From a virus: DNA of 64,000 nt. Below, piece after piece: positions 1 to 64,000 of the stretch; positions within the stretch are counted from its first letter, which is position 1; the number at the start of each line of letters is the position of its first letter. Made by a program: the position numbers and the translations under genes. The stretch covers positions 64,001 through 128,000 of IMG/VR virus record IMGVR_UViG_3300013132_000023; one strand, written 5' to 3'. Below the pieces are notes generated by a model. It ran no database searches. It was given only the letters and a program-made list of their open reading frames with translations, and was not told the origin of the DNA.

Positions 1-22
1 CGGATCGTGTAGAGAGACTTCA

Positions 23-235
23 ATGAATTATGAATATGATTTTGTAGTGTTGCCGTTAAGCAACGAACAGAAGCAAGTCGTGCAAATGGGGCTTGCAGAC
101 GTTGATCAAATACACGCTATGTTGCGTACCTTAATTAACGAACGTACTGCTGATGGATGGGAGCCTTTGTATCCGTTTTCAGTGCCAGCGGTTTGGTTTC
201 GTAGACCAAAGAAGAAAACCAGAAAAACTAGTTAA
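23..235 (+). CDS. hypothetical protein
   Basis: 70-aa ORF, co-oriented with downstream operon. Confidence 0.6.
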   Translation: MNYEYDFVVLPLSNEQKQVVQMGLADVDQIHAMLRTLINERTADGWEPLYPFSVPAVWFRRPKKKTRKTS

Positions 236-259
236 CACGATGCTTACTTCAAGTATAAT
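232..259 (+). promoter_or_regulatory. sigma70-like promoter
   Basis: TTAACA-N16-TATAAT, 12 nt before the ATG at 272. Confidence 0.5.
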
Positions 260-271
260 ACATATACACAA

Positions 272-931
272 ATGACTGACAATGAACGAGACATTGAGGA
301 GACTCTGAATACATATGCTCCTCTTGTGCGTCGCATCGCTAGATCCGCGTTTTACTCTTCTTCTGCTATTGATTTAAACGATCTCTGTCAGGTTGGTGAA
401 ATTGCCGTATTGCGTGCTATTAAGGCTTACGATCCATCTTGTGGCACCAACATAAAGTCTTTTGTAACGAGAGTAGTACGTCAAGACATATACAACGAAG
501 CCGCTCGATTTATGGGTGTTTTTACAGTTGATCATCGAGTGACAAATCTTGCAGCTAAAGTTAATCAACTACACGTTACTGGACATACCGACGAACAGAT
601 CTTAGAAACCATTAATCATTCGTCTGGGCGTGCAATAGACCTTGAGCAAGTACGTGATCTACGAATTGCTTACAATAGACGAAATGTAGTCGTGTCTGAC
701 TTTGACAATACCCTTGACGAAGAGCAGATCGAAAAACGAACTATTTATGATCTATTGAACAGTATTGTATCTAACGACATAGAGCGTGTCGTTTTAGAGC
801 GACGCATCATGGGAACGGCTGACGTGACCGCTGTAGCCGAAGCTTGCAATGTTTCGAATCGTAAGATCTATCAGATAGAGGGCGATCTTAAGGCCCGCAT
901 TAAGCATGCAATTGAGGATATGGTCGAATGA
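272..931 (+). CDS. phage sigma70-family sigma factor
   Basis: region-2 motif DLCQVGEIAVLRAIKAYDPS and C-terminal HTH (VAEACNVSNRKIYQIE). Confidence 0.8.
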   Translation: MTDNERDIEETLNTYAPLVRRIARSAFYSSSAIDLNDLCQVGEIAVLRAIKAYDPSCGTNIKSFVTRVVRQDIYNEAARFMGVFTVDHRVTNLAAKVNQLHVTGHTDEQILETINHSSGRAIDLEQVRDLRIAYNRRNVVVSDFDNTLDEEQIEKRTIYDLLNSIVSNDIERVVLERRIMGTADVTAVAEACNVSNRKIYQIEGDLKARIKHAIEDMVE

Positions 932-2733
932 AAAAGCGTATTTTGTTTGTTGGCGAAGCTAGTTTTTTGAACACTGGCTTCTCTACGTATTACCGCGAGC
1001 TTTTACCTCGTCTTGCTGCAACTGGCAAGTACGAGATTGCCGAGTTAGGATCTTACGCACATCAGAACGATCCTCGTGTCCAAGGGTTTATCAAAGGACG
1101 CTGGAAGTTCTATGCTGTAATGCCTTCTACTCAAGAAGAAGCTCAAATCTTTAATCAGCCTTGTCCACATCCGCGAACTCGCGGCCAGAACACTAACCAG
1201 TTTGGCGAGTACAAGTTTAATCATGTTGTTGCTGATTTCAAGCCCGATGTTGTAATTGATATTCGTGACTGGTGGATGCTTGAATTCCAAGAGCGTAGTG
1301 TTTTCCGTCCTTGGTATAAGTGGATTGTAATGCCAACAGTGGATGCTGAACCTCAGGCAGAAGAATGGATTCAGACGTACGAAAACGCCAATATGGTGTT
1401 GGCTTACTCTGATTATGGCGTACATACGTTACGTCGTCAGAGTCATTTGCAGCCTAATGGTCGCCGTAAGATGCGTGTGTTCCCAAACGCTATGCGTCCT
1501 GGGGTAGATTTGGATACTTTTAAGCCAATGAACAAGGAGGAAGTGCGTTCTTGGTGGAACCTAAATCGGTCTATGCCGATCATTGGTACGGTCATGCGTA
1601 ATCAGAGTCGTAAGCTCTATCCAGATTTGATCGATGGTTTCTCTCGCATGAAAGAGAAGTATAAGGGGAATGATGCGGTTGATAAGGCGGTTTTGTTGAT
1701 TCATTCGTCTTGGCCGGATAACGCTCACTCATACGATTATCCTCGTCACGTTATGCGTTTGGATTCGTACGAATGGATGGATTATCATAACAAGGGAATT
1801 CGTGGCAGTATTTTACAGACGATGTATTGTCACGCCTGTAAGGAGCCTTCTGTTACATCCGCCATGAATTTGTGGGGTAAGCCAATTACCGAAGGACGCA
1901 TTAAGCTTCCGTGTCCTCATTGCGGTAAGGTTGAAGCGTCGCCGCCGAACACAAACACTGGTTTTACACGCGAAACTTTGGCGAATTTGTACAACCTTAT
2001 GGATTTGTATGTACAGTGTTCTATCTGTGAGGGTGATGGTATGCCTATTCAGGAAGCCAAGGCGTGTGGCGTACCTACTCTGGCAACTGATTACACTGCT
2101 ATGCGTGAAAAGGGACGTTATCCTGACTACTCTCATTTTGAAGAACTAGGCATTACTGCTAAAAACTATACTTGCAATAAGGGCGGTGATGTTATTGATG
2201 TTGGTCGTTATTACTACGAACCAGAAACAAGCTGTAAACGTGCTCATCCGAGTATCGAAGATTTGGCTGACAAGATGTTTGCAATGATTAGTCGTCCAGA
2301 CTACTTGAAACAAATGTCTATCGAAGCACGCGAGTGTGCTGTTGAAAACTACGATTGGAATACTCTTTGGAAGCGATGGGAGTATGTCTTAGACAACGTT
2401 CAGACTTTTGATCGTAACACTACTTGGGATAGTCCGATTTCAGAGTACGAAGAAATTAAACCTATCGATATTCCTGCTGGACTTAATGACGAGCAGTACG
2501 TTGAATGGCTTTACCTTAACGTACTTAAGTATCCTTCGGTTGATCCGCAGGGTGCCAAGACGTGGATACAAAACCTGCAAATGGGTGTGTCGCGTCAACA
2601 GTTGATGCAACAGTTTGTTGCAATTGTAAATCAGCAAAACGATGGATCTAAGTTACGTGACACGATTCGTCGTGAAGTTCATCATTTGACTACTGGTTCT
2701 GTAGTTCGCCGTCATGGTCAGGAGTTTGTATGA
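928..2733 (+). CDS. GT4 (GT-B) glycosyltransferase with Zn-ribbon insert and DUF4214-like C-terminal domain
   Basis: N-terminal NTGFS, RNQSRK, EGDGMPIQEAKACGVP motif; CHAC...CPHC insert; YVEWLYLNVL...DPQG...W...L..GVSR tail. Confidence 0.85.
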   Translation: MKKRILFVGEASFLNTGFSTYYRELLPRLAATGKYEIAELGSYAHQNDPRVQGFIKGRWKFYAVMPSTQEEAQIFNQPCPHPRTRGQNTNQFGEYKFNHVVADFKPDVVIDIRDWWMLEFQERSVFRPWYKWIVMPTVDAEPQAEEWIQTYENANMVLAYSDYGVHTLRRQSHLQPNGRRKMRVFPNAMRPGVDLDTFKPMNKEEVRSWWNLNRSMPIIGTVMRNQSRKLYPDLIDGFSRMKEKYKGNDAVDKAVLLIHSSWPDNAHSYDYPRHVMRLDSYEWMDYHNKGIRGSILQTMYCHACKEPSVTSAMNLWGKPITEGRIKLPCPHCGKVEASPPNTNTGFTRETLANLYNLMDLYVQCSICEGDGMPIQEAKACGVPTLATDYTAMREKGRYPDYSHFEELGITAKNYTCNKGGDVIDVGRYYYEPETSCKRAHPSIEDLADKMFAMISRPDYLKQMSIEARECAVENYDWNTLWKRWEYVLDNVQTFDRNTTWDSPISEYEEIKPIDIPAGLNDEQYVEWLYLNVLKYPSVDPQGAKTWIQNLQMGVSRQQLMQQFVAIVNQQNDGSKLRDTIRREVHHLTTGSVVRRHGQEFV

Positions 2734-3980
2734 GAGTATTGTTTACTGGTCCCTTGCTAGACTTCTCTGGTTTTGCTCATGTGTCGCGTAATTTCTTACG
2801 CATGTTGACTGCGAGCGATAGACTAGATGTTATTGCTCGTCCTCTTAAGTACGACCAGCTTGATACGGGGCAAGATTTTATTGCACCGGAATGGATGGCG
2901 TCATTGCTAACCAAGCCACTTTCTGGAATTGAAATGGTCATTCAAATGACGACATGTAATACCGAGGCCGTACCAGTGCCCGGTGTTGTTAATGGCCTCT
3001 ATACGTTCTTTGAGACCAATCGTTTACAGCCAGCTTGGGCAAGTAAAGCAAACGAGTTTGACTTTTTGATGGTGCCCTCGCGTGCTAACGCGGAAACTTT
3101 GGTAAAATCTGGTGTTCAAAAGCCAGTTCTAGTTGTTGCTCCACCTTGTGACGTGGATGAGTATAATCATTCTTACTCGCCATTCCGTATTGAAAACATT
3201 GGTAATCGTACTGTGTTTTACAACATTTGTCAGCTTAGCACCAAGAAGGGAATTGATACGCTGTTGCGTGCGTATTACGCGGCCTTTGCTGCCGTTCCTG
3301 ACGAAGTGTTACTTGTGTTGAAGACATACGTAAACATGAGTGGTCGTCAGAATGATCTTGATATAGTCAAGCAATACATCAATACCGTAAAAACTCGTTG
3401 TCGTATTCCGACGCAAAATCTTCCTCCGGTACTACCTATCGTGTATACCATGAACGATAATGAAATTCATGGACTACACGAACGTGGTGATGCTTATGTT
3501 TGTGCTAGTCGTGCCGAAGGATGGGGCGTTCCGGTGTTTGATGCTTTAGCACACGGCAAGACGGTTATTTCGCCATTACATGGTGGCTTGGCTGACTTTG
3601 TAAAACGCGAGAATGCATTAGTAGTTGGCAGCATGCCGACGTTTTTCTACGATACACCGCATCCAGATCCGGGACTGTTTACTGGTGTTGAACAATGTTT
3701 TGAAGTTGCTCCCGTTGAATTAGCACTAACAATGCAACATTTCCATTTGTTGAAGCGTGGTGCTGACGCAGGTACTCTTGACGAAAAGAACGCTGGCGAA
3801 TGGCAGTCCGTGTTGCTCAGACGCGAAAACGCTAAGACGATTGGCGTGCGATTGGATTACCGTGTTGTACACGAACCAGTAGTTGATCAGTTATTGGCTG
3901 TTCTTGAATCTTGGAAAACAACTGGCGTCGCACGCTTCTCGCAGCCTAGTGTTAAGCCGTCTCTTGAGGAATCACTATGA
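2730..3980 (+). CDS. GT4 glycosyltransferase
   Basis: KKGIDTLL and SRAEGWGVPVFDALAHG motifs. Confidence 0.85.
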   Translation: MRVLFTGPLLDFSGFAHVSRNFLRMLTASDRLDVIARPLKYDQLDTGQDFIAPEWMASLLTKPLSGIEMVIQMTTCNTEAVPVPGVVNGLYTFFETNRLQPAWASKANEFDFLMVPSRANAETLVKSGVQKPVLVVAPPCDVDEYNHSYSPFRIENIGNRTVFYNICQLSTKKGIDTLLRAYYAAFAAVPDEVLLVLKTYVNMSGRQNDLDIVKQYINTVKTRCRIPTQNLPPVLPIVYTMNDNEIHGLHERGDAYVCASRAEGWGVPVFDALAHGKTVISPLHGGLADFVKRENALVVGSMPTFFYDTPHPDPGLFTGVEQCFEVAPVELALTMQHFHLLKRGADAGTLDEKNAGEWQSVLLRRENAKTIGVRLDYRVVHEPVVDQLLAVLESWKTTGVARFSQPSVKPSLEESL

Positions 3981-4981
3981 ATCAACCTATGATCTATGTA
4001 CCGCAGATGGCTTCTATTGCCGAGCGTGTAAACAGGCCAGTTCGTATTGTTCAGTGTATTCAAATGCACAACGAAGAAGAGTTTGCACCATTAGTGCTTT
4101 CTTCTATTTATGACGAAGTTGATCGAATCATTGTCATTGAGGGTGCCGTTGCCAATCGTCCAAACGCAACTCCGGACGGACATTCAACGGATCGTACGAT
4201 TGAAATTCTTGCAGATTTCAAGAAGAACAAAGATCCCAAGAACAAGCTCGTGATTGTTTCAATCAAGAAGCCCTGGAAGAACCTAGAAGAAATGAAGCAA
4301 ACCTTCTTGGACCTTTCTGTTCCTGGAGACTGGATTTTGATTAATGACGCAGACGAGTTTTATCGTCCGGAAGACATTAGACGTTTGCGTGTTGCCATTG
4401 ATCGTAATCCTCATGCCTGTGAGTTTGTACCAAACTTCCTACATTTTTACAGAGATCTAGATCATATTGCTGTCCCTGGCCCAGAATGGCAGCCTCAGCA
4501 TCAACGGGTCTTTAAGTACATGCGAGGAATGAAGTACAATAGTCATCCAGTTGTTACTGATCCTGCTGGACATTGTACGTATTTTTCTCCGCACTATCAG
4601 CATCGTCGAGTAATGTTAAATGACTTTTTTATTTACCATTACGGTTACGCTCGTCGTAACATGAACGACATTATGCATCAGAAGCAAGCTTACTACAAAA
4701 AGGAACTTGCTCAGCACGGTGGAGCGGATAAGAAGTTTGATCAAAAGATACACGATTGGTTCAATGGTACCGAGCCGGTACTCTTCTACGATGGTGAACA
4801 TCCGGCTATCATTGGACACAAGTCTGTCGTTGCTCAACACTACGACCGTCCAAAGAATTGGCGTGACGATCCTTTCTATAAAAAGGTATTGGCTAACGAA
4901 CCATATGGCAATATTTGGTTATGCATGACTCTTCAATCACAGCCTCACATGCATCATTACCATAATGGTATGGTGGTGTGA
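3977..4981 (+). CDS. GT2-like (GT-A) glycosyltransferase
   Basis: MHNEEEF, STDRT, DADEF (DxD), HYGY motifs. Confidence 0.8.
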   Translation: MNQPMIYVPQMASIAERVNRPVRIVQCIQMHNEEEFAPLVLSSIYDEVDRIIVIEGAVANRPNATPDGHSTDRTIEILADFKKNKDPKNKLVIVSIKKPWKNLEEMKQTFLDLSVPGDWILINDADEFYRPEDIRRLRVAIDRNPHACEFVPNFLHFYRDLDHIAVPGPEWQPQHQRVFKYMRGMKYNSHPVVTDPAGHCTYFSPHYQHRRVMLNDFFIYHYGYARRNMNDIMHQKQAYYKKELAQHGGADKKFDQKIHDWFNGTEPVLFYDGEHPAIIGHKSVVAQHYDRPKNWRDDPFYKKVLANEPYGNIWLCMTLQSQPHMHHYHNGMVV

Positions 4982-5823
4982 TTATGCCCAAGCTTTCTTA
5001 TCTCGTATCAACATATGATTCCGGAGCTTTCTTAGATGCTCATTTTGCCGATCTAATTGAGCGTCAAACAAACCCCGATTTCGAGATTGTAGTAGTTAAT
5101 CCAGATTCTCCTGGTACAGATAACTTTATCGCTCAGAAATGGGCAGCTATTGATCCTCGTGTAAAGTACATCTACTACCATAAGCGTGAACCGTACGGAG
5201 CTTCCTGGCTCCGTGCATGGAAAAATGCTAGCGGTGAATTTGTCATGAATTCTAACACTGACGACTTTCATGAGCCACAGACTACAGAGACGGTCTATAA
5301 GCACATGAAACTAGCGATTGGGGTAATGAATACAGGCAAGAAGATTGGTTTTGGGTACGGCGGCATGACCGTTATCAAGCCAGGGGGACAAATAGTTGGA
5401 CGTGGATTAAAGCCAAAGTTTGATTTCGAGCTTATGTCTCGTGAATGCTGGGCTGGTCCTCAGGTTATTTGGAGAAACGACGACGCTTTCAAAAACGAAC
5501 TCGACTGGTCGCTCATGGAAAAAAGAGCCGCCGAGTACACTTCTGCCTACGATTACTGGCTTTGGCTTTACTTTATGAGCTTAGGATATCATGGGTACGT
5601 CATTCCTGAGTTGCTTACGGTTTATACTCAAAGACCAGACTCAATTGAGAACAGCAACAAGTGGCGAAATAATTGGGAGACTTATGCTGCCATTAGCGAG
5701 TTCTTCGGTCATAACTTTGATGGTCACTTAAAGCACGCTAAGGAGTTTCGAGACTTCTCGTCGTTGCCTCCAAAGGACGAATGGGTAGAACAAATGAAGA
5801 CGGGGAAGCAATGGAAGGCTTGA
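4978..5823 (+). CDS. GT2 glycosyltransferase
   Basis: LSYLVSTYD, FEIVVVN, NTDD, YDYWLWL motifs. Confidence 0.8.
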   Translation: MIMPKLSYLVSTYDSGAFLDAHFADLIERQTNPDFEIVVVNPDSPGTDNFIAQKWAAIDPRVKYIYYHKREPYGASWLRAWKNASGEFVMNSNTDDFHEPQTTETVYKHMKLAIGVMNTGKKIGFGYGGMTVIKPGGQIVGRGLKPKFDFELMSRECWAGPQVIWRNDDAFKNELDWSLMEKRAAEYTSAYDYWLWLYFMSLGYHGYVIPELLTVYTQRPDSIENSNKWRNNWETYAAISEFFGHNFDGHLKHAKEFRDFSSLPPKDEWVEQMKTGKQWKA

Positions 5824-6944
5824 ACACAATTAGAGTTCTTCACTACCTCCCGAACTTGGGACTTGGTGGTACCGAGAAGACCTGTCAGTTGTTTTTTGAA
5901 CACACTGGTAAAGACTTTGAGGTTGCCGTAGCCTATGAGACCAGTGGAGATTTGCGACGTTTGCCTGAATTCGAAAGAGTAGCTCGCGAACGCAAGAAGA
6001 AGTTGTATGCGATTGACTCGTATAGAGACTATTGTCCTGGAGTTAACAAACGCGTACCCGATCCTCTTGATCTTCAACGTCTCATTGATGATTTTAAGCC
6101 AGACATTTTACATGTATACCGTAGTGGCTATTCGGAATTTCCTGAGCCCGCTTTTCATGTATCAGTTCCACATACAGTTGAGACTAACGTCTTTGGTTTT
6201 TTGGATCAGAACTTTGCCATTAAGCGTACGCTATTTATGAGCAAGTGGCTGATGGAATATGCCTTGTCTAGAATTGCTCCTATTAGTCGTGGCTATGTTT
6301 TTAGGTCCAAGCGTTTTGATTTTGTGAACAATCCAGTTGAAGAGCCTTGCACGTTAGCACGTATGCATTTGGACGACAAGGCTATTTGGGTTGGTAGATG
6401 TGGGCGTCCCGACAACGGCATCTACAATGCGGTTAACGTAGAGGCCGTGCGTTTGCTTCGTATGCAGGGATATGACGTGCGATTTTTAGTAGTTGCCCCT
6501 CCAAGCAACATGGTAGCTGATTTGACTAGGTACGACATTCCCTTTAAAGTCATTGAGCCTACGGTTGATCCATTATTGCTTAGTATGTTTTACAACAGTA
6601 TCGACATTTATGCTCACGCTAGAGCAGATGGCGAAACTTTTGGCGTTAATATTGCCGAAGCCATGATGCACGGTAAGCCTGTTGTTACTCATGTTGCGGT
6701 TCCGTCTTTTTCTGGAATGGGAGTGTTTCAGTCGCAGCTTGAATTAGTAGACAATGGTGTAACTGGTTTTACTCGTAACAATGATCCCGTTGATTACATG
6801 AATGCTTTAAAAATACTGATTGACGATAAGGCATTACGAGATTCTATGGGAGTTCGTGGACGCGAAAAGGCACTTCGTGAGTATCATGTTGGTGTTTGTG
6901 TAAAGAAGCTAGAGAACATCTATCGAGAGGTTGTTCATGAATAA
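5811..6944 (+). CDS. GT4 glycosyltransferase
   Basis: LGGTEK, GRPD, GETFGVNIAEAMMHGKPVV; start moved to ATG 5811. Confidence 0.85.
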   Translation: MEGLNTIRVLHYLPNLGLGGTEKTCQLFFEHTGKDFEVAVAYETSGDLRRLPEFERVARERKKKLYAIDSYRDYCPGVNKRVPDPLDLQRLIDDFKPDILHVYRSGYSEFPEPAFHVSVPHTVETNVFGFLDQNFAIKRTLFMSKWLMEYALSRIAPISRGYVFRSKRFDFVNNPVEEPCTLARMHLDDKAIWVGRCGRPDNGIYNAVNVEAVRLLRMQGYDVRFLVVAPPSNMVADLTRYDIPFKVIEPTVDPLLLSMFYNSIDIYAHARADGETFGVNIAEAMMHGKPVVTHVAVPSFSGMGVFQSQLELVDNGVTGFTRNNDPVDYMNALKILIDDKALRDSMGVRGREKALREYHVGVCVKKLENIYREVVHE

Positions 6945-8085
6945 GATTAGAGTCGTACATCATAGTAAGACTGTTGGTTACAGTGGTACTGATCGTACTG
7001 CTCAGCTTTTTTGTAAGTATCTATCGCGTAGCGAGAAGTATGAACCCTTTTTAATTTACAGACTTGACGACGCAGCTAATACTCGTCTAGATATCGCTCG
7101 TCAATGGCTGGGTGAGGATCACGTTATTGACTATAAATGGAATCCGGGAAAGACTGGTCGTCAGTCTCCTTTTATGCCCGAACACGACAACATGTATGAA
7201 GTGCTATCTGAGATCAATCCTCAGATTGTTCATCTGCATCGTAGTGGTTACGCCGAGTGGCCTGGGTTTCGTTATTTAGCTCCTAGAGCAAAGTGGGTTG
7301 AGACGAACATTTTTGGTTATAGAGACAACACTCCAGAGCGACAGATTGATTTGAATATTTACATTTCTGAATACATTCGTCAACGTGCTCTTGATGCCGG
7401 TGGTCACGATGGTCCAGTTCTTTACAATCCGGTTGAGCAGCCAGCTTTTGACATTACGCTTGCTAACAAGGAAGCTGCTCGTGAATCACTCTTGTCGATG
7501 TACAAGATTCCTCATAATGCCGTTTTGCTTGGTCGCGTTGGCCGTCCCGATAACTTTGATCCTATTTCGTTGCGTGCTTTTGCTGTACTTGAAAAGATAT
7601 GTCCTGAGGCGTGGTATGTCGTAATTAACCCTTGTGAGGGTTGGTATCAAGAAGCTAGTAGACTTGGTATTAAGAACATTCGGTTTGGCGGTCCTATTAT
7701 AGATGATCGTCAGTTGTCGGAATTCTATTATGGCCTTGACATTTATGCCCATGCACGTCATGATGGAGAGTGTTGTCCTTGTAACATTCAAGAGGCAATG
7801 ATGCATGGTCTTCCAGTTGTGTCACACGAGAGCGGCATTTACAACGGTCAATCCGAAATCATTGGAGACGCTGGTTTCGTAGTTCCTATTGGAGATCATG
7901 AAGCATATCGTGACGTTCTAGTTAACCTCGTTAACGATCCAGAAATGGCGACCGAAGACGAGAAGGGACGTGTACGGCTACGCGATTACTTTGGACGTGC
8001 CGCTCGTCGTCGTGCTATGCGATATTTTGAAGCTGAAACGATTACTAAGCAATTAGAACAATTCTATGACATGGTATTAAAATGA
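6937..8085 (+). CDS. GT4 glycosyltransferase (paralog of upstream gene)
   Basis: shares H.H/YRSGY.E, VETN.FG, GR.GRPD, DIYAHAR.DGE, EAMMHG with 5811..6944. Confidence 0.85.
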   Translation: MNKIRVVHHSKTVGYSGTDRTAQLFCKYLSRSEKYEPFLIYRLDDAANTRLDIARQWLGEDHVIDYKWNPGKTGRQSPFMPEHDNMYEVLSEINPQIVHLHRSGYAEWPGFRYLAPRAKWVETNIFGYRDNTPERQIDLNIYISEYIRQRALDAGGHDGPVLYNPVEQPAFDITLANKEAARESLLSMYKIPHNAVLLGRVGRPDNFDPISLRAFAVLEKICPEAWYVVINPCEGWYQEASRLGIKNIRFGGPIIDDRQLSEFYYGLDIYAHARHDGECCPCNIQEAMMHGLPVVSHESGIYNGQSEIIGDAGFVVPIGDHEAYRDVLVNLVNDPEMATEDEKGRVRLRDYFGRAARRRAMRYFEAETITKQLEQFYDMVLK

Positions 8086-8330
8086 AACTGAATACTATTG
8101 TATTAAATAACTGGGAAAAGAATATTGACCTTGCTTTAAAAACGGGTAAGGGGCGTTTTGGTGGTTGTACTTTTGTATGTGATATTTTTGCTTATAAGAA
8201 GATTATTGACATGATTAGAAAAGGTCAATATAAGAAAGCTTATAATTTTGCATATGATCTAGATACACATGCCAGAGAACAGATTCCTATGACTATTTGG
8301 TCTTTTTTGGACACCCATGAAGATAATTAG
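8082..8330 (+). CDS. hypothetical protein
   Basis: 82-aa AT-rich ORF overlapping both neighbours. Confidence 0.55.
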   Translation: MKLNTIVLNNWEKNIDLALKTGKGRFGGCTFVCDIFAYKKIIDMIRKGQYKKAYNFAYDLDTHAREQIPMTIWSFLDTHEDN

Positions 8331-9003
8331 TTTTTCGCTTTGGGGAAATGATCCTAAGTATTGCATTGGAGCTTTGCGTAATGCGGAGTTAGCTCAACGT
8401 ATTTATCCAGATTGGATTTGTCGGTTTCATGTTGCTAATACGACAGTAAATTTTCCCTCTGTTGTATTTCAATTATCAGACATGCCAAACGTCGAAATTG
8501 TTAAACTTGACAATTATCGTGCTAATTGGGGTTTGATGTTGGCTCGTTTAGAACCAGCTAGGGATGATAATGTTGAAGTCATGATCAGTAGAGATTGTGA
8601 TTCTCGTTTATCTCAAAGAGAAAAATTAGCCGTGGACGAATGGCTTGCAAGTGATAAGTTATTTCATACTATGCACGATCATCCATTTCATTCTGTACCT
8701 ATTTTAGGCGGCATGTTTGGTTTAAAGTGTCGTAATATTCCTGCTATTGAATTTCCGCATCAAGCCCACGAGTGGTTTATTCAACACGAAGAAAGATGGC
8801 AAGTAGATCAAGATTTTTTAACCCAAAAAGTTTGGTCTATCGTAAAAGATTCTTGCATGAATCATGACGATTTTTATCGTCACATTTGGGGCGGTAAGCC
8901 ATTTCCTAGTCCACGTAACGGACTAGAGTTTGTTGGTCAGGTCTTTGATGAAAACGAAAACACTGTTGCAGAACACCTAACAGCATTAGCAAAAGCATTA
9001 TGA
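8317..9003 (+). CDS. putative GT-A fold glycosyltransferase-like protein
   Basis: IISFSLWG..Y..GA.RN start, SRDCDSR (DxD), ILGGMFG, DQDFL. Confidence 0.6.
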   Translation: MKIISFSLWGNDPKYCIGALRNAELAQRIYPDWICRFHVANTTVNFPSVVFQLSDMPNVEIVKLDNYRANWGLMLARLEPARDDNVEVMISRDCDSRLSQREKLAVDEWLASDKLFHTMHDHPFHSVPILGGMFGLKCRNIPAIEFPHQAHEWFIQHEERWQVDQDFLTQKVWSIVKDSCMNHDDFYRHIWGGKPFPSPRNGLEFVGQVFDENENTVAEHLTALAKAL

Positions 9004-10040
9004 AAGCATTGTCATTTGATGATATCTCACTTGTGCCGCGATACAACAATATCGCGTCCCGTAAGGACGTTGACACTAGTATTCAGTTTGGTCCATCGAA
9101 GTTGCGTATTCCTGTTTTGTCTTCAAACATGGATACTGTGACTGGAGCCGTAATGGCCAAAAAGATGTACGAACTTGGCGGTATTGGTTTTCTTCATAGG
9201 TTTTGTACCATTGAACATAATGTTGAAATGTATCTTGCTAGTACGACACCGTTTGCTTCGGACACGGTTCGTCGTGCTGTAGTGTCTCTTGGTGTTAATG
9301 AGGGTTTGAATCGATTTAAGGCTTTATATAGAGTTGGTGCTCGTTATTTTTGTATCGATATTGCACATGGTCATTCTCAAGCTGTAGGCGATACAATTAA
9401 AGCTATTAAGGAATTTTACGGTGATGCTTATGTAATCGCTGGAAATGTTTGTACAGTTGATGGAGCACTATTTTTGACTGAATGTGGAGCAGATGCTATT
9501 AAGGTTGGCATTGGTCCAGGGAGCGTTTGTACTACTCGTCTTAAGACTGGCTTTGGTGTTCCTCAATTTACTGCTATTAGAGAATGTCGAAATGTCGGTG
9601 CGTTTATTATTGCCGATGGTGGTATTCGTACGCCGGGCGACGCTGTAAAGGCTTTTGTAGCTGGGGCTGATGCTGTTATGTTGGGTGGCATGTTGTCTGG
9701 TACCGACGAAACCCCTGGTGAACTAGTCCAAGATCGTAAGCTAGACGGAACACCCATCGCTAGTTATCATAAGTCATTTCGAGGAATGGCATCAAAAGAA
9801 GCTCAAGAAGATTACATGGGTTTCATGAACGACTGGAAGACAGCCGAAGGTATCGAAATTAAGGTCAAGGCTAAGGGGCCAGTAGAAAATGTATTGGCTG
9901 ACTTAATGGGTGGCATTCGTTCTGGTATGACATATTGTGGTGCAAACAACCTACGTCAACTGCGTGAACGTGCTGATTGGGTTGAAATCACGGCGTTTGG
10001 TCGTGCAGAAGGATTGCCACATGGAGAAGGAAGACTATGA
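9000..10040 (+). CDS. guaB: IMP dehydrogenase/GMP reductase family protein (no CBS domains)
   Basis: SNMDTV, DIAHGH, catalytic [23 protein letters not shown]. Confidence 0.85.
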
Positions 10041-10936
10041 AGATCCTGGTTTCATACAGAGGCATTCCTCAGTCTCCAGGTTGGGCGACTGGCGATATGG
10101 TTGTCAAAGCGTTTCGTGCTTTGGGGCACGAAGCTTATCCGTTTGCCAAGTTCTATCAAGAAAATCGCTGGGTTCCCGAACGTCCTTTATTGGACGAGCA
10201 CGAGTGGGACTTAATTCTTTTTATGGAATGCAACGACGGAGATCCGCAATATACGGAGCTACGTGTAACACGAGCACGTAAGACTGCTTGCTGGCTTTTT
10301 GACACGAGTTATCATCAAGATCGTTATCGTAGACTTGTGGATTACTTCGGTTTCAATCACATTTTTCTAGCTAATCCTCTGACTATTCAAGAATACAAGG
10401 TATGGGGTTATGACAATGTACACTATCTCCCTTATGCATGCAGTCGTGAATTACCTGTACGTTCATTGGAATATCCCAAGTCCCGTGACGTGGTGCTTGT
10501 TGGTTCTATTCGGGACGATAGGATTGCTTTGGCTCGCGGCCTCAGTGGGCATGGTGTCAATCTAGAATTGGTTGGTGGCGTCTTCCGCGAACAATACATT
10601 GATGCCTTGGCGTCCGCTAAGATCGTTGTCAATCATAATCCCGAGGCTGGTCGTGGACTTCTAAATATGCGATTCTTTGAAGCTCCGGCGGCTGGTGCAT
10701 TGTTGTTTACAGAACACGTTGATAACGAATGCAATTTAGAATACGGCCTACAGCCAATCGCGTTTCCCTATGAATCTCTAGCAGAAGCCGGAGCATTCAT
10801 CAAGCAGTTCATCAGTCAACCGGAGCATCTACTAGACATGCGACGTGTTGCACAGGAACGTGTATTCGAATATCATACGTACGACAATCGTTGTCGCACG
10901 CTTCTTGAAACGGTTTTTCCAAATGAAAGAATCTGA
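10037..10936 (+). CDS. CgeB/YkvP-like GT-B glycosyltransferase
   Basis: AKIVVN...LNMRFFEAPAAGALLFTE...HTYDNR. Confidence 0.8.
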   Translation: MKILVSYRGIPQSPGWATGDMVVKAFRALGHEAYPFAKFYQENRWVPERPLLDEHEWDLILFMECNDGDPQYTELRVTRARKTACWLFDTSYHQDRYRRLVDYFGFNHIFLANPLTIQEYKVWGYDNVHYLPYACSRELPVRSLEYPKSRDVVLVGSIRDDRIALARGLSGHGVNLELVGGVFREQYIDALASAKIVVNHNPEAGRGLLNMRFFEAPAAGALLFTEHVDNECNLEYGLQPIAFPYESLAEAGAFIKQFISQPEHLLDMRRVAQERVFEYHTYDNRCRTLLETVFPNERI

Positions 10937-11591
10937 TACTATTAGCGTTTTGGTTTGTGTTCATAGTCGTGATCGTGAACATGATCGTCTTTTACAGCGT
11001 GCCTTAGAGTCGCTTGTAAGACAGACGTATTCCAATTTTGAAACCATATTAGTTCTTGATGAGTGTTGGGAAGATACTAAGGGGCTTGTTGAAAGCTACG
11101 CAGAAGTTCTCAACATGAGAATCTTTGAACGTCCACACAAGCAGGGGTTAGCTATTGCAAAAAACTTTGGTTTAGCACGATGCGGTGGCGATTGGGTTGC
11201 GTATCTCGATGCTGACGATCAATGGCTTGAGTGCAAGCTTGAAATTCAACGTCAGTGCATGATTGATATGCCGGAAGCTACTGATTTTTGTGGTACTGAA
11301 GCATGGGACTTGGACGAGCAAGGAATGCGTCCTAACTGCTTTAAGGTAGGTCAATATCAAACACACGAACAAATTGCAGCACGTTTGTTGCACGAAAATG
11401 TCATGTGTCATGGTAGTATGATGATTCGTAAGTCAGCTATCGATACTTTGAATGGCTATTCTGAAAGTCGTTCTTTGCTCGGTAGAGAAGATTGGGATTT
11501 GTGGCAGCGTGCCGTCCGTGCGGGATTCCGTTTTTACAAAGTTCCCGAACGTCTCTATGTCTATTCGCTCGGAACGAGCGTTCCTCGCTAA
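10923..11591 (+). CDS. GT2 glycosyltransferase
   Basis: ISVLVCVH, QTYSNFE, YLDADD, EDWDLW; start at ATG 10923. Confidence 0.85.
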   Translation: MKESDTISVLVCVHSRDREHDRLLQRALESLVRQTYSNFETILVLDECWEDTKGLVESYAEVLNMRIFERPHKQGLAIAKNFGLARCGGDWVAYLDADDQWLECKLEIQRQCMIDMPEATDFCGTEAWDLDEQGMRPNCFKVGQYQTHEQIAARLLHENVMCHGSMMIRKSAIDTLNGYSESRSLLGREDWDLWQRAVRAGFRFYKVPERLYVYSLGTSVPR

Positions 11592-11592
11592 C

Positions 11593-12549
11593 ATGAAAAA
11601 CGTACTGTACGTAGGATTGATGTACAACTATGGAAAGCCCCAGGAGGGCTATTCGTACGAGTATATGAACATTGAGGCTGGGTTCAAGGATTGTGCTCAG
11701 CGTGGTATGTTTGAAGTGGATTACTGGCATCCGGATAAAGCTCAGGCTGTGCCGATTGTAACCGAATACGATGCCATCTTCCATGTCGCCTTCAATGAAT
11801 CACTCGACCTACCTGAGGGCGTTGCGAAGCTAGCCCTCAGACAAGACATTCCCGTAATTCAATGGGACTGTGATTCGTCATGGAGATTTTCAAGCTGGAT
11901 CTTGCCGCGTAAAGATCGCGTGAGTCATTTCGTAACCACACATTCTGCTACAGTACCGTGGTATCAACAAAATGGCATGAAGGTTATTCGATCACAGTGG
12001 GGTGGTTCTCCTCTGTATAAGAGGGAGTCGCTTAGCAAGATCTATGACCTGAGTTTTGTTGGTCAGAAACATGGCCGAATGCCAGATGGTCGTTTCTTGC
12101 GTTCAGAGATTGTTAATGCACTTATGGCCGCAGGCTTACGTGTTGATCTCTTCGGCAATTATTGGGATGGATATCAAAACTGGCACGGCTATGCTACTCA
12201 TTTCGAGACGATCATTAATGCCTTTAACGAGAGTCGTATCTGTTTAAACTTATCGAATCCTTGGCATCACAATACTATGCCACAAATCAAGGGGCGTCAT
12301 TTTGAGATTCCTCAGGTTGGTGGTTTTCAGTTATGTACGCCCGCTGACGATTTAGAGTCATACTTTGTCGAAGACAAAGAAATTGTGATTGCACGCTCGA
12401 TAGGAGAGCTTGTAGAAAAAGCACGTTACTACCTTGATCATGAGCAAGAACGCGAAATAATTGCTGAGGCCGGTTATCAGCGTATGCTTAAGGAACATCA
12501 GTGGCACCATAGACTTGAAGCATTGTTTAAGGAAGTTGGTGTATTATGA
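11593..12549 (+). CDS. CgeB/YkvP-like GT-B glycosyltransferase
   Basis: SRICLNL, QIKGRHFEIP, HQWHHR; start at ATG 11593. Confidence 0.8.
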   Translation: MKNVLYVGLMYNYGKPQEGYSYEYMNIEAGFKDCAQRGMFEVDYWHPDKAQAVPIVTEYDAIFHVAFNESLDLPEGVAKLALRQDIPVIQWDCDSSWRFSSWILPRKDRVSHFVTTHSATVPWYQQNGMKVIRSQWGGSPLYKRESLSKIYDLSFVGQKHGRMPDGRFLRSEIVNALMAAGLRVDLFGNYWDGYQNWHGYATHFETIINAFNESRICLNLSNPWHHNTMPQIKGRHFEIPQVGGFQLCTPADDLESYFVEDKEIVIARSIGELVEKARYYLDHEQEREIIAEAGYQRMLKEHQWHHRLEALFKEVGVL

Positions 12550-12713
12550 GCGATTGTTTTTGGGAAGGCTTTGACGCTTTTAAGAGTGGTCATGACATTA
12601 ATCAAAATCCGTATCCAGAAGATGCTCCTGAACACGAAGAATGGCGGGATGGTTGGTTAGCTGGAGACATGGATCAAAATCTAAACGAAGAGGACGATAC
12701 AAGGCCGTGGTAA
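12546..12713 (+). CDS. small Rmf/CrpP-fold protein (not in ORF track)
   Basis: 55 aa MSDCFWEGFDAFKSG...NPYP...EWRDGWLAG matches the G..A...G...PY......W..GW pattern; ATGA overlap with upstream gene. Confidence 0.65.
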   Translation: MSDCFWEGFDAFKSGHDINQNPYPEDAPEHEEWRDGWLAGDMDQNLNEEDDTRPW

Positions 12714-13354
12714 AAGGATACAACAAATTTAAGGGTACTCTTGACAATCATGACTTCATGACTCAAGAGCACATTGCGGGTTTTTTACGAAACCATAGAA
12801 CTGGTACTGATAACCTGGGGCGTCAGACGTTGGCTCGTATTGTTGCAACGTACGACAATCCTACCGTTGTAGACGCTGCGTGCGGTACTTGCGTTAATTG
12901 GGAGGTTTTAAAGAACGCTGGAGTTCGGTGTCAATACACGGGCGTTGATCGCACCGAAGGCATGCTTGCCGAGGCGGCTCGACGTTATCCTGAAATCAAA
13001 TTACTCCCAGGATACGTTCAAGAGTTACCATTGCCTGATGGTGCGAGTGATATCGTAATCATGCGACACATCTTGGAACATTTACAAGAGGGGTACGAGA
13101 ACGCTATCCGTGAAGGTTTACGTGTAGCTTCAAAAGAACTTATTGTTGTGTTTTTTCTTGATCCTTCTGATGCAAACGAAGACAAGATAGAAGAGTCTCA
13201 ACCAGATGAAAATGGCTGTACTTACTGGTGGAATACATATAGCTGGTCCAAATTCACCCAATTCATTGCTGAACTTGGGCTCCAAATGAAGGTAGGACAC
13301 GTTATTACTCCAGGAGCCGCACATGCCGACACAATCGTACGTATCATCAAATGA
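12707..13354 (+). CDS. class I SAM-dependent methyltransferase
   Basis: VVDAACGT, GVD...ML, RHILEHL; probable GTG start 12707 after GAGGA. Confidence 0.8.
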   Translation: MVKGYNKFKGTLDNHDFMTQEHIAGFLRNHRTGTDNLGRQTLARIVATYDNPTVVDAACGTCVNWEVLKNAGVRCQYTGVDRTEGMLAEAARRYPEIKLLPGYVQELPLPDGASDIVIMRHILEHLQEGYENAIREGLRVASKELIVVFFLDPSDANEDKIEESQPDENGCTYWWNTYSWSKFTQFIAELGLQMKVGHVITPGAAHADTIVRIIK

Positions 13355-13884
13355 AGCTCAATCTTGCTAGCCACGGGGATGAGATCCCTGGATACATCAG
13401 TGTGGACTTCGATCACCCGACCGCTCAGGTGCGAGCGGACGTGACCGATCTTCCGTTTTCCGCCGAATCCGTTGACGAGATCTTGGCGTTTCATATCCTA
13501 GAGCATTTCCGTGCTGGGGACTATGAGCCACATTTGTCCAATCCACTCAATCCCAAAACGGCTAAGCAAGCTCTTGTGGAATGGCAAAGAGTTTTGAAGC
13601 CGGGTGGCAAACTACAAATCAAAGTACCTGATTTCGAAAAGATTGTTTGGCTCTATTACAATTTTCCACAATGGACAAGGGCTGAGTCTTCGGTTAACGC
13701 ACCATTTGGTAACTATTCTGATTGGATTGTATCTAATGGGCAACATCAGTGTCTTTTTAACAAACAAACCATGAAGAGACTGCTCGAAATGACTGGCTTT
13801 ACGCGTATTGAATTTGTTGACGGCGATCCTCAAGCGGTCGTTAGTCGTACTAATCTTGAAATGCATGTCGTGTGTTACAAATGA
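13351..13884 (+). CDS. Methyltransf_11-like SAM-dependent methyltransferase
   Basis: KLNLAS, LPF..ESVDEI.A.HILEH, RVLKPGG...I.VPD. Confidence 0.8.
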   Translation: MKLNLASHGDEIPGYISVDFDHPTAQVRADVTDLPFSAESVDEILAFHILEHFRAGDYEPHLSNPLNPKTAKQALVEWQRVLKPGGKLQIKVPDFEKIVWLYYNFPQWTRAESSVNAPFGNYSDWIVSNGQHQCLFNKQTMKRLLEMTGFTRIEFVDGDPQAVVSRTNLEMHVVCYK

Positions 13885-14702
13885 AGCTACTCGATTTTCG
13901 TTCAAACTATACTAGTCAATGTGGACAAGATGGTGTCTTGGCCAAGGTGTTTGATGTTCTAGGTATTCGTTCTGGATACTGTGTTGAGTTTGGAGCCTGG
14001 GACGGACTATATCTTTCTAACACAAGACAATGGTTACAGAGTCCGCAATTCTCTGGCTGTCTCATTGAGGGCGACCATGTTCGGTTTCAAGCACTCAAAA
14101 AGCTTTACGGTACACGAACAGACGTGCATACCATTAATACGTTTGTAAGTATTGATGGTGAGAATTCGTTAGATAGTATTTTGCAACGCGTTGGGGCACC
14201 AGTTGACTTTGATTTGTTGTCAATTGATATCGATTGCGACGACTATCATATTTGGAGTTCGCTGCAACATTTTAAGCCTAAGTTAGTTCTTATTGAAACA
14301 AATCCGTACATTCCATTTTACGTTGAGTATGTTCAAAAGAAGAACCTAGGTCGTTATCCAATTGGGGCAAGCGTTGTTAGCATGTACAAGTTGGCCATTG
14401 CTAAAGGGTATCAGCCTATTTGTTACATTGGACACGACTGGTTGTGTTTACGCAAAGATCTACTACCTGCGTTTGATCTTGATACTATGGCTTGTATTCC
14501 AATGTTTTTAGCCGGATCAGATGTTCGCAACAACGATCTCATGGCTCATGGAAACATTATTCCGTTGCCTACTGGTCCAGCAAGTGAGCGGCAAGTCAAT
14601 ATCAACGATATCGTTTATCGTGGTATTGCACCATCCTTTGAAGAGTTCGCACAAGAATTTCGAGTTTTGACTTCACCGAGTGATTTTGCCAGTCTCCTTT
14701 AA
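13881..14702 (+). CDS. FkbM-like methyltransferase
   Basis: SQCGQDG, VEFGAWDG, LLSIDID motifs. Confidence 0.75.
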   Translation: MKLLDFRSNYTSQCGQDGVLAKVFDVLGIRSGYCVEFGAWDGLYLSNTRQWLQSPQFSGCLIEGDHVRFQALKKLYGTRTDVHTINTFVSIDGENSLDSILQRVGAPVDFDLLSIDIDCDDYHIWSSLQHFKPKLVLIETNPYIPFYVEYVQKKNLGRYPIGASVVSMYKLAIAKGYQPICYIGHDWLCLRKDLLPAFDLDTMACIPMFLAGSDVRNNDLMAHGNIIPLPTGPASERQVNINDIVYRGIAPSFEEFAQEFRVLTSPSDFASLL

Positions 14703-14761
14703 AGCATAATAAAAGGCAAAAATTACTCAACACATTACCTATTTGAGGACATAATACAGTT

Positions 14762-15763
14762 ATGCGAGTTTTGGTTACTGGTGGCAATGGGTTTGTAGGT
14801 AAGCACGTCGTGAAAGAGCTTAAGGCTCGTGGTCATGATGTTATTGCCCCCACTAGACAGGAAATGCCTCTTTTGATTCCGAGAACATGGCTTCCGAATA
14901 AAGACAACTCCGATCAAATGTGCTATAGCGGTGCTTATGGTATAGCTATTGATTTTGTACAGCGTAAGATTGACGCTGTAGTACACTTAGCCGCTACGTG
15001 TGGGGGCATTGGAATCAACAAAGACAATCCAGGTCGCTTCATTTATGAGAACCTTCAAATGGGCATTAACGTCCTAGAAGGAGCACATCTTGCCAACGTC
15101 AAGAAGGTTGTCAATCTCGGTACTGTATGTGCTTATCCGAAGTTTACTGAAATTCCATTTCGAGAAGATGACATCTGGAATGGTTATCCCGAAGAAACTA
15201 ATGCTCCATATGGTATCGCCAAGAAGACCGTCATGGAAATGGGTATTGCCTACGCGAAGCAATACGGCATGAATGTGACCAACCTTGTGCCCGTCAACAT
15301 GGCGGGTGAGTTTGACCACTTTGACCTTTACAGCAGTCACGTCATTCCGGCTATCATCAAGAAGTTTGAGGCTCCGTTGGTCGATGAGAAATGTCAGTTT
15401 GATTTCTCTCCTCAGAACTATCCCAAGAAGTATGTAGAGCTTTGGGGAACTGGCCGTGCGTCACGCGAGTTTTTGTATGCTGGCGATTGTGCGAGAGCCA
15501 TCGCCCTCAGTCTTGAGAAGGATACAGGACCGGAGCCTATCAACCTCGGCACCGGCCAAGAGATCACCATTCAAGCACTTGCTGAATTGATTAAACGTAT
15601 TGGTGGATACGACGCCGATATCGTATGGGTATCGTCCAAGCCCGATGGACAGCCGAGGCGTTGTCTCGATACAAGTCGTGCTAAGCAAGTTTTGGGGTGG
15701 GAAGCTATTACTTCGATTGAAGAAATTCTAGAAAAGACAATTAGTTGGTATAGAGCACAATGA
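14762..15763 (+). CDS. fcl: GDP-L-fucose synthase
   Basis: TGGNGFVG, HLAA.CGGIG.N, PYGIAKK, SHVIPA, GTG...REFLY, KPDGQPRR. Confidence 0.9.
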   Translation: MRVLVTGGNGFVGKHVVKELKARGHDVIAPTRQEMPLLIPRTWLPNKDNSDQMCYSGAYGIAIDFVQRKIDAVVHLAATCGGIGINKDNPGRFIYENLQMGINVLEGAHLANVKKVVNLGTVCAYPKFTEIPFREDDIWNGYPEETNAPYGIAKKTVMEMGIAYAKQYGMNVTNLVPVNMAGEFDHFDLYSSHVIPAIIKKFEAPLVDEKCQFDFSPQNYPKKYVELWGTGRASREFLYAGDCARAIALSLEKDTGPEPINLGTGQEITIQALAELIKRIGGYDADIVWVSSKPDGQPRRCLDTSRAKQVLGWEAITSIEEILEKTISWYRAQ

Positions 15764-16779
15764 GTAAGACAGCGATTATTACTGGTGTTACGGGTCAAGA
15801 CGGTTTCTATCTTACACATTACCTGCTTGGGTTAGGATATCGCGTTGTTGGATTACTCCGTCGCACGTCTCTTCCTACCGATGGAAGACTGCGTACTTTG
15901 ATGGGTAGTCCTAATCTACACTTGGTTAATGCTGACATCACTGACATTTCAAGCATTCAACAAGTAGTGCGTCAGTTTAAGCCACATGAATTCTATCACT
16001 TGGCGGCACAAAGTCATGTTGCTATGTCGTGGAAATATCCTTTAGCTACTTCTGAAATCACTGGTCTTGGTGTTCTCAATTGCTTAGAAGCTATTCGTAC
16101 AGAAGCTCCGGAGTGTCGCTTCTATTTTGCTGGAAGTAGTGAACAATTTGGTAATCCCATTTTCGAGGGCAAGACAAAGGCCCTTAATGAGGATTCTCCT
16201 ATGGAACCGGAATCGCCTTACGCGGCTGCAAAGGTCTTTGGTTTCAATATGTCAAGAGTGTACCGTAGGTCGTTCAATATGTTTGCGTCCTGCGGTATTT
16301 TGTTTAACCACGAATCCCCCGTTCGTGGAGAAGAGTTTGTAACACGTAAGATCACGAAAGGTCTTGCTCGTGTAAAATGGGGATTGCAAAGTCATGTTGA
16401 ATTAGGCAACATGAATGCGTGCAGAGATTGGGGATTTGCTGGTGATTATGTGCGTGCTATGCACGCAATGCTACAGTACGACAAGCCTGATGATTTTGTT
16501 ATTGCAACTGGCAAAGCCTATAGTGTCAATATGTTTTTTGATACTTGCTGTTTGTGGTTTGAATTAGATAGAGAAAAGGTCTATCGAAACAATCCGGCAT
16601 TTAATCGTCCGAAGGACGTTGAGGTTTTACTTGGAGACAGTACTAAAGCTACTAACTTGTTAGGTTGGGAGCCTACGTGTGACTTCTATAATCTTGTTGA
16701 CAAGATGTGTAGATACGATTACCACTTGCAGTCGCCAGATAGCTTGCAATCTCGCATGGCAGATGAATATCTTTTCTAG
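15760..16779 (+). CDS. gmd: GDP-mannose 4,6-dehydratase
   Basis: ITGVTGQDG, LAAQSHV, SPYAAAK, LFNHESP.RG..FVTRKIT, RDWG. Confidence 0.95.
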   Translation: MSKTAIITGVTGQDGFYLTHYLLGLGYRVVGLLRRTSLPTDGRLRTLMGSPNLHLVNADITDISSIQQVVRQFKPHEFYHLAAQSHVAMSWKYPLATSEITGLGVLNCLEAIRTEAPECRFYFAGSSEQFGNPIFEGKTKALNEDSPMEPESPYAAAKVFGFNMSRVYRRSFNMFASCGILFNHESPVRGEEFVTRKITKGLARVKWGLQSHVELGNMNACRDWGFAGDYVRAMHAMLQYDKPDDFVIATGKAYSVNMFFDTCCLWFELDREKVYRNNPAFNRPKDVEVLLGDSTKATNLLGWEPTCDFYNLVDKMCRYDYHLQSPDSLQSRMADEYLF

Positions 16780-16788
16780 GAGTTTAGT

Positions 16789-17457
16789 ATGAAGAAACCT
16801 GATAATGAAGAACATAAGATTACGGATCGTGAAAAGCGTGCGTGGCAGACTGGTAAGAAAAGACCTGCTCGTCGAAGACCAAGTTTGACTACTGCTCAGC
16901 GTATTGAATTCTTGGATCTTGTAGCTCGCATGGCTCCCGCTTCCGAGTTTGAGCGTAAGTTGAATTTGACATCGGGAGACGTTGAATTTTACAGTAACGA
17001 ACTGAACGTAAAAAGCCAACAAGAAGCACGTCGCATGCATCGTCAAATGAAGCATGAAAATAAAGAGCTTATTGAGGCTAAGGCCATAGCCGAAAACAAG
17101 AAAGTACGTGAAGCTGAGGCCACCGCTCAGCAGCGTCTTGATGAAATTGCTGCCCGCAGAGAAGCTGTTCGTCCTGTTAAAAAGCCCGATGTGCTGGCTA
17201 TCAAAACAGAAGACGCCGAACGTCAACGTCGTCTAGCTGAACAACAGGCGAAGACAGATGTTCCTGCAAAAGAATGGCAATTGCCTGTCGAAGGAACGGA
17301 AGCTCAGCGTCACGAACAAATTGATCGTTTTCGTCGCGAACTCTTGTATCATGGCTTTTCTTTTGTTCGCAAGAAGTACAACGCTACTAATGCACAAATC
17401 AAGTTTGAAGCCCAACGTCTTGGTCTAAAGATTAATTGGGAAGTTGTGCGTAGATGA
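16789..17457 (+). CDS. hypothetical protein (charged, coiled-coil)
   Basis: 222-aa ORF with AGGAG ribosome-binding site. Confidence 0.65.
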   Translation: MKKPDNEEHKITDREKRAWQTGKKRPARRRPSLTTAQRIEFLDLVARMAPASEFERKLNLTSGDVEFYSNELNVKSQQEARRMHRQMKHENKELIEAKAIAENKKVREAEATAQQRLDEIAARREAVRPVKKPDVLAIKTEDAERQRRLAEQQAKTDVPAKEWQLPVEGTEAQRHEQIDRFRRELLYHGFSFVRKKYNATNAQIKFEAQRLGLKINWEVVRR

Positions 17458-18176
17458 AGTTTACCAAAGATGCATTAGAAGAGCTTTACGACTCTATGTC
17501 CATTGATGAAATGGCAGAGCATCTTGGTATGGCGAAATCTACTCTGTATTACCACATGCGTAAACTAGGCGTGCAGCGTCGATCTAAGAGTGACGCACAA
17601 GCGAGACACCTTGAGCATTCGCCACATCAGCGTGTTGGCAAGTCTCATTCTGATAAAACAAAAGAACGGATTGCTAATGGTACACGCGAGTTTTGGGAAT
17701 CAGAACGTGGTCAAGAGCAAAAGAAAGCGTTGGGAGACTTACGTCGTAACGAGTGGAAAGATCGTTCGCCCAAACAGCGTCTAACTGTTCTTGATAGACT
17801 ACAATCGGCAGCAAGGCCGGTACCAGGAAGCTTGTCTAAGTTTGGTCTTAAATTGGCTGACTTTTTGCAGAAGTTCGAGACTGTTCAAACCGGAATCAGG
17901 TTGACGCCGAGTCATGTCTCTGATATCATTCTTGAAGATCGCAAGGTGGTCGTAGAGCTACTTTTGCCAATCAGTGTTTATGGTGAAGAACAAGAACACA
18001 AGATTGGGAATCGTTATGATCGTCTTGTTTCTGAACTTGGTGACGCTGGTTACAGGGTCGTGATTGTGGAAGACCGTTCCAATTCTTTGTCAAGGGCTCG
18101 GTGTCAACGAGTCTATGACGAGCTTGTTTCTTTTTTCGAACAGAAGACTTTACAACACACGAGAATCGTGTCATAA
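17454..18176 (+). CDS. HTH + NUMOD3-like + Vsr/DUF559-like protein (homing-endonuclease-derived)
   Basis: N-terminal HTH, GKSHSDKTKERI, C-terminal DIILEDRKVVVE...RYD.....GYRVVIV. Confidence 0.55.
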   Translation: MKFTKDALEELYDSMSIDEMAEHLGMAKSTLYYHMRKLGVQRRSKSDAQARHLEHSPHQRVGKSHSDKTKERIANGTREFWESERGQEQKKALGDLRRNEWKDRSPKQRLTVLDRLQSAARPVPGSLSKFGLKLADFLQKFETVQTGIRLTPSHVSDIILEDRKVVVELLLPISVYGEEQEHKIGNRYDRLVSELGDAGYRVVIVEDRSNSLSRARCQRVYDELVSFFEQKTLQHTRIVS

Positions 18177-18177
18177 T
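18149..18177 (+). promoter_or_regulatory. sigma70-like promoter, near-leaderless
   Basis: TTTACA-N17-CATAAT, ATG 6 nt downstream (18184). Confidence 0.55.
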
Positions 18178-18183
18178 TTGAAC

Positions 18184-18861
18184 ATGACTGAGAACAAATC
18201 AAGACGTGGGACTAATTGGGAACAACAGCTACGCGATAATGAGAAGGCTCTTCGTCGCGAAGAAAACGAGGAAATTTCTGTTGTGCTCTTGGCTGGTTTA
18301 CAGCGATTAGCGGAAGAAGCTGGTATTGTATCGTCTGATTGCGATATTCGAACGCCGTCTGACTCAATGGTACAAGCTATTTACCGTGTGACTTTTACGG
18401 ACGGTACAACCTGGGTTGGTACAGCAGATTGCAACGCTAAAAACACCAAGGGGCGTTACTTGCATTATCCAACCGCTGTTGCCGAATCGCGAGCAGAAGC
18501 ACGTTGTCTTCGTAAGGCTCTAGGTATTCGTATGTTGTCTGCCGAAGAGCTTGGACTACGCGAGGGCTTTGGTTCAATTGAAGCTTCGCCATCCGGTAAG
18601 GCTGACTCACAAATGATTGCAGCTATTACGAAGCTGTGTGAAACTCGTGGCGTTGTTGCTGCTGCCGTTCTAGAAGAAGTGATTGAAGATCAAGAACGTG
18701 CTTCATCGATTTTTGAATTGTCCGAACTAACCACGTTAGAGGCACAACGTGCCCTTGCGTGGCTTAATGAACAAGTAACAAAGAAGACTGGTCAACAGTC
18801 GGCTAAATCTTCTCGTGATGCTCGTAAGGCTGAATTGACTGCAAGATTGGAGAACCAATGA
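18184..18861 (+). CDS. putative Rad52/Sak-like ssDNA-annealing protein
   Basis: G.AD....N.......AVAESRAEARCLRKALGI motif and C-terminal ELT..EA helix. Confidence 0.5.
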   Translation: MTENKSRRGTNWEQQLRDNEKALRREENEEISVVLLAGLQRLAEEAGIVSSDCDIRTPSDSMVQAIYRVTFTDGTTWVGTADCNAKNTKGRYLHYPTAVAESRAEARCLRKALGIRMLSAEELGLREGFGSIEASPSGKADSQMIAAITKLCETRGVVAAAVLEEVIEDQERASSIFELSELTTLEAQRALAWLNEQVTKKTGQQSAKSSRDARKAELTARLENQ

Positions 18862-19202
18862 AAGTACGATATACGTCAGGTGATGGTCGTTTGAGTGTTG
18901 AGGTCGAGGGCGAAAACCAAAAGAGCGTGTTCGGTGAAATCGCACGCTTTCAAGAAGTTTTTGAACATACTATTTGTGGTAAGTGTAATGGTCAAGATCT
19001 TCGCTTCGTTGTTCGTAACGTTAGTGACAATGACTTCTATGAAATCCACTGCGTAAATCCCAAGTGTCGTGCTCGTCTTGCATTTGGTCAACACAAGGGC
19101 AAGGAAGGTACTCTATTCCCGCGTCGTAAGGATGATAGCGGTGGATGGCTACCGAACGGTGGTTGGGTAAAGTTCAATCCGCAAACTGGAAAGGAAGAAT
19201 AA
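18858..19202 (+). CDS. hypothetical protein with Cys4 Zn-ribbon
   Basis: CGKC...C....C; aromatic C-terminus. Confidence 0.65.
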   Translation: MKVRYTSGDGRLSVEVEGENQKSVFGEIARFQEVFEHTICGKCNGQDLRFVVRNVSDNDFYEIHCVNPKCRARLAFGQHKGKEGTLFPRRKDDSGGWLPNGGWVKFNPQTGKEE

Positions 19203-19792
19203 TGACGCTTTCTTTTGACGAATATCAATTACAGGCAGCAAAAACTGCTGTTTATCCTAGACAGTTTGTTTTGACGCATGGTCAAGAAACCACACCGGGG
19301 GCATCTTGTATTTATCCTGTCTTTGGTTTGTGTGGTGAAATTGGTGAAGTTTGTCAAGTTCTTACGGATAGACTTGGGTTGTCTGTAGATCTTGAAAAAG
19401 AATGCGGCGACGTGCTATGGTACATTGCTGCAATTTGTTCTGATCTATCTATCAAAATGAGTCAAGTTGCTGAATGTGATACGTTTGAGGCTTTCGCACA
19501 CGGTGCATGGGTTGTTAGTCCGTTATCTACAGCCGGTATTTTACAAGAGCTTTTTATTGCCGCAGGTACCATTGCCGAAGCAACTAAAAAGACTATACGC
19601 GATTCAGGTGGTATAGTTACGCCAGAACGTTTAAAAGTAATTGTTGCCGCACTAAGACGCGTTTTGGTAGCTCTTCGTTCAATTTGTATTCACAAGAGCT
19701 TGAATATTGCAAGTGCTGCTAATGGCAACCTTGCTAAATTAGCTGCTCGTGCTGCAAAGGGTACGATTCAAGGAAGTGGCGATAACCGATGA
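19202..19792 (+). CDS. MazG-like NTP pyrophosphohydrolase
   Basis: EYQ..A..TA.YP, GLCGEIGEV, KECGDVLWY, GTIQGSGDNR end. Confidence 0.8.
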   Translation: MTLSFDEYQLQAAKTAVYPRQFVLTHGQETTPGASCIYPVFGLCGEIGEVCQVLTDRLGLSVDLEKECGDVLWYIAAICSDLSIKMSQVAECDTFEAFAHGAWVVSPLSTAGILQELFIAAGTIAEATKKTIRDSGGIVTPERLKVIVAALRRVLVALRSICIHKSLNIASAANGNLAKLAARAAKGTIQGSGDNR

Positions 19793-20076
19793 GACGTGTC
19801 GGCGGCAAAACTGCGGACATGCGGATGTTTAAATGTCCGCAGTGCAATAAACTACGCATGGTGCGTCCTTTTGATCACGTAGTTAGTACGGAGACTCGCG
19901 AGTACAAATCGCGTGACGGTAATACTGTAACTCTATTGATTGATGTTTGTGATCACTGTAGGGCGAGTAATTACAGAAAGCATTTCGAGCATTCGCAAGC
20001 TGACGTAAGACGTATCATGAAAGCGATCAAAGATCAAAAACAACTTGAAGGCGAATCCTTAGAAGATCTTTTGTAA
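19789..20076 (+). CDS. hypothetical Zn-finger protein
   Basis: CPQC...CDHC. Confidence 0.6.
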   Translation: MRRVGGKTADMRMFKCPQCNKLRMVRPFDHVVSTETREYKSRDGNTVTLLIDVCDHCRASNYRKHFEHSQADVRRIMKAIKDQKQLEGESLEDLL

Positions 20077-21305
20077 TGGCTCAACATAGCAACTATTGGT
20101 TCGGTACGTGTCCAACGAGACATCTAGTTACCGCAGGGCTGGTTCGTAACGTTGATGTTTTAATCATAGGTGGTGGTATAGCTGGCGTAAGCGTACTCTA
20201 TCAACTATTACAAGCTGGCATTACTAACGCATATCTTGTAGAAGATTCGACCATTGCCTTTCATGCGTCTGGTCGTAGCAGTGGTCAGCTAATGATGCGT
20301 GGAGCTAAGCTGTTCTCGCAAATGCTTAAGGAAGAAGGACTTGAGTACTTGCAGTTCATGCTAGACAACAATAAACGCTTTCTTAGTGGTTTGCGTAACG
20401 TATCTTTTGATACCGATCTTCGTGATACTGGTGGTTTGCGTTTAGCTGTGTCTGAAAAGGAATTCGACCTTTTAAAAGAAGAGGCCGATTTTTTGAACAC
20501 GCACGCCAACATTAGTTGTCCTGTACTTACGTCAGATCAAATACAGGGTTTATTACCTAACACGAATTGTATCGGTGGTATCTATGTACCTATAGAAGCA
20601 ACCTTTAATCCGTACAAGGTTGTAAACGGGATGCGTGAGTTTATTGAACGCAAAGGACCGAGAGTCCTTACAGATTGCCAAGTTACGAACGTCGTTCGAA
20701 CTGACGATGATAGTTTCAGTGTTTCAATTCGACACAAAGGAACTATCAAGGCCAAGAAGATAGTGTATTGTACGAACGCATATACACCAGAACTTGTACC
20801 AGAACTATCTCGGACCATGATTGGTTTTCGTGGACAGATGGTTGCAACAGATTTCATTCCCGAAGAATTGTTGCAAGCACTTCCTCAGTCTAGTGTCTCT
20901 TGTAATGACTGTAATGAGTATTGGCGTCTTCATAGCGGACGCTTACTTGTTGGCGGCATGAGACACGCTGTTCGCGGTAATCAGTTTAACATTCTAGAAG
21001 ATGGCGAGGTCAGTCCTGCTGTTTATGACAGGTTGCGTGATTTTGTAAATCGCACGCTGCCTATTGTCAAAGACGTAAAGTTTACGCACACTTGGTCTGG
21101 TATCATGTGTGCTACGCCAGATCAAATGCCGCTTATTGGTGTGTTGCCAAATCGACCAGATGAATACATTTTTGGTGGTTTTAATGGATACGGTTTTGGG
21201 CACGCATTACAGGGCAGCGTCATTATCAAAGACTTTATCACCCAAGGTGAGTCTTCGTGTGCTGGCGTAAGTTTGTTTAATCCTGCTCGATTCACGGAGA
21301 ATTAA
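20076..21305 (+). CDS. FAD-dependent oxidoreductase (DAO/PuuB/ThiO family)
   Basis: DVLIIGGGIAG, ASGRSSG, WSGIM..TPD..P.IG, GFNGYGF. Confidence 0.85.
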   Translation: MAQHSNYWFGTCPTRHLVTAGLVRNVDVLIIGGGIAGVSVLYQLLQAGITNAYLVEDSTIAFHASGRSSGQLMMRGAKLFSQMLKEEGLEYLQFMLDNNKRFLSGLRNVSFDTDLRDTGGLRLAVSEKEFDLLKEEADFLNTHANISCPVLTSDQIQGLLPNTNCIGGIYVPIEATFNPYKVVNGMREFIERKGPRVLTDCQVTNVVRTDDDSFSVSIRHKGTIKAKKIVYCTNAYTPELVPELSRTMIGFRGQMVATDFIPEELLQALPQSSVSCNDCNEYWRLHSGRLLVGGMRHAVRGNQFNILEDGEVSPAVYDRLRDFVNRTLPIVKDVKFTHTWSGIMCATPDQMPLIGVLPNRPDEYIFGGFNGYGFGHALQGSVIIKDFITQGESSCAGVSLFNPARFTEN

Positions 21306-21310
21306 TAGAT

Positions 21311-23263
21311 ATGTTTGAAATTGCAACACCTTCGTTTCATTTGCCTGAGTCTTTCATTACTGCGTACAAGGGAAAGCAACCTGATTGGGGGCCTCTTGGT
21401 TACTTTACTTTTAAGCGTACTTACGCTAGAGTAATAGAGCATGAAAATAGAACGGAAGAATATTGGGAAACGGTACGTCGCGTTGTAGAGGGTACTTTTT
21501 CTATTCAGAAGAATCATTGTAAGCGTAATCATTTGCCTTGGGATGAACGCAAGGCTCAGCGTACAGCTAAGCGTATGTTTGAATTGATGTGGGACTTCCG
21601 GTTCCTTCCGCCTGGACGTGGTTTGTGGGCGATGGGAACTAAGTATGTACAAGAACGTGGTGGAGCTTGTCTCAATAACTGTGCTTTCGTTAGTACGATT
21701 GATATTGATAAGAATGCCGCCAAGCCTTTCTTGTTCTTGATGGACATGAGTATGGTTGGTGTTGGGGTAGGCTTCGACACAGCGGGTGCTAATAAGTGCG
21801 AAGTTTTGACACCTAATGGTACTGTTGAAGTAGTAGTTGAAGATAGTCGCGAAGGATGGGTTGATGCTCTTCGTGTATTACTAGAAGCATTTACTAAGGG
21901 CGGTCCATTGCCGTCTTATGACACGAGCCTCGTGCGTAAAGCAGGAAAACCTATTGCTGGTTTTGGTGGAACCGCTAGTGGTCCTGAGCCATTGATTGAA
22001 ATGCTCAATGACATTCGAGCAATTCTTGAGGCTAGAATTGGCGAGTTCTTAAACTCTGCTGATATCGTAGACATTGGCAATTTGATTGGTCGTTGTGTTG
22101 TTGCCGGTAATGTAAGACGCTCTGCTGAAATTGTTTTCGGCGACCCCAATGACGAAGTGTTTTCGCTTTTGAAGCAAGACAAAGAAAAGCTCATGCATCA
22201 TCGCTGGGCTTCAAACAACAGTATTTTTGCACAAGTTGGCATGGATTACGAATGGCACGCTCAGCAAACTGCTGTCAATGGCGAGCCGGGTTACATGTGG
22301 CTTGACAATGCTCGTGCCTTTGGTCGTATGAAAGATCCTGCTGACTGGAAAGACAAGGATGCCGTTGGTGGAAACCCATGTTTAGAACAGACATTACATA
22401 ACTATGAATTGTGTACATTGGTTGAAACCTTCCCTTCTAGACACGCTAATCTTGATGAGTATCTTGAAACTCTAAAGATCGCTTATTTGTATGCGAAGAC
22501 CGTAACTCTTGTGCCCACTCACTGGTCAGAAACAAACTCAGTGATGGCACGCAATCGCCGCATTGGCTTGAGTCAGTCTGGCATCATTAAGGCTTTCGGT
22601 CGCCACGGTCGTCGTGAGATTTTGCATTGGTGTGATCGTGGTTACGAATTCATCAATGGTCTTGATGTTCAGTATTCAAATTGGATGGGTATTCCTCGTT
22701 CAATCAAGAAGACTTCCGTGAAGCCGAGCGGTACTATTAGCTTGTTGCCGGGTGAGCCTCCGGGTATTCATTATCCGCACTCTGAATACTACATTCGTCG
22801 TATTCGCGTAGGCGTGCATTCTGTTTTGTGGCGTCTTGCCGAACAGGCTGGGTATCATGTTGAACCAGCCGTTGGTCAAGAAGATAGTACGATGGTTGTA
22901 TCCTTCCCTATTAAAGAAGAATTCTTCGTACGTTCTAAAGACGACGTTTCAATTTGGGAGCAAGTTGCTAATGCTGTTGCTTATCAGCGTTTTTGGGCCG
23001 ACAATCAAGTATCGATTACGGTTACATTCTCGCCGTCTGAAAAAGCAGACATCAAGCACACGTTAGAGCTTTACGAAGACGCTCTCAAGGGCATTTCTTT
23101 CTTGCCGATTGAAGAGCATGGATATGTTCAAGCACCGTACGAAACGATTACGGCTGAACAGTATCTAGATATGACAAGAAACCTTAAACCGATTGATATG
23201 AACGCTTCGCTAGAAAAGGCGGCGGCTCCTAAGGGTTGCGACGGAGAAACTTGCGTAATTTGA
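21311..23263 (+). CDS. nrdJ: class II (B12-dependent) ribonucleoside-triphosphate reductase
   Basis: PPGRGLW, LNNC, GNVRRSA, GNPCLE, VKPSGT, C-terminal GCDGETC; no intein. Confidence 0.92.
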   Translation: MFEIATPSFHLPESFITAYKGKQPDWGPLGYFTFKRTYARVIEHENRTEEYWETVRRVVEGTFSIQKNHCKRNHLPWDERKAQRTAKRMFELMWDFRFLPPGRGLWAMGTKYVQERGGACLNNCAFVSTIDIDKNAAKPFLFLMDMSMVGVGVGFDTAGANKCEVLTPNGTVEVVVEDSREGWVDALRVLLEAFTKGGPLPSYDTSLVRKAGKPIAGFGGTASGPEPLIEMLNDIRAILEARIGEFLNSADIVDIGNLIGRCVVAGNVRRSAEIVFGDPNDEVFSLLKQDKEKLMHHRWASNNSIFAQVGMDYEWHAQQTAVNGEPGYMWLDNARAFGRMKDPADWKDKDAVGGNPCLEQTLHNYELCTLVETFPSRHANLDEYLETLKIAYLYAKTVTLVPTHWSETNSVMARNRRIGLSQSGIIKAFGRHGRREILHWCDRGYEFINGLDVQYSNWMGIPRSIKKTSVKPSGTISLLPGEPPGIHYPHSEYYIRRIRVGVHSVLWRLAEQAGYHVEPAVGQEDSTMVVSFPIKEEFFVRSKDDVSIWEQVANAVAYQRFWADNQVSITVTFSPSEKADIKHTLELYEDALKGISFLPIEEHGYVQAPYETITAEQYLDMTRNLKPIDMNASLEKAAAPKGCDGETCVI

Positions 23264-23292
23264 TTGACAGTTGTATACCAACTGCGTATAAT
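23264..23292 (+). promoter_or_regulatory. sigma70 consensus promoter
   Basis: TTGACA-N17-TATAAT, 9 nt before ATG 23302. Confidence 0.8.
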
Positions 23293-23301
23293 TAAGCTAC
23301 T

Positions 23302-23625
23302 ATGAGTCAACCTACGCCTCGTGAGAAGTTTGTACTTACCTTTCCCCATGATGAGAAGGGTCAAGAAATTCAATTCCGTTTCATGCTAACTCTTAGCAAG
23401 AAACTTAGTGTCAAGATTGGTGAAGAAACCATTCAGGAACGTCTTGTTAGAGCCCTTGGTACCTTGGATGGTATTGATGGCATGGCTTTTGGTGCCGGTC
23501 GATATACTGTTGAAGTAACCGTTGCTCGTACCTTTGACGCACAAGAAGTCTTGACGGAGTTAAAGGCTCGTCTTGAAAATGATGTTTTAAGTGAAATTAT
23601 TCGTCCACCCGTCTTAATGTCTTGA
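23302..23625 (+). CDS. hypothetical protein
   Basis: 107-aa ORF after consensus promoter. Confidence 0.65.
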   Translation: MSQPTPREKFVLTFPHDEKGQEIQFRFMLTLSKKLSVKIGEETIQERLVRALGTLDGIDGMAFGAGRYTVEVTVARTFDAQEVLTELKARLENDVLSEIIRPPVLMS

Positions 23626-23646
23626 TTGTTCTTCTAGGAATACAAC

Positions 23647-25188
23647 ATGTTTTTAGCACTGCTTCTTTGTTTAACGCAAAATTGGTATGATCCGGGGACT
23701 CCCGCTACTGATGCTCGTACTATCTACGTAAGCTCTAGCACTGGTAATGATAGTAATACCGGGTTAGATTCTCAAAATCCACGTCGTACGATTCAGTCTG
23801 CCAAGGGGCTGATGCGTCACACGTTTCCAGACCGAATGCTATTGAAGCGTGGTGATACGTTCAACGAATCATTTGGACAGTGGAAGACTAGTGGTCGTTC
23901 TAGTACAGAACGTCAGATAATTGGTGCATACGGTCAGGGGGCAAGACCTAGACTTCTTACTGGAAACGTCACTGGCATTTTTACATTAAATGCAGGCGAT
24001 ACGCCTCCTTCTGTTGATAATGTTGCGATTCTTGATTTAGAATTCTATCCTCAGACTTATACTGGCAATGAAGCTATTGCTGGTGTTAGCTTTTTGTGGA
24101 AATCAGAGAATTGGCTCATTGAAGGATGTTTTATCAGTGGGTATCAAGTTGGTGTTGTGGTTGAAAGCTTTGGTGGACCAAAGAAGAATATTGCTATTCG
24201 AAACAATGTCATTGTTGATTGTTATTCTTTAGTTGGCAGTGTTGGTCATGGTATTTATGCCAGTGGTGGAGATAACCTTTTAATCGAAGGTAACATCATT
24301 GACAAAAATGGATGGAATGAAAGCGTGCCAGGAGCGGTGCCTACTGTTTTTAGGCACGGTGCGTATCTACATCCAGACATGCCACGCAACGCTATTGTGC
24401 GTGGCAATATCATTTCGCGTTCTTCTTCCCACGGGTTAACTCTTCGTGCTGGCGGTACTGTATCTGACAATTTGTTTATTCAAAACTCTATAAACGTCTT
24501 GTTGGGTGGAGGAAGTCCTCAATATGCGGTTGGCGGTATTGAGTTTCGTTTTACTAACAATGTTGTCTTTGATGCAAAAAACATTGACGTTAATAACCCT
24601 CGTGGTTGGGCGATAGATGTAAACAATACAAGGTCTGGTTTGATCAAGGGGAACATATTCTGCCATAACAGAAATGGCACTTTCCCATCGTCATTTGGAT
24701 TTGATGGAGCACTTGGTGTTGGTATACGTAATGTACGTATTCATGATAATATCTGGTACAATTGGAATGGTAGAGGTTCTTTTACTGGCGTAGGTTCACA
24801 ATTACGCAATATCAGTTTCGTGCGTAACGTGATTCATATGTCTATTGATGCTCCGGTATTTAGTCAGGCTAATTTGGCTGCCATAGCTTATGAACGTAAT
24901 ACGTTCTATTCACAGAATCCACAGAATTTCATTACTGTTCCAAACATTGGTACACTTAGTTTTACACAGTGGCAGCAAGTCTGTGGTGACACGGAATCAG
25001 TCTTTGAAGTTTATCCATTTGTCGATCCCACTAGAGACATTCAGCGATATGATATCGTGAATGGTGGGATTGGGACTCTCGATAGCTTTTTCCAGACCGC
25101 TAGAACCCAAAGCAAAGAACTGTGGAATCCTGCCTATACAGCACTAGCAGCTAACGCCTGGATGCGTCAAGGATTTATGCAAAAGTAA
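23647..25188 (+). CDS. right-handed beta-helix (pectate-lyase-like) protein with short hydrophobic N-terminus
   Basis: IYVSSSTGND.N.G, LLKRGDTF, GAYGQGARP, repeated I..N.I beta-helix turns, HGIY/HGAY. Confidence 0.75.
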   Translation: MFLALLLCLTQNWYDPGTPATDARTIYVSSSTGNDSNTGLDSQNPRRTIQSAKGLMRHTFPDRMLLKRGDTFNESFGQWKTSGRSSTERQIIGAYGQGARPRLLTGNVTGIFTLNAGDTPPSVDNVAILDLEFYPQTYTGNEAIAGVSFLWKSENWLIEGCFISGYQVGVVVESFGGPKKNIAIRNNVIVDCYSLVGSVGHGIYASGGDNLLIEGNIIDKNGWNESVPGAVPTVFRHGAYLHPDMPRNAIVRGNIISRSSSHGLTLRAGGTVSDNLFIQNSINVLLGGGSPQYAVGGIEFRFTNNVVFDAKNIDVNNPRGWAIDVNNTRSGLIKGNIFCHNRNGTFPSSFGFDGALGVGIRNVRIHDNIWYNWNGRGSFTGVGSQLRNISFVRNVIHMSIDAPVFSQANLAAIAYERNTFYSQNPQNFITVPNIGTLSFTQWQQVCGDTESVFEVYPFVDPTRDIQRYDIVNGGIGTLDSFFQTARTQSKELWNPAYTALAANAWMRQGFMQK

Positions 25189-25189
25189 C

Positions 25190-25879
25190 ATGGAAAAAGG
25201 ACACACAATTCCGATCCTTGGTCAAGGGTACGTTCGGTACATTGACCATCTTGGCAACGACCAACGGATCGTTGAGACGGCCCGCATTTCATACGGGAGT
25301 TCGTCTAAAGGAGCAGAAGCCGACAAGAAACTCTTGTTCTACCTTTTCAAGCACAGACACACTAGTCCGTTTGAAGCGTGCAATATTACATTCAATATCA
25401 AGATGCCTATCTTTTGCATGAGACAGTTTGTGCGTCACCGCACCTTCCGTCTCAATGAATGGAGCGGACGATATAGTGAACTAGGGGATGAATTCTACAT
25501 GCCCGAAGCGTGGAGAATACAAGACACGAAGAACAAGCAAGGTTCGTTGTCTTTTGATGATCCTGTGTGGCATGCGGGTAACGAACTATTGGCTCGTGAA
25601 GCTTTTGAGTCCACATATAGAATCTACCAAGAACTGCTTAAACGTGGAGTTGCTAAGGAACTAGCCCGTATCGTGTTGCCGGTTTCGCTCTTTACGGAGA
25701 TCTATATTAATACGGACGTTCACAACCTGATTCACTTCTTGAATCTACGCCAAGATCCGCACGCTCAGCTTGAAATGCGTGAGATTGCTAATGCTATGGC
25801 AGTGGTTGGCGAGCAGTTGTTCCCGTGGACATTTGAAGCCCGTCAACGCTTTAAGTTTCGTGTAGAAGAGCAGTCGTAA
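25190..25879 (+). CDS. thyX: flavin-dependent thymidylate synthase
   Basis: HTSPFE, RQFVRHR....NEWSGRY, HAQLEMR. Confidence 0.95.
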   Translation: MEKGHTIPILGQGYVRYIDHLGNDQRIVETARISYGSSSKGAEADKKLLFYLFKHRHTSPFEACNITFNIKMPIFCMRQFVRHRTFRLNEWSGRYSELGDEFYMPEAWRIQDTKNKQGSLSFDDPVWHAGNELLAREAFESTYRIYQELLKRGVAKELARIVLPVSLFTEIYINTDVHNLIHFLNLRQDPHAQLEMREIANAMAVVGEQLFPWTFEARQRFKFRVEEQS

Positions 25880-25901
25880 AGACAGGCTATTGCACACAAA
25901 T

Positions 25902-25938
25902 CACTAGGAGGGCATCCCTTGAGGGTGCCCTCCTAGTG
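25902..25938 (+). terminator. intrinsic terminator-like hairpin
   Basis: 16-bp stem CACTAGGAGGGCATCC/GGGTGCCCTCCTAGTG followed by TATTATT. Confidence 0.75.
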
Positions 25939-26001
25939 TATTATTGAGACGTAGGGGCGTTGCCCTTGTTATGTTTTAAGTCTCTATTTGGAGGTAAGGC
26001 T

Positions 26002-26448
26002 ATGGCTGGAGTTTTGGTTGCATCGCAGGTAGGGTCGGGTACTATACCGTTTACGTACGGCATTTTGTCGTCTGGTCAACGTGGTAATGAGCCTCTTGGT
26101 GGAGGTATTCGTACCGGCAATCAGGTTATGATTGGCAACCCAGAAGACATGGTTGCTGTCGATGCTTTTGCTGCATCTGGTATCGTGATTGGTACTAACC
26201 CGGTAGAAATTCTTGGTCCTCAAAACAATCCGTTGCCGCGTTCTCGCATGGTTCTGATCGAGAACACTGGTACTGTTGACGCTTACATTAGTCATAGACT
26301 TAACTTTACAACCCTTGATGCCTTTGAACTTTCACCAGAAGGCACGGCGGGACGTGATAGCCGCATTCAACTGCCGCTTTTACGCAATGTATCTGTTTAC
26401 GCTAAGACGGCCAGTGGCAGTACAACGATTCGTCTATTGATTGTTTAA
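26002..26448 (+). CDS. putative virion structural protein
   Basis: GGAGG RBS; beta-rich C-terminal domain paralogous to 26676..27113. Confidence 0.55.
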   Translation: MAGVLVASQVGSGTIPFTYGILSSGQRGNEPLGGGIRTGNQVMIGNPEDMVAVDAFAASGIVIGTNPVEILGPQNNPLPRSRMVLIENTGTVDAYISHRLNFTTLDAFELSPEGTAGRDSRIQLPLLRNVSVYAKTASGSTTIRLLIV

Positions 26449-26476
26449 TCGCGGGTCTCCGTGAGGATGGCTCGCC

Positions 26477-26683
26477 ATGCAATACAATACCAAAACATGC
26501 CAGCGTTGTCAGGTTGTCTTTGAGCCAAATAGCGGCTTTCAGAAGTTCTGTCACGAATGCAAGATCGGAAACCACAAAGAGTGGTTTCAAAAACGGGATC
26601 GTGAACGTTTTTTGAACAACTGTAACTGTGGTCGTGCTATGAATGGTGGTATCTGTCCTCATAAGGAGACCATCAGTGAATAA
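26477..26683 (+). CDS. small Cys-rich Zn-finger protein
   Basis: CQRC...FCHEC...CNCG...CPH; GAGGA RBS. Confidence 0.55.
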   Translation: MQYNTKTCQRCQVVFEPNSGFQKFCHECKIGNHKEWFQKRDRERFLNNCNCGRAMNGGICPHKETISE

Positions 26684-27113
26684 GCAGTATTTTACAACCA
26701 TTGGTTCGGGTTGTACACCACACCTTGCTCACGGGCCAGCACACGCCTTACCGCAGGGGGCGTATCCCGGTGCCCACAGTAAGAGCGAGTTACGTACTCG
26801 TCCTGGTGATGGCGTTGTTATGCTCAATCCGGAGGATTTTTCTATTTCCATCGGATTGCGTTCTTCTGCCGTTATAGTTGGAACATCCCCTACACCATTA
26901 CCAAGTAATCCGCTAGAATATCGTCGTGCTCTTGTTGTACACAACAATGGCGTTAGCACGATCTTTATAGGTGATAGCTCCGTAAGCACTGCTACTGGTC
27001 TTCCATTAGCCGCAGGCGAAAAGATTGCATTCGATATTCAGAACAATCCAAACGTTGTGGTCTATGGTGTGGCCGGTACTAATACCGATGTTCGCATCAT
27101 GGAGCTAGCATGA
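26676..27113 (+). CDS. putative virion structural protein
   Basis: V.VGT.P..LP.NPL..RR.L.V.N.G...IFIG domain shared with 26002..26448; GTG start assumed. Confidence 0.55.
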   Translation: MNKQYFTTIGSGCTPHLAHGPAHALPQGAYPGAHSKSELRTRPGDGVVMLNPEDFSISIGLRSSAVIVGTSPTPLPSNPLEYRRALVVHNNGVSTIFIGDSSVSTATGLPLAAGEKIAFDIQNNPNVVVYGVAGTNTDVRIMELA

Positions 27114-28210
27114 GTCTCGGTATTGGTGGCATTGTATCTCTTGGTGGTGGGACTGGTGGCAGTGGAGGCGGATCTGGCTCTGGTATTCAGTCTGTAAACA
27201 GTCAGATTGGACCCGCGATTGCCATTACTGGCGTAAACGGCATTAACGTTACCGCTAGTGCAAACGTAATCACGATTGATGGTGCTGGTGCTTCTGGTAC
27301 GGTTGGATCTGCTTCGTCACAATCTGGCGTTATTGGCGTTAATGGAATTACTGTTGATCAGATTGGCGGTAATTTTGTTGTCAATGGTGCCGCATTATCT
27401 GGTTTGATTAGTGGTGGGGTTGTCAGTCTTGTTGCATCTTATTCTGCTACGTTTACAAACGTTACAAGCGGCATCTTCGATCACAATCTTGGAACCCACG
27501 AAACGATTGTACAAGTATATGACGATTCGCTGCCGCCAAGAGTAATTTTTCCAGATGAAGTCATCTCTGAAAACCTAAATCAGATTGGCGTCATCTTTAA
27601 CAGACCACAAACTGGTCGCGTAGTCATTCATGCTCCATCTGGCATATCTCTATCGTCGGGCGGCGGTTCTTCTGTTTCATTAGTTGGTGTTAGTGGTGTC
27701 CGTGTCATTCCTAGTGGTGCTAATTCTTTCATCATTAGTGGCGAAAACATTTCGGTAACTTCGTCGTCGTCTCCATCGAACACCAACTGCTATTCGCAAG
27801 ATTTTACTAACGTTTCAAGCGTTACTGGAATTCACAATTTTGGTACGCTTAATGTACTGACACAAGTTTTTGACACCAATGGACGCGTATTGCTACCAGA
27901 CAGTATTCACGTTTCTGATATTAATACTGTTGTCGTTAGCTTTAATACAAGTCGTAGTGGAAAGGTTGTTGTACACGGCTGTTCGGCACCGTCCTCTTCT
28001 GGAGTCAGCAAGTTCTCGCAATCGTTTACAAGCGTTTCAAGTATAAACGTTTCGCACTTCATGAGTACTCAAGATGTAATTGTACAGGTTAGAGATAACA
28101 ATTCGCCTCCTGGCGTGATTTTGCCAGATTCTATCCTTGTATTAGACATAAATACAGTGAACGTGCGATTCAACTCAATTCGCAGTGGTCGTATAACTAT
28201 CATGGGTTAG
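27110..28210 (+). CDS. Gly/Ser-rich fibre/decoration-like protein with three repeats of a ~60-aa beta domain
   Basis: three copies of HN.GT....VQV.D....I.PD.I.....N.V.V.FN...SG.V.I. Confidence 0.65.
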   Translation: MSLGIGGIVSLGGGTGGSGGGSGSGIQSVNSQIGPAIAITGVNGINVTASANVITIDGAGASGTVGSASSQSGVIGVNGITVDQIGGNFVVNGAALSGLISGGVVSLVASYSATFTNVTSGIFDHNLGTHETIVQVYDDSLPPRVIFPDEVISENLNQIGVIFNRPQTGRVVIHAPSGISLSSGGGSSVSLVGVSGVRVIPSGANSFIISGENISVTSSSSPSNTNCYSQDFTNVSSVTGIHNFGTLNVLTQVFDTNGRVLLPDSIHVSDINTVVVSFNTSRSGKVVVHGCSAPSSSGVSKFSQSFTSVSSINVSHFMSTQDVIVQVRDNNSPPGVILPDSILVLDINTVNVRFNSIRSGRITIMG

Positions 28211-28254
28211 TTAGTGTACTTAACTATAACCCCTAGCTTTACAGGAGTTGCACA

Positions 28255-29013
28255 ATGTTTATTGACGGAGATTTAATCCCTTCTACGTCTGGTCAGGCTC
28301 ATCTTGGTGTTGACGGCACTGGTGCGTCTGCCTTTAGTGCTTCAAGTATTAGTCCTTTTGGACGCGTTCACATGCTCAGTGGCGTGTGGCACGATCCGCT
28401 GTATGGACAATCTGGTGTTATGAGATTCAGTCAACAGGCTGGTGCTTTCCAGGTGTCTGTTGACGGCGGCCTAACGTTTGCTAACATTTCTGCTGGTGGC
28501 GGTGTTTCGTCTATTGGTCAGCTTGGTGGAGCTAATCTTACTGGTAACGTTGATCTTGCTTCAAATGCAAGTGGCTTTATTGCCATTACCGATACAGGTG
28601 GATCGTCTCCTATCTTGTTTGCAGTCGATCATCTTGGGCTTTCAGGTCTTTGGAGATTCCCGGCACAAGGATTCAATAATAGTATTGTCAACGCCATCTC
28701 TGACTTCAATGGCACACAATCGCAGGGCGTGATCAGTATTGTTGGTGCTTCGGGTATCGTCGCCGACTTGATTGGTAACACGCTTACCATTACTCCTGGT
28801 AACACGCTTGGTCGTGCTGTCACGCAAACCTTTTCTAGCGTGAATACGGTAACCGTTGTTCATAACTTTTCAACTGAAAACACAATTGTGCAGGTAAGAG
28901 ACGGAAATGAACGCGTGATTATTCCAGATTCAATTGATGCTTCTAACACAAACCAAGTTGTTGTTAACTTTAATACAACTAGAAGCGGAAGAGTAACTGT
29001 AATAGGATTCTAA
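28255..29013 (+). CDS. putative fibre/decoration protein (paralog family)
   Basis: AGGAG RBS; N-terminal GDL.P..SG..HLGV module; C-terminal HN..T domain. Confidence 0.65.
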   Translation: MFIDGDLIPSTSGQAHLGVDGTGASAFSASSISPFGRVHMLSGVWHDPLYGQSGVMRFSQQAGAFQVSVDGGLTFANISAGGGVSSIGQLGGANLTGNVDLASNASGFIAITDTGGSSPILFAVDHLGLSGLWRFPAQGFNNSIVNAISDFNGTQSQGVISIVGASGIVADLIGNTLTITPGNTLGRAVTQTFSSVNTVTVVHNFSTENTIVQVRDGNERVIIPDSIDASNTNQVVVNFNTTRSGRVTVIGF

Positions 29014-29014
29014 T

Positions 29015-30196
29015 ATGGGATTAATTGATGGCGATATCGTTCCGTCAGCAAGCGGAACGTCTCATCTTGGTGTTGAAGCCAGAGGGGCATCAAACTTTAG
29101 TATTGATAGTTTGGCCCCTTTTGGCCACATTCATCAATTGAGTGGTGTGTTCCATAATGAGAATGGAACATCTGGCGTTATTCGTTTTGGCATTTCTGCG
29201 TTTGAATTTTCTACAGACGGCGGCATAACGTTTTCTTCGCCTGCCGCCGTAGGCGGCGACAACCGTGACGTGTTATTCAATAACAATGGAGCTATTGCTG
29301 GCGATTCTCTCGGGCTTACGTTTGACGCAACACCCAATATATTGGGCGTTAGTGGAGCAATTCAAGTTGCTAAAACTGATCTAGTTAGAGAAAACTTTAC
29401 TTCCCCCGGTTCTGGTATTGTAGAACTTCGAGCTATTAACCTAGCCGAACGTCCCATGTTCGGTGCTAGTACGTCTGGTCAACAACTCCCATACTTTTTC
29501 CAGCCGTCTTTGTTTAGTAGATTTATATTTATGGCGTACACTTCTAATTCCACGACCATTTCTTCATATGGTAATTCTCTTACTAGCAACGGAACCGTTT
29601 CTCATCCTGCCGCAACTTCTGCTTCTGGTTTTATGGTAAATATTGTTTCTGCCGCGACCGCTAACTCGACTGCTTCTACAGGTAGCAACACTACGCAATT
29701 TGTTCGTGGTGCTTCTTCTGGAATGAATACTGGATTCTTCTATGCAACACGTATAACTCTACCTGATGCCAATCTTGATGCAGGTAGAGTTTTTGTTGGA
29801 TTAGTGAATGGTACTATGGTCTCTTCTGTTGCAGCAGATGACCCAGGTAACAATCACTGTGGATTTAGTTTTTCTACAATTCAAGCAAATCCAAAAAATT
29901 GGTTCTTTTCTACTAGAGATACTACAGCTAGATCAACCCAGGACACTGGTATTTCGTGCTCTGGCAATAGAATTTGGGACATGTATTTGTACTGCCCACC
30001 GGCACCAAACAACGAAGTAATTTACTGGACTCTTCGTGATGTTTCATGGAACAGATTGTCAAATGGGTATGCTATTAATAGACTACCTAATAAAGGATCT
30101 CTAATGAGAGCCGGAGTTGCTTTAAACAACATTACGGCAAGTGCTCGTAACATACGTTTCACGCACATTTATTGTGAATCCATTCCTTCATTTTAA
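29015..30196 (+). CDS. putative fibre/receptor-binding protein (paralog family)
   Basis: same N-terminal module; GG.N..V.FNNNG linker; distinct beta-rich C-terminal domain. Confidence 0.6.
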   Translation: MGLIDGDIVPSASGTSHLGVEARGASNFSIDSLAPFGHIHQLSGVFHNENGTSGVIRFGISAFEFSTDGGITFSSPAAVGGDNRDVLFNNNGAIAGDSLGLTFDATPNILGVSGAIQVAKTDLVRENFTSPGSGIVELRAINLAERPMFGASTSGQQLPYFFQPSLFSRFIFMAYTSNSTTISSYGNSLTSNGTVSHPAATSASGFMVNIVSAATANSTASTGSNTTQFVRGASSGMNTGFFYATRITLPDANLDAGRVFVGLVNGTMVSSVAADDPGNNHCGFSFSTIQANPKNWFFSTRDTTARSTQDTGISCSGNRIWDMYLYCPPAPNNEVIYWTLRDVSWNRLSNGYAINRLPNKGSLMRAGVALNNITASARNIRFTHIYCESIPSF

Positions 30197-30199
30197 TAC

Positions 30200-30982
30200 A
30201 TGGCACGAATAAACGGTGATCTTGTTCCCATTGGTAGCGGTCAAGCACACTTAGGTGTGAATGGCGGCCTTGGCGATGCTTTTGATATCACTACAGTATT
30301 GCCATTTGGTCACGTTCACATGAACTCTGGTGTCTGGCATGACCCCGTAACTGGTCAGTCGGGTGTTCTCAGATACAGTCAGGCCGCTAGTGCGTTTCAG
30401 GTTTCTATTGACGGCGGCAGAACATTTACTAATTTAGCCACGGGTGCCGGTGGGGTTTCGTCGGTTGGCGTTTTGGGTGGGGCAAACCTCACTGGCGACA
30501 TTGATCTTGCCTCGCAATCAAGTGGATTCATTGCAATTACCGACAACGGTGGTGCAAGTCCAGTCTTTTTTGCCGTTGATCATCTTGGTCTTTCTGGTCT
30601 TTGGAAATTTCCGGCCCAGGGATTCAACGGAAGTGTTGTTAATTCATTGACTGACTTCAACGGCACAACGTCTCAGGGTGCTATTAGTGTTGTTGGTGGT
30701 TCTGGCATTATTGCAGACATTGTTGGTCAGACATTGACGATTGCTTCAAACGTAAACTTAGCTTCGGTAGCACGCTGTTATTCTGAAATCATCTCTGTTG
30801 CGGTTACAGAGTGGGTTATTACACACAATCTTAATACTACAGCGGTAAGCATTTCTGTGTACGACAACAGTACTCCTCGTCAAGCGGTTTTTCCTGACAA
30901 AATCGAAACAACCAATGCCAATACTGTTACCATTTCTTTCAACGCTAGTCAAGCTGGATTCATTGTTATCATGGGGTGCTAA
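30200..30982 (+). CDS. putative fibre/decoration protein (paralog family)
   Basis: paralog of 28255..29013; C-terminal ITHNLNT domain. Confidence 0.65.
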   Translation: MARINGDLVPIGSGQAHLGVNGGLGDAFDITTVLPFGHVHMNSGVWHDPVTGQSGVLRYSQAASAFQVSIDGGRTFTNLATGAGGVSSVGVLGGANLTGDIDLASQSSGFIAITDNGGASPVFFAVDHLGLSGLWKFPAQGFNGSVVNSLTDFNGTTSQGAISVVGGSGIIADIVGQTLTIASNVNLASVARCYSEIISVAVTEWVITHNLNTTAVSISVYDNSTPRQAVFPDKIETTNANTVTISFNASQAGFIVIMGC

Positions 30983-32761
30983 ATGGCAACACGCGTAGGT
31001 GATCTATATCCTTTTTCTAGTGGTACTTCTAGTTTAGGGGTTGAAATGACGAACGGTAGTCCTACTAGGGACATCGTTCCGTTTAATGCTATACACGTCA
31101 ATAGCGGCATTTTTCACAACGTTAACGGTGGTTCTGGTGTTCTTCGTTATGGGGCCGTAAACAAGGTCATTGAATATTCAAATGACGGTGGTATTACGTT
31201 TTCGCCGCTTTCAATTAGCATGCAGGCCGCCTACGATGGTGGTAATGAAATCAGTTCTGATAAAATCGGTGGTATTAGTCGTGGGGTTGTCTTTAAAGAC
31301 AGAAGCAGATCATTGTTGTATCCAACATGGTTTGATCTTAGCAATAAAGACTTTGCTATCGCCGTTAGTGGTTTTGCGTTAGATCAAAACGATCCTAATC
31401 GAGCACACTTACTAAGAATTGCGTCAAATGGTATACTTGTACGAGGATCTGGTGTAGATATTTCACAACAAACACCATCAGAATTGTTCATGGGATATCT
31501 TAATGATGGTCCTGGCGGTATCAATTCTCAAAACAGTGTGCCTATTATTCTAGGTAGTGGTGCTCTTGGTTTATACGTTATTGCAGTAAATGGACTATCT
31601 ATGGCAGTGCCTGATGGTCCTTCTGTAATGAATTTTGGTGGTGGTGTAGCGATTGGTGTTGAAGGCAACGTTACGCTTGATAACGGTGGAGGAGATTTTG
31701 TAATTGATATTTCTGCTGGTCAAACACTTACATTAGATTGTGATACTGGTGATGTTACAAGTAGACCATTTCAAAATTTTCAGTTTGATGCTTTTAATGG
31801 TAGTGGTCGTTTAACTTATCGTTTTGGTCCACACGAAGGATGGGCCTGGAAGCCTAGTTACGCAAGTACCGGAGGTACCGCTAATGATGGCTTTTTCCCG
31901 ATTCCTCACTCGGGACAAATCCAGTCGATGATCAAGCTACAGACTGCATACGAAAACGACAATGCTGTTTTGACAACTACGGCTCAAGGTGGTCCACTGT
32001 CTATTAATGGCAGTGGTACGGCGGCATTGTTCTTATCTGTAAGTCCTAGCGGTGGTGTACATCTGTCACTTTCTGGCGTACCGAATTCGCCATCTAGTTT
32101 TTCAAATGTCGGCGATTTGTTCCTTGCAAACCACAGTTACAATCTTGGCGACCCGTTCCTCGTCAGTGTAACTCCTGGTGCGTTGCAAGCGTCTTCACCT
32201 GGATTGCCAACACTTTGGCTACATGCCGGTTCTTCTGGTATTGTATCGATCCGAACAGGATCGGGCATTATGCAGTGTTTTAATACCGTTGCATCACCAA
32301 GCGTTTCCGGTGCTGGTTTTTTTGTGAGTATTCCCGTAATTGGTCAAACGAATCCAGATAGATACTACAGACCAGTTCCAAACAGTAGTGGTATTCGTAT
32401 TGATGTTGAAGGTTTATATCGTATTACCTATACTGTTAGTCTTTTGAAGACAATTGGTACGAGTGGTCAACAGTGTAATACTGAACTTCGTTTGTTTGAC
32501 TTGGTACGTGATCAATATCGCATTCTTGGTAGTCAGTCATACGCTCAAGTGTTTGATGCTGACTCTTTAAATCGCAATACAGCAAACGGTCAGGCTGTTC
32601 TTGATCTTAATGCAAATGAAATTGTTGGATTGTTTGTTCAAGCATCTGTTGACCCAACTCCTAACGATGCATTTATTATTCCATCTAGAGCTGCTAATAT
32701 AATTTTTGAATACCTTGGTCCTATGCGTGGTAACACATCTACGAGAGACTTAATCACATGA
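30983..32761 (+). CDS. putative fibre protein with C1q/BclA-like C-terminal head
   Basis: shared N-terminal module; C-terminal I...GLYRITYTV...LDLNANEIVGL pattern. Confidence 0.6.
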   Translation: MATRVGDLYPFSSGTSSLGVEMTNGSPTRDIVPFNAIHVNSGIFHNVNGGSGVLRYGAVNKVIEYSNDGGITFSPLSISMQAAYDGGNEISSDKIGGISRGVVFKDRSRSLLYPTWFDLSNKDFAIAVSGFALDQNDPNRAHLLRIASNGILVRGSGVDISQQTPSELFMGYLNDGPGGINSQNSVPIILGSGALGLYVIAVNGLSMAVPDGPSVMNFGGGVAIGVEGNVTLDNGGGDFVIDISAGQTLTLDCDTGDVTSRPFQNFQFDAFNGSGRLTYRFGPHEGWAWKPSYASTGGTANDGFFPIPHSGQIQSMIKLQTAYENDNAVLTTTAQGGPLSINGSGTAALFLSVSPSGGVHLSLSGVPNSPSSFSNVGDLFLANHSYNLGDPFLVSVTPGALQASSPGLPTLWLHAGSSGIVSIRTGSGIMQCFNTVASPSVSGAGFFVSIPVIGQTNPDRYYRPVPNSSGIRIDVEGLYRITYTVSLLKTIGTSGQQCNTELRLFDLVRDQYRILGSQSYAQVFDADSLNRNTANGQAVLDLNANEIVGLFVQASVDPTPNDAFIIPSRAANIIFEYLGPMRGNTSTRDLIT

Positions 32762-33087
32762 TGTTAATACTCCAAGCTGTTTCTGAAACCGCAACTCAGA
32801 ACTTCGTGCAGCAGCTTTTTGAGCAGTACGGAGTTATGGGGCTCGTGTTTGGTGTTCTGTTATTCTTGATCATGCGTCAAAATAAGTCTTCGCAAAAGAG
32901 AATTGAAGACTTAGAAAACGCCCAACAGAGCCAGCACATGGCCCATATTGAAACGCAAAAGCAAATGATTGCTGATTACGTAGAGCTAGTAAGAAACAAA
33001 ACGCGAGTCCTGGCGGATCTCACGAATTGCTTGAATGCAATCAAAGATACTCTAGAACGTCTAGAGCGTAAGCATGAAAAAGACTAA
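32758..33087 (+). CDS. putative holin-like membrane protein
   Basis: single TM (YGVMGLVFGVLLFLIM) followed by coiled coil; last gene of the + block. Confidence 0.5.
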   Translation: MMLILQAVSETATQNFVQQLFEQYGVMGLVFGVLLFLIMRQNKSSQKRIEDLENAQQSQHMAHIETQKQMIADYVELVRNKTRVLADLTNCLNAIKDTLERLERKHEKD

Positions 33088-33332
33088 ATGATCTCTGGCG
33101 TGGGACCACCACGCTGAGTCTGCTTTGTTTTGCGGGCTTGATCTGCTGCCATAGACGCAGCGGGCGTCATGATCGCTGCACCAAACGGCTTTCTTTCAGG
33201 ACGTTGAAAAAAGGCCAAGAGTTCTGCTCGAATCTCTGAACGAACCTCGGACGGTACATTGTACTGTTCAAGACGTTCACGCAGGATGCGGTCAACGGTG
33301 GTCGAAATGTCGGTGCTCTTATCTGTTGCCAT
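33084..33332 (-). CDS. hypothetical protein
   Basis: GGAG RBS before ATG 33332. Confidence 0.6.
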   Translation of the reverse strand: MATDKSTDISTTVDRILRERLEQYNVPSEVRSEIRAELLAFFQRPERKPFGAAIMTPAASMAADQARKTKQTQRGGPTPEII

Positions 33333-33837
33333 TGTTGTCTCCAAACCAGTGGTCGCGGAATCTTTGTAGACGGCTCTTTTTGGCGACCACTTGAGCCGTC
33401 TGCCTTTGTTCTGCTTGTCGTTCTATGATTTGTTCTAGCGTACGATGATCAATTGATCGCAACATACTGCCATGTGTTTCTTGCAAGGCTTGACGTACGT
33501 CCGTGGCTGATTTTTTGCGGAAGAAAATTACAGCCTTAATACGCGGAATGATGTTTCGTTTTAAGATCTCAAGCCACTTAGCGTTGATTTCGTCTAACGG
33601 CGAAATGTTGCCGTTGATTTCGTCAATGATTCGAGTTGCACCATATACCATTACTTCTTCTTGAATGTTTGCCTCTATGATTTCCTCAAGAGCCAAATAG
33701 AGTATTTTGTACTCGTGGTGCAAAGGCAAGAAAACGCGATTTCCACTAACATTTAGAGCCGGGAAGCAGCTTCGAGATATCTCGATACCCTCCCCGGCTA
33801 CATAATAACCGTCTTCCGAGAAGAAGACCCTAATCAT
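33319..33837 (-). CDS. degenerate RNase H-like protein
   Basis: EY..L..AL.......V.VYG(A)T.II..ING pattern with catalytic Asp replaced. Confidence 0.45.
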   Translation of the reverse strand: MIRVFFSEDGYYVAGEGIEISRSCFPALNVSGNRVFLPLHHEYKILYLALEEIIEANIQEEVMVYGATRIIDEINGNISPLDEINAKWLEILKRNIIPRIKAVIFFRKKSATDVRQALQETHGSMLRSIDHRTLEQIIERQAEQRQTAQVVAKKSRLQRFRDHWFGDNNGNR

Positions 33838-34376
33838 AGAAGCTTGCCGTTGTATTGAGCTTCTAGTCGCTGAGCTTCTTCGACCTCTTCAACAGTAACA
33901 ACTGCTGTCGAGCGTAGTGCTTGTGCTACAATGGTTAGAATGTCCTTGGTACGTGGCGACCATGCAACAAGTCCGGTTGTGGGATCAAGCCAGTCTAAAG
34001 CACCACGACTAATGAGTTCTTGCTCAACGATCACAAGCAGAAGTTCAATTTCGTCATTGGTAAGACCAGACTTTTCAAGAGCGTCTTTGATAAAAGACTT
34101 GCCGCCTGGAACTACACTTTGATCACGTAGTGTTTCGAGAACAGTTGCCGTTAATTCAACTTCCTCTGCCGACACGGCTCCTTCGTCAATCAGTCTATTG
34201 GCTCCGATCTTAACGCCAAGCTGGAGGTACAACTTCCACTTGTTAAAATCAAGATCTGACATTTGCTCTATCGCTTGAATGCCATTACCACCACCAGTAC
34301 TTACGCATCCAACGAGCGAGGCACTGCCTAGTGCAACAATTAAAACCAACGGTGCAATTAATTTGTTAACAAACAT
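33834..34376 (-). CDS. putative lipoprotein
   Basis: hydrophobic signal ending in lipobox-like LVGC. Confidence 0.6.
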   Translation of the reverse strand: MFVNKLIAPLVLIVALGSASLVGCVSTGGGNGIQAIEQMSDLDFNKWKLYLQLGVKIGANRLIDEGAVSAEEVELTATVLETLRDQSVVPGGKSFIKDALEKSGLTNDEIELLLVIVEQELISRGALDWLDPTTGLVAWSPRTKDILTIVAQALRSTAVVTVEEVEEAQRLEAQYNGKLL

Positions 34377-34386
34377 TTCATGTCTC

Positions 34387-34950
34387 CTATTGAGTTATTT
34401 CCCGAACACGCACGTCGGGATCTGCTATCTTACCTGCCATAAATGATTTTCTTTCTTCTGCCGTCATTTCTGGAACGCGTGTTCGGCAATCATTACACAG
34501 TCTGTAAATCGAACGCTTACCTCCCTTGAGTGTCGTTTGAATGCGGCCTTTGTTTAGGTGCCGACATCCATTAGTACTCTTGGGTGCTCCTAATGGCTCT
34601 GCCAATATTTCTTCTTCTGGCTCTTGTCTTTGTTCGTCACTTATGACGCCAGCTTCTTTTAGTTCGGCTCGCTTGTCAGCAACGAATGACGCGTCATCTG
34701 CTTCTAGGTCTCCAAGTGTTCGAGGCTTATTGCTTTCTACTTCTCTTGAAAACGTAGTAGTACCAAATGACCAATCAGCCGATAGTTTTGGACCGCCAAC
34801 AAGTTGTTGTTCAAGTTTGTTGGCGGCATCAGCCGATAGTTCGTAGGTGCGGCCCTTTTTGCCATTGCGTGTAATAGTAATCTTGACGGTTTCGTCAGGA
34901 TCATATTCAAGCTTAGTTAGGTCACACTCTTGAATTACTCTCTTGCCCAT
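34387..34950 (-). CDS. hypothetical protein with Lsr2-like N-terminus and C-terminal Zn motif
   Basis: MGKRVIQECDL...DETV...TYELS...A.KL; C.H...C..C. Confidence 0.5.
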   Translation of the reverse strand: MGKRVIQECDLTKLEYDPDETVKITITRNGKKGRTYELSADAANKLEQQLVGGPKLSADWSFGTTTFSREVESNKPRTLGDLEADDASFVADKRAELKEAGVISDEQRQEPEEEILAEPLGAPKSTNGCRHLNKGRIQTTLKGGKRSIYRLCNDCRTRVPEMTAEERKSFMAGKIADPDVRVREITQ

Positions 34951-35615
34951 TTGTCGTATTCCTTATACGCTTGAATTACGTCTCGCACGAATTGACTTCT
35001 TTGAATGGTTTCAACGTTGTTCATTTCAATGATACCAACGTTGGGAACGTTAGTTAATACGTTCATGGCTTGTACTAAAGCACTGTCTCTTGGGTCAATG
35101 TCACATTGATCCATGTCGCCAGCAATTACCATTTTACAGCATTTGCCAACACGAGTTAGAATCATCTTCATTGCATCGCCATCTAGAGGAACGTTTTGAG
35201 CTTCTTCTACAATGACGAAACAATTGTTGAACGATCTACCACGGCACATGCTTAAAACTGTGAACTCAATACTTTGATCGATGATCTGTTGAATGTCTTG
35301 TTCGTTCAAACCAAGTTCACGCAGATTATCAACGATTGATAAAACGTATGGTGCAACTTTTTCACTCAGTGACCCAGGCAAAAAGCCAAGTTTTTCTCCT
35401 GTATTTGATTGCATATATGGTCGAATAATGACAATTCGCTGAATGCCACCACGCTTAGGAGAGCGTCTAAGCATATCAACTGCTTCTCCAAGAGCCAGAA
35501 ATGTCTTACCTGTACCAGCTAGACCGGCACATATTGTAACAACATTCTGTCTAATTGACGCTACGTATTCTTCTTGTCCGGGTTTAACTTGAGGTTGAAT
35601 GAAGTTTGTAATCAC
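34935..35615 (-). CDS. phoH: PhoH family ATPase
   Basis: GLAGTGKT, LGFLPG, RGRSF, EEAQN, GD..Q.D, QRS; probable GTG start after GGGAG. Confidence 0.9.
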   Translation of the reverse strand: MITNFIQPQVKPGQEEYVASIRQNVVTICAGLAGTGKTFLALGEAVDMLRRSPKRGGIQRIVIIRPYMQSNTGEKLGFLPGSLSEKVAPYVLSIVDNLRELGLNEQDIQQIIDQSIEFTVLSMCRGRSFNNCFVIVEEAQNVPLDGDAMKMILTRVGKCCKMVIAGDMDQCDIDPRDSALVQAMNVLTNVPNVGIIEMNNVETIQRSQFVRDVIQAYKEYDKWARE

Positions 35616-35616
35616 G

Positions 35617-36258
35617 TTACTCCCTATTTGCTCGTCTTGCAGCCCGAGCACGCTTGTTTTTTGCACGTCTATGTGCAATAACCTTCTGACGATGGGGGGT
35701 GATCTTCATGCCAAACGAAGTGCGACTAGGCTGTTTGGCAGCTCTCTCTTCCATGTGTTCTGTGATTAGCTTACCATTTAGGTGATCCATTTCGTGCATA
35801 ACCGCACGAGCCCAGAATCCCGTAAAGATTTCGCGTTGCAAATCGCCATTGATATCCATGTATTCAAGCAACAGCTTTTTTGGACGTTCAAATTGACCTA
35901 CAAAATGAGGCAACGATAAACACGCTTCTGCGTCAAGCTTGGTCTCTTTACTGCGAGACACTACTACCGGATTGATGTACGCAGTATTAAACGCTTCGCC
36001 GTTTTCATTTTTGCCATTACGAAGCAAGAAAATACGACGTGGATAGCCAACCTGGATTGCCGCTAAACCGGCAGCTTGATCGTTCAAATGATCAAGTATG
36101 GCATCCATTAAAGCAATCGCCTGTTCGTCTTCTGCCGACAGTGGCAACGAACACGGCTGAGACGGCATTTCAAGTAGTGGCCAACGCTCCGGGTCTCCCG
36201 GTGTAATGATAGGATTCTGTACTGCCTGCGTTTCGGACTTCACTTCTTCGTTTGTCAT
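35617..36258 (-). CDS. def: peptide deformylase
   Basis: GLAAIQ, EACLS, HEMDHLNG; basic C-terminal tail. Confidence 0.92.
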   Translation of the reverse strand: MTNEEVKSETQAVQNPIITPGDPERWPLLEMPSQPCSLPLSAEDEQAIALMDAILDHLNDQAAGLAAIQVGYPRRIFLLRNGKNENGEAFNTAYINPVVVSRSKETKLDAEACLSLPHFVGQFERPKKLLLEYMDINGDLQREIFTGFWARAVMHEMDHLNGKLITEHMEERAAKQPSRTSFGMKITPHRQKVIAHRRAKNKRARAARRANRE

Positions 36259-37025
36259 GATAGTAGTTCGTATCCAGTTTTGGTCACAAGAAGACATCTT
36301 TCTGTGTGGGCCGCCAAAAGACCATCGCTTTTACGCACAGTCCACGAGTCTTCGTCAAGAATTATATCACTTGATCCATAAGTTGTCACTGGTTCAATGC
36401 AAATTGTTTGCCCTTCTTTTAAGCACAAACGAGCATACTTCTTACGTTCTAATGCCTGCTTGATTTGGCTTTGATTTCTATTAATGCCGCTTGGAATAAA
36501 AGGATCAATGTGAATGCGTTCGCCAATTCTGTGTCCACCCCATTGACTCATGATGGTTATACCATATTGATCAGCCACCTTTTCAGATACTTCGACCAAC
36601 TCTAGGAAAGTACACTCATCTTTGATTACAGATAGCTGAGCATTCAATATTGCGTCTGTGGCTTCTATTAGATACTCTGCCTTTTGGTTTGTTCCAATAA
36701 CACGCGACCGGGCTGAATCTACGAACCACCCATTATATTCAGTTCCAGTGTCAATAGTTAATAGGTCACCGTCCTTTATGATGTAATCCCCTGGAACGCC
36801 ATGAACAACTACATCGTTGGGACTAATACAGGCCGCTGCTGGAAACGGCTTCTCTGAACCCAGAGGTTGATAGTTTTTAAACGCTGGACGACAACGATTT
36901 TCTACAATGAAACGCTCAATTGCTTCATTGACGGCACGTAAGGTTGCACCAGGAACAGCAGCTTTAAAACCATGTTCAATAGCTCCACGGTTTACGAACC
37001 CCGCATAACGCATGTTCTCTATCAT
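36255..37025 (-). CDS. map: methionine aminopeptidase (type I)
   Basis: CISPN..VVHGVP, ID.G...DSA, GH.IG..IH, IEP, HTE metal ligands. Confidence 0.9.
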   Translation of the reverse strand: MIENMRYAGFVNRGAIEHGFKAAVPGATLRAVNEAIERFIVENRCRPAFKNYQPLGSEKPFPAAACISPNDVVVHGVPGDYIIKDGDLLTIDTGTEYNGWFVDSARSRVIGTNQKAEYLIEATDAILNAQLSVIKDECTFLELVEVSEKVADQYGITIMSQWGGHRIGERIHIDPFIPSGINRNQSQIKQALERKKYARLCLKEGQTICIEPVTTYGSSDIILDEDSWTVRKSDGLLAAHTERCLLVTKTGYELLS

Positions 37026-37624
37026 ATTGTAACTCTACGATTCTTTTCAAGCCAATCTTTAACCAAATTCCAATGCGGTAATGTAGTGTGATATGCACGC
37101 TCTGGAGAACGTAAGTGATAGCTCGGATGATAGGTCACTAGTACTTTTGCAACGTGTCCATGAAAGCCATAGTTCAACCATTCGCCTTTTATGTTTTCTG
37201 GAAAGTACTTACTAAGGGCTCCCTTGATAGGTTCTCCCATGAACTGATGCATGGCGACGCGACCCAAGACAATAATGAGTTGTGGCTTTAACAGACTGAT
37301 CTGTAAATCGAGTCGCCACTTGCATGCATTGAGTTCTTCGCCACGAGGATCTCGATTGTTTGGAGTACGACACAATACGGCATTTGTAATGTACACGTCT
37401 TCTCTGGTGACACCGACGTACTTGAGAATCTTGTCAAGCTTTTCCCCAGCTTTGCTGACAAAAGGAACGCCCTGGGCGTCTTCTTCGTCAGTTGGGGCTT
37501 CGCCAATGATCATGATTTGAGGCTGGGTGCTTCCGGATCCAAATACTATCTGTGTACGAGTGTGACACAAGTCACACGAGCCACAGTTTTTCATTTGTTC
37601 GCGTAAAACGTCAAGCTGTTCCAT
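37022..37624 (-). CDS. uracil-DNA glycosylase family 4
   Basis: C..C.LC, IGEAP..EED, TNAVLCR.P.NR.P, TYHPS. Confidence 0.9.
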   Translation of the reverse strand: MEQLDVLREQMKNCGSCDLCHTRTQIVFGSGSTQPQIMIIGEAPTDEEDAQGVPFVSKAGEKLDKILKYVGVTREDVYITNAVLCRTPNNRDPRGEELNACKWRLDLQISLLKPQLIIVLGRVAMHQFMGEPIKGALSKYFPENIKGEWLNYGFHGHVAKVLVTYHPSYHLRSPERAYHTTLPHWNLVKDWLEKNRRVTI

Positions 37625-37626
37625 GT

Positions 37627-38568
37627 TTACAGGTGTCCAATAAACAGTTCACTTGTCCAATTTCCTCTTTGCTTTCGTTGTAGCGACGCACCGCAAAGAT
37701 CTAGGGTATTGGCCATGTCGTCAGCGTACGATACAATTTTACCCTCTAGAGTATGGATTTTCTCCAGGGGATTGCACATATTCTCTAGTGCTTGGCGTTT
37801 AGCCAATGGAATGGTTATTTGTAGATCTTTTTCGCATTCAATCATCAAACGATCTATGTACTTGACGCTTGCACCCTGAATGCCGGTCATGAGATACACG
37901 TCACGAGTACGCAACTCGTTGTCACGAAATTCGGTAGCTTCTACCCAGCCAACGTTACGTAGCAAGCATCCAGCAATAACTAATGATGACGAAAAGGGAA
38001 CCTCAAGTTCCGTAGCTTGCTTGTTGGCAATCTTGCAGAACCGCAACGCATGAACAACGTGTACTAGTAGTCCCCCGTGGTAAGTCATTGGACCAACCAA
38101 ACCATACGGAGAACTCTTTAAAGCACTTAGTAGATTTAGTTTATGTATAGCACTACATACAACATCGCGATATACCGGATCTTCAATGTCTAGTACTGAT
38201 TCTTCTGCTTCGCTGGCGTAATGAACCAATAGACTTTCACTGACGCCTTTAATGTAATCGTGCTTATTGATTGGCGTTTCGTTAAGCGGTCTAATGTCGT
38301 ACGCCTGGGCGTGAAACTCCATGTTTCCTCGATACAGCTTTGTGTCGAGACGAATAATTGCATACTGTCCTTCGGACAAGTTGTCGGCGTAGCCCCAAAT
38401 TACGCCTTGAATGTCACCAGTTACGTCACGAAGCGTAACAAGGGCGAACGTCTTGCCGTTTCCTGTCTTCATGCGATCATTGTGATTGATCGCTGCAATC
38501 AAAAACGTTTGCTCGTACGTTTGACCAGCTTCTAACGTTTTAATCGGCGTGTATGTTTCAACGGTCAT
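37627..38568 (-). CDS. YhaM-like OB-fold + degenerate HD-domain protein
   Basis: L.D.TG.I....W OB fold; GGLLVH; LLRNVG where LLHDIG is expected; EG.IV..AD. Confidence 0.7.
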   Translation of the reverse strand: MTVETYTPIKTLEAGQTYEQTFLIAAINHNDRMKTGNGKTFALVTLRDVTGDIQGVIWGYADNLSEGQYAIIRLDTKLYRGNMEFHAQAYDIRPLNETPINKHDYIKGVSESLLVHYASEAEESVLDIEDPVYRDVVCSAIHKLNLLSALKSSPYGLVGPMTYHGGLLVHVVHALRFCKIANKQATELEVPFSSSLVIAGCLLRNVGWVEATEFRDNELRTRDVYLMTGIQGASVKYIDRLMIECEKDLQITIPLAKRQALENMCNPLEKIHTLEGKIVSYADDMANTLDLCGASLQRKQRGNWTSELFIGHL

Positions 38569-38770
38569 AACGCTTTCTTTGTCCACCTGTAGTACGATTC
38601 TCTTGTTGTTTGCACGAAGTGCAAGATGCTACCTTACGAACAACAATAGTAACTTCGTCTGGCAACTCATGTTCGTCTCCTGGAAGAAGAGTTACTCTTT
38701 GGCTTCCGCCAAAATAACTTCCGCCGCAACGACGACATTCAATCAACACGACTGTCTTAGGCGTTTTCAT
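38558..38770 (-). CDS. small Zn-finger protein
   Basis: CRRC...CTSC. Confidence 0.55.
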   Translation of the reverse strand: MKTPKTVVLIECRRCGGSYFGGSQRVTLLPGDEHELPDEVTIVVRKVASCTSCKQQENRTTGGQRKRYDR

Positions 38771-39269
38771 GATTCAAACGAAGAGTCAACAAGTTTAGTA
38801 GCTTTTTTATTCTGATAGCAACAGTGCCGTGTGATATTTTTTGTTCACTAGCAATCTGCCTCAAAGACTTGCCACGTACAAAGTGTTCGACCAACAAGTG
38901 AGCGTGCTTTTGATCAGACGTATGTTTCATAATGACTTCCATTATGTCTCGATCTTCGCCCGTGTCGCCTTTATAGCAGATATCTAAAAGCTTTGATTCG
39001 TCTTCTAATTGACTTAGACTTCTCTTGGTACGTCTAGCAATGTAACGCATCAAGTGTCCACGAATGTAATGATATGCAAAAGTAACAATCGAAGCCTTAC
39101 TTGGATCGTATCTTTCGCATGCGAGCAATAAAGCAATCCAGGCTTCTTGCTGCAAATCCTGTGGAGCAATGAGGGCGTCTTTTCTGCAAAACTTGTACAT
39201 TGGCTTGAGGATGCTAATGATCAGTGCATCCCACTCGTTTTTTTTCAAACTATCAATCGGTTTGTTCAT
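38757..39269 (-). CDS. ECF-sized sigma70-family factor
   Basis: QDLQQEAWIALL.ACERYDPSK...TFA...IRG; SLRQIA....SHGTV HTH. Confidence 0.8.
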   Translation of the reverse strand: MNKPIDSLKKNEWDALIISILKPMYKFCRKDALIAPQDLQQEAWIALLLACERYDPSKASIVTFAYHYIRGHLMRYIARRTKRSLSQLEDESKLLDICYKGDTGEDRDIMEVIMKHTSDQKHAHLLVEHFVRGKSLRQIASEQKISHGTVAIRIKKLLNLLTLRLNHENA

Positions 39270-39645
39270 GTGCTTTGATTTGTGCAATTAGCATTTCAAT
39301 GTAAAGATTCTTCTCGTCGGCATTTAGAGCACCCCAATTTAGGACAATACTAGAATGCCCACCATCTGGAATTTCATCGCCGCCACTAGTGCGTTGCTTA
39401 TGACGATACAGTACGCGTCCTTCTTTGTCTTGTACTATTAGCGTAGTGACATGTAGTTTCTTGTCTTCCGCAAGAGACCAGAAGAATGTCATGAAGTCTT
39501 TAAACTTGACGACTGCCTTTTTGGCTTTGCCGCTTGTCAGAATAAGCACAAATATGATGTCTGTTTGTTCGCTAATACCACTATGCTGAACAAGATCTTG
39601 ATATGCGACACGGAGTTTTTCCCAATCTACATTTAAGGACATCAC
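39253..39645 (-). CDS. hypothetical protein
   Basis: AGGAGG RBS, 130 aa. Confidence 0.6.
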   Translation of the reverse strand: MMSLNVDWEKLRVAYQDLVQHSGISEQTDIIFVLILTSGKAKKAVVKFKDFMTFFWSLAEDKKLHVTTLIVQDKEGRVLYRHKQRTSGGDEIPDGGHSSIVLNWGALNADEKNLYIEMLIAQIKAHEQTD

Positions 39646-39670
39646 GGTAACCTCCTGCTTGGGAATTACA

Positions 39671-40909
39671 CTAAGCTACAGTACCGTCGTGGATATAGAC
39701 TCCAATTCTATCTTGATCGTTGCGTGAAGCGTATTCAATCCACACCTGGAAGTCTTTTTCGCCTGCCATTTCGCGAACGATTTGCATACTACTGTCGTCA
39801 AGCAGTGAACCATCTGCGATACGAATTACGCGTAACGTTGGGTTAGCTGCCATTGCAATACCAAGTGATACACGAAGTCTTTGTGCGGCAGATGCTTGAC
39901 AGAACGGAACGAATTGATCGTTATCTGACAAAACTTGAATGCCCGTCTCGTTAACGCGTAATCCCTTAACTGGTAACGGTGAACTTTCTAGTGCTTCTGC
40001 TTTTTCAATTTCAACTAGTTCCATCGTGTCGTTCAATTTTTGAATGTCAGCGTCAACGCCAACCAAAGCCGAGCGAACCTTGTTCCATTCCTTTACTTCT
40101 CGTGCTCTACGATTGGAGTCTTCAATGTTTCTAAGTTGTCCCTGTAAGTATTCAATGTCTGGTATTTCCGGAACGCCTTCTAGTTCTTTCACAACAACCA
40201 CATGTTCGTTGCGTGCTGTCGCTAAATCCTGTTCCATACTTAGGATCTTGTCACGTAAGGCTCTTTCTTTTTCATTCAAGCTTTGAATTTTTGCCTTGGT
40301 AGACACTGCACTTGAAATAGAGTTTGTAAGGTCAGCTACCAAAATTTCTTCGGTAGGATCCGAATCTGTTGGTGGACGTATTGATGTCAACAACGTTGCA
40401 AGACGCTTCTTTTCGCGATTAGCGTCTGATCGTTTTTCAAATGCCTCTTTGTGTTTAATCTCAAAGGCAGCTAAGTCAACCTTGCCTCCCGTGATAGTGA
40501 ATAGTACATCGGCGAGCATTTGTCTCTGGTCAGCATCGTTCTTTCGAGCGAATTCCCAAGGATCAAAGCTCAGATCACCAATCATACCATCTAGAAGCTT
40601 TTGAGGCGAAGCGATTTTGCTTCCGTCTGGAGTTTTTACCTCAAGAGTTGTACCAGCTTGAGTGAACTTTCGCGTTACGATGTAATCGCCAAGATCAACG
40701 GTAACGTTTCCCTTGTCTTCCCCTGCTCGTAGCGGACTAGGATTGTTCTTGCTTGCCGCACGATATTGTAGTGCGAGCCAAATAGAATCAAGAACGGAAG
40801 TCTTCCCTTCCCCGTTCATGCCGCTCAAGACGATTACAGAATCTTGAGGGGTGATATCTACTGCCTTGATTCGCTTGATGTTTTCAGAGTGTAGTTGAAT
40901 GATTTTCAT
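39671..40909 (-). CDS. SMC/Rad50-like ATPase
   Basis: ENIKRIK, Walker A GMNGEGKTS, coiled coil, ASAAQR signature, IRIADG. Confidence 0.8.
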   Translation of the reverse strand: MKIIQLHSENIKRIKAVDITPQDSVIVLSGMNGEGKTSVLDSIWLALQYRAASKNNPSPLRAGEDKGNVTVDLGDYIVTRKFTQAGTTLEVKTPDGSKIASPQKLLDGMIGDLSFDPWEFARKNDADQRQMLADVLFTITGGKVDLAAFEIKHKEAFEKRSDANREKKRLATLLTSIRPPTDSDPTEEILVADLTNSISSAVSTKAKIQSLNEKERALRDKILSMEQDLATARNEHVVVVKELEGVPEIPDIEYLQGQLRNIEDSNRRAREVKEWNKVRSALVGVDADIQKLNDTMELVEIEKAEALESSPLPVKGLRVNETGIQVLSDNDQFVPFCQASAAQRLRVSLGIAMAANPTLRVIRIADGSLLDDSSMQIVREMAGEKDFQVWIEYASRNDQDRIGVYIHDGTVA

Positions 40910-40910
40910 A

Positions 40911-41513
40911 TTACCTACGATAGTGAAAGGTGACTTCGTTACTTTCTACAGCTTTGCCGCCAGCGGCTAACATTTCTTTCCAGAGTAGGTGATCGTGATT
41001 GTCGCACGGCTGCCAGCCTTGTGTTTTGTTAAAAATACCACGGGTATGAGCCATTCCGACCGTCAAAATGTCGGTCGAGTTCACGGCTCCCATTTTCCGA
41101 ACAAGCTTACTCGATCGCGGTGATCGATGCTTCATCATAAACGATTGTCCAGCAGTGCGTACCATATCGACACCGGGATTGTCTTCAATAAGTCTAGCTA
41201 GCGTTGACAGATGATGCGGTAGCCACTCGTCGTCATCATCGATGTATGTAATCCAGGAGGCATTTCCCAAACGCAATCCTTCATTTCGAGCCCATGCACC
41301 TGAATCTTCGTGTCTTTGAAATGGCGATCCAATAATCTGACCGTTTAATGGCGTGATGGCTGCATGAATATTATTTGGTCCAATGAGTTGTTTGATACCA
41401 TCGCAGATAACCCATAATGTCCAATACGGATAGTCTTGTTTGTTAACAGAATCAATTGCTTCAAAAACAGACGCTAATCCAATCGTGGGGAGAATTACAT
41501 CAAACTGAATCAT
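40911..41513 (-). CDS. GT2 glycosyltransferase
   Basis: VILPTI, ARNEG, YIDDDD motifs. Confidence 0.8.
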   Translation of the reverse strand: MIQFDVILPTIGLASVFEAIDSVNKQDYPYWTLWVICDGIKQLIGPNNIHAAITPLNGQIIGSPFQRHEDSGAWARNEGLRLGNASWITYIDDDDEWLPHHLSTLARLIEDNPGVDMVRTAGQSFMMKHRSPRSSKLVRKMGAVNSTDILTVGMAHTRGIFNKTQGWQPCDNHDHLLWKEMLAAGGKAVESNEVTFHYRR

Positions 41514-42031
41514 TTGAGTGGCCTCCACAAAAACTGCTTGACCGGAACGCGATAAGCTGGCTTATGACCAAAGCCTTGCCAGTTAACAATCTCACACTCG
41601 TCAGTTATTCTCTTTAAAGCCTCTGGCTTAAGCATAGTAAACTGTGGTATGAGTTCATCTGTACCGTTAACCATGAGGATAGTAACTTCACGTTTCAAGT
41701 ATTGCTTGACTTGACTAGTCTTTAGATGAAAGTATCTAGTTAGTTTTGGCTTACTGAACTTTACTTCTACGTGACCAAATCCTTCGACTTCAAAGTCCGG
41801 TGCAGTTGATACGTCACTGTCCTCTAAAAATTCTCCATTCTTACCGCAGCCAGTGTCCTTGAACTTAGGACGAACTTTGGTATCGCGTTCAATTAAATCG
41901 AGCCACAAAAGGAAGAGCGAACGCTCTTCCATTGTGCGACTATGAATGTCTTTCTTGAACTCTTCTTCGGAGCGACCGTCGAATCTGTAGTTGTTCATGG
42001 CGATACTGCTTTCAAAGGGATAGCCCCTCAT
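41510..42031 (-). CDS. PD-(D/E)xK nuclease-like protein
   Basis: APDF....VEVK. Confidence 0.55.
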   Translation of the reverse strand: MRGYPFESSIAMNNYRFDGRSEEEFKKDIHSRTMEERSLFLLWLDLIERDTKVRPKFKDTGCGKNGEFLEDSDVSTAPDFEVEGFGHVEVKFSKPKLTRYFHLKTSQVKQYLKREVTILMVNGTDELIPQFTMLKPEALKRITDECEIVNWQGFGHKPAYRVPVKQFLWRPLK

Positions 42032-42033
42032 CT

Positions 42034-42231
42034 TTACGCAGTAACGCGTTCGCCACGAATAGCTAGTTCTACAGCCTTTTCACGAGAGTATGCACGTTTT
42101 CGTGCTGGATGAATCCACTTCCATTGGAAAGAGCCATTGTCTTTGAGAGCGGGTACTGCCTTCCAGCGGTTACGTCTCAAAATACGACGTTCTTCTTCGC
42201 GGTTTCTTTTGTTGAGATCTTCGTATGTCAT
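42034..42231 (-). CDS. hypothetical basic protein
   Basis: 65-aa ORF in operon. Confidence 0.55.
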   Translation of the reverse strand: MTYEDLNKRNREEERRILRRNRWKAVPALKDNGSFQWKWIHPARKRAYSREKAVELAIRGERVTA

Positions 42232-42232
42232 A

Positions 42233-42832
42233 CTATTCCTTTAATCTTTCAATTACGTCGGGTTGCGTTAGAACCTTGCGGAACTTATGCATCAATTTGA
42301 ATGCACAGATACTATCAAACAGAGCAGCGTGGAACTTGTTCTTTCCGAACTCGCTCATGTCAATGTTCAATAGCTTTACTGCTTGAGTAAGCGTAGCCCC
42401 AGAGGCAACCTTATCGTTACCTGCAAATAGACGCATCATTGGCAACGTGTCTAGCTTGCGATATGTAAAGTTGGCTTCAAAGTTTGACGGTTCGATGCCA
42501 TAGATTTGGTGTGCCATCATGCGTACGTCGAACTCTACATTGTGTCCACCAATGACGGCGGCACCATGATTTTGCCACAGATCCATGAACTTTTCTCTGA
42601 TGGCTTCTGTAGTTAAGCCATCAGAGAAGGCTTGCTGCGGTGTGATACCATGAATCTCTACAGCTTTTGAAGTAAACGAATAATCGTCTACTGACGGCAA
42701 GCGATGTAGTGCTTCAAACATATCGACGATCTTGCCTGTATCAATATCGCCAACAAGAGCACCAACCGAAAATACGGTATGCTTCTTTGGATCGAGACCG
42801 CCTGTCTCGGTGTCAAATACTAGTACTCTCAT
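42233..42832 (-). CDS. DEDDh 3'-5' exonuclease
   Basis: FDTETGG, GHNVEFD, HAALFD. Confidence 0.9.
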   Translation of the reverse strand: MRVLVFDTETGGLDPKKHTVFSVGALVGDIDTGKIVDMFEALHRLPSVDDYSFTSKAVEIHGITPQQAFSDGLTTEAIREKFMDLWQNHGAAVIGGHNVEFDVRMMAHQIYGIEPSNFEANFTYRKLDTLPMMRLFAGNDKVASGATLTQAVKLLNIDMSEFGKNKFHAALFDSICAFKLMHKFRKVLTQPDVIERLKE

Positions 42833-43317
42833 TAGACTTTGTTCATTTCACACATGATGTCGGCGACAACTTCGTTGATCATCGTAGCCGTCTTTTCAAA
42901 GATAGTCGCGGCGAACATACGATATCTAACCTGAACACCGTTAGACACTTCAATGTCCGAGAAGGTAAGGTCGCCTTCTTGAGCGTCTGGCTTAAAAACA
43001 GGACGCAATCGTGCGATAAATCTCCGTGCTTCAGGGCCGTTTTCGAATACAAACGTCATAGGCACTTGTTCATCATCGCGGGCGACTACGCGGACGAAGG
43101 CAAGTTCGTGTGCGGCTGCGGCCCTTTCGATGCGACCAGTGAGAATCTGACGAGCCGTAGTACGCGAGAAGCTGTCACGACGTTCTGGCCACATGACGCC
43201 ATTAAGACTCGTACCATCGTTCACGAGTGCAATAGCGACAAACAGACGCGAACCTCGGTTCGTTGCTGCAACACTAACCCCTGCGGCTGGACGGTGAGAA
43301 AAGATGATTTCGCTCAT
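42832..43317 (-). CDS. hypothetical protein
   Basis: 161-aa ORF; D.FSR...R.I..GR motif typical of small phage proteins. Confidence 0.6.
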   Translation of the reverse strand: MSEIIFSHRPAAGVSVAATNRGSRLFVAIALVNDGTSLNGVMWPERRDSFSRTTARQILTGRIERAAAAHELAFVRVVARDDEQVPMTFVFENGPEARRFIARLRPVFKPDAQEGDLTFSDIEVSNGVQVRYRMFAATIFEKTATMINEVVADIMCEMNKV

Positions 43318-43324
43318 AGGTTTT

Positions 43325-43489
43325 TTAGGCTGGCTTTTGTACAGCAGGCTGTACGTTGCTAATGTTTAGAAGTTGCATGTAAATCCGCAATACCTGCCCA
43401 GCGGGCAAGGAAGCGGTGCTTGTCATGAGGGCGGCCATAAGCATACGAGCTTCGTCGCCCGTCAAATTGAAGTTGTTTTCAGTTGCCAT
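43325..43489 (-). CDS. small hypothetical protein (not in ORF track)
   Basis: 54 aa MATENNFNLTGDEARMLMAAL... fills the gap between co-oriented genes. Confidence 0.55.
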   Translation of the reverse strand: MATENNFNLTGDEARMLMAALMTSTASLPAGQVLRIYMQLLNISNVQPAVQKPA

Positions 43490-44246
43490 TGATTAGATTG
43501 AGTTGCTTGAGAGTATGTCTTAAAAACGTTTCGAGGTCTTCTAGACTCCCGTCATTGTGATACGAAAAACGTGGATCAAATGACGCATCATCTAGGGCAG
43601 TTTCACTTGGATGCATATCCTTAAAGCCAGTTTGACGCTCTAATCTAATTATGACCCCATTGTGGTATTCTGTCACGTCCTTTTCGTTGGGAAAGCGACA
43701 ATCTGTCAAGATTACTACGTCAAAGTCGCTCCAGCATTCACGATTGAATATCGCACGAGCCCAAACATCGTTGTCAATTGCACGAAAAATGTCCGTACCC
43801 ATGACTTGTAGTACCTCTCGAACAGTCATTGGGCCGTTACGCGGTACCTTTTCTACCACACAGGTTAGCAATTCCCACTCGCCTTGTGGCTCGGTAAACT
43901 CATTCGAGTATTTCAAGCGAACATGCATAGGGAATCCATCCCACATTACATGAGACAACGTTTCTTTGTCTTCGTTGGTGCCGTATACAAGTTCTCGATT
44001 GAGACCTAGAATGTCTATGCACATAGACTTTAGTGGCTCAGCAAAAGCTGTAACAGCTACACGTTTGCCATTTGATTCTAAGATGCTACGTAGGATCTTT
44101 GTGGCTGTATCTTTACCTACTTGTTTCTTGCCAGACAAGGCAATAAAAACAGTACCGGGGGGTGCTTTTGATCCTTCCATGCTTAGTCTAGCATACTCCA
44201 ACTTGGAAACTCCGTCAAGCAACCTGTCTTTGAAATATTCGTTCAT
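43479..44246 (-). CDS. deoxynucleoside monophosphate kinase
   Basis: SGKKQVGKDT, FAEPLK, RE.LQ..GTD, DCRFPNE, HPSE. Confidence 0.9.
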   Translation of the reverse strand: MNEYFKDRLLDGVSKLEYARLSMEGSKAPPGTVFIALSGKKQVGKDTATKILRSILESNGKRVAVTAFAEPLKSMCIDILGLNRELVYGTNEDKETLSHVMWDGFPMHVRLKYSNEFTEPQGEWELLTCVVEKVPRNGPMTVREVLQVMGTDIFRAIDNDVWARAIFNRECWSDFDVVILTDCRFPNEKDVTEYHNGVIIRLERQTGFKDMHPSETALDDASFDPRFSYHNDGSLEDLETFLRHTLKQLNLINGN

Positions 44247-44404
44247 GCCTGCTTCCTCAAAAATCCCAGAAGTATCCGGATATTCCTATTAATAACCACC
44301 CAATATAGCTCTTACGATCTCGATCCCCTCAGAAATGTGGGGAGTGCGAAACGCACAAGATTCGCGTACAAACGCATGTTCATGGCAATTACCTTCATCT
44401 TCCA

Positions 44405-44701
44405 TTACCAACACAATTTTTTTCTCTTTAACCATTGACAGTATTCTTGGCTATACGGAAATGCCGGATAACCAGTTTCGCGTTCGTACTGACGTTGCAA
44501 AAAACGAGCCATCATAGACGCCCATTCTTCTGTTCCTACATTTGGGTCTCTAGCTGCATTTACGATTCTGGCTTCAAGTTCTTCGTCAGAATCTCCTGGA
44601 TTTGGAAGCAAACGTACGGCGGTACAACGCTTGCACCGTAAGCGTAATTCAGATCCAACTATGATTGTCACGAATTCGTGTTCGTGTTCTTGTACTACCA
44701 T
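44405..44701 (-). CDS. hypothetical protein
   Basis: 98-aa ORF, HEHE and CKRC. Confidence 0.55.
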   Translation of the reverse strand: MVVQEHEHEFVTIIVGSELRLRCKRCTAVRLLPNPGDSDEELEARIVNAARDPNVGTEEWASMMARFLQRQYERETGYPAFPYSQEYCQWLKRKKLCW

Positions 44702-44702
44702 G

Positions 44703-45803
44703 TTATTCCTCTACTAGAACCTTTCCGTGTTCCTCTTTAACTTGTTCTAAAACAGATTTCCAAAGCTTGTCTTCAATGTCCTTGCCGTCTAAGAGAGCAA
44801 AGACATATCCAATTTCGGAATTCAAAGCATTAGCCTGTAGCCACAGAGCATAGTCCTTTCGAGGACGGTTCTCGCCTACCTCGGTAATCATACGACTCAA
44901 GCAGTCGCTTGCTCGCGTATACAGACCGTCTCGTAACCCTTGGACGTATGCACGAATGTCGTCGAAGTCACAAGCAATAGCCGCAGGCAACTGCTTAACC
45001 GTTACTCCGTACTCTCGACCACGAATCAGGTCAATGACTCCCTTGGGAGACAGATAGTTCAATAGACGATGGATACGTAGATACGTAGGGCTCTTGATCT
45101 TCACGCGAAGCCCATTTTCAAAGCGAGCAACATATCCTTCGGAGTTTTCTTCAAAAGGAATTTCGCTACGCAGGTCAATATTGTATCGCTTAGGGCGACG
45201 GAAGCCGCACATAGATGCGATTTGGTCTACGCGACGAGGATGCCACTCAACCCCATTGTGCTCGAACATTGCAAGCAAAACGAGTTCGCGTACACCGTTA
45301 TAATCTACGACGATGCGATTTTCGGGATAGATAATCTCAAACACGGGCGTACAGTCTACAGGTAAATGGTTTAACCAATATCTAGGACGCATGGTTTCTT
45401 CGTTACCAAACCATTCGTTCATAATCTTGGTACCATTAAGAGCTTGTTCCGATTCCATGCTACCCGGCGTGGCTAGTTTCCACTGGTTGTCACGCACGTA
45501 GCCAATGCCGCAGCTTCCGTCTGCCTTTTCATAGACTTCGACGGATTCCTTCCACGGTAGGTTAGCGATAGTAGTTTCAGGGCATTCTCCCAAGTTGAAA
45601 AACTTAGGAAACGGACGAGCTACGACAGTGCCGTCTGTTCGAAAGATGATACCACGAGCCTGACGATTAACTTCGTTCCACAGACCACTAATGTGAGTAT
45701 CTTGGGTGTACTTGAAGATAGTCAGGTCGCCACTTGACGAAGCCGATACTCGACCAGCTTCGACTTCTTTCCAAAGCTTGTTAAGTAGAATAGGGTCTTT
45801 CAT
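44703..45803 (-). CDS. T4 Rnl1-like RNA ligase
   Basis: ARG.IF, RPFPKFFN, motif I EKADGS, FEII.P.NRIVV.Y, EGYV, VKIKS..Y. Confidence 0.9.
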   Translation of the reverse strand: MKDPILLNKLWKEVEAGRVSASSSGDLTIFKYTQDTHISGLWNEVNRQARGIIFRTDGTVVARPFPKFFNLGECPETTIANLPWKESVEVYEKADGSCGIGYVRDNQWKLATPGSMESEQALNGTKIMNEWFGNEETMRPRYWLNHLPVDCTPVFEIIYPENRIVVDYNGVRELVLLAMFEHNGVEWHPRRVDQIASMCGFRRPKRYNIDLRSEIPFEENSEGYVARFENGLRVKIKSPTYLRIHRLLNYLSPKGVIDLIRGREYGVTVKQLPAAIACDFDDIRAYVQGLRDGLYTRASDCLSRMITEVGENRPRKDYALWLQANALNSEIGYVFALLDGKDIEDKLWKSVLEQVKEEHGKVLVEE

Positions 45804-46057
45804 GATAACTCTTCAATTTGCCAGTCGCTCTCTGCGTGTGGAATAAGTACGTCGCGTCCAGGTACTAAATGCGAATAGATACTACTTCCTAACCACTTTA
45901 GAGACGGTTTTTGTGCGTATATCTTCCCTTTTTTAGAAAGGTTAGACTTTGTGTATACACAGTCCTCAACGCGTACGTGACGCGAAGGACAATAGTACAA
46001 TCCTGTTGGAATGTGTTTAATACGATACGTTTTCAAGTTTGTTGATCTTCGCCACAA
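45800..46057 (-). CDS. hypothetical protein
   Basis: YRIKH..TGLYY phage-type ORF. Confidence 0.55.
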   Translation of the reverse strand: MWRRSTNLKTYRIKHIPTGLYYCPSRHVRVEDCVYTKSNLSKKGKIYAQKPSLKWLGSSIYSHLVPGRDVLIPHAESDWQIEELS

Positions 46058-46275
46058 TCATCACAGATGGTGTCGTCAGCGGCTACGTGCCCACCACACT
46101 TATTACAAACATAACACAGTGGCAACCTCATGAGTGCAAAATCAGTATCTTCACAAATGTAGCAGCCTTTTTTGTAAACGATAACCTTGCTTCGCCAGTC
46201 AAATTTATTGGGAGTCGTTTGAGCCTCTTGTTTGCCTTTTTCAAGCATCCAATATGCCGGATCATTATACTTCAT
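46033..46275 (-). CDS. Cys-rich hypothetical protein
   Basis: CYIC, C..C..C, CDDC. Confidence 0.55.
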   Translation of the reverse strand: MKYNDPAYWMLEKGKQEAQTTPNKFDWRSKVIVYKKGCYICEDTDFALMRLPLCYVCNKCGGHVAADDTICDDCGEDQQT

Positions 46276-46514
46276 GGCCACAGACAAATGACTTTTGTAA
46301 ATGTTTCGCGTTCACCGGCTTCTAGACAACATTCATCGTCTGTGTGTGAATTGCTATAATAGCTGTCTATATGATATTCACGTAAATTTTTCACCGTACC
46401 AGCGTCTACGTTAGATACTTTGCAATAACCATTACCTTCTGAATCTTGACTCATGATGATTTCCGTTTCCGGATCAAGCCTAGACAGAATTTTCTGTAGT
46501 TCTTTTACTTTCAT
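46272..46514 (-). CDS. hypothetical protein
   Basis: MKVKEL...L...DPE...QDSEGNGY...LWP, common phage family pattern. Confidence 0.6.
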   Translation of the reverse strand: MKVKELQKILSRLDPETEIIMSQDSEGNGYCKVSNVDAGTVKNLREYHIDSYYSNSHTDDECCLEAGERETFTKVICLWP

Positions 46515-46516
46515 AT

Positions 46517-46747
46517 TTAAGTTCCAAATCCAATAAAAGCTCTGCCATCGTGGCAGAGTTCGTCAATGGATCCCATAGTGTCCGTGTAGTATACTCGCAC
46601 TCCGTGCGAAATCAAGTTCTTTTTTAGCAAATCTTGAATGACCTCTTCTGCTGCGTTCGTGATAGACATACCACCAATCGCAGGACTGAGATCTTCAATC
46701 CAAATTGCGTTTTTTTCTTGACGTACTACGTCGTAAGCAAATCTCAT
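46517..46747 (-). CDS. hypothetical protein
   Basis: I.DL...SITNAAE.V....YTDT.G..DE pattern. Confidence 0.6.
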   Translation of the reverse strand: MRFAYDVVRQEKNAIWIEDLSPAIGGMSITNAAEEVIQDLLKKNLISHGVRVYYTDTMGSIDELCHDGRAFIGFGT

Positions 46748-46916
46748 TTAGTTCCTCACGCCACTTGTTAGCTATTTTGTTCGCTTCTTTAAGCGAATTA
46801 CAGGTTGCTCTATACAATACCCAATTGTTATCCAGTATATGTACGACCCTTACTTCGCAATCATAAACTTCTATTCTTAGTACGCTAGCAAGATTTTTTA
46901 TCATCCTATTTTTCAT
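46695..46916 (-). CDS. hypothetical protein
   Basis: 73-aa ORF, ATGA overlap with upstream gene. Confidence 0.5.
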   Translation of the reverse strand: MKNRMIKNLASVLRIEVYDCEVRVVHILDNNWVLYRATCNSLKEANKIANKWREELNEICLRRSTSRKKRNLD

Positions 46917-48160
46917 TGACTCCCCTTAAGGGCATGAACGCGAGCTTGCTCCATTTTCTGAGCGATCTTTTCACCGTTCTTTAAATGAGCAAACTGGTGT
47001 CCTTTGACTTGTCTAATGACTGCGGCGGCTTCAAGCAAACGATCCCCTTGTGGGTACGGATTGTTTGCGTGCAGCGGACCCCGGCCTCGTGCGTCAGCCT
47101 TTGCGGCCATGACTACGCGACGAGCTACCAAATCACCCTGTAAGGTTCCAAGTCGCCCTAGCAAGCGAACTTTTGTCGTTGCCTTTAGCTCTTCGAACTT
47201 GTGGATATTCAGATGTTCTCGCGACGCAAGGACGCCAATCTTACGATGCAGACTAGGAGTCCGCAAGCGATCACACATAGCATTAACCAAAGGTACTCCA
47301 AGAGCTTCATGATTGTAGTGGTGTGGGAGATTATGGTCGTCCGTAACTGCCTTTCCAAGGTCATGCACGAGAGCAGCAAACATCGTTTCGTCGTCTGCAC
47401 CCATGTCGCGAGCACGATCAATGACTTGCAACGTATGCACGTAAGCGTCACCTTCCGGATGATGCTTTTCTGGTTGAATGCGACCCTTTAGGGCGGCGAT
47501 TTCTGGGAACGTAATTTCTAAAGCACCCAGCCTATCGAGTGCTTCAAAGAAACAAGACGGTCGTTGCGTACGAAGGGCCTTTTCAAGCTCGCCCCATACG
47601 CGTTCGCCCGGTTCATTAGCTAATTCAGCCAATGCTGGCCGAGCAGCTTCAATCAATTCATCACTGATTGACATGTCTAATTGAGCAGCGAAACGAGCGG
47701 CACGCAAGATACGCACCGGATCTTCTCCGAAGTGGTTGCCAACTGGACGCAGCACCTTGTTTTGAAGATCTCTAATTCCGCCGTAAAGGTCAATGATTTC
47801 TTCGGTGAATGGATCTAAAGCCATTGCGTTAATCGTGAGGTCACGACGACGCAAATCTTCATCAAGTCCTACGTTATTCGTATCGCATTCGAAAGCATGG
47901 TAGCCCCCGCCAATCTTGCGTTCTTTTCTAGCAAGAGCGACTTCAATCCCGTTCACCAAGAATACAGGGAACTTTGCACCAACGACGCTATCGAAACCAG
48001 CCGCATGGAACTGGTTTTCCGATACGCCAATTACTACGATATCCACGTCCTTAGGATTACGCCCTAGGAGTAGGTCTCGTACGTAACCCCCGACAATATA
48101 GGGGCAACCCCCCATCGCTTTGATGCGATGGCAGAGTTCTAGATGCTTACGATGCTTCAT
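46913..48160 (-). CDS. cca: tRNA nucleotidyltransferase (CCA-adding) with HD domain
   Basis: VGGYVRD, DVD, EDL.RRDLTINAMA, EDPVRILR, VHDLGK. Confidence 0.92.
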   Translation of the reverse strand: MKHRKHLELCHRIKAMGGCPYIVGGYVRDLLLGRNPKDVDIVVIGVSENQFHAAGFDSVVGAKFPVFLVNGIEVALARKERKIGGGYHAFECDTNNVGLDEDLRRRDLTINAMALDPFTEEIIDLYGGIRDLQNKVLRPVGNHFGEDPVRILRAARFAAQLDMSISDELIEAARPALAELANEPGERVWGELEKALRTQRPSCFFEALDRLGALEITFPEIAALKGRIQPEKHHPEGDAYVHTLQVIDRARDMGADDETMFAALVHDLGKAVTDDHNLPHHYNHEALGVPLVNAMCDRLRTPSLHRKIGVLASREHLNIHKFEELKATTKVRLLGRLGTLQGDLVARRVVMAAKADARGRGPLHANNPYPQGDRLLEAAAVIRQVKGHQFAHLKNGEKIAQKMEQARVHALKGSQ

Positions 48161-48174
48161 ACCGACAGTATACC

Positions 48175-48507
48175 CTATCGCAGGTCTTTTGTGTGCTTAA
48201 AACGGCTGCATTTTGTAACAAAAGCTACCAGGATCGGCACGTTTGAGGCAAAATCTTCCGGTTGCCAGAAACACATAGCCTTAACATGTTCTTGTTCTAG
48301 AATATGTTCTACAATTCCCGGCTGTTGACCTTGGTCTTCATGTTCGTCGTCTACGTGACTAGCAAATGGATCATCTGTACCTTGTAAATCCAAAATGTTT
48401 GGCATTACGGGGTGGACAATCTTTTCACTGGCCTTTTCTTGCACGCAAATACCGTATTGGCACTTCCAACACAGACTTTCTTCTGCCTTCGGCATTTCGC
48501 TATTCAT
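48175..48507 (-). CDS. hypothetical protein
   Basis: CWKC...C; acidic insert; start at ATG 48507 assumed. Confidence 0.55.
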   Translation of the reverse strand: MNSEMPKAEESLCWKCQYGICVQEKASEKIVHPVMPNILDLQGTDDPFASHVDDEHEDQGQQPGIVEHILEQEHVKAMCFWQPEDFASNVPILVAFVTKCSRFKHTKDLR

Positions 48508-48955
48508 TTGGGAAGATACTCGTGTTCGTCCACTCGTGTTCGTCCAAGTGTGGTTGGTAGTCGCTAATGTGACGTTCGATAACACTCAAGGGGACGTTAT
48601 GCTTGTTGCGACCAAGCAAGACATTAGCGTTCCAAGGACGTGGAGTGCAAATCATTTCGGTCTTGTAACCCAATTCACCAGCAAGCTTAAAATAGGGCTC
48701 CATTTCCCAATGCTTGATGAAAGTATTTGACACAATCACAAGCGGTACGCCATTTTCCATTTGCGTACGAACTTGCTCCTGATTCCAGGCGTGTGCCCTA
48801 GGGAGTTTCTTGGGATCAAACGAGTAGCCGTCTTGAGTCATGAAATACTGATCCGTTTCATGAACACTAGAACGAACACCGTCTCTTTGTCCCAGGTGAC
48901 GTGCAATCGTACTCTTACCGGAACCGCTTGGGCCTCTCAAAAGAATCAGTTTCAT
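48500..48955 (-). CDS. AAA_33 P-loop kinase (polynucleotide-kinase-like)
   Basis: LRGPSGSGKST, E.DQYF, AH.W.Q, VSNTF...WE, HNVP. Confidence 0.8.
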   Translation of the reverse strand: MKLILLRGPSGSGKSTIARHLGQRDGVRSSVHETDQYFMTQDGYSFDPKKLPRAHAWNQEQVRTQMENGVPLVIVSNTFIKHWEMEPYFKLAGELGYKTEMICTPRPWNANVLLGRNKHNVPLSVIERHISDYQPHLDEHEWTNTSIFPNE

Positions 48956-48963
48956 CTGTTGCT

Positions 48964-48991
48964 AGTATAGCACGATCCACAAGCCGGTCAA
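48964..48991 (-). promoter_or_regulatory. sigma70-like promoter, near-leaderless
   Basis: TTGACC-N16-TATACT, 8 nt before ATG 48955. Confidence 0.65.
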
Positions 48992-48993
48992 GC

Positions 48994-49100
48994 AAAAACT
49001 CGTCTCTCCGAGAAGTCACGCCTAAATCTTATTTGGGAGTACGGCTACTCCTGATAGGCTCGTTAGCCTTCTACACCCTGGCGTTCGGATAGAACTCGCG
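48994..49100 (-). ncRNA. candidate ~105-nt multibranch structured RNA / complex terminator
   Basis: nested TCCGA/TCGGA and ACGCC/GGCGT enclosing AGGCT/AGCCT and GGAGTA/TACTCC hairpins, then TTTTT. Confidence 0.45.
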
Positions 49101-49101
49101 A

Positions 49102-49527
49102 CTAGAAAAGCTTTCCGTCGTCTGAATCAGCGGTTCTAGGCTTGCTGCCCTTACTGCCAGCCTTCGTCATTTTTTCTTCTTGACCAGATTCTTCGGCACG
49201 TCCGTTGCCGCCACTAACGAACGAGAAGCCATCGAAAGTATTAAGGCGAACTTCCAGCTTCGAACGCTTTTCGCCAGTCTTCTTGTCTTCCCAGCGGTTC
49301 TGGGTCAATTGACCATTGACGATGATTTGCTTACCTTTCTTGAAATGTGCAGCGATGGTAGTAACTTGCTTACCAAACGCAACACAGTCTACAAAGGTCG
49401 TTGTTTCTTTGTCGCCAAACCCGTTGTTAATCGCAATGGTAAAACGAGCGACGTTATTTTCTTCTCCCATAATCTTGGGATCGTCAACGAGATTGCCCTG
49501 TAAGGCTACAACATTCAAATTACTCAT
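49102..49527 (-). CDS. ssb: single-stranded DNA-binding protein
   Basis: N.V.L.GNL..DP, F.IA.N, F.DCVAFG, KG....V.G.L.Q..W, acidic tail DSDDGKLF. Confidence 0.92.
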   Translation of the reverse strand: MSNLNVVALQGNLVDDPKIMGEENNVARFTIAINNGFGDKETTTFVDCVAFGKQVTTIAAHFKKGKQIIVNGQLTQNRWEDKKTGEKRSKLEVRLNTFDGFSFVSGGNGRAEESGQEEKMTKAGSKGSKPRTADSDDGKLF

Positions 49528-49555
49528 AGTATTTCCTTTTGTTTCGTTACTTGGT

Positions 49556-49921
49556 TCAAACGCCAGCAATGGCTCGTTTTTCAAAAATGACTTCTTGTAG
49601 AGCACTTTCACGAGTTAGGGTGCCTGCATCAATACGTTCCTTTTGTTCTTGGGAAACGCGGAAACGACGAGCTACGCCAACGGCAGCAGCCACGCGTTCT
49701 TCAAAATTCTCAAGCGTCAGGCCGTCTTCAAGATACACCGAGTCAGGAATTTCGGGACGACTACGCTTTTGAAGTTCTGCAAGTCCTCCGCGTTCCAAGA
49801 ACTCCTGGAAAGCTTGTTCGCGAGTTAGTGTTCCAGCGTCCATACGAGCCTTCTGCTCTTTTGAAATGCGGAATCGGAAGCCAGTACGTTCGGTGAAGTT
49901 GTTGAGTGTGAGATCGTTCAT
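49556..49921 (-). CDS. hypothetical protein with duplicated ~38-aa domain
   Basis: two copies of LTL.NF.ER...RFR.S.EQK.R.DAGTLTRE.A.QE. Confidence 0.7.
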   Translation of the reverse strand: MNDLTLNNFTERTGFRFRISKEQKARMDAGTLTREQAFQEFLERGGLAELQKRSRPEIPDSVYLEDGLTLENFEERVAAAVGVARRFRVSQEQKERIDAGTLTRESALQEVIFEKRAIAGV

Positions 49922-50063
49922 GATGCTTATGTTATGACGGGTTAGGTTTGTTATGTAAGGTGTTTTTTCTGAATTTCTGGTTGTCGTAAATTGTTGTTTT
50001 GTCCTAATTTAGAATCAGGGAAGGTATGCGTTCTGGACTTGACCTACACAGAACATTGGATGT

Positions 50064-50273
50064 TTATAGAGTTTCATTTGGATCGATTGTGAAAATCGCC
50101 TCCGGGCACTTTAGCGATTCGCTATCGTCACCCTCGTAGTAACAAACGCCATAATCAAGGCTGTAACTAATGGTGGCATTTGGGTGCTTTTTAACGATCT
50201 TTTGAAGACGTTCTATCAGATTTGATATCTTGCCTTCAAAGTCATAGGCAGTGTATGTTTCTAAACGTCCCAT
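50064..50273 (-). CDS. hypothetical protein
   Basis: 69-aa ORF coupled to upstream ligase. Confidence 0.55.
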   Translation of the reverse strand: MGRLETYTAYDFEGKISNLIERLQKIVKKHPNATISYSLDYGVCYYEGDDSESLKCPEAIFTIDPNETL

Positions 50274-51388
50274 TAGTGATACTCCGTTCCGTCCTTGCGA
50301 GTTAGATAGTCGGGCGAAATGATCTTGAAAACCATACGCTTAGGGTGCGGGTCTAGTTCTCCCTTGCTCCACGTCAATTCGTCGTACATAGGACGAACGA
50401 CAATCCCTTCTCGAATGTGTCCATCTTCAAGGGTGGTGTTTCCTTGTGCCATTTCTAGCAGTGTTTCGTATGACAACATGCCACCACTCAAGAACGGCAC
50501 AAGCGGCAATCTTACCTTATTGCAAATGTGAGTTAGTGCATGATGATTGAGGTATTCACCATTGATAGCAATGTCGAATACACGATATCCCTTCTTGTTC
50601 TTGGCCCCGTAGTGCAGGTCTTGGACACCAGCACCATAGATTTCGCCAAAAACGATTAGTGAGTTCAGTGGACAACCAGTTCCGCCCTCTGGATTTTCAA
50701 TTGCATCGATAGCCCACTCAAGTAGCTTATCAAGTGCTTCGGCGTGTAGCTCGAAAGGAAGACCGTAGACTCCACAGTCGTTAGGGTCACGTTGCGTACG
50801 ATGTGTACCTACAACCTTTTCAAGGTAATCACTCATGCCTCCGTTTTCAGGATCAGGAGTACGTACCCAGCCAACACGGCTATTTGTACCGTGGAGCTTT
50901 TCAGTGACAACCAACGGTATGCTGTAATTAAGAGCTTCTGGGAAGTTACGAAGATTCTGCATATCCGTGTAATGATGGAACAACGGATGCTCTCTTCGCA
51001 TTTGACCAGCAGACATACCTAAGGGCGGCGGGGGCGGTTCGTACTTTTCGATACCGTAGTGAGCAGCTAGGCTCGCACCCGGTTCGGCTCCGCTGTCGTT
51101 AGGAACGAGGAAACCAAAGCTTGCAATACTACGCAAACGAGCGGCCCGGACGCGTCCCATGTCACTGTCCTTCTTAAAGGACAGGTATTGAGTCACGCCC
51201 CACTTATCGGCCCAATCGCGGGGAACCATAACTTCCGGAGGAATGTGTACTACAATGTCTCCAACCTTGTAGTTACCTTTTCCAGACACAATGTCCCAGC
51301 CGCTTACGCGGCAGATTTCAAGACGATCAGCATTGGGATGCGGATTGATAGCGGTCACAACGACCGGAGTGATGATTAGTTCGCTCAT
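50273..51388 (-). CDS. RNA ligase, DRB0094/Rnl5-like family
   Basis: N-terminal HPNADRLE OB domain, TEKLHGTN, FGEIYG, FDI, REGIVVRP, FKIISPDYL. Confidence 0.88.
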   Translation of the reverse strand: MSELIITPVVVTAINPHPNADRLEICRVSGWDIVSGKGNYKVGDIVVHIPPEVMVPRDWADKWGVTQYLSFKKDSDMGRVRAARLRSIASFGFLVPNDSGAEPGASLAAHYGIEKYEPPPPPLGMSAGQMRREHPLFHHYTDMQNLRNFPEALNYSIPLVVTEKLHGTNSRVGWVRTPDPENGGMSDYLEKVVGTHRTQRDPNDCGVYGLPFELHAEALDKLLEWAIDAIENPEGGTGCPLNSLIVFGEIYGAGVQDLHYGAKNKKGYRVFDIAINGEYLNHHALTHICNKVRLPLVPFLSGGMLSYETLLEMAQGNTTLEDGHIREGIVVRPMYDELTWSKGELDPHPKRMVFKIISPDYLTRKDGTEYH

Positions 51389-51906
51389 AGCTTTACAATT
51401 CTGCGTTCGTGGAGTCTAAGTCCTTCAACGTATTTATTTACAAAGTCGCGTTGTTCTGGCGTACACGGTGACCCCCGAGGGTCGTTGTGAGTAGTCATGA
51501 TTGATCGATAACGTCTCTTAACGAACAACGGAATCTTGCGGTCTAGTCGCATCGTTGATCTGCGGTATGAACGTCTATCTTCTCGTGGTCGTCTTTTCCA
51601 GAAGTGCTTAGCTACTTCAATTGAAGAATAAAAGTCGCCATATGCACTTGAATCCATTGTTTCGCTGTGACCGATGGGAATATCACAATCGTAGAAAATG
51701 ATTCCCCTCTCGTATCCAGTTTCATCTTGAGGGGCGTCGTAGAACACCCACTTAGATTCGTGTATATCAGTTTCAGGACTTCTTCGATAAATGACGTACG
51801 AGTAGCCAGTAATCTTGGTTTCGATCAATACGCCACCAAGAACCATATGCCAAATCGGAGTCTCTAAAGGACAGATTTCTTGGCTTGTGTTGTACTTGGT
51901 CTGCAT
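51385..51906 (-). CDS. hypothetical protein
   Basis: 173-aa ORF after consensus promoter. Confidence 0.6.
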   Translation of the reverse strand: MQTKYNTSQEICPLETPIWHMVLGGVLIETKITGYSYVIYRRSPETDIHESKWVFYDAPQDETGYERGIIFYDCDIPIGHSETMDSSAYGDFYSSIEVAKHFWKRRPREDRRSYRRSTMRLDRKIPLFVKRRYRSIMTTHNDPRGSPCTPEQRDFVNKYVEGLRLHERRIVKL

Positions 51907-51914
51907 GTCTCTCT

Positions 51915-51943
51915 ATAATAACACAAGAAGCCGCTCTTGTCAA
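51915..51943 (-). promoter_or_regulatory. sigma70-like promoter
   Basis: TTGACA-N17-TATTAT, 8 nt before ATG 51906. Confidence 0.7.
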
Positions 51944-51991
51944 GATCACCAACAGAGAATTTGCGTTTTACGTTCATTGTTTTGTTTGTAT

Positions 51992-52068
51992 TGGTGCCCA
52001 GGGCGGGAGTCGAACCCGCAAAATCTACATTCTAAGCGTAGCACGTTTGCCAGTTACGTCACCTGGGC
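51992..52068 (-). tRNA. tRNA-Leu(TAG), short variable loop
   Basis: GCCCAGG/CCTGGGC acceptor, loop CTTAGAA, GGTTCGACTCC, encoded CCA. Confidence 0.9.
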
Positions 52069-52077
52069 ATAGTATGT

Positions 52078-52106
52078 ATTGTATCACATTGCATCAAGAC
52101 TGTCAA
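52078..52106 (-). promoter_or_regulatory. sigma70-like promoter
   Basis: TTGACA-N17-TACAAT just upstream of tRNA-Leu(TAG). Confidence 0.75.
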
Positions 52107-52426
52107 GTCAAGGTCTCGGCAAGTTTGTTTGCGGCTAGCCAGCCGCGAGTAGTTGGCTCAAAGCGAGCAAAAGGACTGAACATGTACTTGTTTTCTGCAA
52201 AATGAGGATCAATTGACACTTGTCTCTTTAATGCAGCCATTGTTACGTTACGGTACAATAGGATTTTCCTGCCTTCGTAAGTTGTACAGTTTGGATACCG
52301 TATTTCTACAACCAAATTACCATAAATTTCAACAAATCGTATGATTTCGTAATGGTATGGATGTGGTTGAGAATTAGAAGACTGTCGAGAATCGTATGAA
52401 CTCGACGACATTTTGAACATTCCCAT
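52103..52426 (-). CDS. hypothetical protein
   Basis: YP.C..YEG.KIL...DPHF....SP.ARF.PT..GW phage family pattern. Confidence 0.65.
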   Translation of the reverse strand: MGMFKMSSSSYDSRQSSNSQPHPYHYEIIRFVEIYGNLVVEIRYPNCTTYEGRKILLYRNVTMAALKRQVSIDPHFAENKYMFSPFARFEPTTRGWLAANKLAETLT

Positions 52427-52435
52427 GTTTTTATT

Positions 52436-52521
52436 TGGTAGCTTCGGTGGGAGTCGAACCCACACGCTGATTAGGCACCTGATTTTGAGTCAAGCGGGTC
52501 TGCCAATTCCCCCACGAAGCC
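52436..52521 (-). tRNA. tRNA-Leu(CAA)
   Basis: GGCTTCG/CGAAGCT, loop CTCAAAA, long variable arm, CCA. Confidence 0.92.
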
Positions 52522-52740
52522 ATTCTGTTCAAGCAATTCTTCGGTCCCATCAGGATGCTCCAAATAGGCAAACCAAATTTTGCATCCCATCCTATTGAAG
52601 TGTTCTCTATTCCTGCGATGTGCTTCACGAGCTTCTGCTTCTGTTTTGCGAATCATCGGGTCTCCAGTATCGCGAGACGTGAACGTGTTACGGTGAATAC
52701 CCCACTTTACAGTCCATACTTTGTTCGGATCAACCTTCAA
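52471..52740 (-). CDS. hypothetical protein, C-terminus runs into tRNA-Leu(CAA)
   Basis: TTG start after GAGGT; stop codon inside tRNA. Confidence 0.5.
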   Translation of the reverse strand: MKVDPNKVWTVKWGIHRNTFTSRDTGDPMIRKTEAEAREAHRRNREHFNRMGCKIWFAYLEHPDGTEELLEQNGFVGELADPLDSKSGA

Positions 52741-52768
52741 TCATACCTCGCACATTAGGGTTTGTCAA
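52740..52768 (-). promoter_or_regulatory. sigma70-like promoter
   Basis: TTGACA-N17-TATGAT. Confidence 0.65.
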
Positions 52769-53238
52769 CTCTTGGGCTCGTATTTACAGATGATTGCATC
52801 TGGAAAATACGTCTCTATGATCTTGGAATAAATATCCCAATTGCCGCCACCCAGACCACAGCCCATTTTGTATGGAAAGTAGAATTGTCCATTCCAATAC
52901 TTGGATTCTGGATTTCTCCTTCGTGAATTTACAATTCGTTCAAATGCAGTCACGGTCGCGTCGTAGCTCGTCATGCGTTTCGTCCTTGAAACGTCGCCCT
53001 GGCCAAAAACGTTGGCAATTCTGATGGTTGGCGAAGCATTGAACATCCATACCCTGCCAATCAATTGCTCTTGACTAGTATCATATATTTGACAGTATTC
53101 ACGGTACTTGATTTCAAGTTCGGGCCATTTAAGAGCGAAGCTCCTAGCGATGCCGCCCCCCATGATGCCTCGACAATTGACTTGATGAAATAGAATGCCC
53201 TCTTCGAGGGCGAGCATGTCTTGTTCAATAATCTTCAT
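52765..53238 (-). CDS. macro domain (ADP-ribose-processing) protein
   Basis: HQVNC.G.MGGGIA, ANVFGQ, FPYKMGCGLGGGNW. Confidence 0.85.
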   Translation of the reverse strand: MKIIEQDMLALEEGILFHQVNCRGIMGGGIARSFALKWPELEIKYREYCQIYDTSQEQLIGRVWMFNASPTIRIANVFGQGDVSRTKRMTSYDATVTAFERIVNSRRRNPESKYWNGQFYFPYKMGCGLGGGNWDIYSKIIETYFPDAIICKYEPKS

Positions 53239-53245
53239 TGTATTG

Positions 53246-53334
53246 TGGTCCGCTCGGCAGGATTCGAACCTGCGATGGTGATTACTCACTCCAGATTAAA
53301 AGTCTGGCCCCTTCGGCCTCTCGGACACGAGCGG
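53246..53334 (-). tRNA. tRNA-Lys(TTT) with long variable arm
   Basis: CCGCTCG/CGAGCGG, CCAGA-CTTTTAA-TCTGG, 17-nt variable region, CCA. Confidence 0.85.
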
Positions 53335-53354
53335 CGGTTACTCATTGTACACTA

Positions 53355-53383
53355 AGTATAACACGCCGTAGATGTGCTGTCAA
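53355..53383 (-). promoter_or_regulatory. sigma70-like promoter
   Basis: TTGACA-N17-TATACT. Confidence 0.75.
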
Positions 53384-53384
53384 G

Positions 53385-53460
53385 TGGTACTTCCACCAGG
53401 ATTCGAACCTGGACGATTCGCTTAGAAGGCGAAGATGCTGGTCCGTTACATCATGGAAGC
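53385..53460 (-). tRNA. tRNA-Arg(TCT)
   Basis: TTCGC-CTTCTAA-GCGAA, canonical T arm, CCA. Confidence 0.92.
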
Positions 53461-53554
53461 ATATTATTCATTATCGATTACTCTTTGAGCTTCGTCTGCA
53501 AGAGATTGAAGAAAGGCAATATTATTCTTGGCTTTTTCAAGAGAGACTAGTTGT

Positions 53555-53643
53555 TGGTGCATCCGCCAGGATTCGAACCTGGGTTGGGTTTTCACCGTCC
53601 GATTAAGAGTCGGATGCCTTCGGCCAACTCGGCACACGGATGC
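53555..53643 (-). tRNA. tRNA-Lys(CTT) with long variable arm
   Basis: GCATCCG/CGGATGC, TCCGA-CTCTTAA-TCGGA, 15-nt variable region, CCA. Confidence 0.85.
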
Positions 53644-53648
53644 GTGAA

Positions 53649-53725
53649 TGGTCGGGCGTGTTGGAATTGAACCAACCTAATGTCCTCCTTCCAAGGGAGG
53701 CGACCCTCCTTGAGTCCGACGCCCG
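53649..53725 (-). tRNA. tRNA-Pro(TGG)
   Basis: CGGGCGT/ACGCCCG, CCTCC-CTTGGAA-GGAGG, CCA. Confidence 0.88.
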
Positions 53726-53733
53726 TTTTATGT

Positions 53734-53809
53734 TGGTCCGCAGCGATGGTATCGAACCATCTGTCTCTCGGTTATCAGCCGAGTGCATATACCTTTATGC
53801 TTCCTGCGG
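53734..53809 (-). tRNA. tRNA-Ile(GAT)
   Basis: CTCGG-CTGATAA-CCGAG; G:G mismatch at 7:66; CCA. Confidence 0.85.
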
Positions 53810-53838
53810 AATGTTTTAATAGTTCCAAGATTCTTCTT

Positions 53839-54435
53839 CTAGCTTCTTGGTAACGTTGGCGGTGCAACGTATCGCACAAGAAACCGCTTTGATTTTGCAC
53901 GAGCAATGTACTTCTTGGGTAGCTTAAAATCACCGTTGTTACGAATTACATTAAGCATGATTGCACGCAAACGTTGCTCCGGTTCATCGTACCGACTTCC
54001 CCATTCACCGGCTTGTTGAAGAAGATGATGAATTGATTCATCGTCATTTGGATCCATAACACAACATTCAAACGCCGATTCCATGAGTGTCATGTTGCGT
54101 TCTCCAAAGTACTTCTCAACACGAGGCCATATGTCGTAGTCTTTTGTTACAATTTCATAAACAGAGCACTTGTTCTCGATATTCACGAGAGATACAAAAG
54201 CCGCACCAAGAGCACACACCTGACATGTAGTCTTCTTGTTCTTCTTGAAGAAATCCTTGAACGATCCTGCGATCGTCTCATCATATGCACTCATGTCATT
54301 GCGTAACCATGAGTTTAGTTCAGGAGAATCCACTTGGACATACGTTCCAGGCGTTGCCTTGTAACGATTAAAACGAATCTGAGCCAGAACATCCTGGGCG
54401 ATCTTCACACACATCCGACGATTTCGACGAGTCAT
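53839..54435 (-). CDS. hypothetical protein
   Basis: 198 aa; IA.DVLAQ, CQVCALGA.F, E.AFE, RL.AIM.N.I.N.G.F pattern. Confidence 0.65.
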   Translation of the reverse strand: MTRRNRRMCVKIAQDVLAQIRFNRYKATPGTYVQVDSPELNSWLRNDMSAYDETIAGSFKDFFKKNKKTTCQVCALGAAFVSLVNIENKCSVYEIVTKDYDIWPRVEKYFGERNMTLMESAFECCVMDPNDDESIHHLLQQAGEWGSRYDEPEQRLRAIMLNVIRNNGDFKLPKKYIARAKSKRFLVRYVAPPTLPRS

Positions 54436-54462
54436 ATTTGTTGTTATTGTTGTTGTTATTGT

Positions 54463-54549
54463 TGGCGGAAGGTTAGGGAATCGAACCCTAGAGGCTTTTT
54501 ACACCCAGCCGTTTTCAAGACGGTTTCCTCGACCTACCGGACACCTTCC
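54463..54549 (-). tRNA. tRNA-Ser(TGA)
   Basis: GGAAGGT/ACCTTCC, loop CTTGAAA, long arm, G73, CCA. Confidence 0.9.
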
Positions 54550-55001
54550 AAATTTTTCACATCTGCTGGAAAGAGATACTTAGTGAGAACTTCACCAATC
54601 CCACGATCCAGAATAACCGCGAGCAGCTTGTTATGGTCTCCCTCAAACGGGCCGCTCATGAGTTGATCATACCACTTATACCAGTGTTCGTCAAGAACAA
54701 TCTCGACTGGCTGTCCTGGAACGTGCTCGAAATAGTCGGCATCGGTTTTAGGGGCAGCACGCACCTGAATAGTAATTCCGCTTTTACGAGAAGACTGGTC
54801 TTTTACCGGGACGATCTTGTCAATCGGCGGCAGTATGCCAATCCCAAGTGCGTCGTTAATGCGTTCAAACAAAGCCTCAAGAGGCGTTAACCCCTTTGTC
54901 ATTTCTTCTTTCGTGCGTTTGAATCGCTTGGCTCCAGTTACGGTCTTGTAGCTTTCGAGACAAGTGATTTGCTTTGCTTGTTCTTGCGTAATGTCGTTCA
55001 T
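54534..55001 (-). CDS. hypothetical protein sharing the TG..RF..KE domain of 49556..49921
   Basis: ITCLESYKTVTGAKRFKRTKEEMTKGLTPLEALFE; stop inside tRNA-Ser(TGA). Confidence 0.6.
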   Translation of the reverse strand: MNDITQEQAKQITCLESYKTVTGAKRFKRTKEEMTKGLTPLEALFERINDALGIGILPPIDKIVPVKDQSSRKSGITIQVRAAPKTDADYFEHVPGQPVEIVLDEHWYKWYDQLMSGPFEGDHNKLLAVILDRGIGEVLTKYLFPADVKNLEGVR

Positions 55002-55579
55002 TAAAAACTCCATCCCAAATTGATCATATACATTTCGCAATCCAACTCAGGATTGATGATGAAAATGTCTACGTCTTGATTGAAGAAGTGGCGTCGATAT
55101 TCGACTCCCACAAAGATGTTGTCTGTAAAGAACCAAGACGTACCAAAATTGACATATGGTGCGTAAGCTTGACCACGATCTTGCGGAGTGCCAGCGTAAC
55201 TCAAATCTACCTGAGTTTCAAGTTCAAACGAAGACATACCGCCGCTTGCCGACACTTGCCACGAATCCGTGACCATCCAGTTCTTTCGCAAACCCAAATA
55301 CACTTCTTGAACAGTGGTCTTTGTGCTGTCTACGCGACGATTGATATACACATCGTCATTTGACACGTCCTGGCTTTGCATAAAACCGAACTCAGGTCCG
55401 AAGCCATCTTTTCCAGCTAGGTCAATACTGCCACCCAGCACGTTCGTTTGCTGGTCAGTTGATTCCCAATCGCCAGAATCTTGAAAATCGCGAACGCCAA
55501 CCCCGACCTTCGCGTTAGGGGCCATGCGGCAGCTAGTGACAAGCGTAGCAAAAGTCAGAACAGAGAGTAAGTGCTTCAT
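55001..55579 (-). CDS. outer-membrane beta-barrel protein
   Basis: signal peptide ending LVTSC, amphipathic strands, VGVEYR, terminal INLGWSF beta signal. Confidence 0.75.
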   Translation of the reverse strand: MKHLLSVLTFATLVTSCRMAPNAKVGVGVRDFQDSGDWESTDQQTNVLGGSIDLAGKDGFGPEFGFMQSQDVSNDDVYINRRVDSTKTTVQEVYLGLRKNWMVTDSWQVSASGGMSSFELETQVDLSYAGTPQDRGQAYAPYVNFGTSWFFTDNIFVGVEYRRHFFNQDVDIFIINPELDCEMYMINLGWSF

Positions 55580-55586
55580 ATGATCT

Positions 55587-55614
55587 ATTGTACCACACGT
55601 TTGTTCGTTGTCAA
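55587..55614 (-). promoter_or_regulatory. sigma70-like promoter, near-leaderless
   Basis: TTGACA-N16-TACAAT, 7 nt before ATG 55579. Confidence 0.7.
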
Positions 55615-55623
55615 GAAAAAGTT

Positions 55624-55715
55624 TGGCGGTAGGTGTAGGATTTGAACCTACGGAGGTTTTAAAGCCCCGCTTCTTTAGCAAAGAAGTGCCTTAGGCCAGA
55701 CTCAGCCAACCTACC
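55624..55715 (-). tRNA. tRNA-Ser(GCT)
   Basis: GGTAGGT/ACCTACC, CTTCT-TTGCTAA-AGAAG, long arm, CCA. Confidence 0.92.
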
Positions 55716-55720
55716 AATTA

Positions 55721-55795
55721 TGGAGCCCCGTGAAGGATTCGAACCTGGACAAAGAGATTCAAAATCTCTGGTGCTAGCCGTTACACTATACCGGA
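55721..55795 (-). pseudogene. chimeric tRNA-Gln(TTG) with a foreign 3' end
   Basis: 5' TCCGGTA and T-stem CCAGG do not pair with 3' CCTTC-ACGGGGC-TCCA. Confidence 0.75.
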
Positions 55796-56269
55796 AATAA
55801 TCAATTGTTTCTGTGTAGGCCATACGTATTCCATTGTAGGGTCTTCGATCCAATTAAATTGACCGTAATAGACAGGATCTTTGCGAAGCAAGTTTGCACG
55901 ATGTGAAGCATGAAGCTCAGACAATCCAATCCAAGGCGGCATTTCAATGTTTGAAGAAATTGGTCCTGGTCGCATGGTGTTCTCGTATCCGCGATTAATC
56001 CATTCCGCAATAGCTTCATTCATATACGAACGTAACGCTTCATTATATCCACGCCACATAACTGCTGCCGGGTGATTTAACCATCCTTTTTTCAAAGGAC
56101 TGTTTTTCATAAAACCTTGATCAATACGCCATTGACGTTCAGTCAAAGCCCATTCATCGCCATTTACAATCAACAGTTGAAATGCTTCAACACGTTGTTT
56201 GCCGAGACGACGATAATCTAAACACGAAAGAGACTTAGTAAAGTCTGAAAAAGGAAGAAATGTTTGCAT
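55781..56269 (-). CDS. pyrimidine-dimer glycosylase-like (MSMEG_6728 family) protein
   Basis: MQTFLP, LD..RLGKQRVEA, NHPA..MW.GY, HASHR.NLLRKD, Y.WP. Confidence 0.85.
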   Translation of the reverse strand: MQTFLPFSDFTKSLSCLDYRRLGKQRVEAFQLLIVNGDEWALTERQWRIDQGFMKNSPLKKGWLNHPAAVMWRGYNEALRSYMNEAIAEWINRGYENTMRPGPISSNIEMPPWIGLSELHASHRANLLRKDPVYYGQFNWIEDPTMEYVWPTQKQLIISGIV

Positions 56270-56270
56270 A

Positions 56271-56483
56271 TTACATCTTGGTGATGCAACGATCAACACC
56301 CGTCAAAAACAAGGCAAGAATAATCACTCCTAGAATGATTGCCACAGGAATCCAAAGCGGGGCGAGCACCCACAGCCAAGGCCAGTTAATAATGTTGCCA
56401 AGCTTGAGGCCGATGAAAAGAATGGCCAATAGGCCAGTAAAGCCAACACCGCCCGAGCGAACTTTGATTTTTTGATTAGACAT
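56271..56483 (-). CDS. small membrane protein
   Basis: GGVGFTGLL.ILFI.LKL...I.W.W.WVLAPLW. Confidence 0.75.
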   Translation of the reverse strand: MSNQKIKVRSGGVGFTGLLAILFIGLKLGNIINWPWLWVLAPLWIPVAIILGVIILALFLTGVDRCITKM

Positions 56484-56528
56484 TGGATTGTGTTTAGGTT
56501 GAGGTTCAAGTTTAGTAGTAACAACCAC

Positions 56529-56556
56529 AGTATATCATGTCTCCTGGAGTTGTCAA
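56529..56556 (-). promoter_or_regulatory. sigma70-like promoter
   Basis: TTGACA-N16-TATACT. Confidence 0.7.
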
Positions 56557-56570
56557 GTGAAAATTAACGT

Positions 56571-56645
56571 TGGCGGGCCTACGGGGAATCGAACCCCGAT
56601 CTTCTATTCGACAGACAGATATTCTAGCCTTTGAACTATAGGCCC
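56571..56645 (-). tRNA. tRNA-Asp(GTC)
   Basis: GGGCCTA/TAGGCCC, loop CTGTCGA, G73, CCA. Confidence 0.9.
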
Positions 56646-56652
56646 ATTGTTT

Positions 56653-56727
56653 TGGTGCCTCCCCCAGGTAACGCTCCTGAGCCTCCAGTATTTCAAGCTG
56701 GAATGCAGACTTCTACACCAGGGAGGC
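56653..56727 (-). tRNA. tRNA-Phe(GAA), atypical T loop
   Basis: GCCTCCC/GGGAGGC, loop TTGAAAT, T loop AGCGTTA, CCA. Confidence 0.78.
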
Positions 56728-56801
56728 GGATCTTCTAACAGGATAATGTTTCCGAGTCGCACGTCTCTGTGCTTCTGATGCTTTCGCCATGATTTTGTTT
56801 T

Positions 56802-56877
56802 TGGGGTGCCTAACGAGTATCGATCTCGTACCTGGAGATTCACATTCTCCCGTGCAGGCCACTACACTATAGACACC
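56802..56877 (-). tRNA. tRNA-His(GTG)
   Basis: G-1:C73, GGAGA-ATGTGAA-TCTCC, CCA. Confidence 0.88.
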
Positions 56878-56884
56878 GCTATGA

Positions 56885-56962
56885 TGGTAGCCACAGCGGG
56901 ATTCGAACCCAGCACTTTACAGATTTTAAGTCTGTTGACTCTGCCGATTGGTCTACGTGGCC
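56885..56962 (-). tRNA. tRNA-Leu(TAA), short variable loop
   Basis: GGCCACG/TGTGGCT, ACAGA-CTTAAAA-TCTGT, CCA. Confidence 0.85.
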
Positions 56963-56988
56963 ATAAGTTGTTTGTTTTCAAAGCTGTA

Positions 56989-57006
56989 CGCTATTCGCGA
57001 ATAGCG
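56989..57006. repeat. 18-bp perfect palindrome
   Basis: CGCTATTCGCGAATAGCG in tRNA spacer. Confidence 0.9.
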
Positions 57007-57013
57007 AATGTAT

Positions 57014-57105
57014 TGGTCCGCAGGGTGGGATTCGAACCCACGTATTTCGCATATCAGGCGATGACTGATCATAAATCAGGGGGCTTACCGCTAACCGACC
57101 TGCGG
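57014..57105 (-). tRNA. tRNA-Ile(TAT) with long variable arm
   Basis: CCGCAGG/CCTGCGG, loop TTTATGA, ~22-nt variable region with TCGC/GCGA stem, CCA. Confidence 0.8.
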
Positions 57106-57135
57106 AAAAAGTTTGCCCCCAGGACAAAGGAAGTC

Positions 57136-57270
57136 CTAATTGTACCTGATACGATCTTCACCTTCTTCTTCGAACCATTCTTCGGTCTCGAAGTCCTCGG
57201 CGACGACGCGGTAATCATACACTGCGTCCTCGTCCGTGTCAAGTGTTGTTTCGAAAGATTCTTCTTCCAT
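57136..57270 (-). CDS. 44-aa highly acidic protein
   Basis: MEEESFETTLDTDEDAVYDYRVVAEDFETEEWFEEEGEDRIRYN between two tRNAs. Confidence 0.55.
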   Translation of the reverse strand: MEEESFETTLDTDEDAVYDYRVVAEDFETEEWFEEEGEDRIRYN

Positions 57271-57275
57271 TGTAT

Positions 57276-57368
57276 TGGCTCCGAGAGTAGGACTCGAACC
57301 TACGGTGGGGGAATTTCTCCCCTTCGCATTAACAGTGCGATGCGTGCTACCAACTCCGCAACCTCGGA
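57276..57368 (-). tRNA. tRNA-Asn(GTT) with long variable arm
   Basis: TCCGAGG/TCTCGGA, TCGCA-CTGTTAA-TGCGA, GGGGA/TCCCC extra stem, G73, CCA. Confidence 0.85.
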
Positions 57369-57381
57369 ACGTTGTTGTTGC

Positions 57382-57454
57382 TTGCGAGACTAGGATTCGC
57401 ACCTAGGTTTCTCCGGTCAGAGCGGAGCGTACTAGGCTGCTGTACGATCCCGCA
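57382..57454 (-). tRNA. tRNA-Gln(CTG), CCA not encoded
   Basis: TGCGGGA/TCTCGCA, CTCCG-CTCTGAC-CGGAG, T loop TGCGAAT. Confidence 0.82.
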
Positions 57455-57461
57455 GTAAAGC

Positions 57462-57761
57462 TTATTCGTATACCGTGATAGTCTTTTGCCGAGCAATCAC
57501 TTCGCGGTAACCATTGAATTCGGCACCATGATACGACTGATACCAGCCGTCAACGCGAATCAGGACTTCTGTGTCGCCATTCTTGAAACGCCACACGGTC
57601 CAGTAATCAGACCCTTGGTCTTGGCCTCCGTAATGAGCAACACACTTTTCATCAAAACTCCATCCTTCCGGAATGGGCGAATCAAAATCATCGTCCAAAT
57701 AATTGGACAAAAGCTTCTCAGCATTTTTATCTAACCAATCACGTAGTTCTGCACTGATCAT
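57462..57761 (-). CDS. hypothetical protein
   Basis: YGG.DQG..YW.V..F......GWY.SY.G phage family pattern. Confidence 0.65.
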   Translation of the reverse strand: MISAELRDWLDKNAEKLLSNYLDDDFDSPIPEGWSFDEKCVAHYGGQDQGSDYWTVWRFKNGDTEVLIRVDGWYQSYHGAEFNGYREVIARQKTITVYE

Positions 57762-58609
57762 AGTTTTTTCCAGATATCGGATTCAAAAAACCGCTCGAAA
57801 ACCACATTGTCAAACTGCTTGACTATGTTCCAGTTGTCGATAGCGTACTCCCTAAGCGGACCATCGTCAAGAGTCGTACAGACTTTTTCGAGGGCACGCA
57901 TGTATGCAATACGATATGAGAATCGTGTTCCCTTAATGCGATTTGGAATGATAAATCTTTCCAACGCAATGACGTACGTTTCTTCACGAACGCATGCTTG
58001 TTTTAGTTCATCAGAAGCAGCGTACCATAGATCTATGTCGTACGCTGCCTTGGACATGTCTTTCTTTAGCTGAAAGTACGACGGCGTACCACCAACAATG
58101 ATCTTGTGAATGTCTTCGTGATTAAACACGCGGACAACTGCATCTTTGATAAATTCCTCATTTGTCATGTCTCCAAATGGATTTCTATGAGGAAAGTACT
58201 TTCTGGTTTCCGCCATGCGGCGACTAATGAATTCGCGATCTTCATCCGTGAAATCATGATCCAGAATTTGGTACTGAATCATGTGTTTCGTGAAATTAAA
58301 GTCACGATACATATGCGAACGTTTGATTGCAGCAAGGCCACGAGAACTACATACTTTGACTAAAAGTCTACCATCAGCTAGAGCAGTCTTGTCTGTTCCA
58401 TACTTCGATTCGATTTCATGATTAAGGAAGAAAGCATCGTTATGTAATTCGATGTTTCCAAACTTCCATGAAAAGACCTTGCGATCACATGTCTTTTGAA
58501 GCAAATTTTCAGCTTCAAAGTGAGACACGATCACATCCCAATCCTTAGGATTCTTGGGACGGTGTTCTGGATGCCAGATAGAAGTAGCTCGTGAACCAAT
58601 TAGCAGCAT
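57758..58609 (-). CDS. phage protein with nucleotidyltransferase-like N-terminus
   Basis: LIGSRA...DWD, IKRSH, HEDIH, EE.YV.ALER, KVCTT. Confidence 0.65.
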   Translation of the reverse strand: MLLIGSRATSIWHPEHRPKNPKDWDVIVSHFEAENLLQKTCDRKVFSWKFGNIELHNDAFFLNHEIESKYGTDKTALADGRLLVKVCSSRGLAAIKRSHMYRDFNFTKHMIQYQILDHDFTDEDREFISRRMAETRKYFPHRNPFGDMTNEEFIKDAVVRVFNHEDIHKIIVGGTPSYFQLKKDMSKAAYDIDLWYAASDELKQACVREETYVIALERFIIPNRIKGTRFSYRIAYMRALEKVCTTLDDGPLREYAIDNWNIVKQFDNVVFERFFESDIWKKL

Positions 58610-58617
58610 ATTGTTTG

Positions 58618-58688
58618 CAGGGGCATAAGGAATCGAACCCTAGTCTATCGCTTTGGAGGCGAGTATATTACCACTATACTATACCCCT
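58618..58688 (-). tRNA. tRNA-Trp(CCA), CCA tail not encoded
   Basis: AGGGGTA/TGCCCCT, loop CTCCAAA, G73. Confidence 0.85.
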
Positions 58689-58694
58689 ATGTTT

Positions 58695-58768
58695 TGGTAC
58701 CCATTGAGGGAATCGAACCCACGCAGCTACCTTGTAGGGATAGTGTTCTGCCATTAAACTAAACGGGT
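58695..58768 (-). tRNA. tRNA-Val(TAC), C at position 33
   Basis: ACCCGTT/AATGGGT, CTATC-CCTACAA-GGTAG, CCA. Confidence 0.8.
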
Positions 58769-58771
58769 ATA

Positions 58772-59011
58772 TTATTCGATTTCAAGAACTTCGCCACGCT
58801 TACCAGCTTCATGAGCTTCCTTCAAAAGCTCAACGATACCGTAACAATCGTTAAAATTCCTGCATAAATTATTGTCTTCTATTTCTCCGTTGTTTATGAT
58901 GGAGAAATACAAGACAATATCATAAACAACAAATACCCGTTTGTCGTTGATGTAGATTTCGATACAAGAAGTTCCATCTTCGCGATCTGTAATCTTTTCT
59001 TTGATTTTCAT
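58772..59011 (-). CDS. hypothetical protein
   Basis: 79-aa ORF in three-gene operon. Confidence 0.55.
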   Translation of the reverse strand: MKIKEKITDREDGTSCIEIYINDKRVFVVYDIVLYFSIINNGEIEDNNLCRNFNDCYGIVELLKEAHEAGKRGEVLEIE

Positions 59012-59274
59012 AGTTCAATTCCTGAGTTCTTGCAAAATTCCAGATACTCTTGACTTGGAGCACCAAGTTCATACACAGATCCAGAGTACGTTCGTGCCGT
59101 TCTGTTCTTCACGTCAATTTCCATCAAGGAAGATGATGTAATCCTATGACCCGCTGGGTAACGTGGGTGTCCGTAAACTTGACCAGTGAGCGACTTGAAT
59201 CGTCTTTCTGGAGCAGTGTATTCATTTACACCTGGAGAGTCTACGATACCCCAATCTTCAATTGCTATTTTCAT
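59008..59274 (-). CDS. hypothetical protein
   Basis: L.G.VYGHP....G..I.SS...T.SG..Y.LG.P pattern. Confidence 0.65.
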   Translation of the reverse strand: MKIAIEDWGIVDSPGVNEYTAPERRFKSLTGQVYGHPRYPAGHRITSSSLMEIDVKNRTARTYSGSVYELGAPSQEYLEFCKNSGIEL

Positions 59275-59465
59275 GATCTTTTCAAGATTTCATCTAGCTT
59301 GTCGAATGAAGGCACGCTTGAATTATGCCAACGATAACACAATGGACAGTAGTACGGATATCTATCGCAGTCCGCTTTTTGTGCGACTTGAAAAGAAGCG
59401 TATGCTCTTTTACTAAGACACATCCTGTGCTTCCTGAGTTTCTTGCGTTGACGATTCGAAAGCAT
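59271..59465 (-). CDS. small basic Zn-finger protein
   Basis: C..KR.Y...Y.CP.C..WH. Confidence 0.6.
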   Translation of the reverse strand: MLSNRQRKKLRKHRMCLSKRAYASFQVAQKADCDRYPYYCPLCYRWHNSSVPSFDKLDEILKRS

Positions 59466-59471
59466 GTTGTT

Positions 59472-59500
59472 AGTATATCCCTTGATGTCTAAGTTGTCAA
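59472..59500 (-). promoter_or_regulatory. sigma70-like promoter, leaderless
   Basis: TTGACA-N17-TATACT, 6 nt before ATG 59465. Confidence 0.75.
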
Positions 59501-59507
59501 GGAAAAA

Positions 59508-59583
59508 TGGAGCCGCCGATGGGACTCGAACCCATAACCCCCTGATTACAAATCAGGAGCACCACCAATTGTGCTACAGCGGC
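59508..59583 (-). tRNA. tRNA-Thr(TGT)
   Basis: GCCGCTG/CGGCGGC, CCTGA-TTTGTAA-TCAGG, CCA. Confidence 0.93.
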
Positions 59584-59586
59584 CTA

Positions 59587-59661
59587 TGGTCCTGGGTACG
59601 GGTATCGATCCCGTTTCTAGTCCTTGAAAGGGACTTATCCTAGCCACTAGACGAACCCAGG
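59587..59661 (-). tRNA. tRNA-Glu(TTC)
   Basis: CCTGGGT/ACCCAGG, AGTCC-CTTTCAA-GGACT, CCA. Confidence 0.88.
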
Positions 59662-59666
59662 TTGAA

Positions 59667-59987
59667 TGGTGGACACGGAGCGGTTTTTGTCATTGTGTTA
59701 AAATCCTAGATCGTCTGGACCTTCAAGCTTTGCCTTACCACAGCAAGATGCTTGAAGACTATGAGGGGAAACCCCGCAAAATCATTAATATTTTGCGAGC
59801 ACTCAAATTGTCCGTAATCACTTCCAGATACGTTCATCATCCCACTAGGTTACCCGGCTAATTACTTCCGAGTGTTTTGGTAGCTTAAAAGAGGGTGTAC
59901 TGTAGCCTATACATGCATGTTGTACACCATGGCGAGCAGTATCAAGCACGGAATTGTACTGCATAATCCGCTCTAAGCCTCTCCGTG
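59667..59987 (-). ncRNA. unassigned ~320-nt structured RNA ending in GUCC-ACCA
   Basis: terminal CACGGAG/CTCCGTG and GAGCGG/CCGCTC pairings plus at least five internal helices; no ORF of 60 aa or more. Confidence 0.65.
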
Positions 59988-60020
59988 AAGCGTTGTTCAT
60001 TCTTCTCTTTCAAGCTATTC

Positions 60021-60096
60021 TGGTGGAGAGCATGGGAATTGAACCCACCCCACGGACCTTGCAAAGGTCTGTCGCCACCTTGGTACATGGCCCCCC
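60021..60096 (-). tRNA. tRNA-Ala(TGC)
   Basis: GGGGGGC/GCTCTCC with G3:U70, loop TTTGCAA, CCA. Confidence 0.85.
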
Positions 60097-60098
60097 AT

Positions 60099-60177
60099 AA
60101 CAGCGATCACTTTAAGATTAACCCCTACAACTCACGCCCAGCATTACCTGATAGTAGGGATCTCAAAAATCGCTGTT
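60099..60177 (-). ncRNA. candidate ~80-nt rod-like RNA
   Basis: AACAGCGAT/ATCGCTGTT, TTTTGAGAT/ATCTTAAAG, CCCTAC/GTAGGG stacked stems. Confidence 0.45.
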
Positions 60178-60183
60178 GTTTTA

Positions 60184-60297
60184 TGGCCAGTCGTGTGGCA
60201 GACTGGTAAGCCTCGTTGTCTTTCTCTTTACAACGCAAGAGAGCCGAACTGCCCATGTGGCCAATCCCCTATCTCGTCGGCAGAAGCGTAGGGATAC
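60184..60297 (-). ncRNA. candidate 114-nt pseudoknotted RNA ending in GCCA
   Basis: begins right after the CCA of tRNA-Gly; ATCCCTA/TAGGGGAT, TCTCTT/AAGAGA with loop CGTTGT pairing to ACAACG, CCAGTC/GACTGG. Confidence 0.5.
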
Positions 60298-60375
60298 TGG
60301 AGTCTCTTGTGGGAGTTGCACCCACACCTTACGGCTTGGAAGGCCGATGTGCTATCTATTAAACACCAAAGAGAC
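60298..60375 (-). tRNA. tRNA-Gly(TCC)
   Basis: GTCTCTT/AAGAGAC, loop CTTCCAA, U73, CCA. Confidence 0.85.
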
Positions 60376-60380
60376 GTATA

Positions 60381-60466
60381 TGGTGCCAGCAGCAGGATTC
60401 GAACCTGCGACGCCTTTTGAGTCACGGTTTACAGCCGCGTGCCATCGACCACTCGACCATACTGGC
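60381..60466 (-). tRNA. tRNA-Tyr(GTA)
   Basis: GCCAGTA/TGCTGGC, loop CTGTAAA, long arm, CCA. Confidence 0.92.
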
Positions 60467-60477
60467 AATTGTACTGA

Positions 60478-60548
60478 CTCCCTTGGTGAGTGTTTCACTC
60501 ACGTCTCCATCTAACGCGGATGGTGTCTTACGCCTAAACGACAAGGAA
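60478..60548 (-). tRNA. tRNA-like gene with atypical anticodon loop CGCGTTA (nominal CGT)
   Basis: full cloverleaf: TTCCTTG/CAAGGGA, CCATC/GATGG, GTGAG/CTCAC; T loop TGAAACA; no CCA. Confidence 0.65.
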
Positions 60549-60551
60549 TTA

Positions 60552-60843
60552 AGTGTGCTGGGAATAGGTATATTCACCCAACTATGTCTTTTTCCAGACT
60601 GCTTACTTAAAAATAAGTAGCCCTATGACTTTCGATCTCCACTTGTGGTCTCGCTTTGATCGCTTTTCTTTAAAGTCAAGAAAACGTACGTCCACTGAAC
60701 GACACTTGACTTACATCTTAACCGATTTTTCAATTAGCCACTAATGTAGCTAGGTCGTTTTCATTTGTTAGGCTCACCGACTTACACGGCTATCCCTTTC
60801 GGGGTTTGGTTGCACCACCTACGCTTGCCGACCACAAGCTCGT
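60552..60843 (-). ncRNA. unassigned ~290-nt structured RNA at the head of the tRNA operon
   Basis: 10-bp long-range helix 60830-60839/60641-60650, CCC-GAAA-GGG, TAGCTAC/GTGGCTA, TTTTCTT/AAGAAAA and other stems; follows a promoter. Confidence 0.55.
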
Positions 60844-60849
60844 ACCACT

Positions 60850-60877
60850 ATTATACACCACTTTCGGTGTTCTGCAA
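60850..60877 (-). promoter_or_regulatory. sigma70-like promoter of the ncRNA/tRNA operon
   Basis: TTGCAG-N16-TATAAT with TG upstream of the -10. Confidence 0.65.
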
Positions 60878-60894
60878 CCAAAAATCTGGAAAAA

Positions 60895-61917
60895 CTACGA
60901 TTTCTTCGGTCGCTTGCAGTTTTTAGCGTGCTTCTTGCCACCCTTAGCCCCGCAGTACGTGCAGGCCGCACGCTTCGGAGTCTTAACAGCAACCTTCGGA
61001 GCATCAGCCACGTCGTCGTATTCATCCAGGGGACAGTCGCCGAAATCCAGGCCCATGTCTTCATCCAACTCAGGCACGTCGTCCTGGTACTCTTCGGGCT
61101 GGACGTTCACGGCAACGTACAGAGGTTCCTCCATGATTCGTTCGCAAATATCCACGACCTCGTAACGACACACGCGAAGCTTCTCGCAAGAATGGTCGCG
61201 AGGAACCGATACCGCATCACGAGGATTAACCTTAACAAGAACAAGCTTGCCATCGGAGCTAGCAAAGTCACTGGCGTACTTGTGCGTGCCAACGTGGAAA
61301 CCAGTTGAACAAGCTGCGTTCGTGTCGGGATCGACTTGTTCACGCGGCATTTCGTTCACAGAACCAATGCTGTTATCGAACGTTTGAGTATGACGATCCT
61401 TGAAGTCGCTCGTCAAGCCCTTGTACGCCATAAAACACCCATCGTGCGTGATAGGGAAGTTGCCGTGCTTGAGGAAGTCGTACAATTCGTTTCGCGAACG
61501 CTCATTCGGGTTCTCCATCAAGTTAGCAAGGAAACGAGCCAGCGGCTTATAAGGAAGCTGTTGTCGCACGAAACTGCTAATCGTGTCAGCAATCACGCTA
61601 TGCACTTGTTCGCCATTGTAGAACACTTCGCCATATTGGTTAACCGTCACGCCCTCAATTCGCTTTTCAAGCGAAGCCGGAATGTCGAGCAATGGATCAA
61701 GACGATCAGATTCATTATTAGTGAGACACGCTACAATTGCATTGTAGTTAGGATGCGTCTTGCCAATAGAATGCGTTCTGCCATTCCAGGCGATTGTGAT
61801 GTTTCCATCGTTCGTCATGATGAACTTAGGAGTCGGCTTTTCAGGCAGACCTACATCAATAAGAACTTCTTCTTGATTGATGCCAGTCAGTCGTTTGATA
61901 ATGTCGAAGATACTCAT
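60895..61917 (-). CDS. rIIB: rIIB-like protein
   Basis: HPNY, F..NL..NP, ELY.FL, IT.DG.F.AYK, V..D....CS.G.HV, VKVNP.D.VSVP.D, K.RVCRY. Confidence 0.9.
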   Translation of the reverse strand: MSIFDIIKRLTGINQEEVLIDVGLPEKPTPKFIMTNDGNITIAWNGRTHSIGKTHPNYNAIVACLTNNESDRLDPLLDIPASLEKRIEGVTVNQYGEVFYNGEQVHSVIADTISSFVRQQLPYKPLARFLANLMENPNERSRNELYDFLKHGNFPITHDGCFMAYKGLTSDFKDRHTQTFDNSIGSVNEMPREQVDPDTNAACSTGFHVGTHKYASDFASSDGKLVLVKVNPRDAVSVPRDHSCEKLRVCRYEVVDICERIMEEPLYVAVNVQPEEYQDDVPELDEDMGLDFGDCPLDEYDDVADAPKVAVKTPKRAACTYCGAKGGKKHAKNCKRPKKS

Positions 61918-63839
61918 TGTTGGCCTTTCAGTTTGATGTATTCAACAACGTCTTCCTTGTGGACGTGTTGCAGATTGACGTGAGACAGGAGTGGATAGGT
62001 AGCGTCGAAAACGTCCTTGAAGTTAGGAGCTTCTGCCACCTTGATACCAAACATAGTGATCATACCACGAGTAGTGTTACCAAGGTCGGTAGATTTTGAG
62101 AATTTTGCGAGATCATCACAGACGGGCGACAGACCAACGATCCATTCCACGAAAGAATTGGGGGTCGAGTAGCTGTCGAAGCCGTGATGATATCTAGCCA
62201 ATTGGTAAATATCGAGAGCGTCAACTGCATCTTGAGCATATTGACGAGCTTCTTCTTCCAGATCGGGCAGACCAAGCTCGGTGCGAATGCGGTCATAGTA
62301 TGCCTCGGCGATACCGTAGACTCGCTCGTAGCCCATTTGTCTGGCAATCGTGATGGCAACTTCGCCATCGTATTCTTTGCCACCGATCTTACACATAAGA
62401 CCTTTGCGAGGAACCGCAATGGCATCTTTTACGTCAATTTCAGCTTCCGCAATGGACCGCCAGCAGTCAGAACGAAAGTTGCCGCGTCGAGCGGACTTAA
62501 TGTAAGAACGCTCGCCTGCGGAGACTCGTCGAGCAGCCCTCGGGGGCTCGGGCAGACTAGACAACGTAGCAGTAACACCACCGAATGTCTCTTCGAACTT
62601 TGCACGATCTTTGATCGTAGCAAGATAGAAGACGCCACGTTGACTGTTCAAGAAGTGACGAAGCTTATTCTTGTCAGATTGCTTAAGTTCACCCTCCACG
62701 TCACACTCAACAATCACGTAGTGAGTGTCGGCATTAGGATTAAGTTCCGTCTGCCAGCGATCATGACCAATGAAAATCTTGTTCTTTCGAAGATCGACAC
62801 GCTTAAGCGAGTAGTCGGCAGTTTCCGTCTTAATGGTACTCGTTGCGTGCTGGAAGGAAATCACGCTGCGATAGAAACGAAGAGCCTTAATCTTTTGAAC
62901 CAAACAAATATGCTTGCCAAGATCATCTTCCACGGTTTTAGTGACTTCACTTGATGCCGCGTCAATAAGGCGTTGAATATTAGCCTTCGTGTCTTCGCTG
63001 TAGTGAAGTTCTTCGCGACTAGCGGCAAATTCAACTTGGCCGATATCCACAAAGAGAACCATCGCGGCATTATCGCCCAAAATGTGCCTGAAGTGTTGCA
63101 TGGCAACCGGGTAACAAATATTACCCATAACCACGTTGACACGACTCGTCAAAAAAGCACCGTGCATTCCGCAATCGTAGAGTTCGTAACCCTTTCCCTT
63201 GAAACGGGGCTCGACTGACGGAAATTCAACCTTGGCACCAACAATCTTCGGACGCGTCGGGAAGAAACGATAGACGCGTTGAGCCGCAGCCTGAAACTGG
63301 TAGGCGTCACCTTCTTGGATATTGATGCGAATTTCAACACCATTAGGCTCACTAGATTCTTGAGTGGAAAGCAAAGCAATGCTCGGCTCTCCTTGTTCAT
63401 TCTTGAAAGCAGAATAGGTGTACATGTTACCGTTCCAGTACGACGTAATCGTAAACTGATCGGTATACGCGAAAGGCGACTTGCTTCCCAGGCCGAGAGC
63501 ACCAACGAACTCGTTAGATTCCGAACGAGAACTAGCGAAGTAAGTCGTGTAGATGTGTTCGACCTGATCGGGAGAAAGACCCGTTCCAAAGTCACGAATC
63601 GAGAAAAACGGAGCAAAGCTGTTCGGCAGATGGACCTCGAAAGGACGGTCTTGCGTACCAGCTTCGACTTGAGCGTCCCATGCGTTCGTGGAAAGCTCAC
63701 GAACGATAGCCAAGCGAGTGTCTGTGTAAAGCTTGCTTGACAGAATGTGAAACGCCTTGGCGTTTGCAGCGATCTTGAACTTCGCTTCCGGGAAGCCCCC
63801 GGAGCGAGTAACAGCGTTGGTGGTTTGTTGGAGTTGCAT
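61914..63839 (-). CDS. rIIA: rIIA-like protein (GHKL ATPase N-terminus)
   Basis: KAF.ILS..LY, VREL..NA.DA, IRDFGTGL, G.LGLGSKSPFAY, SREEL.Y; adjacent to rIIB. Confidence 0.92.
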   Translation of the reverse strand: MQLQQTTNAVTRSGGFPEAKFKIAANAKAFHILSSKLYTDTRLAIVRELSTNAWDAQVEAGTQDRPFEVHLPNSFAPFFSIRDFGTGLSPDQVEHIYTTYFASSRSESNEFVGALGLGSKSPFAYTDQFTITSYWNGNMYTYSAFKNEQGEPSIALLSTQESSEPNGVEIRINIQEGDAYQFQAAAQRVYRFFPTRPKIVGAKVEFPSVEPRFKGKGYELYDCGMHGAFLTSRVNVVMGNICYPVAMQHFRHILGDNAAMVLFVDIGQVEFAASREELHYSEDTKANIQRLIDAASSEVTKTVEDDLGKHICLVQKIKALRFYRSVISFQHATSTIKTETADYSLKRVDLRKNKIFIGHDRWQTELNPNADTHYVIVECDVEGELKQSDKNKLRHFLNSQRGVFYLATIKDRAKFEETFGGVTATLSSLPEPPRAARRVSAGERSYIKSARRGNFRSDCWRSIAEAEIDVKDAIAVPRKGLMCKIGGKEYDGEVAITIARQMGYERVYGIAEAYYDRIRTELGLPDLEEEARQYAQDAVDALDIYQLARYHHGFDSYSTPNSFVEWIVGLSPVCDDLAKFSKSTDLGNTTRGMITMFGIKVAEAPNFKDVFDATYPLLSHVNLQHVHKEDVVEYIKLKGQQ

Positions 63840-63847
63840 ACGGGTCT

Positions 63848-63875
63848 ATTATAGCCTGCTTAGATGCTAAGTCAA
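63848..63875 (-). promoter_or_regulatory. sigma70-like promoter, near-leaderless
   Basis: TTGACT-N16-TATAAT, 8 nt before rIIA ATG. Confidence 0.75.
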
Positions 63876-63886
63876 GAAAAATCCGT

Positions 63887-64000
63887 TCACGAATCAAGGA
63901 AAACTTCGTCGCCAGTCCAGATTACATACTTGAAATAGTCGATAACCGGACAACAGAACCATCTTGTTGAATCTACCAAGCCTGTATCTTCTTCATGGTG
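63887..64000 (-). CDS. 3' end of a hypothetical gene (truncated by window edge)
   Basis: open frame ...DSTRWFCCPVIDYFKYVIWTGDEVFLDS-TGA. Confidence 0.4.
   Translation of the reverse strand, partial: HHEEDTGLVDSTRWFCCPVIDYFKYVIWTGDEVFLDS

Follow-up and report, generated by a model that had tools for sequence, protein, structure and literature searches.

An extra variable arm is, in textbooks, reserved for the tRNAs of Leu, Ser and Tyr. The tRNAs encoded in phage arrays of the T5 type have been described to take over from host tRNAs that Toprim nucleases destroy (PMC11464382, PMC12409363, PMC12445682). Among these nucleases, AriB of PARIS has been reported to cut E. coli Lys-UUU, Thr-UGU, Asn-GUU and Thr-CGU between positions 40 and 41, and in the authors' AF3 model its second subunit lies on D-loop U16-U17 (PMC12409363), while for Old of phage P2 the described targets are Thr-UGU, Lys-UUU and Asn-GUU, cut at paired CNG triplets of the anticodon stem (PMC12445682). 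Retron-Eco7 PtuAB has been reported to cut E. coli tRNA-Tyr at U47/C48, and its defeat to require the longer variable loop of the tRNA-Tyr of phage SP15 (PMC12673091).

Swapped variable arms in a phage tRNA array

The window analysed here, 64,000 nucleotides of DNA from a lake-water phage (positions 64,001 to 128,000 of IMG/VR record IMGVR_UViG_3300013132_000023), carries a tRNA array with the following genes and arms:

53246..53334, minus strand: tRNA-Lys(UUU), 89 nt (ARAGORN; Rfam 55.3 bits)
53274-53290, minus strand: Lys-UUU extra arm, 17 nt, A followed by a GUGA/UCAC 4-bp stem with GUAA loop and a CAUC tail
53555..53643, minus strand: tRNA-Lys(CUU), 89 nt (ARAGORN; Rfam 52.7 bits)
53583-53597, minus strand: Lys-CUU extra arm, 15 nt, GGU/ACC 3-bp stem with GAAA loop and a CAAC tail
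57276..57368, minus strand: tRNA-Asn(GUU), 93 nt (ARAGORN; Rfam 50.3 bits)
57304-57322, minus strand: Asn-GUU extra arm, 19 nt, GGGGA/UCCCC 5-bp stem with 5-nt GAAAU loop and a 4-nt tail
57014..57105, minus strand: tRNA-Ile(UAU), 92 nt (ARAGORN; Rfam 48.4 bits)
57042-57063, minus strand: Ile-UAU extra arm, 22 nt, UCGC/GCGA 4-bp stem with 7-nt loop CUGAUAU
51992..52068, minus strand: tRNA-Leu(UAG), 77 nt, A73, 5-nt variable loop AUUUU (ARAGORN; Rfam 62.3 bits)
56885..56962, minus strand: tRNA-Leu(UAA), 78 nt, A73, 6-nt variable loop (ARAGORN; Rfam 48 bits)
52436..52521, minus strand: tRNA-Leu(CAA), 86 nt, ordinary long-arm Leu design, an internal control (ARAGORN)
53734..53809, minus strand: tRNA-Ile(GAU), 76 nt, ordinary short-arm twin of Ile-UAU (ARAGORN)

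The inversion of arm classes proposed in the first-pass annotation was confirmed, with long arms of 15-22 nt on the two Lys, the Asn and the Ile tRNAs and short ones of 5-6 nt on the two Leu tRNAs. All six genes were recovered by ARAGORN and Rfam at the coordinates first noted, all on the minus strand, with RF00005 scores of 48-62 bits against a cut-off of 29, the arms being handled as insertions, and all have the standard 7-bp acceptor and 5-bp T stems. Contigs from two other lake-water runs that span both Lys genes, Ile-UAU and Asn showed 0 differences, so that the long arms are no assembly artefact. The D loops of the Lys pair, already flagged as unusual, are widened in Lys-UUU as in Lys-CUU, and in both contain GGCCGAAGG. 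Both Lys genes have A73 and retain UAAUC, the paired CNG triplets and A37 (in Lys-UUU, U36AAUC40 within the anticodon arm CCAGA-CUUUUAA-UCUGG). Asn-GUU carries the identity letters U1-A72, C2-G71 and G73, and together with the Lys pair it makes up the sole Lys and Asn tRNAs of the phage. Ile-UAU has a normal 4-bp D stem, G37 and A73, and shares with Ile-GAU the acceptor stem CCGCAGG and A73. Leu-UAA has a D arm of the class-II type (3 bp + 11 nt). Two features had been omitted in the first-pass annotation: the third Leu gene, Leu-CAA, retains its long arm, and the Ile-UAU arm differs in kind from those of Lys, Lys and Asn.

Structure and conservation of the extra arms

The arm stems are under selection and more than chance hairpins, as indicated by covariation in the Lys and Ile-UAU arms. 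In an alignment of 23 long-arm Lys genes, the 21 outside rows of which had been preselected for a clean ARAGORN arm, 100% of the cells of the arm helix were paired, with both-sided changes at all 4 pairs, and pairing over the whole structure reached 95.7% against 72.3% in shuffles (0 of 500 as high). Among the matches listed, the arm of 71 of 89 distinct long-arm Lys genes parses as a simple stem-loop, that of 8 contains a mismatch and that of 10 lacks the stem; a GAAA, GCAA or GUAA loop is present in 35 of those 71 and a 3-4 nt tail in 59. The tail and the first and last letters of the stem are almost invariant, and the loop and tail sequences are conserved although the acceptor stems are very different. 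A D loop of 9-11 nt accompanies the arm in 75/86 long-arm Lys-UUU genes, compared to 23/47 short-arm ones (among the matches listed). The Lys and Asn arms constitute one module: the stem is short, the loop usually a GNRA tetraloop, and the tail 4 nt long.

Unlike this module, the Ile-UAU arm is an anticodon-arm look-alike that presents GAU in a 7-nt loop, six of whose seven letters (CUGAUAU) match the anticodon loop of the phage's own Ile-GAU (CUGAUAA). Among the matches listed, GAU was found in 41 of 45 distinct Ile-UAU arms versus 17/85 Lys, 8/111 Asn and 1/42 Tyr arms. Over 41 aligned rows, the three loop columns hold G in 39, A in 39 and U in 37, only 0-2 cells are unpaired at the three inner pairs, and one pair occurs as five pair types. 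A UAU tRNA is reported not to be efficiently charged by E. coli IleRS (PMC3575796). The arm, with its 4-5 bp stem and 7-nt GAU loop, could be a graft of the IleRS anticodon signal onto this tRNA, in which case it would supply an accepted signal where the real UAU anticodon would be rejected by most bacterial IleRS. The geometry speaks against the graft, since the arm loop is remote from the site at which IleRS contacts the anticodon. A search of the window ORFs (62 by Pfam, 21 by PHROGs) yielded no phage IleRS.

Distribution and turnover

Scans of viral contigs rendered at least 89 distinct long-arm Lys, at least 109 long-arm Asn and at least 66 long-arm Ile-UAU genes, and cultured T5-like, rV5-like and Cellulophaga phages combine long-arm Asn or Thr with short-arm Leu. 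Of 120 loci that the pattern detected in 185,579 species genomes, only 12 had long-arm Lys, several of these within phage-like tRNA arrays, whereas 113 viral loci found with it contained 102 long-arm Lys genes (among the matches listed). Long-arm Lys is therefore biased towards phages; a Thalassovita genome, for instance, has three normal Lys-UUU genes and one long-arm copy, the latter on a small contig. The tRNA genes neighbouring long-arm Asn include long-arm Thr-UGU (9/28), Met (10/51), Ile-UAU (5/11) and Cys (4/17), and no long-arm Ala (0/29), Arg (0/35) or Gly (0/35). The swapped-arm design is a minority habit, since in 17 arrays not chosen for their arms only 1/7 Asn, 0/6 Lys and 3/21 Leu genes were swapped.

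Among related loci (eight fetched, seven distinct, the listing of L487 being identical to that of L480), with CCA enzymes 59-65% identical to that of the window, the arm is long in some and short in others at the syntenic genes for Lys-CUU, Asn, Ile-UAU, Leu-UAA, Leu-UAG and Leu-CAA, and acceptor stems are conserved by isotype. Where the arms of T5 are normal, the Thr of the T5-like phage KookSpook is long and its Leu-UAG short. The first-pass annotation had allowed for single cases in other phages; each swap is commoner than that, but the full set of four long and two short arms was unmatched among the seven distinct relatives. Literature searches rendered no description of swapped-arm phage tRNAs, which form a widespread, selected and apparently undescribed phage design.

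Codon use and charging

In the two genes tested, which have no AUA codon, codon use is standard: at conserved columns AAR falls on Lys in 9/9 cases, AAY on Asn in 9/11 and Leu codons on Leu in 26/27. When the arm is left out of the comparison, long-arm Leu genes are the closest neighbours of the short-arm Leu genes, and 22 of 26 short-arm Leu genes have A73. We infer cognate charging of the six tRNAs from such sequence features. Charging of short-arm Leu is not a given, however, since the short-arm Leu-CAA of Streptomyces coelicolor is reported to be left uncharged by E. coli LeuRS (PMC6614811).

Possible resistance to tRNA-targeting nucleases

The reading we prefer, with a probability of roughly 0.5, is that these are cognate replacement tRNAs that may have been reshaped to resist tRNA-targeting defence nucleases. 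The six genes would be working tRNAs bearing the amino acid predicted by the anticodon, with a variable region rebuilt in an arms race with tRNA-destroying host enzymes. Lys-UUU, Lys-CUU and Asn-GUU would share an add-on (0-1 nt, a stem of 3-5 bp usually capped by a GNRA tetraloop, and 3-4 nt of tail with a final C) together with a widened D loop, and once host tRNAs are cut they would sustain AAR and AAY decoding. The loss of the arm in Leu-UAG and Leu-UAA would be the mirror image, if the long arm is what other defence enzymes recognise or cleave. Nuclease resistance, and the part of the tRNA that would confer it, are what we infer here. Shape camouflage, as put forward in the first-pass annotation, is favoured by indirect evidence, but the anticodon-loop nucleases named there would not be the sole or foremost enemies; anticodon-stem Toprim nucleases (AriB, Old) and variable-loop readers are likely to be so at least as much.

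The armed isoacceptors overlap the targets of AriB and Old, which are E. coli tRNAs. Met, Cys and Ile-GAU tRNAs can also be long-armed, yet are not reported AriB targets, a point against the nuclease reading. In a comparison of long-arm with short-arm phage genes among the matches listed, which is confounded because the sequences are related to one another and the long-arm sets had been retrieved by means of a fixed anticodon-loop pattern, paired CNG triplets are kept in 61/87 versus 25/56 Lys-UUU, 6/7 versus 21/43 Lys-CUU and 62/111 versus 14/41 Asn genes. This suggests two possible routes of escape, an arm with the CNG motif kept or loss of the motif with a short arm. The short-arm Thr-UGU of the window retains the full AriB and Old motifs, so that the phage is not uniformly proofed against these two E. 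coli enzymes, and the resistant Lys, Thr and Asn tRNAs of T5 have ordinary arms, which indicates that an arm is not needed for resistance.

A published screen bears on long-arm tRNAs. Thr_TGT_9 of phage Bas33 (MZ501074; 87 nt) was enriched 5.3- and 6.9-fold under Old, in the range of short-arm phage Thr tRNAs (4.9-22.9-fold; most other tRNAs, 0.01-0.2) (PMC12445682, supplementary Table 2, sheet OLD_analysis). This long-arm tRNA thus rescues E. coli from Old as reported, its arm being unremarked by the authors, in what was a pooled over-expression screen where rescue by competition is possible. Its anticodon arm is host-like (CUGA/UCAG, U36AAUCA41), and a host anticodon arm put into a short-arm phage Thr is reported to abolish protection (PMC12445682). 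A near-identical KookSpook gene matches the window Lys-UUU at 81.5% over 65 nt, and, judged by sequence, the Bas33 and Lys arms are the same module. Thr_TGT_9 also has a widened D loop, which could be the determinant in place of the arm. Bas33 is reported to escape PARIS once a Lys tRNA alone is added (PMC12409363).

Alternative roles of the arms

It is possible, although we consider it improbable, that every extra arm serves as a handle, to be gripped by a synthetase, a modification enzyme, EF-Tu, the ribosome or a phage protein, and tunes tRNA use instead of providing escape. GNRA loops are classic docking elements, the outermost stem letters and tail of the Lys arm hardly vary, and the sequence-specific loop of Ile-UAU (GAU in 41 of the 45 arms listed) points to recognition and not to bulk. 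LysRS and AsnRS, however, read chiefly the anticodon and N73 and are thus in no need of a handle; no partner gene or synthetase was found among the window ORFs (62 by Pfam, 21 by PHROGs), whose single weak tRNA_anti-codon OB match resembles the exoribonuclease YhaM; and the flipping of arm states between close relatives fits conflict better than a fixed handle.

Several genes for RNA processing lie near the array:

44703..45803, minus strand: T4 Rnl1-type RNA ligase, tRNA repair (Pfam PF09511, 2.7e-19; phrog_562, 1.7e-62)
46913..48160, minus strand: CCA-adding tRNA nucleotidyltransferase (Pfam PF01743, PF12627, HD; phrog_2244, 3e-109)
48500..48955, minus strand: polynucleotide-kinase-like P-loop kinase (Pfam AAA_33; phrog_2071, phrog_505)
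50273..51388, minus strand: second RNA ligase, PF09414 type (Pfam; phrog_968, 2.4e-42)
52765..53289, minus strand: phosphatase-family ORF among the tRNA genes (phrog_335, 6.5e-29; no Pfam match)

The kit of Rnl1, Pnk, second ligase and CCA enzyme is 600 to 7,300 bases from the array, and the called frame of the phosphatase-family ORF overlaps the 3' part of the Lys-UUU gene. This neighbourhood agrees with the nuclease reading preferred above. It would also fit if the arms were a self-mark, the phage or a partner element degrading host tRNAs and the inverted classes sparing the phage Lys, Asn and Leu tRNAs, an explanation to which we give a low probability. The inversion goes both ways, long where the host is short and short where it is long, as expected, and a Toprim/OLD-like ORF (T5.076) is annotated inside the tRNA region of the T5 record. 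Nevertheless, no nuclease with a match to a tRNA-cutting family was found in the window, the PADLOC matches of a 412-aa ATPase span just its first ~50 residues, and the swap is limited to some isoacceptors, Leu-CAA and Thr-UGU being host-like.

Still less probable is that the arms are neutral or decaying hairpin insertions and deletions in redundant tRNA genes, some of which would be degenerating into pseudogenes. The long-arm Asn of a Cellulophaga phage was marked tRNA-OTHER/pseudo by GenBank annotators, the arm stem is missing in 10/89 long-arm Lys genes (among the matches listed), and Ile-UAU shows a C27-U43 mismatch besides G37. But stems covary, loops and tails are conserved across very different acceptor stems, the phage has no other Lys or Asn tRNAs, and the long-arm Thr of Bas33 was functional in the Old screen as reported (PMC12445682).

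Finally, deliberate mistranslation of AAR, AAY or AUA through arms that cause mischarging or recoding (long-arm A73 tRNAs with Leu or Tyr, G73 Asn with Ser) is very improbable: long-arm nematode nev-tRNAs are reported to carry Leu (PMC3333845), the 3-4 nt tail of the Lys arm is Tyr-like and long-arm Lys and Asn are nearest neighbours of Tyr tRNAs, but codon use is standard at conserved columns (two genes, no AUA codon among them), Asn has C2-G71, unlike the G2-C71 of Ser tRNAs, and a 4-nt tail versus 1 nt in the phage's own Ser tRNAs, and conversion of both Lys isoacceptors with no normal copy left would be ruinous, so that mischarging with Leu, also raised in the first-pass annotation, is not supported where acceptor and discriminator fit the anticodon and these are the sole Lys and Asn tRNAs.

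Comparison with known systems

The counter-defence tRNAs of T5 and its relatives (Lys-UUU, Thr-UGU and Asn-GUU against AriB; Thr-UGU against Old) are the same isoacceptors as in the window array. In the published accounts, T5-type tRNAs owe their resistance to substitutions in the anticodon stem and D loop and to a shortened stem (PMC12409363, PMC12445682), T5 arms being normal; the window Lys genes, unlike these, retain the target motifs and bear an arm. The word 'variable' is absent from the main text of both 2025 papers (PMC12409363, PMC12445682). In the case of SP15 tRNA-Tyr, the length of the variable region is likewise reported to decide the defeat of Retron-Eco7 PtuAB, which cuts in the variable loop (PMC12673091), but bacterial Tyr is already long-armed, whereas the window phage adds an arm to never-armed tRNAs and strips Leu.

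Nematode nev-tRNAs (Gly-CCC, Ile-UAU) also combine a long arm with anticodons, Ile-UAU among them, that belong to the short-arm class; they are eukaryotic, with a Leu-type body, and reported to be charged with Leu (PMC3333845), whereas the window genes have acceptors and discriminators that agree with the anticodon, and the phage uses the standard code. Bacterial allo-tRNAs and selC-like tRNAs share a long variable arm outside Leu, Ser and Tyr, but are defined by 8/4 or 9/3 acceptor/T stems (PMC7609411), the six of the window being 7/5. Type I tRNA-Leu of Streptomyces coelicolor and human mitochondria is an arm-less Leu still chargeable by LeuRS, but it is cellular, with a co-adapted LeuRS (PMC6614811), and in the phage genes A73 and a D arm of class II persist. 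In Mycoplasma mobile, tRNA-Ile(UAU) likewise reads AUA with an unmodified anticodon, UAU, that ordinary IleRS rejects; there the enzyme is described as changed (IleRS Arg865) (PMC3575796), whereas in the window phage the tRNA bears a second, GAU hairpin.

Structure of the arm-swapped tRNA genes

The source record, from an uncultured virus, comprises 137,177 bp with an estimated completeness of 87%, the window covering its bases 64001-128000, and contigs nearly identical to it are present in lake-water metagenome runs. ARAGORN predicted 26 tRNA genes across the whole record, including 24 on the (-) strand at 51992-60466, of which 20 reach the gathering score of the Rfam tRNA model (RF00005). 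The variable-arm class is inverted in six of them:

51992-52068 (-), tRNA-Leu(UAG), variable region of 5 nt
53246-53334 (-), tRNA-Lys(UUU), variable region of 17 nt
53555-53643 (-), tRNA-Lys(CUU), variable region of 15 nt
56885-56962 (-), tRNA-Leu(UAA), variable region of 6 nt
57014-57105 (-), tRNA-Ile(UAU), variable region of 22 nt
57276-57368 (-), tRNA-Asn(GUU), variable region of 19 nt

All six score 48.0-62.3 bits over positions 1-71 of RF00005 (gathering cut-off, 29 bits), and their variable regions are as described in the first-pass annotation, long in the Lys, Ile and Asn genes and short in the two Leu genes. Each of the four long regions folds as a stem-loop with a stem of 3-5 bp, as in class II tRNAs. 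Ordinary long arms are found in Leu-CAA, two Ser genes and Tyr of the window, and every other tRNA has 4-7 nt. The class-II-like D loop noticed earlier in the Lys pair was also confirmed, as a widened D loop holding GGCCGAAGG in both genes. In the ARAGORN drawings, Lys-UUU, Lys-CUU and Asn have a D arm of class-II type (3-bp stem, 10-11 nt loop) and Ile-UAU an ordinary one (4-bp stem, 7-nt loop). A 7-bp acceptor, a 5-bp T stem and a 7-nt anticodon loop are drawn for all six genes, with 4 bp plus a mismatch in the T stem of Leu-UAA and 4 bp plus C-U in the anticodon stem of Ile-UAU. An allo-tRNA or tRNA-Sec-like identity, which needs 8/4 or 9/3 acceptor/T stems, was rejected because all six genes are 7/5. 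The Lys-UUU, Lys-CUU and Asn-GUU genes encode the sole Lys and Asn tRNAs of the phage. An Ile-GAU gene of ordinary form is also present, and its acceptor stem is identical to that of Ile-UAU.

Some further features of the array were observed. Among the 26 tRNA genes, the 3' CCA is not encoded only in Gln-CUG (57382-57454, (-)) and Trp-CCA (58617-58688, (-)); the phage has a CCA-adding enzyme of its own at 46913-48160. Three positions alone separate the anticodon arm of Ile-UAU (CCUGA-UUUAUGA-UCAGU) from that of Thr-UGU at 59508-59583 (-) (CCUGA-UUUGUAA-UCAGG), a likeness that hints at anticodon switching between isoacceptors inside the array. Inspection by eye found sigma-70-like sites (TTGACA, 17 nt, TATACT/TACAAT) before several tRNA groups at 51900-60600 (-).

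Genes in the neighborhood of the tRNA array

1-17000 (+), long run of glycosyltransferases, methyltransferases and GDP-sugar enzymes
35617-37025 (-), peptide deformylase and methionine aminopeptidase, adjoining PhoH
37627-38586 (-), 319-aa protein with a sub-threshold tRNA_anti-codon OB match; best solved relative, the 3'-5' exoribonuclease YhaM (E 4e-6)
39671-40909 (-), 412-aa ABC/SMC-type ATPase
44703-53289, T4 Rnl1-type ligase, CCA-adding enzyme, polynucleotide-kinase-like kinase, second RNA ligase and phosphatase-family ORF

The T4 Pnk-Rnl1 pair mends tRNA-Lys cut by PrrC. The lineage of this phage evidently meets tRNA damage. The deformylase and the aminopeptidase are a further investment in translation. 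The first ca. 50 residues of the 412-aa ATPase match the PADLOC models of PtuA, AriA, LmuB and DndD, with no PADLOC match past the Walker-A end and no nuclease partner identified. No phage-borne PARIS- or Septu-like system is therefore claimed, and the protein is probably a recombination ATPase.

Occurrence of arm-swapped tRNAs

A scan of viral contigs for a standard T arm located 20-32 nt after a Lys-UUU anticodon loop rendered at least 113 loci with at least 102 tRNA-Lys genes of 82 nt or longer according to ARAGORN (95 UUU and 7 CUU; 89 distinct). Their arms follow a common plan of 0-1 unpaired nt, a stem of 3-5 bp, a tetraloop and a tail of 3-4 nt. Among the matches listed, the loop is GAAA, GCAA or GUAA in 35 of the 71 simply parsed Lys arms and the 3-4 nt tail, typically CAUC, is present in 59 of them; 8 of the 89 distinct arms listed have a mismatch and 10 have no stem. 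When the two genes of the window were aligned with 21 clean examples, 100% of the cells of the arm helix were paired, with two-sided changes at 4 of 4 pairs, a choice of examples that biases the percentage paired and not the variety of pair types; no shuffled or slid control came close. D loops are longer in the long-arm Lys genes than in short-arm phage Lys genes. The same kind of scan found at least 109 distinct long-arm Asn-GUU genes in at least 123 loci, and at least 101 long-arm Ile-UAU genes (66 distinct) in at least 120 loci.

Such genes are also present in cultured phages, including the T5-like coliphage KookSpook (Thr-UGU of 87 nt, Asn of 83 nt, Leu-UAG of 77 nt), Cellulophaga phage phi4:1 (Asn of 89 nt, annotated as a pseudo 'tRNA-OTHER', and Leu-UAG of 76 nt) and Cronobacter phage GAP31 (Asn of 89 nt and two short Leu genes). 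On the other hand, the Lys pattern applied to 185,579 prokaryote species, each represented by a single genome, rendered at least 120 loci, and just 12 of the 120 listed contain a long-arm Lys, the remainder being chance matches or intron-bearing archaeal genes. Several of these 12 genes sit in dense phage-type tRNA arrays. In a Saprospiraceae MAG a long Asn, a long Lys and two short Leu genes adjoin, and in a Thalassovita isolate the main contig bears three ordinary Lys-UUU genes, the long-arm Lys-UUU being on a 44-kb contig. E. coli tRNAs of these kinds have textbook arms, as was checked on the sequence for Thr-UGU. The possibility, raised in the first-pass annotation, that the arms are standard in host tRNAs is thus rejected in view of the species genomes and of Thalassovita, and of the fact that cultured phages of E. 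coli carry the swaps.

Relatives of the window phage were sought by several means: the tRNA region had no megablast hit among 50,697 phage records, a locus search with the DUF7275 ORF alone found no relative, and tblastn with this ORF and RIIA detected only distant phages at <40% identity. Full-text searches, with subscription journals and bioRxiv supplements outside reach, found no description of long-arm phage Lys, Asn, Thr or Ile tRNAs, nor of short-arm phage Leu tRNAs.

Among the genes located beside the long-arm Asn genes listed, about half of the Leu genes are short, and long arms are distributed unevenly among other isoacceptors.

Long arms among tRNA genes beside long-arm Asn genes, among the matches listed
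Isoacceptor; long-arm genes/total
Thr-UGU; 9/28
Met; 10/51
Ile-UAU; 5/11
Ile-GAU; 4/36
Cys; 4/17
Lys-UUU; 3/29
Ala; 0/29
Arg; 0/35
Gly; 0/35

Loci sampled by means of an Arg-UCU gene of ordinary form had mostly 1-4 tRNAs and included 17 arrays of at least 5 tRNAs. In these arrays, too few for a prevalence rate, one Asn gene out of 7, one Thr out of 9 and three Leu out of 21 had swapped arms, and none of the 6 Lys genes did. The arm-swap design is numerous in absolute terms, yet these few swaps make it a minority habit, of which the four long and two short arms of the window are an extreme case.

Eight viral contigs encode a CCA-adding enzyme 59-65% identical to that of the window and share the order of the tRNA array, which lies upstream; the tRNA sets of L480 and L487 are identical. 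The arm state flips at syntenic positions among these relatives, and L482 has a long Thr-UGU instead. Similarly, T5 has textbook arms at the genes where KookSpook departs from them. Such lability of the arms, with isotype-specific acceptor stems kept, fits recurrent conflict.

Arm state at syntenic positions in the window and in related contigs
Gene; window; relatives
Asn; long; L480 long, L482 short
Lys-CUU; long; L485 long, L480 and L482 short
Ile-UAU; long; L482 and L484 short
Leu-UAG; short; all others long
Leu-UAA; short; L480 and L482 short, L484 long
Leu-CAA; long; L483 and L485 long, L482 short

Arms of Lys, Asn and Thr tRNAs and tRNA-cutting immunity

We know of no published defence-nuclease target for Lys-CUU, Ile-UAU, Leu-UAG or Leu-UAA. 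Lys-UUU and Asn-GUU of the window are the same isoacceptors as substrates of two Toprim enzymes, as expected of counter-defence tRNAs. AriB, the Toprim nuclease of PARIS, has been described to cut four tRNAs of E. coli (Lys-UUU, Thr-UGU, Asn-GUU and Thr-CGU) between nucleotides 40 and 41 (PMC12409363), and T5 Lys-UUU, Thr-UGU and Asn-GUU jointly neutralise PARIS (PMC11464382, PMC12409363). In the AlphaFold 3 (AF3) model of those authors the AriB dimer reaches from the cut site to U16-U17 of the D loop, and further distal contacts are inferred (PMC12409363). P2 Old cleaves both strands of anticodon stems with paired CNG triplets and A37, the latter invariant in its substrates; Thr-UGU is preferred and Lys-UUU and Asn-GUU are also cut, with damage that is beyond mending by phage ligases (PMC12445682). 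The word 'variable' is absent from the main texts of PMC12409363 and PMC12445682. By comparison with these reports, the isoacceptors that most often gain phage arms are known prey of anticodon-stem nucleases. Arm-swapped tRNAs recur across phages and would be a structural variant of phage counter-defence tRNAs. A separate observation concerns T5 itself (L492), in which the ORF T5.076 of the tRNA region (record 37279-37797) is annotated as matching a Toprim/OLD-family sub-domain.

Both Lys genes of the window keep U36AAUC40, the paired CNG and A37, with no substitution at the target site; the anticodon stem of Asn is CGC/GCG. The short-arm Thr-UGU of the phage keeps every AriB and Old motif, which argues against uniform proofing against these nucleases. 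If the arm replaces stem substitutions, long-arm genes should retain the target motifs more often. Among the matches listed, the paired CNG is kept in 61 of 87 long-arm versus 25 of 56 short-arm phage Lys-UUU genes, in 6/7 versus 21/43 for Lys-CUU, and in 62/111 versus 14/41 for Asn, a comparison of little weight because it is confounded by the fishing of the sets and by shared ancestry.

A long-arm tRNA was included in the screen of 245 coliphage tRNAs for rescue from Old (PMC12445682). Thr_TGT_9 (MZ501074_8), an 87-nt Thr-UGU with a GGA-GUAA-UCC arm, was enriched 6.1-fold, with individual values of 5.3- and 6.9-fold (PMC12445682 supplementary Table 2, sheet OLD_analysis), compared with 4.9-22.9-fold for short-arm phage Thr-UGU and 0.01-0.2 for most other tRNAs (PMC12445682). 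MZ501074 is the Tequintavirus HildyBeyeler (Bas33). By eye, its Thr gene differs in three letters from that of KookSpook, which is 81.5% identical over 65 nt to Lys-UUU of the window. The enrichment indicates that E. coli produces a long-arm tRNA of the Lys module (a short, usually GNRA-capped arm and a widened D loop) and uses it as Thr, and that this tRNA withstands Old. The anticodon arm of Bas33 Thr is near that of the host, with which it shares the CUGA/UCAG stem core and U36AAUCA41, and the host anticodon arm put into a short-arm phage Thr abolished protection against Old (PMC12445682). The resistance of Bas33 Thr is therefore likely to come from outside the anticodon arm, either from the extra arm or from the widened D loop. 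Bas33 also escapes PARIS when a Lys tRNA is supplied (PMC12409363). The enrichment may instead have arisen through competition, as the Old screen is a pooled over-expression. The GNRA-capped arms of Lys, Asn and Thr tRNAs may act as a steric shield against Toprim tRNA nucleases, a role separate from that of the Ile arm. The camouflage of tRNA shape proposed in the first-pass annotation is thus the better supported half of its reading; the likely enemies differ from those it named.

The variable arm of tRNA-Ile(UAU)

The arm of Ile-UAU in the window (UCGC-CUGAUAU-GCGA followed by AAUAC) has a 4-bp stem, a 7-nt loop and a 5-nt tail. It belongs to a family of GAU-loop arms, defined here by a stem of 3-5 bp, a 5-7 nt loop with GAU and a 5-6 nt tail, and aligns with 40 others; its loop has U before GAU where most members have A. 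Among the matches listed, GAU is present in 41 of 45 distinct long-arm Ile-UAU arms (AGAU in 36 of them); the corresponding counts are 17/85 for Lys arms, 8/111 for Asn, 1/13 for Thr and 1/42 for Tyr. The Ile-UAU loops are mostly of 7 nt, with the form YAGAUUR, on covarying stems of 3-5 bp. The arms of four long-arm Ile-GAU genes have a plain tetraloop or a 6-nt loop, resemble the Lys module and lack the 7-nt GAU loop, and no consistent pattern of own-anticodon mimicry was found in long-arm Met, Thr and Cys arms. Two viral contigs, L122 and L180, carry a long-arm Met-CAU gene with an initiator-like CGCGG acceptor start and an arm loop with CAUAA, the 3' part of the Met anticodon loop, a motif absent from other long-arm Met arms. 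Cultured carriers of the GAU-loop arm include Synechococcus phage S-SRM01, in which the gene is unannotated, and Sinorhizobium phage Phosso.

A hairpin with a 5-bp stem, a 7-nt loop and GAU at loop positions 3-5 is of the same size as the anticodon arm in the major tRNA-Ile, and 6 of 7 letters of the arm loop in the window equal those of the anticodon loop of the phage's own Ile-GAU. A UAU tRNA is not efficiently charged by E. coli IleRS, and in Mycoplasma mobile an enzyme change was needed to charge it (PMC3575796). It is conceivable therefore that the arm presents to the host IleRS the GAU signal that the anticodon lacks, which is speculative because the arm loop lies far from the site at which IleRS holds the anticodon. 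The arm would then be a second anticodon arm, with a 4-5 bp stem and a 7-nt loop displaying GAU, and phages could decode AUA without lysidine by means of a synthetase signal grafted into the variable region. The same resemblance to an anticodon arm may instead be that of a decoy, or of a duplication relic kept for another reason. Were the arm indeed to feed IleRS, it would represent a hitherto undescribed type of tRNA identity element.

Position 37 of Ile-UAU is G in the window, C in L482 and U in L484, so that t6A37 cannot form in these genes; A37 is also lacking from 5 of 17 short-arm phage Ile-UAU genes of a wider sample.

Aminoacylation of the arm-swapped tRNAs

The two short-arm Leu genes have the features of type I tRNA-Leu (Leu anticodon, loop of 6 nt or less, A73). 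Such genes retain A73 and a D arm of Leu type and group with the bodies of long-arm Leu genes, and so resemble Leu tRNAs from which the arm was lost. We know of no long-arm-reading enzyme that acts on Leu. Readers or cutters of long arms do exist, such as PtuAB (PMC12673091) or the toxin MenT3, which is described as preferring Ser tRNAs. Charging of short-arm phage Leu is plausible by analogy, as short-arm Leu tRNAs are reported to be charged by Streptomyces coelicolor and human mitochondrial LeuRS, and that of Streptomyces not by E. coli LeuRS (PMC6614811).

Codon use was compared in GDP-mannose dehydratase, aligned with 81 homologues, and in GMP reductase, aligned with 136, at columns conserved at 60% or more. 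In these two genes AAR falls on Lys in 9 of 9 cases, AAY on Asn in 9 of 11, AUY on Ile in 11 of 14 (Val in the remainder) and the six Leu codons on Leu in 26 of 27. AUA is absent from both genes and amounts to 5.4 per thousand codons genome-wide. The Asn tRNAs of the window and its relatives have G73, U1-A72 and C2-G71, the Ile-UAU genes have CCGC...GCGG and A73, the same as Ile-GAU, and A73 is present in both Lys and both short Leu genes. When arm and anticodon were removed, the nearest neighbors of the short-arm Leu genes were long-arm Leu genes, those of long-arm Met were short-arm Met, and long-arm Lys, Asn and Thr were nearest to one another and to Tyr and Ser. These three share a class-II-type body, by common descent or by convergence; a descent from tRNA-Tyr was not retained, as the analysis cannot tell the two apart. 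No private synthetase was found in the window. Mischarging of the A73 long-arm tRNAs with Leu, the other half of the earlier reading, is not supported by these sequences, since codon columns are standard and identity features match the anticodons.

The long-arm Asn-GUU of GAP31 (L116, locus 5994-6082) has a Ser-like acceptor set (G1-C72, G2-C71 and G73) and would be the class member most at risk of SerRS charging.

The variable region as a possible modular site

A joint reading, to which we give about one chance in four, is that the Ile arm is a second anticodon arm feeding IleRS and the GNRA arms are a shield against Toprim nucleases, the variable region being a modular site for rewriting who may touch a tRNA. 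As a means of escape, arm swaps would predict on which side such nucleases have to hold the tRNA. They also allow a direct test of the tolerance of LysRS, AsnRS, ThrRS and IleRS for a class-II body and of LeuRS for a class-I body, and they would offer ready-made nuclease-proof parts for phage engineering and orthogonal translation.

Phage tRNAs have recently been shown to beat tRNA-cutting immunity, and the means described are point substitutions and one Tyr variable loop. If gain and loss of whole arms is another common route, it would explain many tRNA genes annotated as pseudo or 'other'. The Tyr case can be regarded as the one in which the variable region is a proven determinant: PtuAB of Retron-Eco7 cuts inside the variable loop of E. 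coli tRNA-Tyr, and phage SP15 tRNA-Tyr needs its longer variable loop to overcome this nuclease (PMC12673091).

What the first reader, a model, noticed from the sequence alone, without database searches (positions are those of the whole stretch)
59508..60877. A 1.35-kb non-coding operon alternating tRNAs with unassigned structured RNAs
Seen: from the promoter at 60850-60877 the - strand reads ~290-nt structured RNA, tRNA-like gene, Tyr, Gly, 114-nt pseudoknotted RNA ending CCA, 80-nt rod, Ala, ~320-nt RNA ending ACCA, Glu, Thr, with short spacers and no credible protein gene in an otherwise fully coding genome. Established: large phage ncRNAs such as GOLLD and ROOL and theta ribozymes occur next to tRNA genes, and tRNA processing can punctuate transcripts. 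Inference: tRNAs act as cut marks releasing a set of novel RNAs (translation or anti-defence effectors), or all parts form one large RNA with embedded tRNAs. This is the best candidate for an undescribed system.
Basis: partly seen in the sequence, partly recalled or inferred. Interest (0 to 1): 0.85.

Follow-up and report, generated by a model that had tools for sequence, protein, structure and literature searches.

The report
Non-coding RNA cassettes, phage tRNA operon
The first stretch of this uncultured lake phage's tRNA gene row carries about 1 kb of non-coding, partly strongly folded RNA between the tRNAs, the same kind of thing as the long-known but unexplained small stable RNAs of phages T4 and T5, so it is real but not a new kind of system.

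Summary
On the minus strand, a promoter (60877-60850) is followed by a ~295-nt leader, a non-decoding cloverleaf, tRNA-Tyr, tRNA-Gly, 202 nt, tRNA-Ala, 359 nt, tRNA-Glu and tRNA-Thr.

The non-tRNA parts have no Rfam match, no protein-family match, and only short frames with the codon usage of spurious ORFs.

Structure is uneven:
- Two pieces are strong outliers: an 88-nt rod (z -5.8) and a 140-nt four-way junction closed by a 13-bp stem and ending ACCA (z -4.6).
- The "114-nt pseudoknotted RNA" and the rest are not above background.

The ACCA end of the "320-nt RNA" is best read as a displaced tRNA-Ala 3' fragment left by recombination. The spacers are absent from the nearest relatives, and pieces recur as modules in another lake phage.

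"Undescribed system" is not supported. The T4 record annotates rnaC/rnaD and the T5 record eight "stable RNAs with unknown functions", including a promoter-proximal RNAX and tRNA-like RNAs, in the same layout. I found no support for a single giant RNA, a ribozyme, tmRNA, GOLLD or ROOL.

This scan has noted the same kind of array before on other DNA (322 notes, at least 308 genomes). Expression and processing are untested.

The parts
60850..60877 (-). Sigma-70-like promoter, TTGCAG (60877-60872), 16-nt spacer, TATAAT (60855-60850); predicted start near 60843
   Evidence: Read. Not flagged by the consensus scan because the -35 matches 3 of 6. L002 has TTGACG-17-TATAAT with the same GTGTATAATAG upstream of its tRNAs.
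60549..60843 (-). About 295-nt non-coding 5' leader; a 10-bp long-range helix (60839-60830 with 60650-60641) encloses about 200 nt
   Evidence: z -2.93, 0 of 100 shuffles as good. No Rfam hit. Frames of 30 and 36 aa have spurious-type codon scores. The part 60651-60781 recurs in a relative in run X6 with 5 differences and 1 gap, and unlike sequence upstream. That part alone folds at z -1.10.
60478..60548 (-). tRNA-shaped RNA that cannot decode: all four stems intact, G33/U37 anticodon loop, T loop UGAAACA, no CCA
   Evidence: ARAGORN finds it only at the 80% threshold. The Rfam tRNA model gives no hit at E<=10. z -2.41. No exact 38-mer in IMG/VR.
60381..60466 (-). tRNA-Tyr(GTA)
   Evidence: (54.8 bits)
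60298..60375 (-). tRNA-Gly(TCC)
   Evidence: (36.5 bits)
60184..60297 (-). 114-nt spacer piece; candidate H-type pseudoknot at 60242-60214; 6-bp hairpin (60206-60201 with 60192-60187) followed by CCA (60186-60184)
   Evidence: Nested fold z -0.68. The pseudoknot pattern is not rarer than chance genome-wide. Absent from L002, where Gly and Ala lie 14 nt apart. The terminal hairpin folds at z -1.23.
60099..60177 (-). Rod: 24 bp in three coaxial segments (10+8+6) plus a small apical hairpin; ends 2-3 nt before tRNA-Ala
   Evidence: z -5.77, 0 of 200 shuffles; -7.6 in my own run with 40 shuffles. Folds as a local domain in the full-length fold, with 30 internal pairs. No other copy in the genome. 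No exact 24-mer in IMG/VR.
60021..60096 (-). tRNA-Ala(TGC) with G3:U70 and an aberrant, weak D arm
   Evidence: ARAGORN. The Rfam tRNA model does not report it; the best clan hit is tmRNA at 15.7 bits. The 5' 54 nt are 91% identical to L002, and the gene is 87% identical to L005.
59878..60017 (-). RNA-A: 140-nt four-way junction. A 13-bp clamp (60017-60005 with 59893-59881) encloses three hairpins, the last contiguous with the clamp, and is followed by CCA (ACCA at 59881-59878). It starts 3 nt after the CCA of tRNA-Ala.
   Evidence: z -4.63, 0 of 200 shuffles; -4.90 for 59871-60020. Folds as a local domain in the full-length fold. Same clamp-plus-three-hairpin shape as T5 RNAIII and RNAIV. The overlapping 51-aa frame is not in the 5.8-billion-protein database and has a spurious-type codon score.
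59701..59849 (-). Module B: 149-nt segment shared with a relative phage in another context
   Evidence: X6 record 28 matches only this part; the contig runs on unlike the window on both sides. 16 nt (7+1+2+6) are missing at 59775-59795; this removes a hairpin and breaks the 44-aa frame. One A-U to G-U change falls in the long hairpin. Alone it folds at z -1.32.
59662..59682 (-). Displaced tRNA-Ala 3' fragment: T-stem 3' strand, acceptor 3' strand, ACCA and the TTCAA trailer
   Evidence: 19 of 21 identical to the 3' end and trailer of L002 tRNA-Ala (E 0.03-0.19). L002 and L005 both have YTCAA after the CCA of tRNA-Ala; in the window that trailer follows the fragment, not the working gene.
59587..59661 (-). 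tRNA-Glu(TTC)
   Evidence: (53.1 bits)
59508..59583 (-). tRNA-Thr(TGT), followed by a T run and then the next promoter (TTGACA-17-TATACT, 59500-59472)
   Evidence: (67.3 bits)

Best explanation
This is the promoter-proximal transcription unit of the tRNA array of an uncultured lake phage. It lies directly downstream of rIIA/rIIB.

One sigma-70-like promoter drives a polycistronic precursor. In it, five working tRNAs alternate with non-coding RNA cassettes:
- a ~295-nt leader;
- a non-decoding cloverleaf;
- a 114-nt piece;
- a 24-bp rod;
- a 140-nt four-way junction (RNA-A) closed by a 13-bp stem and ending ACCA;
- a 149-nt module;
- a left-over tRNA-Ala 3' fragment.

Inferred mechanism. Host RNase P cuts at the 5' side of every tRNA, of the cloverleaf, and probably of the acceptor-like clamp of RNA-A. 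3' trimming stops at the helix-plus-CCA ends. The phage's own CCA-adding enzyme can repair those ends. The rod is long enough to be an RNase III site that separates the Tyr-Gly half from the Ala half. The cassettes are thus released as discrete small RNAs, like T4 RNA C/D and the T5 stable RNAs.

The cassettes are lineage-specific and are swapped by recombination at or next to tRNA genes.

What is shown: gene order, absence of coding signal, strong structure of the rod and of RNA-A, the mosaic history, and the T4/T5 parallel. What is inferred: transcription as one unit, the cut sites, stability of the products, and any function in trans.
For: tRNAs and cloverleaf.

No known RNA family:
- No Rfam family in the spacers at E<=10.
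- As a control, Rfam also has no family for T4 rnaC/rnaD.

Non-coding:
- Longest sense frames are 51, 44 and 43 aa.
- 0 Pfam and 0 PHROG families for 6 small frames.
- For 9 stop-read-through frames, the only Pfam row is one chance-level hit (DUF3103, E 0.32, 10.3 bits against a cut-off of 25).
- tblastn of three frames against 50,697 phage records gave nothing but one E 0.3 hit.
- The 51-aa frame is absent from the protein database.
- Codon scores run from -0.09 to -0.26. Spurious frames average -0.28 +/- 0.16 and real genes 0.22 +/- 0.17. A 44-aa acidic ORF in another tRNA gap scores 0.37.
- Alternative codes open nothing.
- A relative has a 16-nt deletion inside the 44-aa frame.

Structure:
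- Rod z -5.77; RNA-A z -4.63 to -4.90.
- Only 2 of 277 random genome windows reach z <= -4.
- Four other short inter-tRNA gaps of the same array fold at z +0.39, -0.04, -1.86 and +0.24.

RNA-A looks like a tRNA in its frame: it starts 3 nt after the previous CCA, has a 13-bp clamp contiguous with its last hairpin, and is followed by CCA.

Precedent:
- T4 rnaC/rnaD lie directly after tRNA-Arg.
- T5 has eight annotated stable RNAs, including promoter-RNAX-tRNA-Arg, RNA2H-tRNA-Ala and the tRNA-like RNA1-3.
- All six T5 RNAs that I folded are closed by a 5'/3' terminal helix. RNAI ends GCCA and RNA3 ends ACCA.
- Passages read: the roles of RNAC/RNAD are unknown (PMC3014915); both are expressed late and shown by Northern blot (PMC9697503).

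Sister phage L002 has an unrelated, non-coding, strongly folded 304-nt stretch at the same place after tRNA-Ala (z -4.77).

A CCA-adding enzyme with an HD domain, two RNA ligases and a kinase lie next to the array.
Against: - No conservation. The spacers are absent from the nearest relatives L002 (rIIB 69% identical) and L005, both at the syntenic place and in their whole records.
- No match in 50,697 phage records beyond the tRNAs.
- All five exact-pattern scans of IMG/VR with pieces of the leader, the cloverleaf and the two spacers found 0 stretches, and so did the one GTDB scan.
- So there is no covariation test at all.
- Three of the pieces (the 114-nt piece, module B, the leader middle) fold no better than genome background.
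- One of the 277 random windows reached z -6.27, so a strong z alone is not proof.
- In the relative in X6, two substitutions break one predicted 4-bp leader helix (one search read).
- Part of the 359-nt stretch is visibly recombination debris, so some of the rest may be too.
- The CCA after the clamp has about a 3% chance of occurring at random.
- Transcription, cut sites and stability are all inferred.
Confidence: 0.55

Rival explanations
1. Neutral filler. The non-tRNA stretches are debris of repeated illegitimate recombination at tRNA genes. They are transcribed only because they lie between tRNAs and are degraded after processing. Their structure is incidental or merely tolerated.
For: - A displaced tRNA-Ala 3' fragment sits at the end of the 359-nt stretch, while the conserved YTCAA trailer follows it rather than the working gene.
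- Gly and Ala are 14 nt apart in L002 but 202 nt apart here.
- A relative in X6 has 386 extra letters between tRNA-Glu and tRNA-Thr, and it carries 59701-59849 and 60651-60781 in unlike contexts.
- The spacers are absent from the nearest relatives.
- Three pieces fold at background level.
Against: - Two pieces are in the top 1% of the genome for structure. Two such windows within about 1 kb is far more than the 0.7% background rate predicts.
- RNA-A is framed like a tRNA: 3-nt spacing, a 13-bp clamp and ACCA.
- All four stems of the cloverleaf are intact although its loops are aberrant. That is not what decay predicts.
- L002 keeps an unrelated but equally structured non-coding stretch at the same position.
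- The rest of the array is tightly packed with ORFs.
Confidence: 0.3
2. The stretches encode small proteins (the 51-, 44- and 43-aa frames), as other gaps of the same array do.
For: - The frames 60000-59845, 59840-59706 and 60256-60125 nearly tile two of the spacers.
- A real-looking 44-aa acidic ORF sits in another tRNA gap at 57270-57136.
Against: - Their codon scores lie inside the spurious-frame distribution and below 97-98% of real in-frame chunks.
- No Pfam, PHROG or tblastn relatives.
- The 51-aa frame was not found in the protein database.
- A relative has a 16-nt deletion in the 44-aa frame.
- A 13-bp long-range helix and a 24-bp rod overlap the frames.
Confidence: 0.05
3. All parts fold into one large RNA with embedded tRNAs, GOLLD-like.
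For: In the passages I read, GOLLD and ROOL lie near phage tRNA islands, and tRNAs sometimes sit in the GOLLD linker (PMC12286853).
Against: - No GOLLD or ROOL hit at E<=10.
- Best duplexes between the three stretches are not better than shuffles (z -1.38, +1.21, +2.14).
- In the 1341-nt fold the rod, RNA-A and module B pair within themselves.
Confidence: 0.03
4. One of the pieces is a member of a known catalytic or functional family: an HDV-like theta ribozyme after tRNA-Gly, or a tmRNA (tRNA-Ala-like end plus a tag frame in the leader).
For: - The 114-nt piece starts with G directly after the CCA of tRNA-Gly, and P1-, P3- and P1.1-like pairings can be drawn (by eye).
- In the passages I read, theta ribozymes sit next to phage tRNAs (PMC10879173).
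- The tmRNA model touches the tRNA-Ala gene.
Against: - No HDV-family or tmRNA hit in the spacers at E<=10.
- No P2 partner, and three extra bases between P3 and P1 (by eye).
- ARAGORN finds no tmRNA at normal or 80% thresholds.
- The mini-frame in the leader carries a 1-nt deletion in the X6 relative.
Confidence: 0.03

Closest known systems
Phage T5 stable RNAs of the tRNA region (RNAI, RNAIII, RNAIV, RNA2H, RNAX; tRNA-like RNA1, RNA2, RNA3), annotated in NC_005859
   Same: - Same strand and same rows as the tRNAs, with no ORF.
- A long promoter-proximal RNA before the first tRNA (RNAX, 719 nt, before tRNA-Arg).
- A stable RNA next to tRNA-Ala (RNA2H).
- tRNA-shaped non-tRNAs.
- RNAs of 100-170 nt closed by a 5'/3' terminal helix. 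RNAIII has a 12-bp clamp plus three hairpins, like RNA-A. Some end in NCCA.
- Function unknown.
   Different: - No sequence similarity. blastn and nhmmer found only a T-loop word.
- T5's RNAs were seen as stable species according to their annotation; here expression is untested.
- The phages are unrelated.
Phage T4 rnaC (species 1, 139 nt) and rnaD (species 2, 119 nt)
   Same: - They lie directly after a tRNA in the tRNA cluster (1-nt and 6-nt spacers).
- rnaC is strongly structured (z -4.57) with a long rod and a T arm.
- rnaD's annotated end plus the next base reads CACCA.
- Their roles are unknown (PMC3014915, passage read).
   Different: - No sequence similarity.
- The window has more and longer pieces, plus a leader.
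- That RNase III cleaves T4 species 1 RNA is recalled by me and rests on no call.
GOLLD and ROOL large phage RNAs
   Same: Large non-coding RNAs encoded near phage tRNA islands (PMC12286853, passages read). Phage K lncRNAs are compared to them by position (PMC9241854, passage read).
   Different: No match to either covariance model at E<=10. The pieces here are smaller and fold locally.
HDV-like theta ribozymes next to phage tRNAs
   Same: Position immediately 3' of a tRNA. They have a proposed role in 3'-trailer processing (PMC10879173, passages read).
   Different: The defining nested double pseudoknot is incomplete (no P2), and no Rfam HDV-family hit was found.

Membership tests
Stable non-tRNA RNAs of phage tRNA clusters (T4 rnaC/rnaD, T5 RNAI-IV, 2H, X, RNA1-3): a kind, not a homologous family | Encoded inside a tRNA gene row, on the same strand, without a protein gene | tested here: met
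   layout compared
Stable non-tRNA RNAs of phage tRNA clusters | 5'/3' terminal helix or tRNA-like frame, in some cases with an NCCA end | tested here: met
   RNA-A has a 13-bp clamp followed by CCA. The cloverleaf is at 60478-60548. All six T5 RNAs that I folded are end-clamped. Not met for the 114-nt piece or module B by statistics.
Stable non-tRNA RNAs of phage tRNA clusters | Accumulate as discrete stable RNA species after processing of the tRNA precursor | not testable with these tools
   No RNA run was listed among the 8 holders; this is not evidence either way.
Stable non-tRNA RNAs of phage tRNA clusters | Sequence homology to a T4 or T5 member | tested here: not met
   blastn and nhmmer found only T-loop words.
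HDV-like (theta) ribozyme | Nested double pseudoknot P1, P1.1, P2, P3 with the cleavage site at the first base of P1 | tested here: not met
   P1-like (6 bp, not starting at G1), P3-like and P1.1-like pairings can be drawn, but there is no P2 partner and three bases lie between P3 and P1 (by eye). No HDV-family hit at E<=10.
GOLLD / ROOL | Match to the family covariance model | tested here: not met
   None at E<=10 over 51500-61200
tmRNA | tRNA-Ala-like domain formed by the 5' and 3' ends, plus pseudoknots and a tag frame | tested here: not met
   The only hit is 15.7 bits (gathering score 47), on the tRNA-Ala gene itself. ARAGORN finds none at default or 80% thresholds. The leader mini-frame has a 1-nt deletion in a relative.
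tRNA (for 60478-60548) | Cloverleaf with U33, purine 37, a T-loop of the TTCRA type and an NCCA end | tested here: not met
   The cloverleaf stems are all present, but the piece has G33, U37, T loop TGAAACA and no CCA. No Rfam tRNA hit at E<=10.
RNase III substrate (for the rod) | About two turns (20 bp or more) of mostly regular double-stranded RNA | tested here: met
   24 predicted pairs in three coaxial segments. Cleavage itself is not testable here.

The most novel reading that the evidence does not exclude
RNA-A (a 13-bp acceptor-like clamp, three arms, an ACCA end) and the non-decoding cloverleaf are working tRNA mimics. They are matured by RNase P and kept CCA-tipped by the phage's own CCA-adding enzyme. 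They act as decoys or sponges for host tRNA-directed defences (anticodon nucleases, tRNA-sensing systems) or for tRNA-handling enzymes. On this reading, the swappable cassettes between phage tRNAs are a counter-defence arsenal that turns over as fast as defence genes do. This would also give a function to the T4 and T5 stable RNAs.
Probability: 0.12. Interest if true: 0.75.

Novelty: new member of a known kind. Interest (0 to 1): 0.3.

Why it matters
Small stable RNAs inside phage tRNA clusters have been known in T4 and T5 for decades, and their function is still unknown (PMC3014915, PMC9697503, passages read; T5 annotation).

This locus adds an environmental example with three useful features:
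- a cleanly tRNA-framed 140-nt RNA;
- a long rod placed like a processing site;
- a visible recombination scar, which shows how such cassettes are gained next to tRNA genes.

On its own it cannot settle what these RNAs do. The phage is uncultured, the pieces have no usable relatives in the collections I could reach, and expression is untested. Its value is as one more data point for the view that tRNA operons are general carriers of passenger RNAs. This scan has already noted that pattern on much other DNA.

Tried and rejected
Homologue hunting
- blastn (distant mode) of 59400-61000 against 50,697 phage records: 56 records matched. All 40 listed rows lie on the tRNA parts, and 0 cover 80% of the query.
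- rIIB-anchored loci: L002, L005 and L006 from IMG/VR. L004, from the one metagenome scan, ends right after rIIB and was useless.
- blastn and nhmmer of the three stretches against those loci and the rest of the window matched only tRNA-Ala and the 21-nt fragment.
- The whole records of L002, L005 and L006 matched only at tRNAs.
- Six exact-pattern scans of IMG/VR: one, with the tRNA-Ala core, found only L002's own contig, and five found 0. One GTDB genome scan found 0.
- The rIIB search found 252 proteins at E<=1e-20, some on long contigs at 60-62% identity.

Expression
- No RNA holder was listed among the 8 runs.

Reads laid
- X3, X4 and X5 gave identical short contigs and no information.
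- Parts without cover in X6 say nothing.
- A joint 59539-to-60390 in X3 (one contig, shorter side 22 letters) I take to be a tRNA look-alike from another organism.

Readings rejected
- tmRNA, HDV-like/theta, GOLLD/ROOL and any other Rfam family.
- Permuted tmRNA: ARAGORN calls appear only at the 60% noise threshold.
- Remnant of a homing endonuclease or other gene: nine stop-read-through frames gave only one chance-level Pfam row (DUF3103, E 0.32, below its cut-off).
- Stop-codon reassignment.
- A repeat family within the genome.
- Homology to T4 or T5 stable RNAs.
- One large RNA.

Other points
- My first codon score, with stop codons left in the null, was uninformative. I replaced it.
- The repeat scan missed the rod because its arms are shorter than the threshold I set.
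- Supplementary files of papers were not opened. The list of theta-ribozyme examples in PMC10879173 may bear on the ribozyme question.


Full report
WHERE IT IS

The window is bases 64001-128000 of a 137,177-base IMG/VR virus record, estimated 87% complete. Runs that hold the stretch are lake-water and freshwater-sediment metagenomes.

The finding lies on the minus strand, directly downstream of rIIA (61914-63839) and rIIB (60895-61917). It is the head of a 24-tRNA array that runs down to 51992.

Beyond the array lie an Rnl1-type RNA ligase, a CCA-adding enzyme with an HD domain, an AAA_33 kinase and a second RNA ligase.

No cultured phage is close: the best rIIB identity among 50,697 phage records is about 41%.

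THE OBSERVATION

ARAGORN and Rfam confirm tRNA-Tyr, Gly, Ala, Glu and Thr at the stated places.

The 'tRNA-like gene' is real. At ARAGORN's 80% threshold it is a 71-nt cloverleaf with all four stems paired. It has G33 and U37 in the anticodon loop, a T loop without the TTC motif, and no CCA. The Rfam tRNA model does not see it.

Three non-tRNA stretches remain:
- 60467-60894, of which about 295 nt lie after the predicted start;
- 60096-60297;
- 59662-60020.

Nothing in Rfam 15 hits them even at E<=10. This by itself says little. As a control, Rfam also has no family for the classical T4 RNAs rnaC and rnaD.

CODING OR NOT

The longest sense-strand frames are 51, 44 and 43 aa.
- They match no Pfam or PHROG family.
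- Nothing turned up in a tblastn of 50,697 phage records, apart from one E 0.3 hit.
- The 51-aa frame is not among the 5.8 billion predicted proteins.
- Read through their stops, the nine forward frames gave only one chance-level Pfam row (DUF3103, E 0.32, below its cut-off).
- Alternative codes open nothing that does not run through a tRNA.

I scored codon usage against two references: 284 spurious 40-60-aa frames inside long genes, and in-frame chunks of 80 long genes.
- The spacer frames score -0.09 to -0.26.
- Spurious frames average -0.28 +/- 0.16; real chunks average 0.22 +/- 0.17.
- A 44-aa acidic ORF in another gap of the same array scores 0.37.

A relative phage has 16 bases missing inside the 44-aa frame. 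I take the stretches as non-coding.

By contrast, the rest of the array is packed with ORFs of 64-283 aa between the tRNAs.

STRUCTURE

Whole stretches fold at z -2.93, -2.79 and -2.64. This is only about the 5th percentile of 277 random 150-nt windows of the same genome (mean -0.61, sd 1.22; 13 of 277 at <= -3; 2 of 277 at <= -4; minimum -6.27).

Split into pieces, the signal sits in two places.

1. The rod, 60177-60099. It has 24 pairs in three coaxial segments. z is -5.77, with 0 of 200 shuffles as good. It ends 2-3 nt before tRNA-Ala.

2. RNA-A, 60017-59878. z is -4.63, with 0 of 200 shuffles as good.
   - A 13-bp clamp encloses three hairpins.
   - The last hairpin is contiguous with the 3' strand of the clamp, as a T arm is with an acceptor stem.
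   - The clamp is followed by CCA, so the end reads ACCA.
   - The RNA starts 3 nt after the CCA of tRNA-Ala, the spacing used between tRNAs in this row.

The other pieces are not above background:
- the 114-nt piece, z -0.68;
- 59701-59849, z -1.32;
- 60651-60781, z -1.10.

The two interleaved 6-bp stems of the claimed pseudoknot exist. The same pattern occurs at 3 distinct loci in this genome, against 2.8 hits expected in Markov-shuffled genomes.

Four other short gaps between tRNAs in the same array fold at z +0.39, -0.04, -1.86 and +0.24.

In a fold of the whole 1341-nt unit, the rod, RNA-A and 59662-59849 pair within themselves. No pair of stretches forms a duplex better than shuffles.

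HISTORY

The nearest relative, L002 (rIIB 69% identical), has the same promoter motif and the order leader, Gly, Ala, spacer. It has no sequence similarity in any spacer.
- Its Gly and Ala are 14 nt apart, against 202 nt here.
- After its tRNA-Ala lies an unrelated 304-nt non-coding stretch with z -4.77.

The last 21 nt of the 359-nt stretch match the T-stem 3' strand, acceptor 3' strand, CCA and TTCAA trailer of L002's tRNA-Ala at 19 of 21 positions. In both L002 and L005, tRNA-Ala is followed by YTCAA. In the window that trailer follows the fragment, while the working tRNA-Ala, whose acceptor and T arms resemble the L005 allele, is followed by RNA-A.

The simplest reading is that a donor segment, tRNA-Ala plus about 338 nt, replaced most of a resident tRNA-Ala and left its 3' end behind. 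The 'ACCA end of a 320-nt RNA' is therefore most likely a scar.

Contigs of run X6, from a different study, show a relative with:
- only 59701-59849: three listed substitutions, one of them A-U to G-U in a predicted hairpin, and a 16-nt loss that removes one hairpin, with unlike sequence on both sides;
- only 60651-60781: one U-G to C-G change and one loop deletion in a hairpin, and two changes that break a weak 4-bp helix;
- 386 extra letters between tRNA-Glu and tRNA-Thr.

The gaps between tRNAs are thus sites of gain, loss and exchange of cassettes.

WHAT IT IS LIKE

The T4 record annotates rnaD (119 nt) and rnaC (139 nt) directly after tRNA-Arg.
- rnaC folds at z -4.57 with a long rod and a T arm.
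- rnaD's annotated end plus the next base reads CACCA.

The T5 record annotates eight 'stable RNA with unknown functions' or 'tRNA-like stable RNA' features in its tRNA region. They include:
- promoter-RNAX (719 nt)-tRNA-Arg;
- promoter-RNA2H-tRNA-Ala;
- RNA1, RNA2 and RNA3.

All six T5 RNAs that I folded are closed by a 5'/3' terminal helix. RNAIII has a 12-bp clamp and three hairpins, like RNA-A. RNAI ends GCCA and RNA3 ends ACCA. Their z-scores, -0.7 to -3.0, show that a weak z does not exclude a stable RNA.

None is similar in sequence to the window's pieces.

From passages I read:
- The roles of T4 RNAC/RNAD are unknown (PMC3014915), and they are late RNAs seen on Northern blots (PMC9697503).
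- GOLLD and ROOL lie near phage tRNA islands (PMC12286853).
- Phage K has abundant lncRNAs next to its tRNAs (PMC9241854).
- Theta ribozymes are proposed to process the 3' trailers of phage tRNAs (PMC10879173).

MECHANISM (INFERRED)

- One transcript starts near 60843.
- RNase P cuts 5' of each tRNA, of the cloverleaf (which would define the leader's 3' end) and probably of RNA-A. RNA-A's 12-13-bp clamp plus ACCA resembles the acceptor/T-arm stack with RCCA that bacterial RNase P recognises. That recognition rule is established knowledge and was not tested here.
- 3' trimming stops at helix-plus-CCA ends.
- The rod offers two turns of duplex for RNase III.
- The released pieces either persist like the T4/T5 RNAs or are degraded.

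I put 0.55 on selected, processed RNA cassettes of the T4/T5 kind. I put 0.30 on mostly neutral filler. The remainder goes to small proteins, one large RNA, or a known family.

VERDICT

The 'undescribed system' claim is not supported. This is a new member of a known, still unexplained kind.

Earlier notes of this scan describe the same kind of array on other DNA: 322 notes in at least 308 genomes. One of them led me to the T5 annotation, which I checked myself.

Noticed in passing
window 60021-60096; L002 7815-7889; L005 8989-9064: The tRNA-Ala(TGC) of this phage group has a weak, irregular D arm. The Rfam tRNA model does not report it in any of the three phages. Yet its D and anticodon region is 87-91% conserved and G3:U70 is kept. 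In the window, the best hit within the tRNA clan is the tmRNA model at 15.7 bits.
   Followed up: partly
window 60195-60210 (minus strand) against 16842-16857 (plus strand): A 16-nt stretch of the 114-nt spacer piece is perfectly complementary to codons 18-23 of the plus-strand ORF 16789-17457 (222 aa, no Pfam family). BLAST E is 0.003 for that query, and I expect roughly 0.06 such matches for all spacers against the genome. It could be chance or an antisense target.
   Followed up: partly
window 57136-57270, minus strand: The 170-nt gap between tRNA-Ile(TAT) and tRNA-Asn holds a 44-aa very acidic ORF. Its codon score is typical of real genes (0.37), so some gaps of the array do encode micro-proteins.
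   Followed up: partly
window 59271-59465, minus strand: The 64-aa Cys-rich ORF behind the strong promoter at 59500-59472 (11 of 12 matches) has a codon score typical of spurious frames (-0.27) and no Pfam or PHROG family. It may be atypical, or it may not be a gene.
   Followed up: no
L002 7891-8194 and 7904-7912: The sister phage has an unrelated, non-coding, strongly folded 304-nt stretch after its tRNA-Ala (z -4.77). It also has a second TTCCACCA about 15 nt after the CCA of that tRNA. This hints at repeated duplication of tRNA 3' ends in this group.
   Followed up: partly
run X6, contig matching window 59508-59661: A relative has tRNA-Glu and tRNA-Thr (3 differences each) separated by 386 extra letters instead of 3 nt.
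   Followed up: no
window 58868-58947: Nested inverted repeats (19-nt arms at 95% and 12-nt arms at 100%) lie inside the 79-aa ORF 58772-59011, together with promoter-like sites on both strands.
   Followed up: no
L005 9192-9267: The more distant relative carries a tRNA with anticodon CTA (an amber-suppressor type, called Pyl by ARAGORN) next to its tRNA-Ala. The window has no such tRNA.
   Followed up: no
window 44703-51388: A tRNA repair and maintenance set lies next to the array: an Rnl1-type ligase, a CCA-adding enzyme with an HD domain, an AAA_33 kinase, an SSB, and a second RNA ligase with an OB domain.
   Followed up: partly
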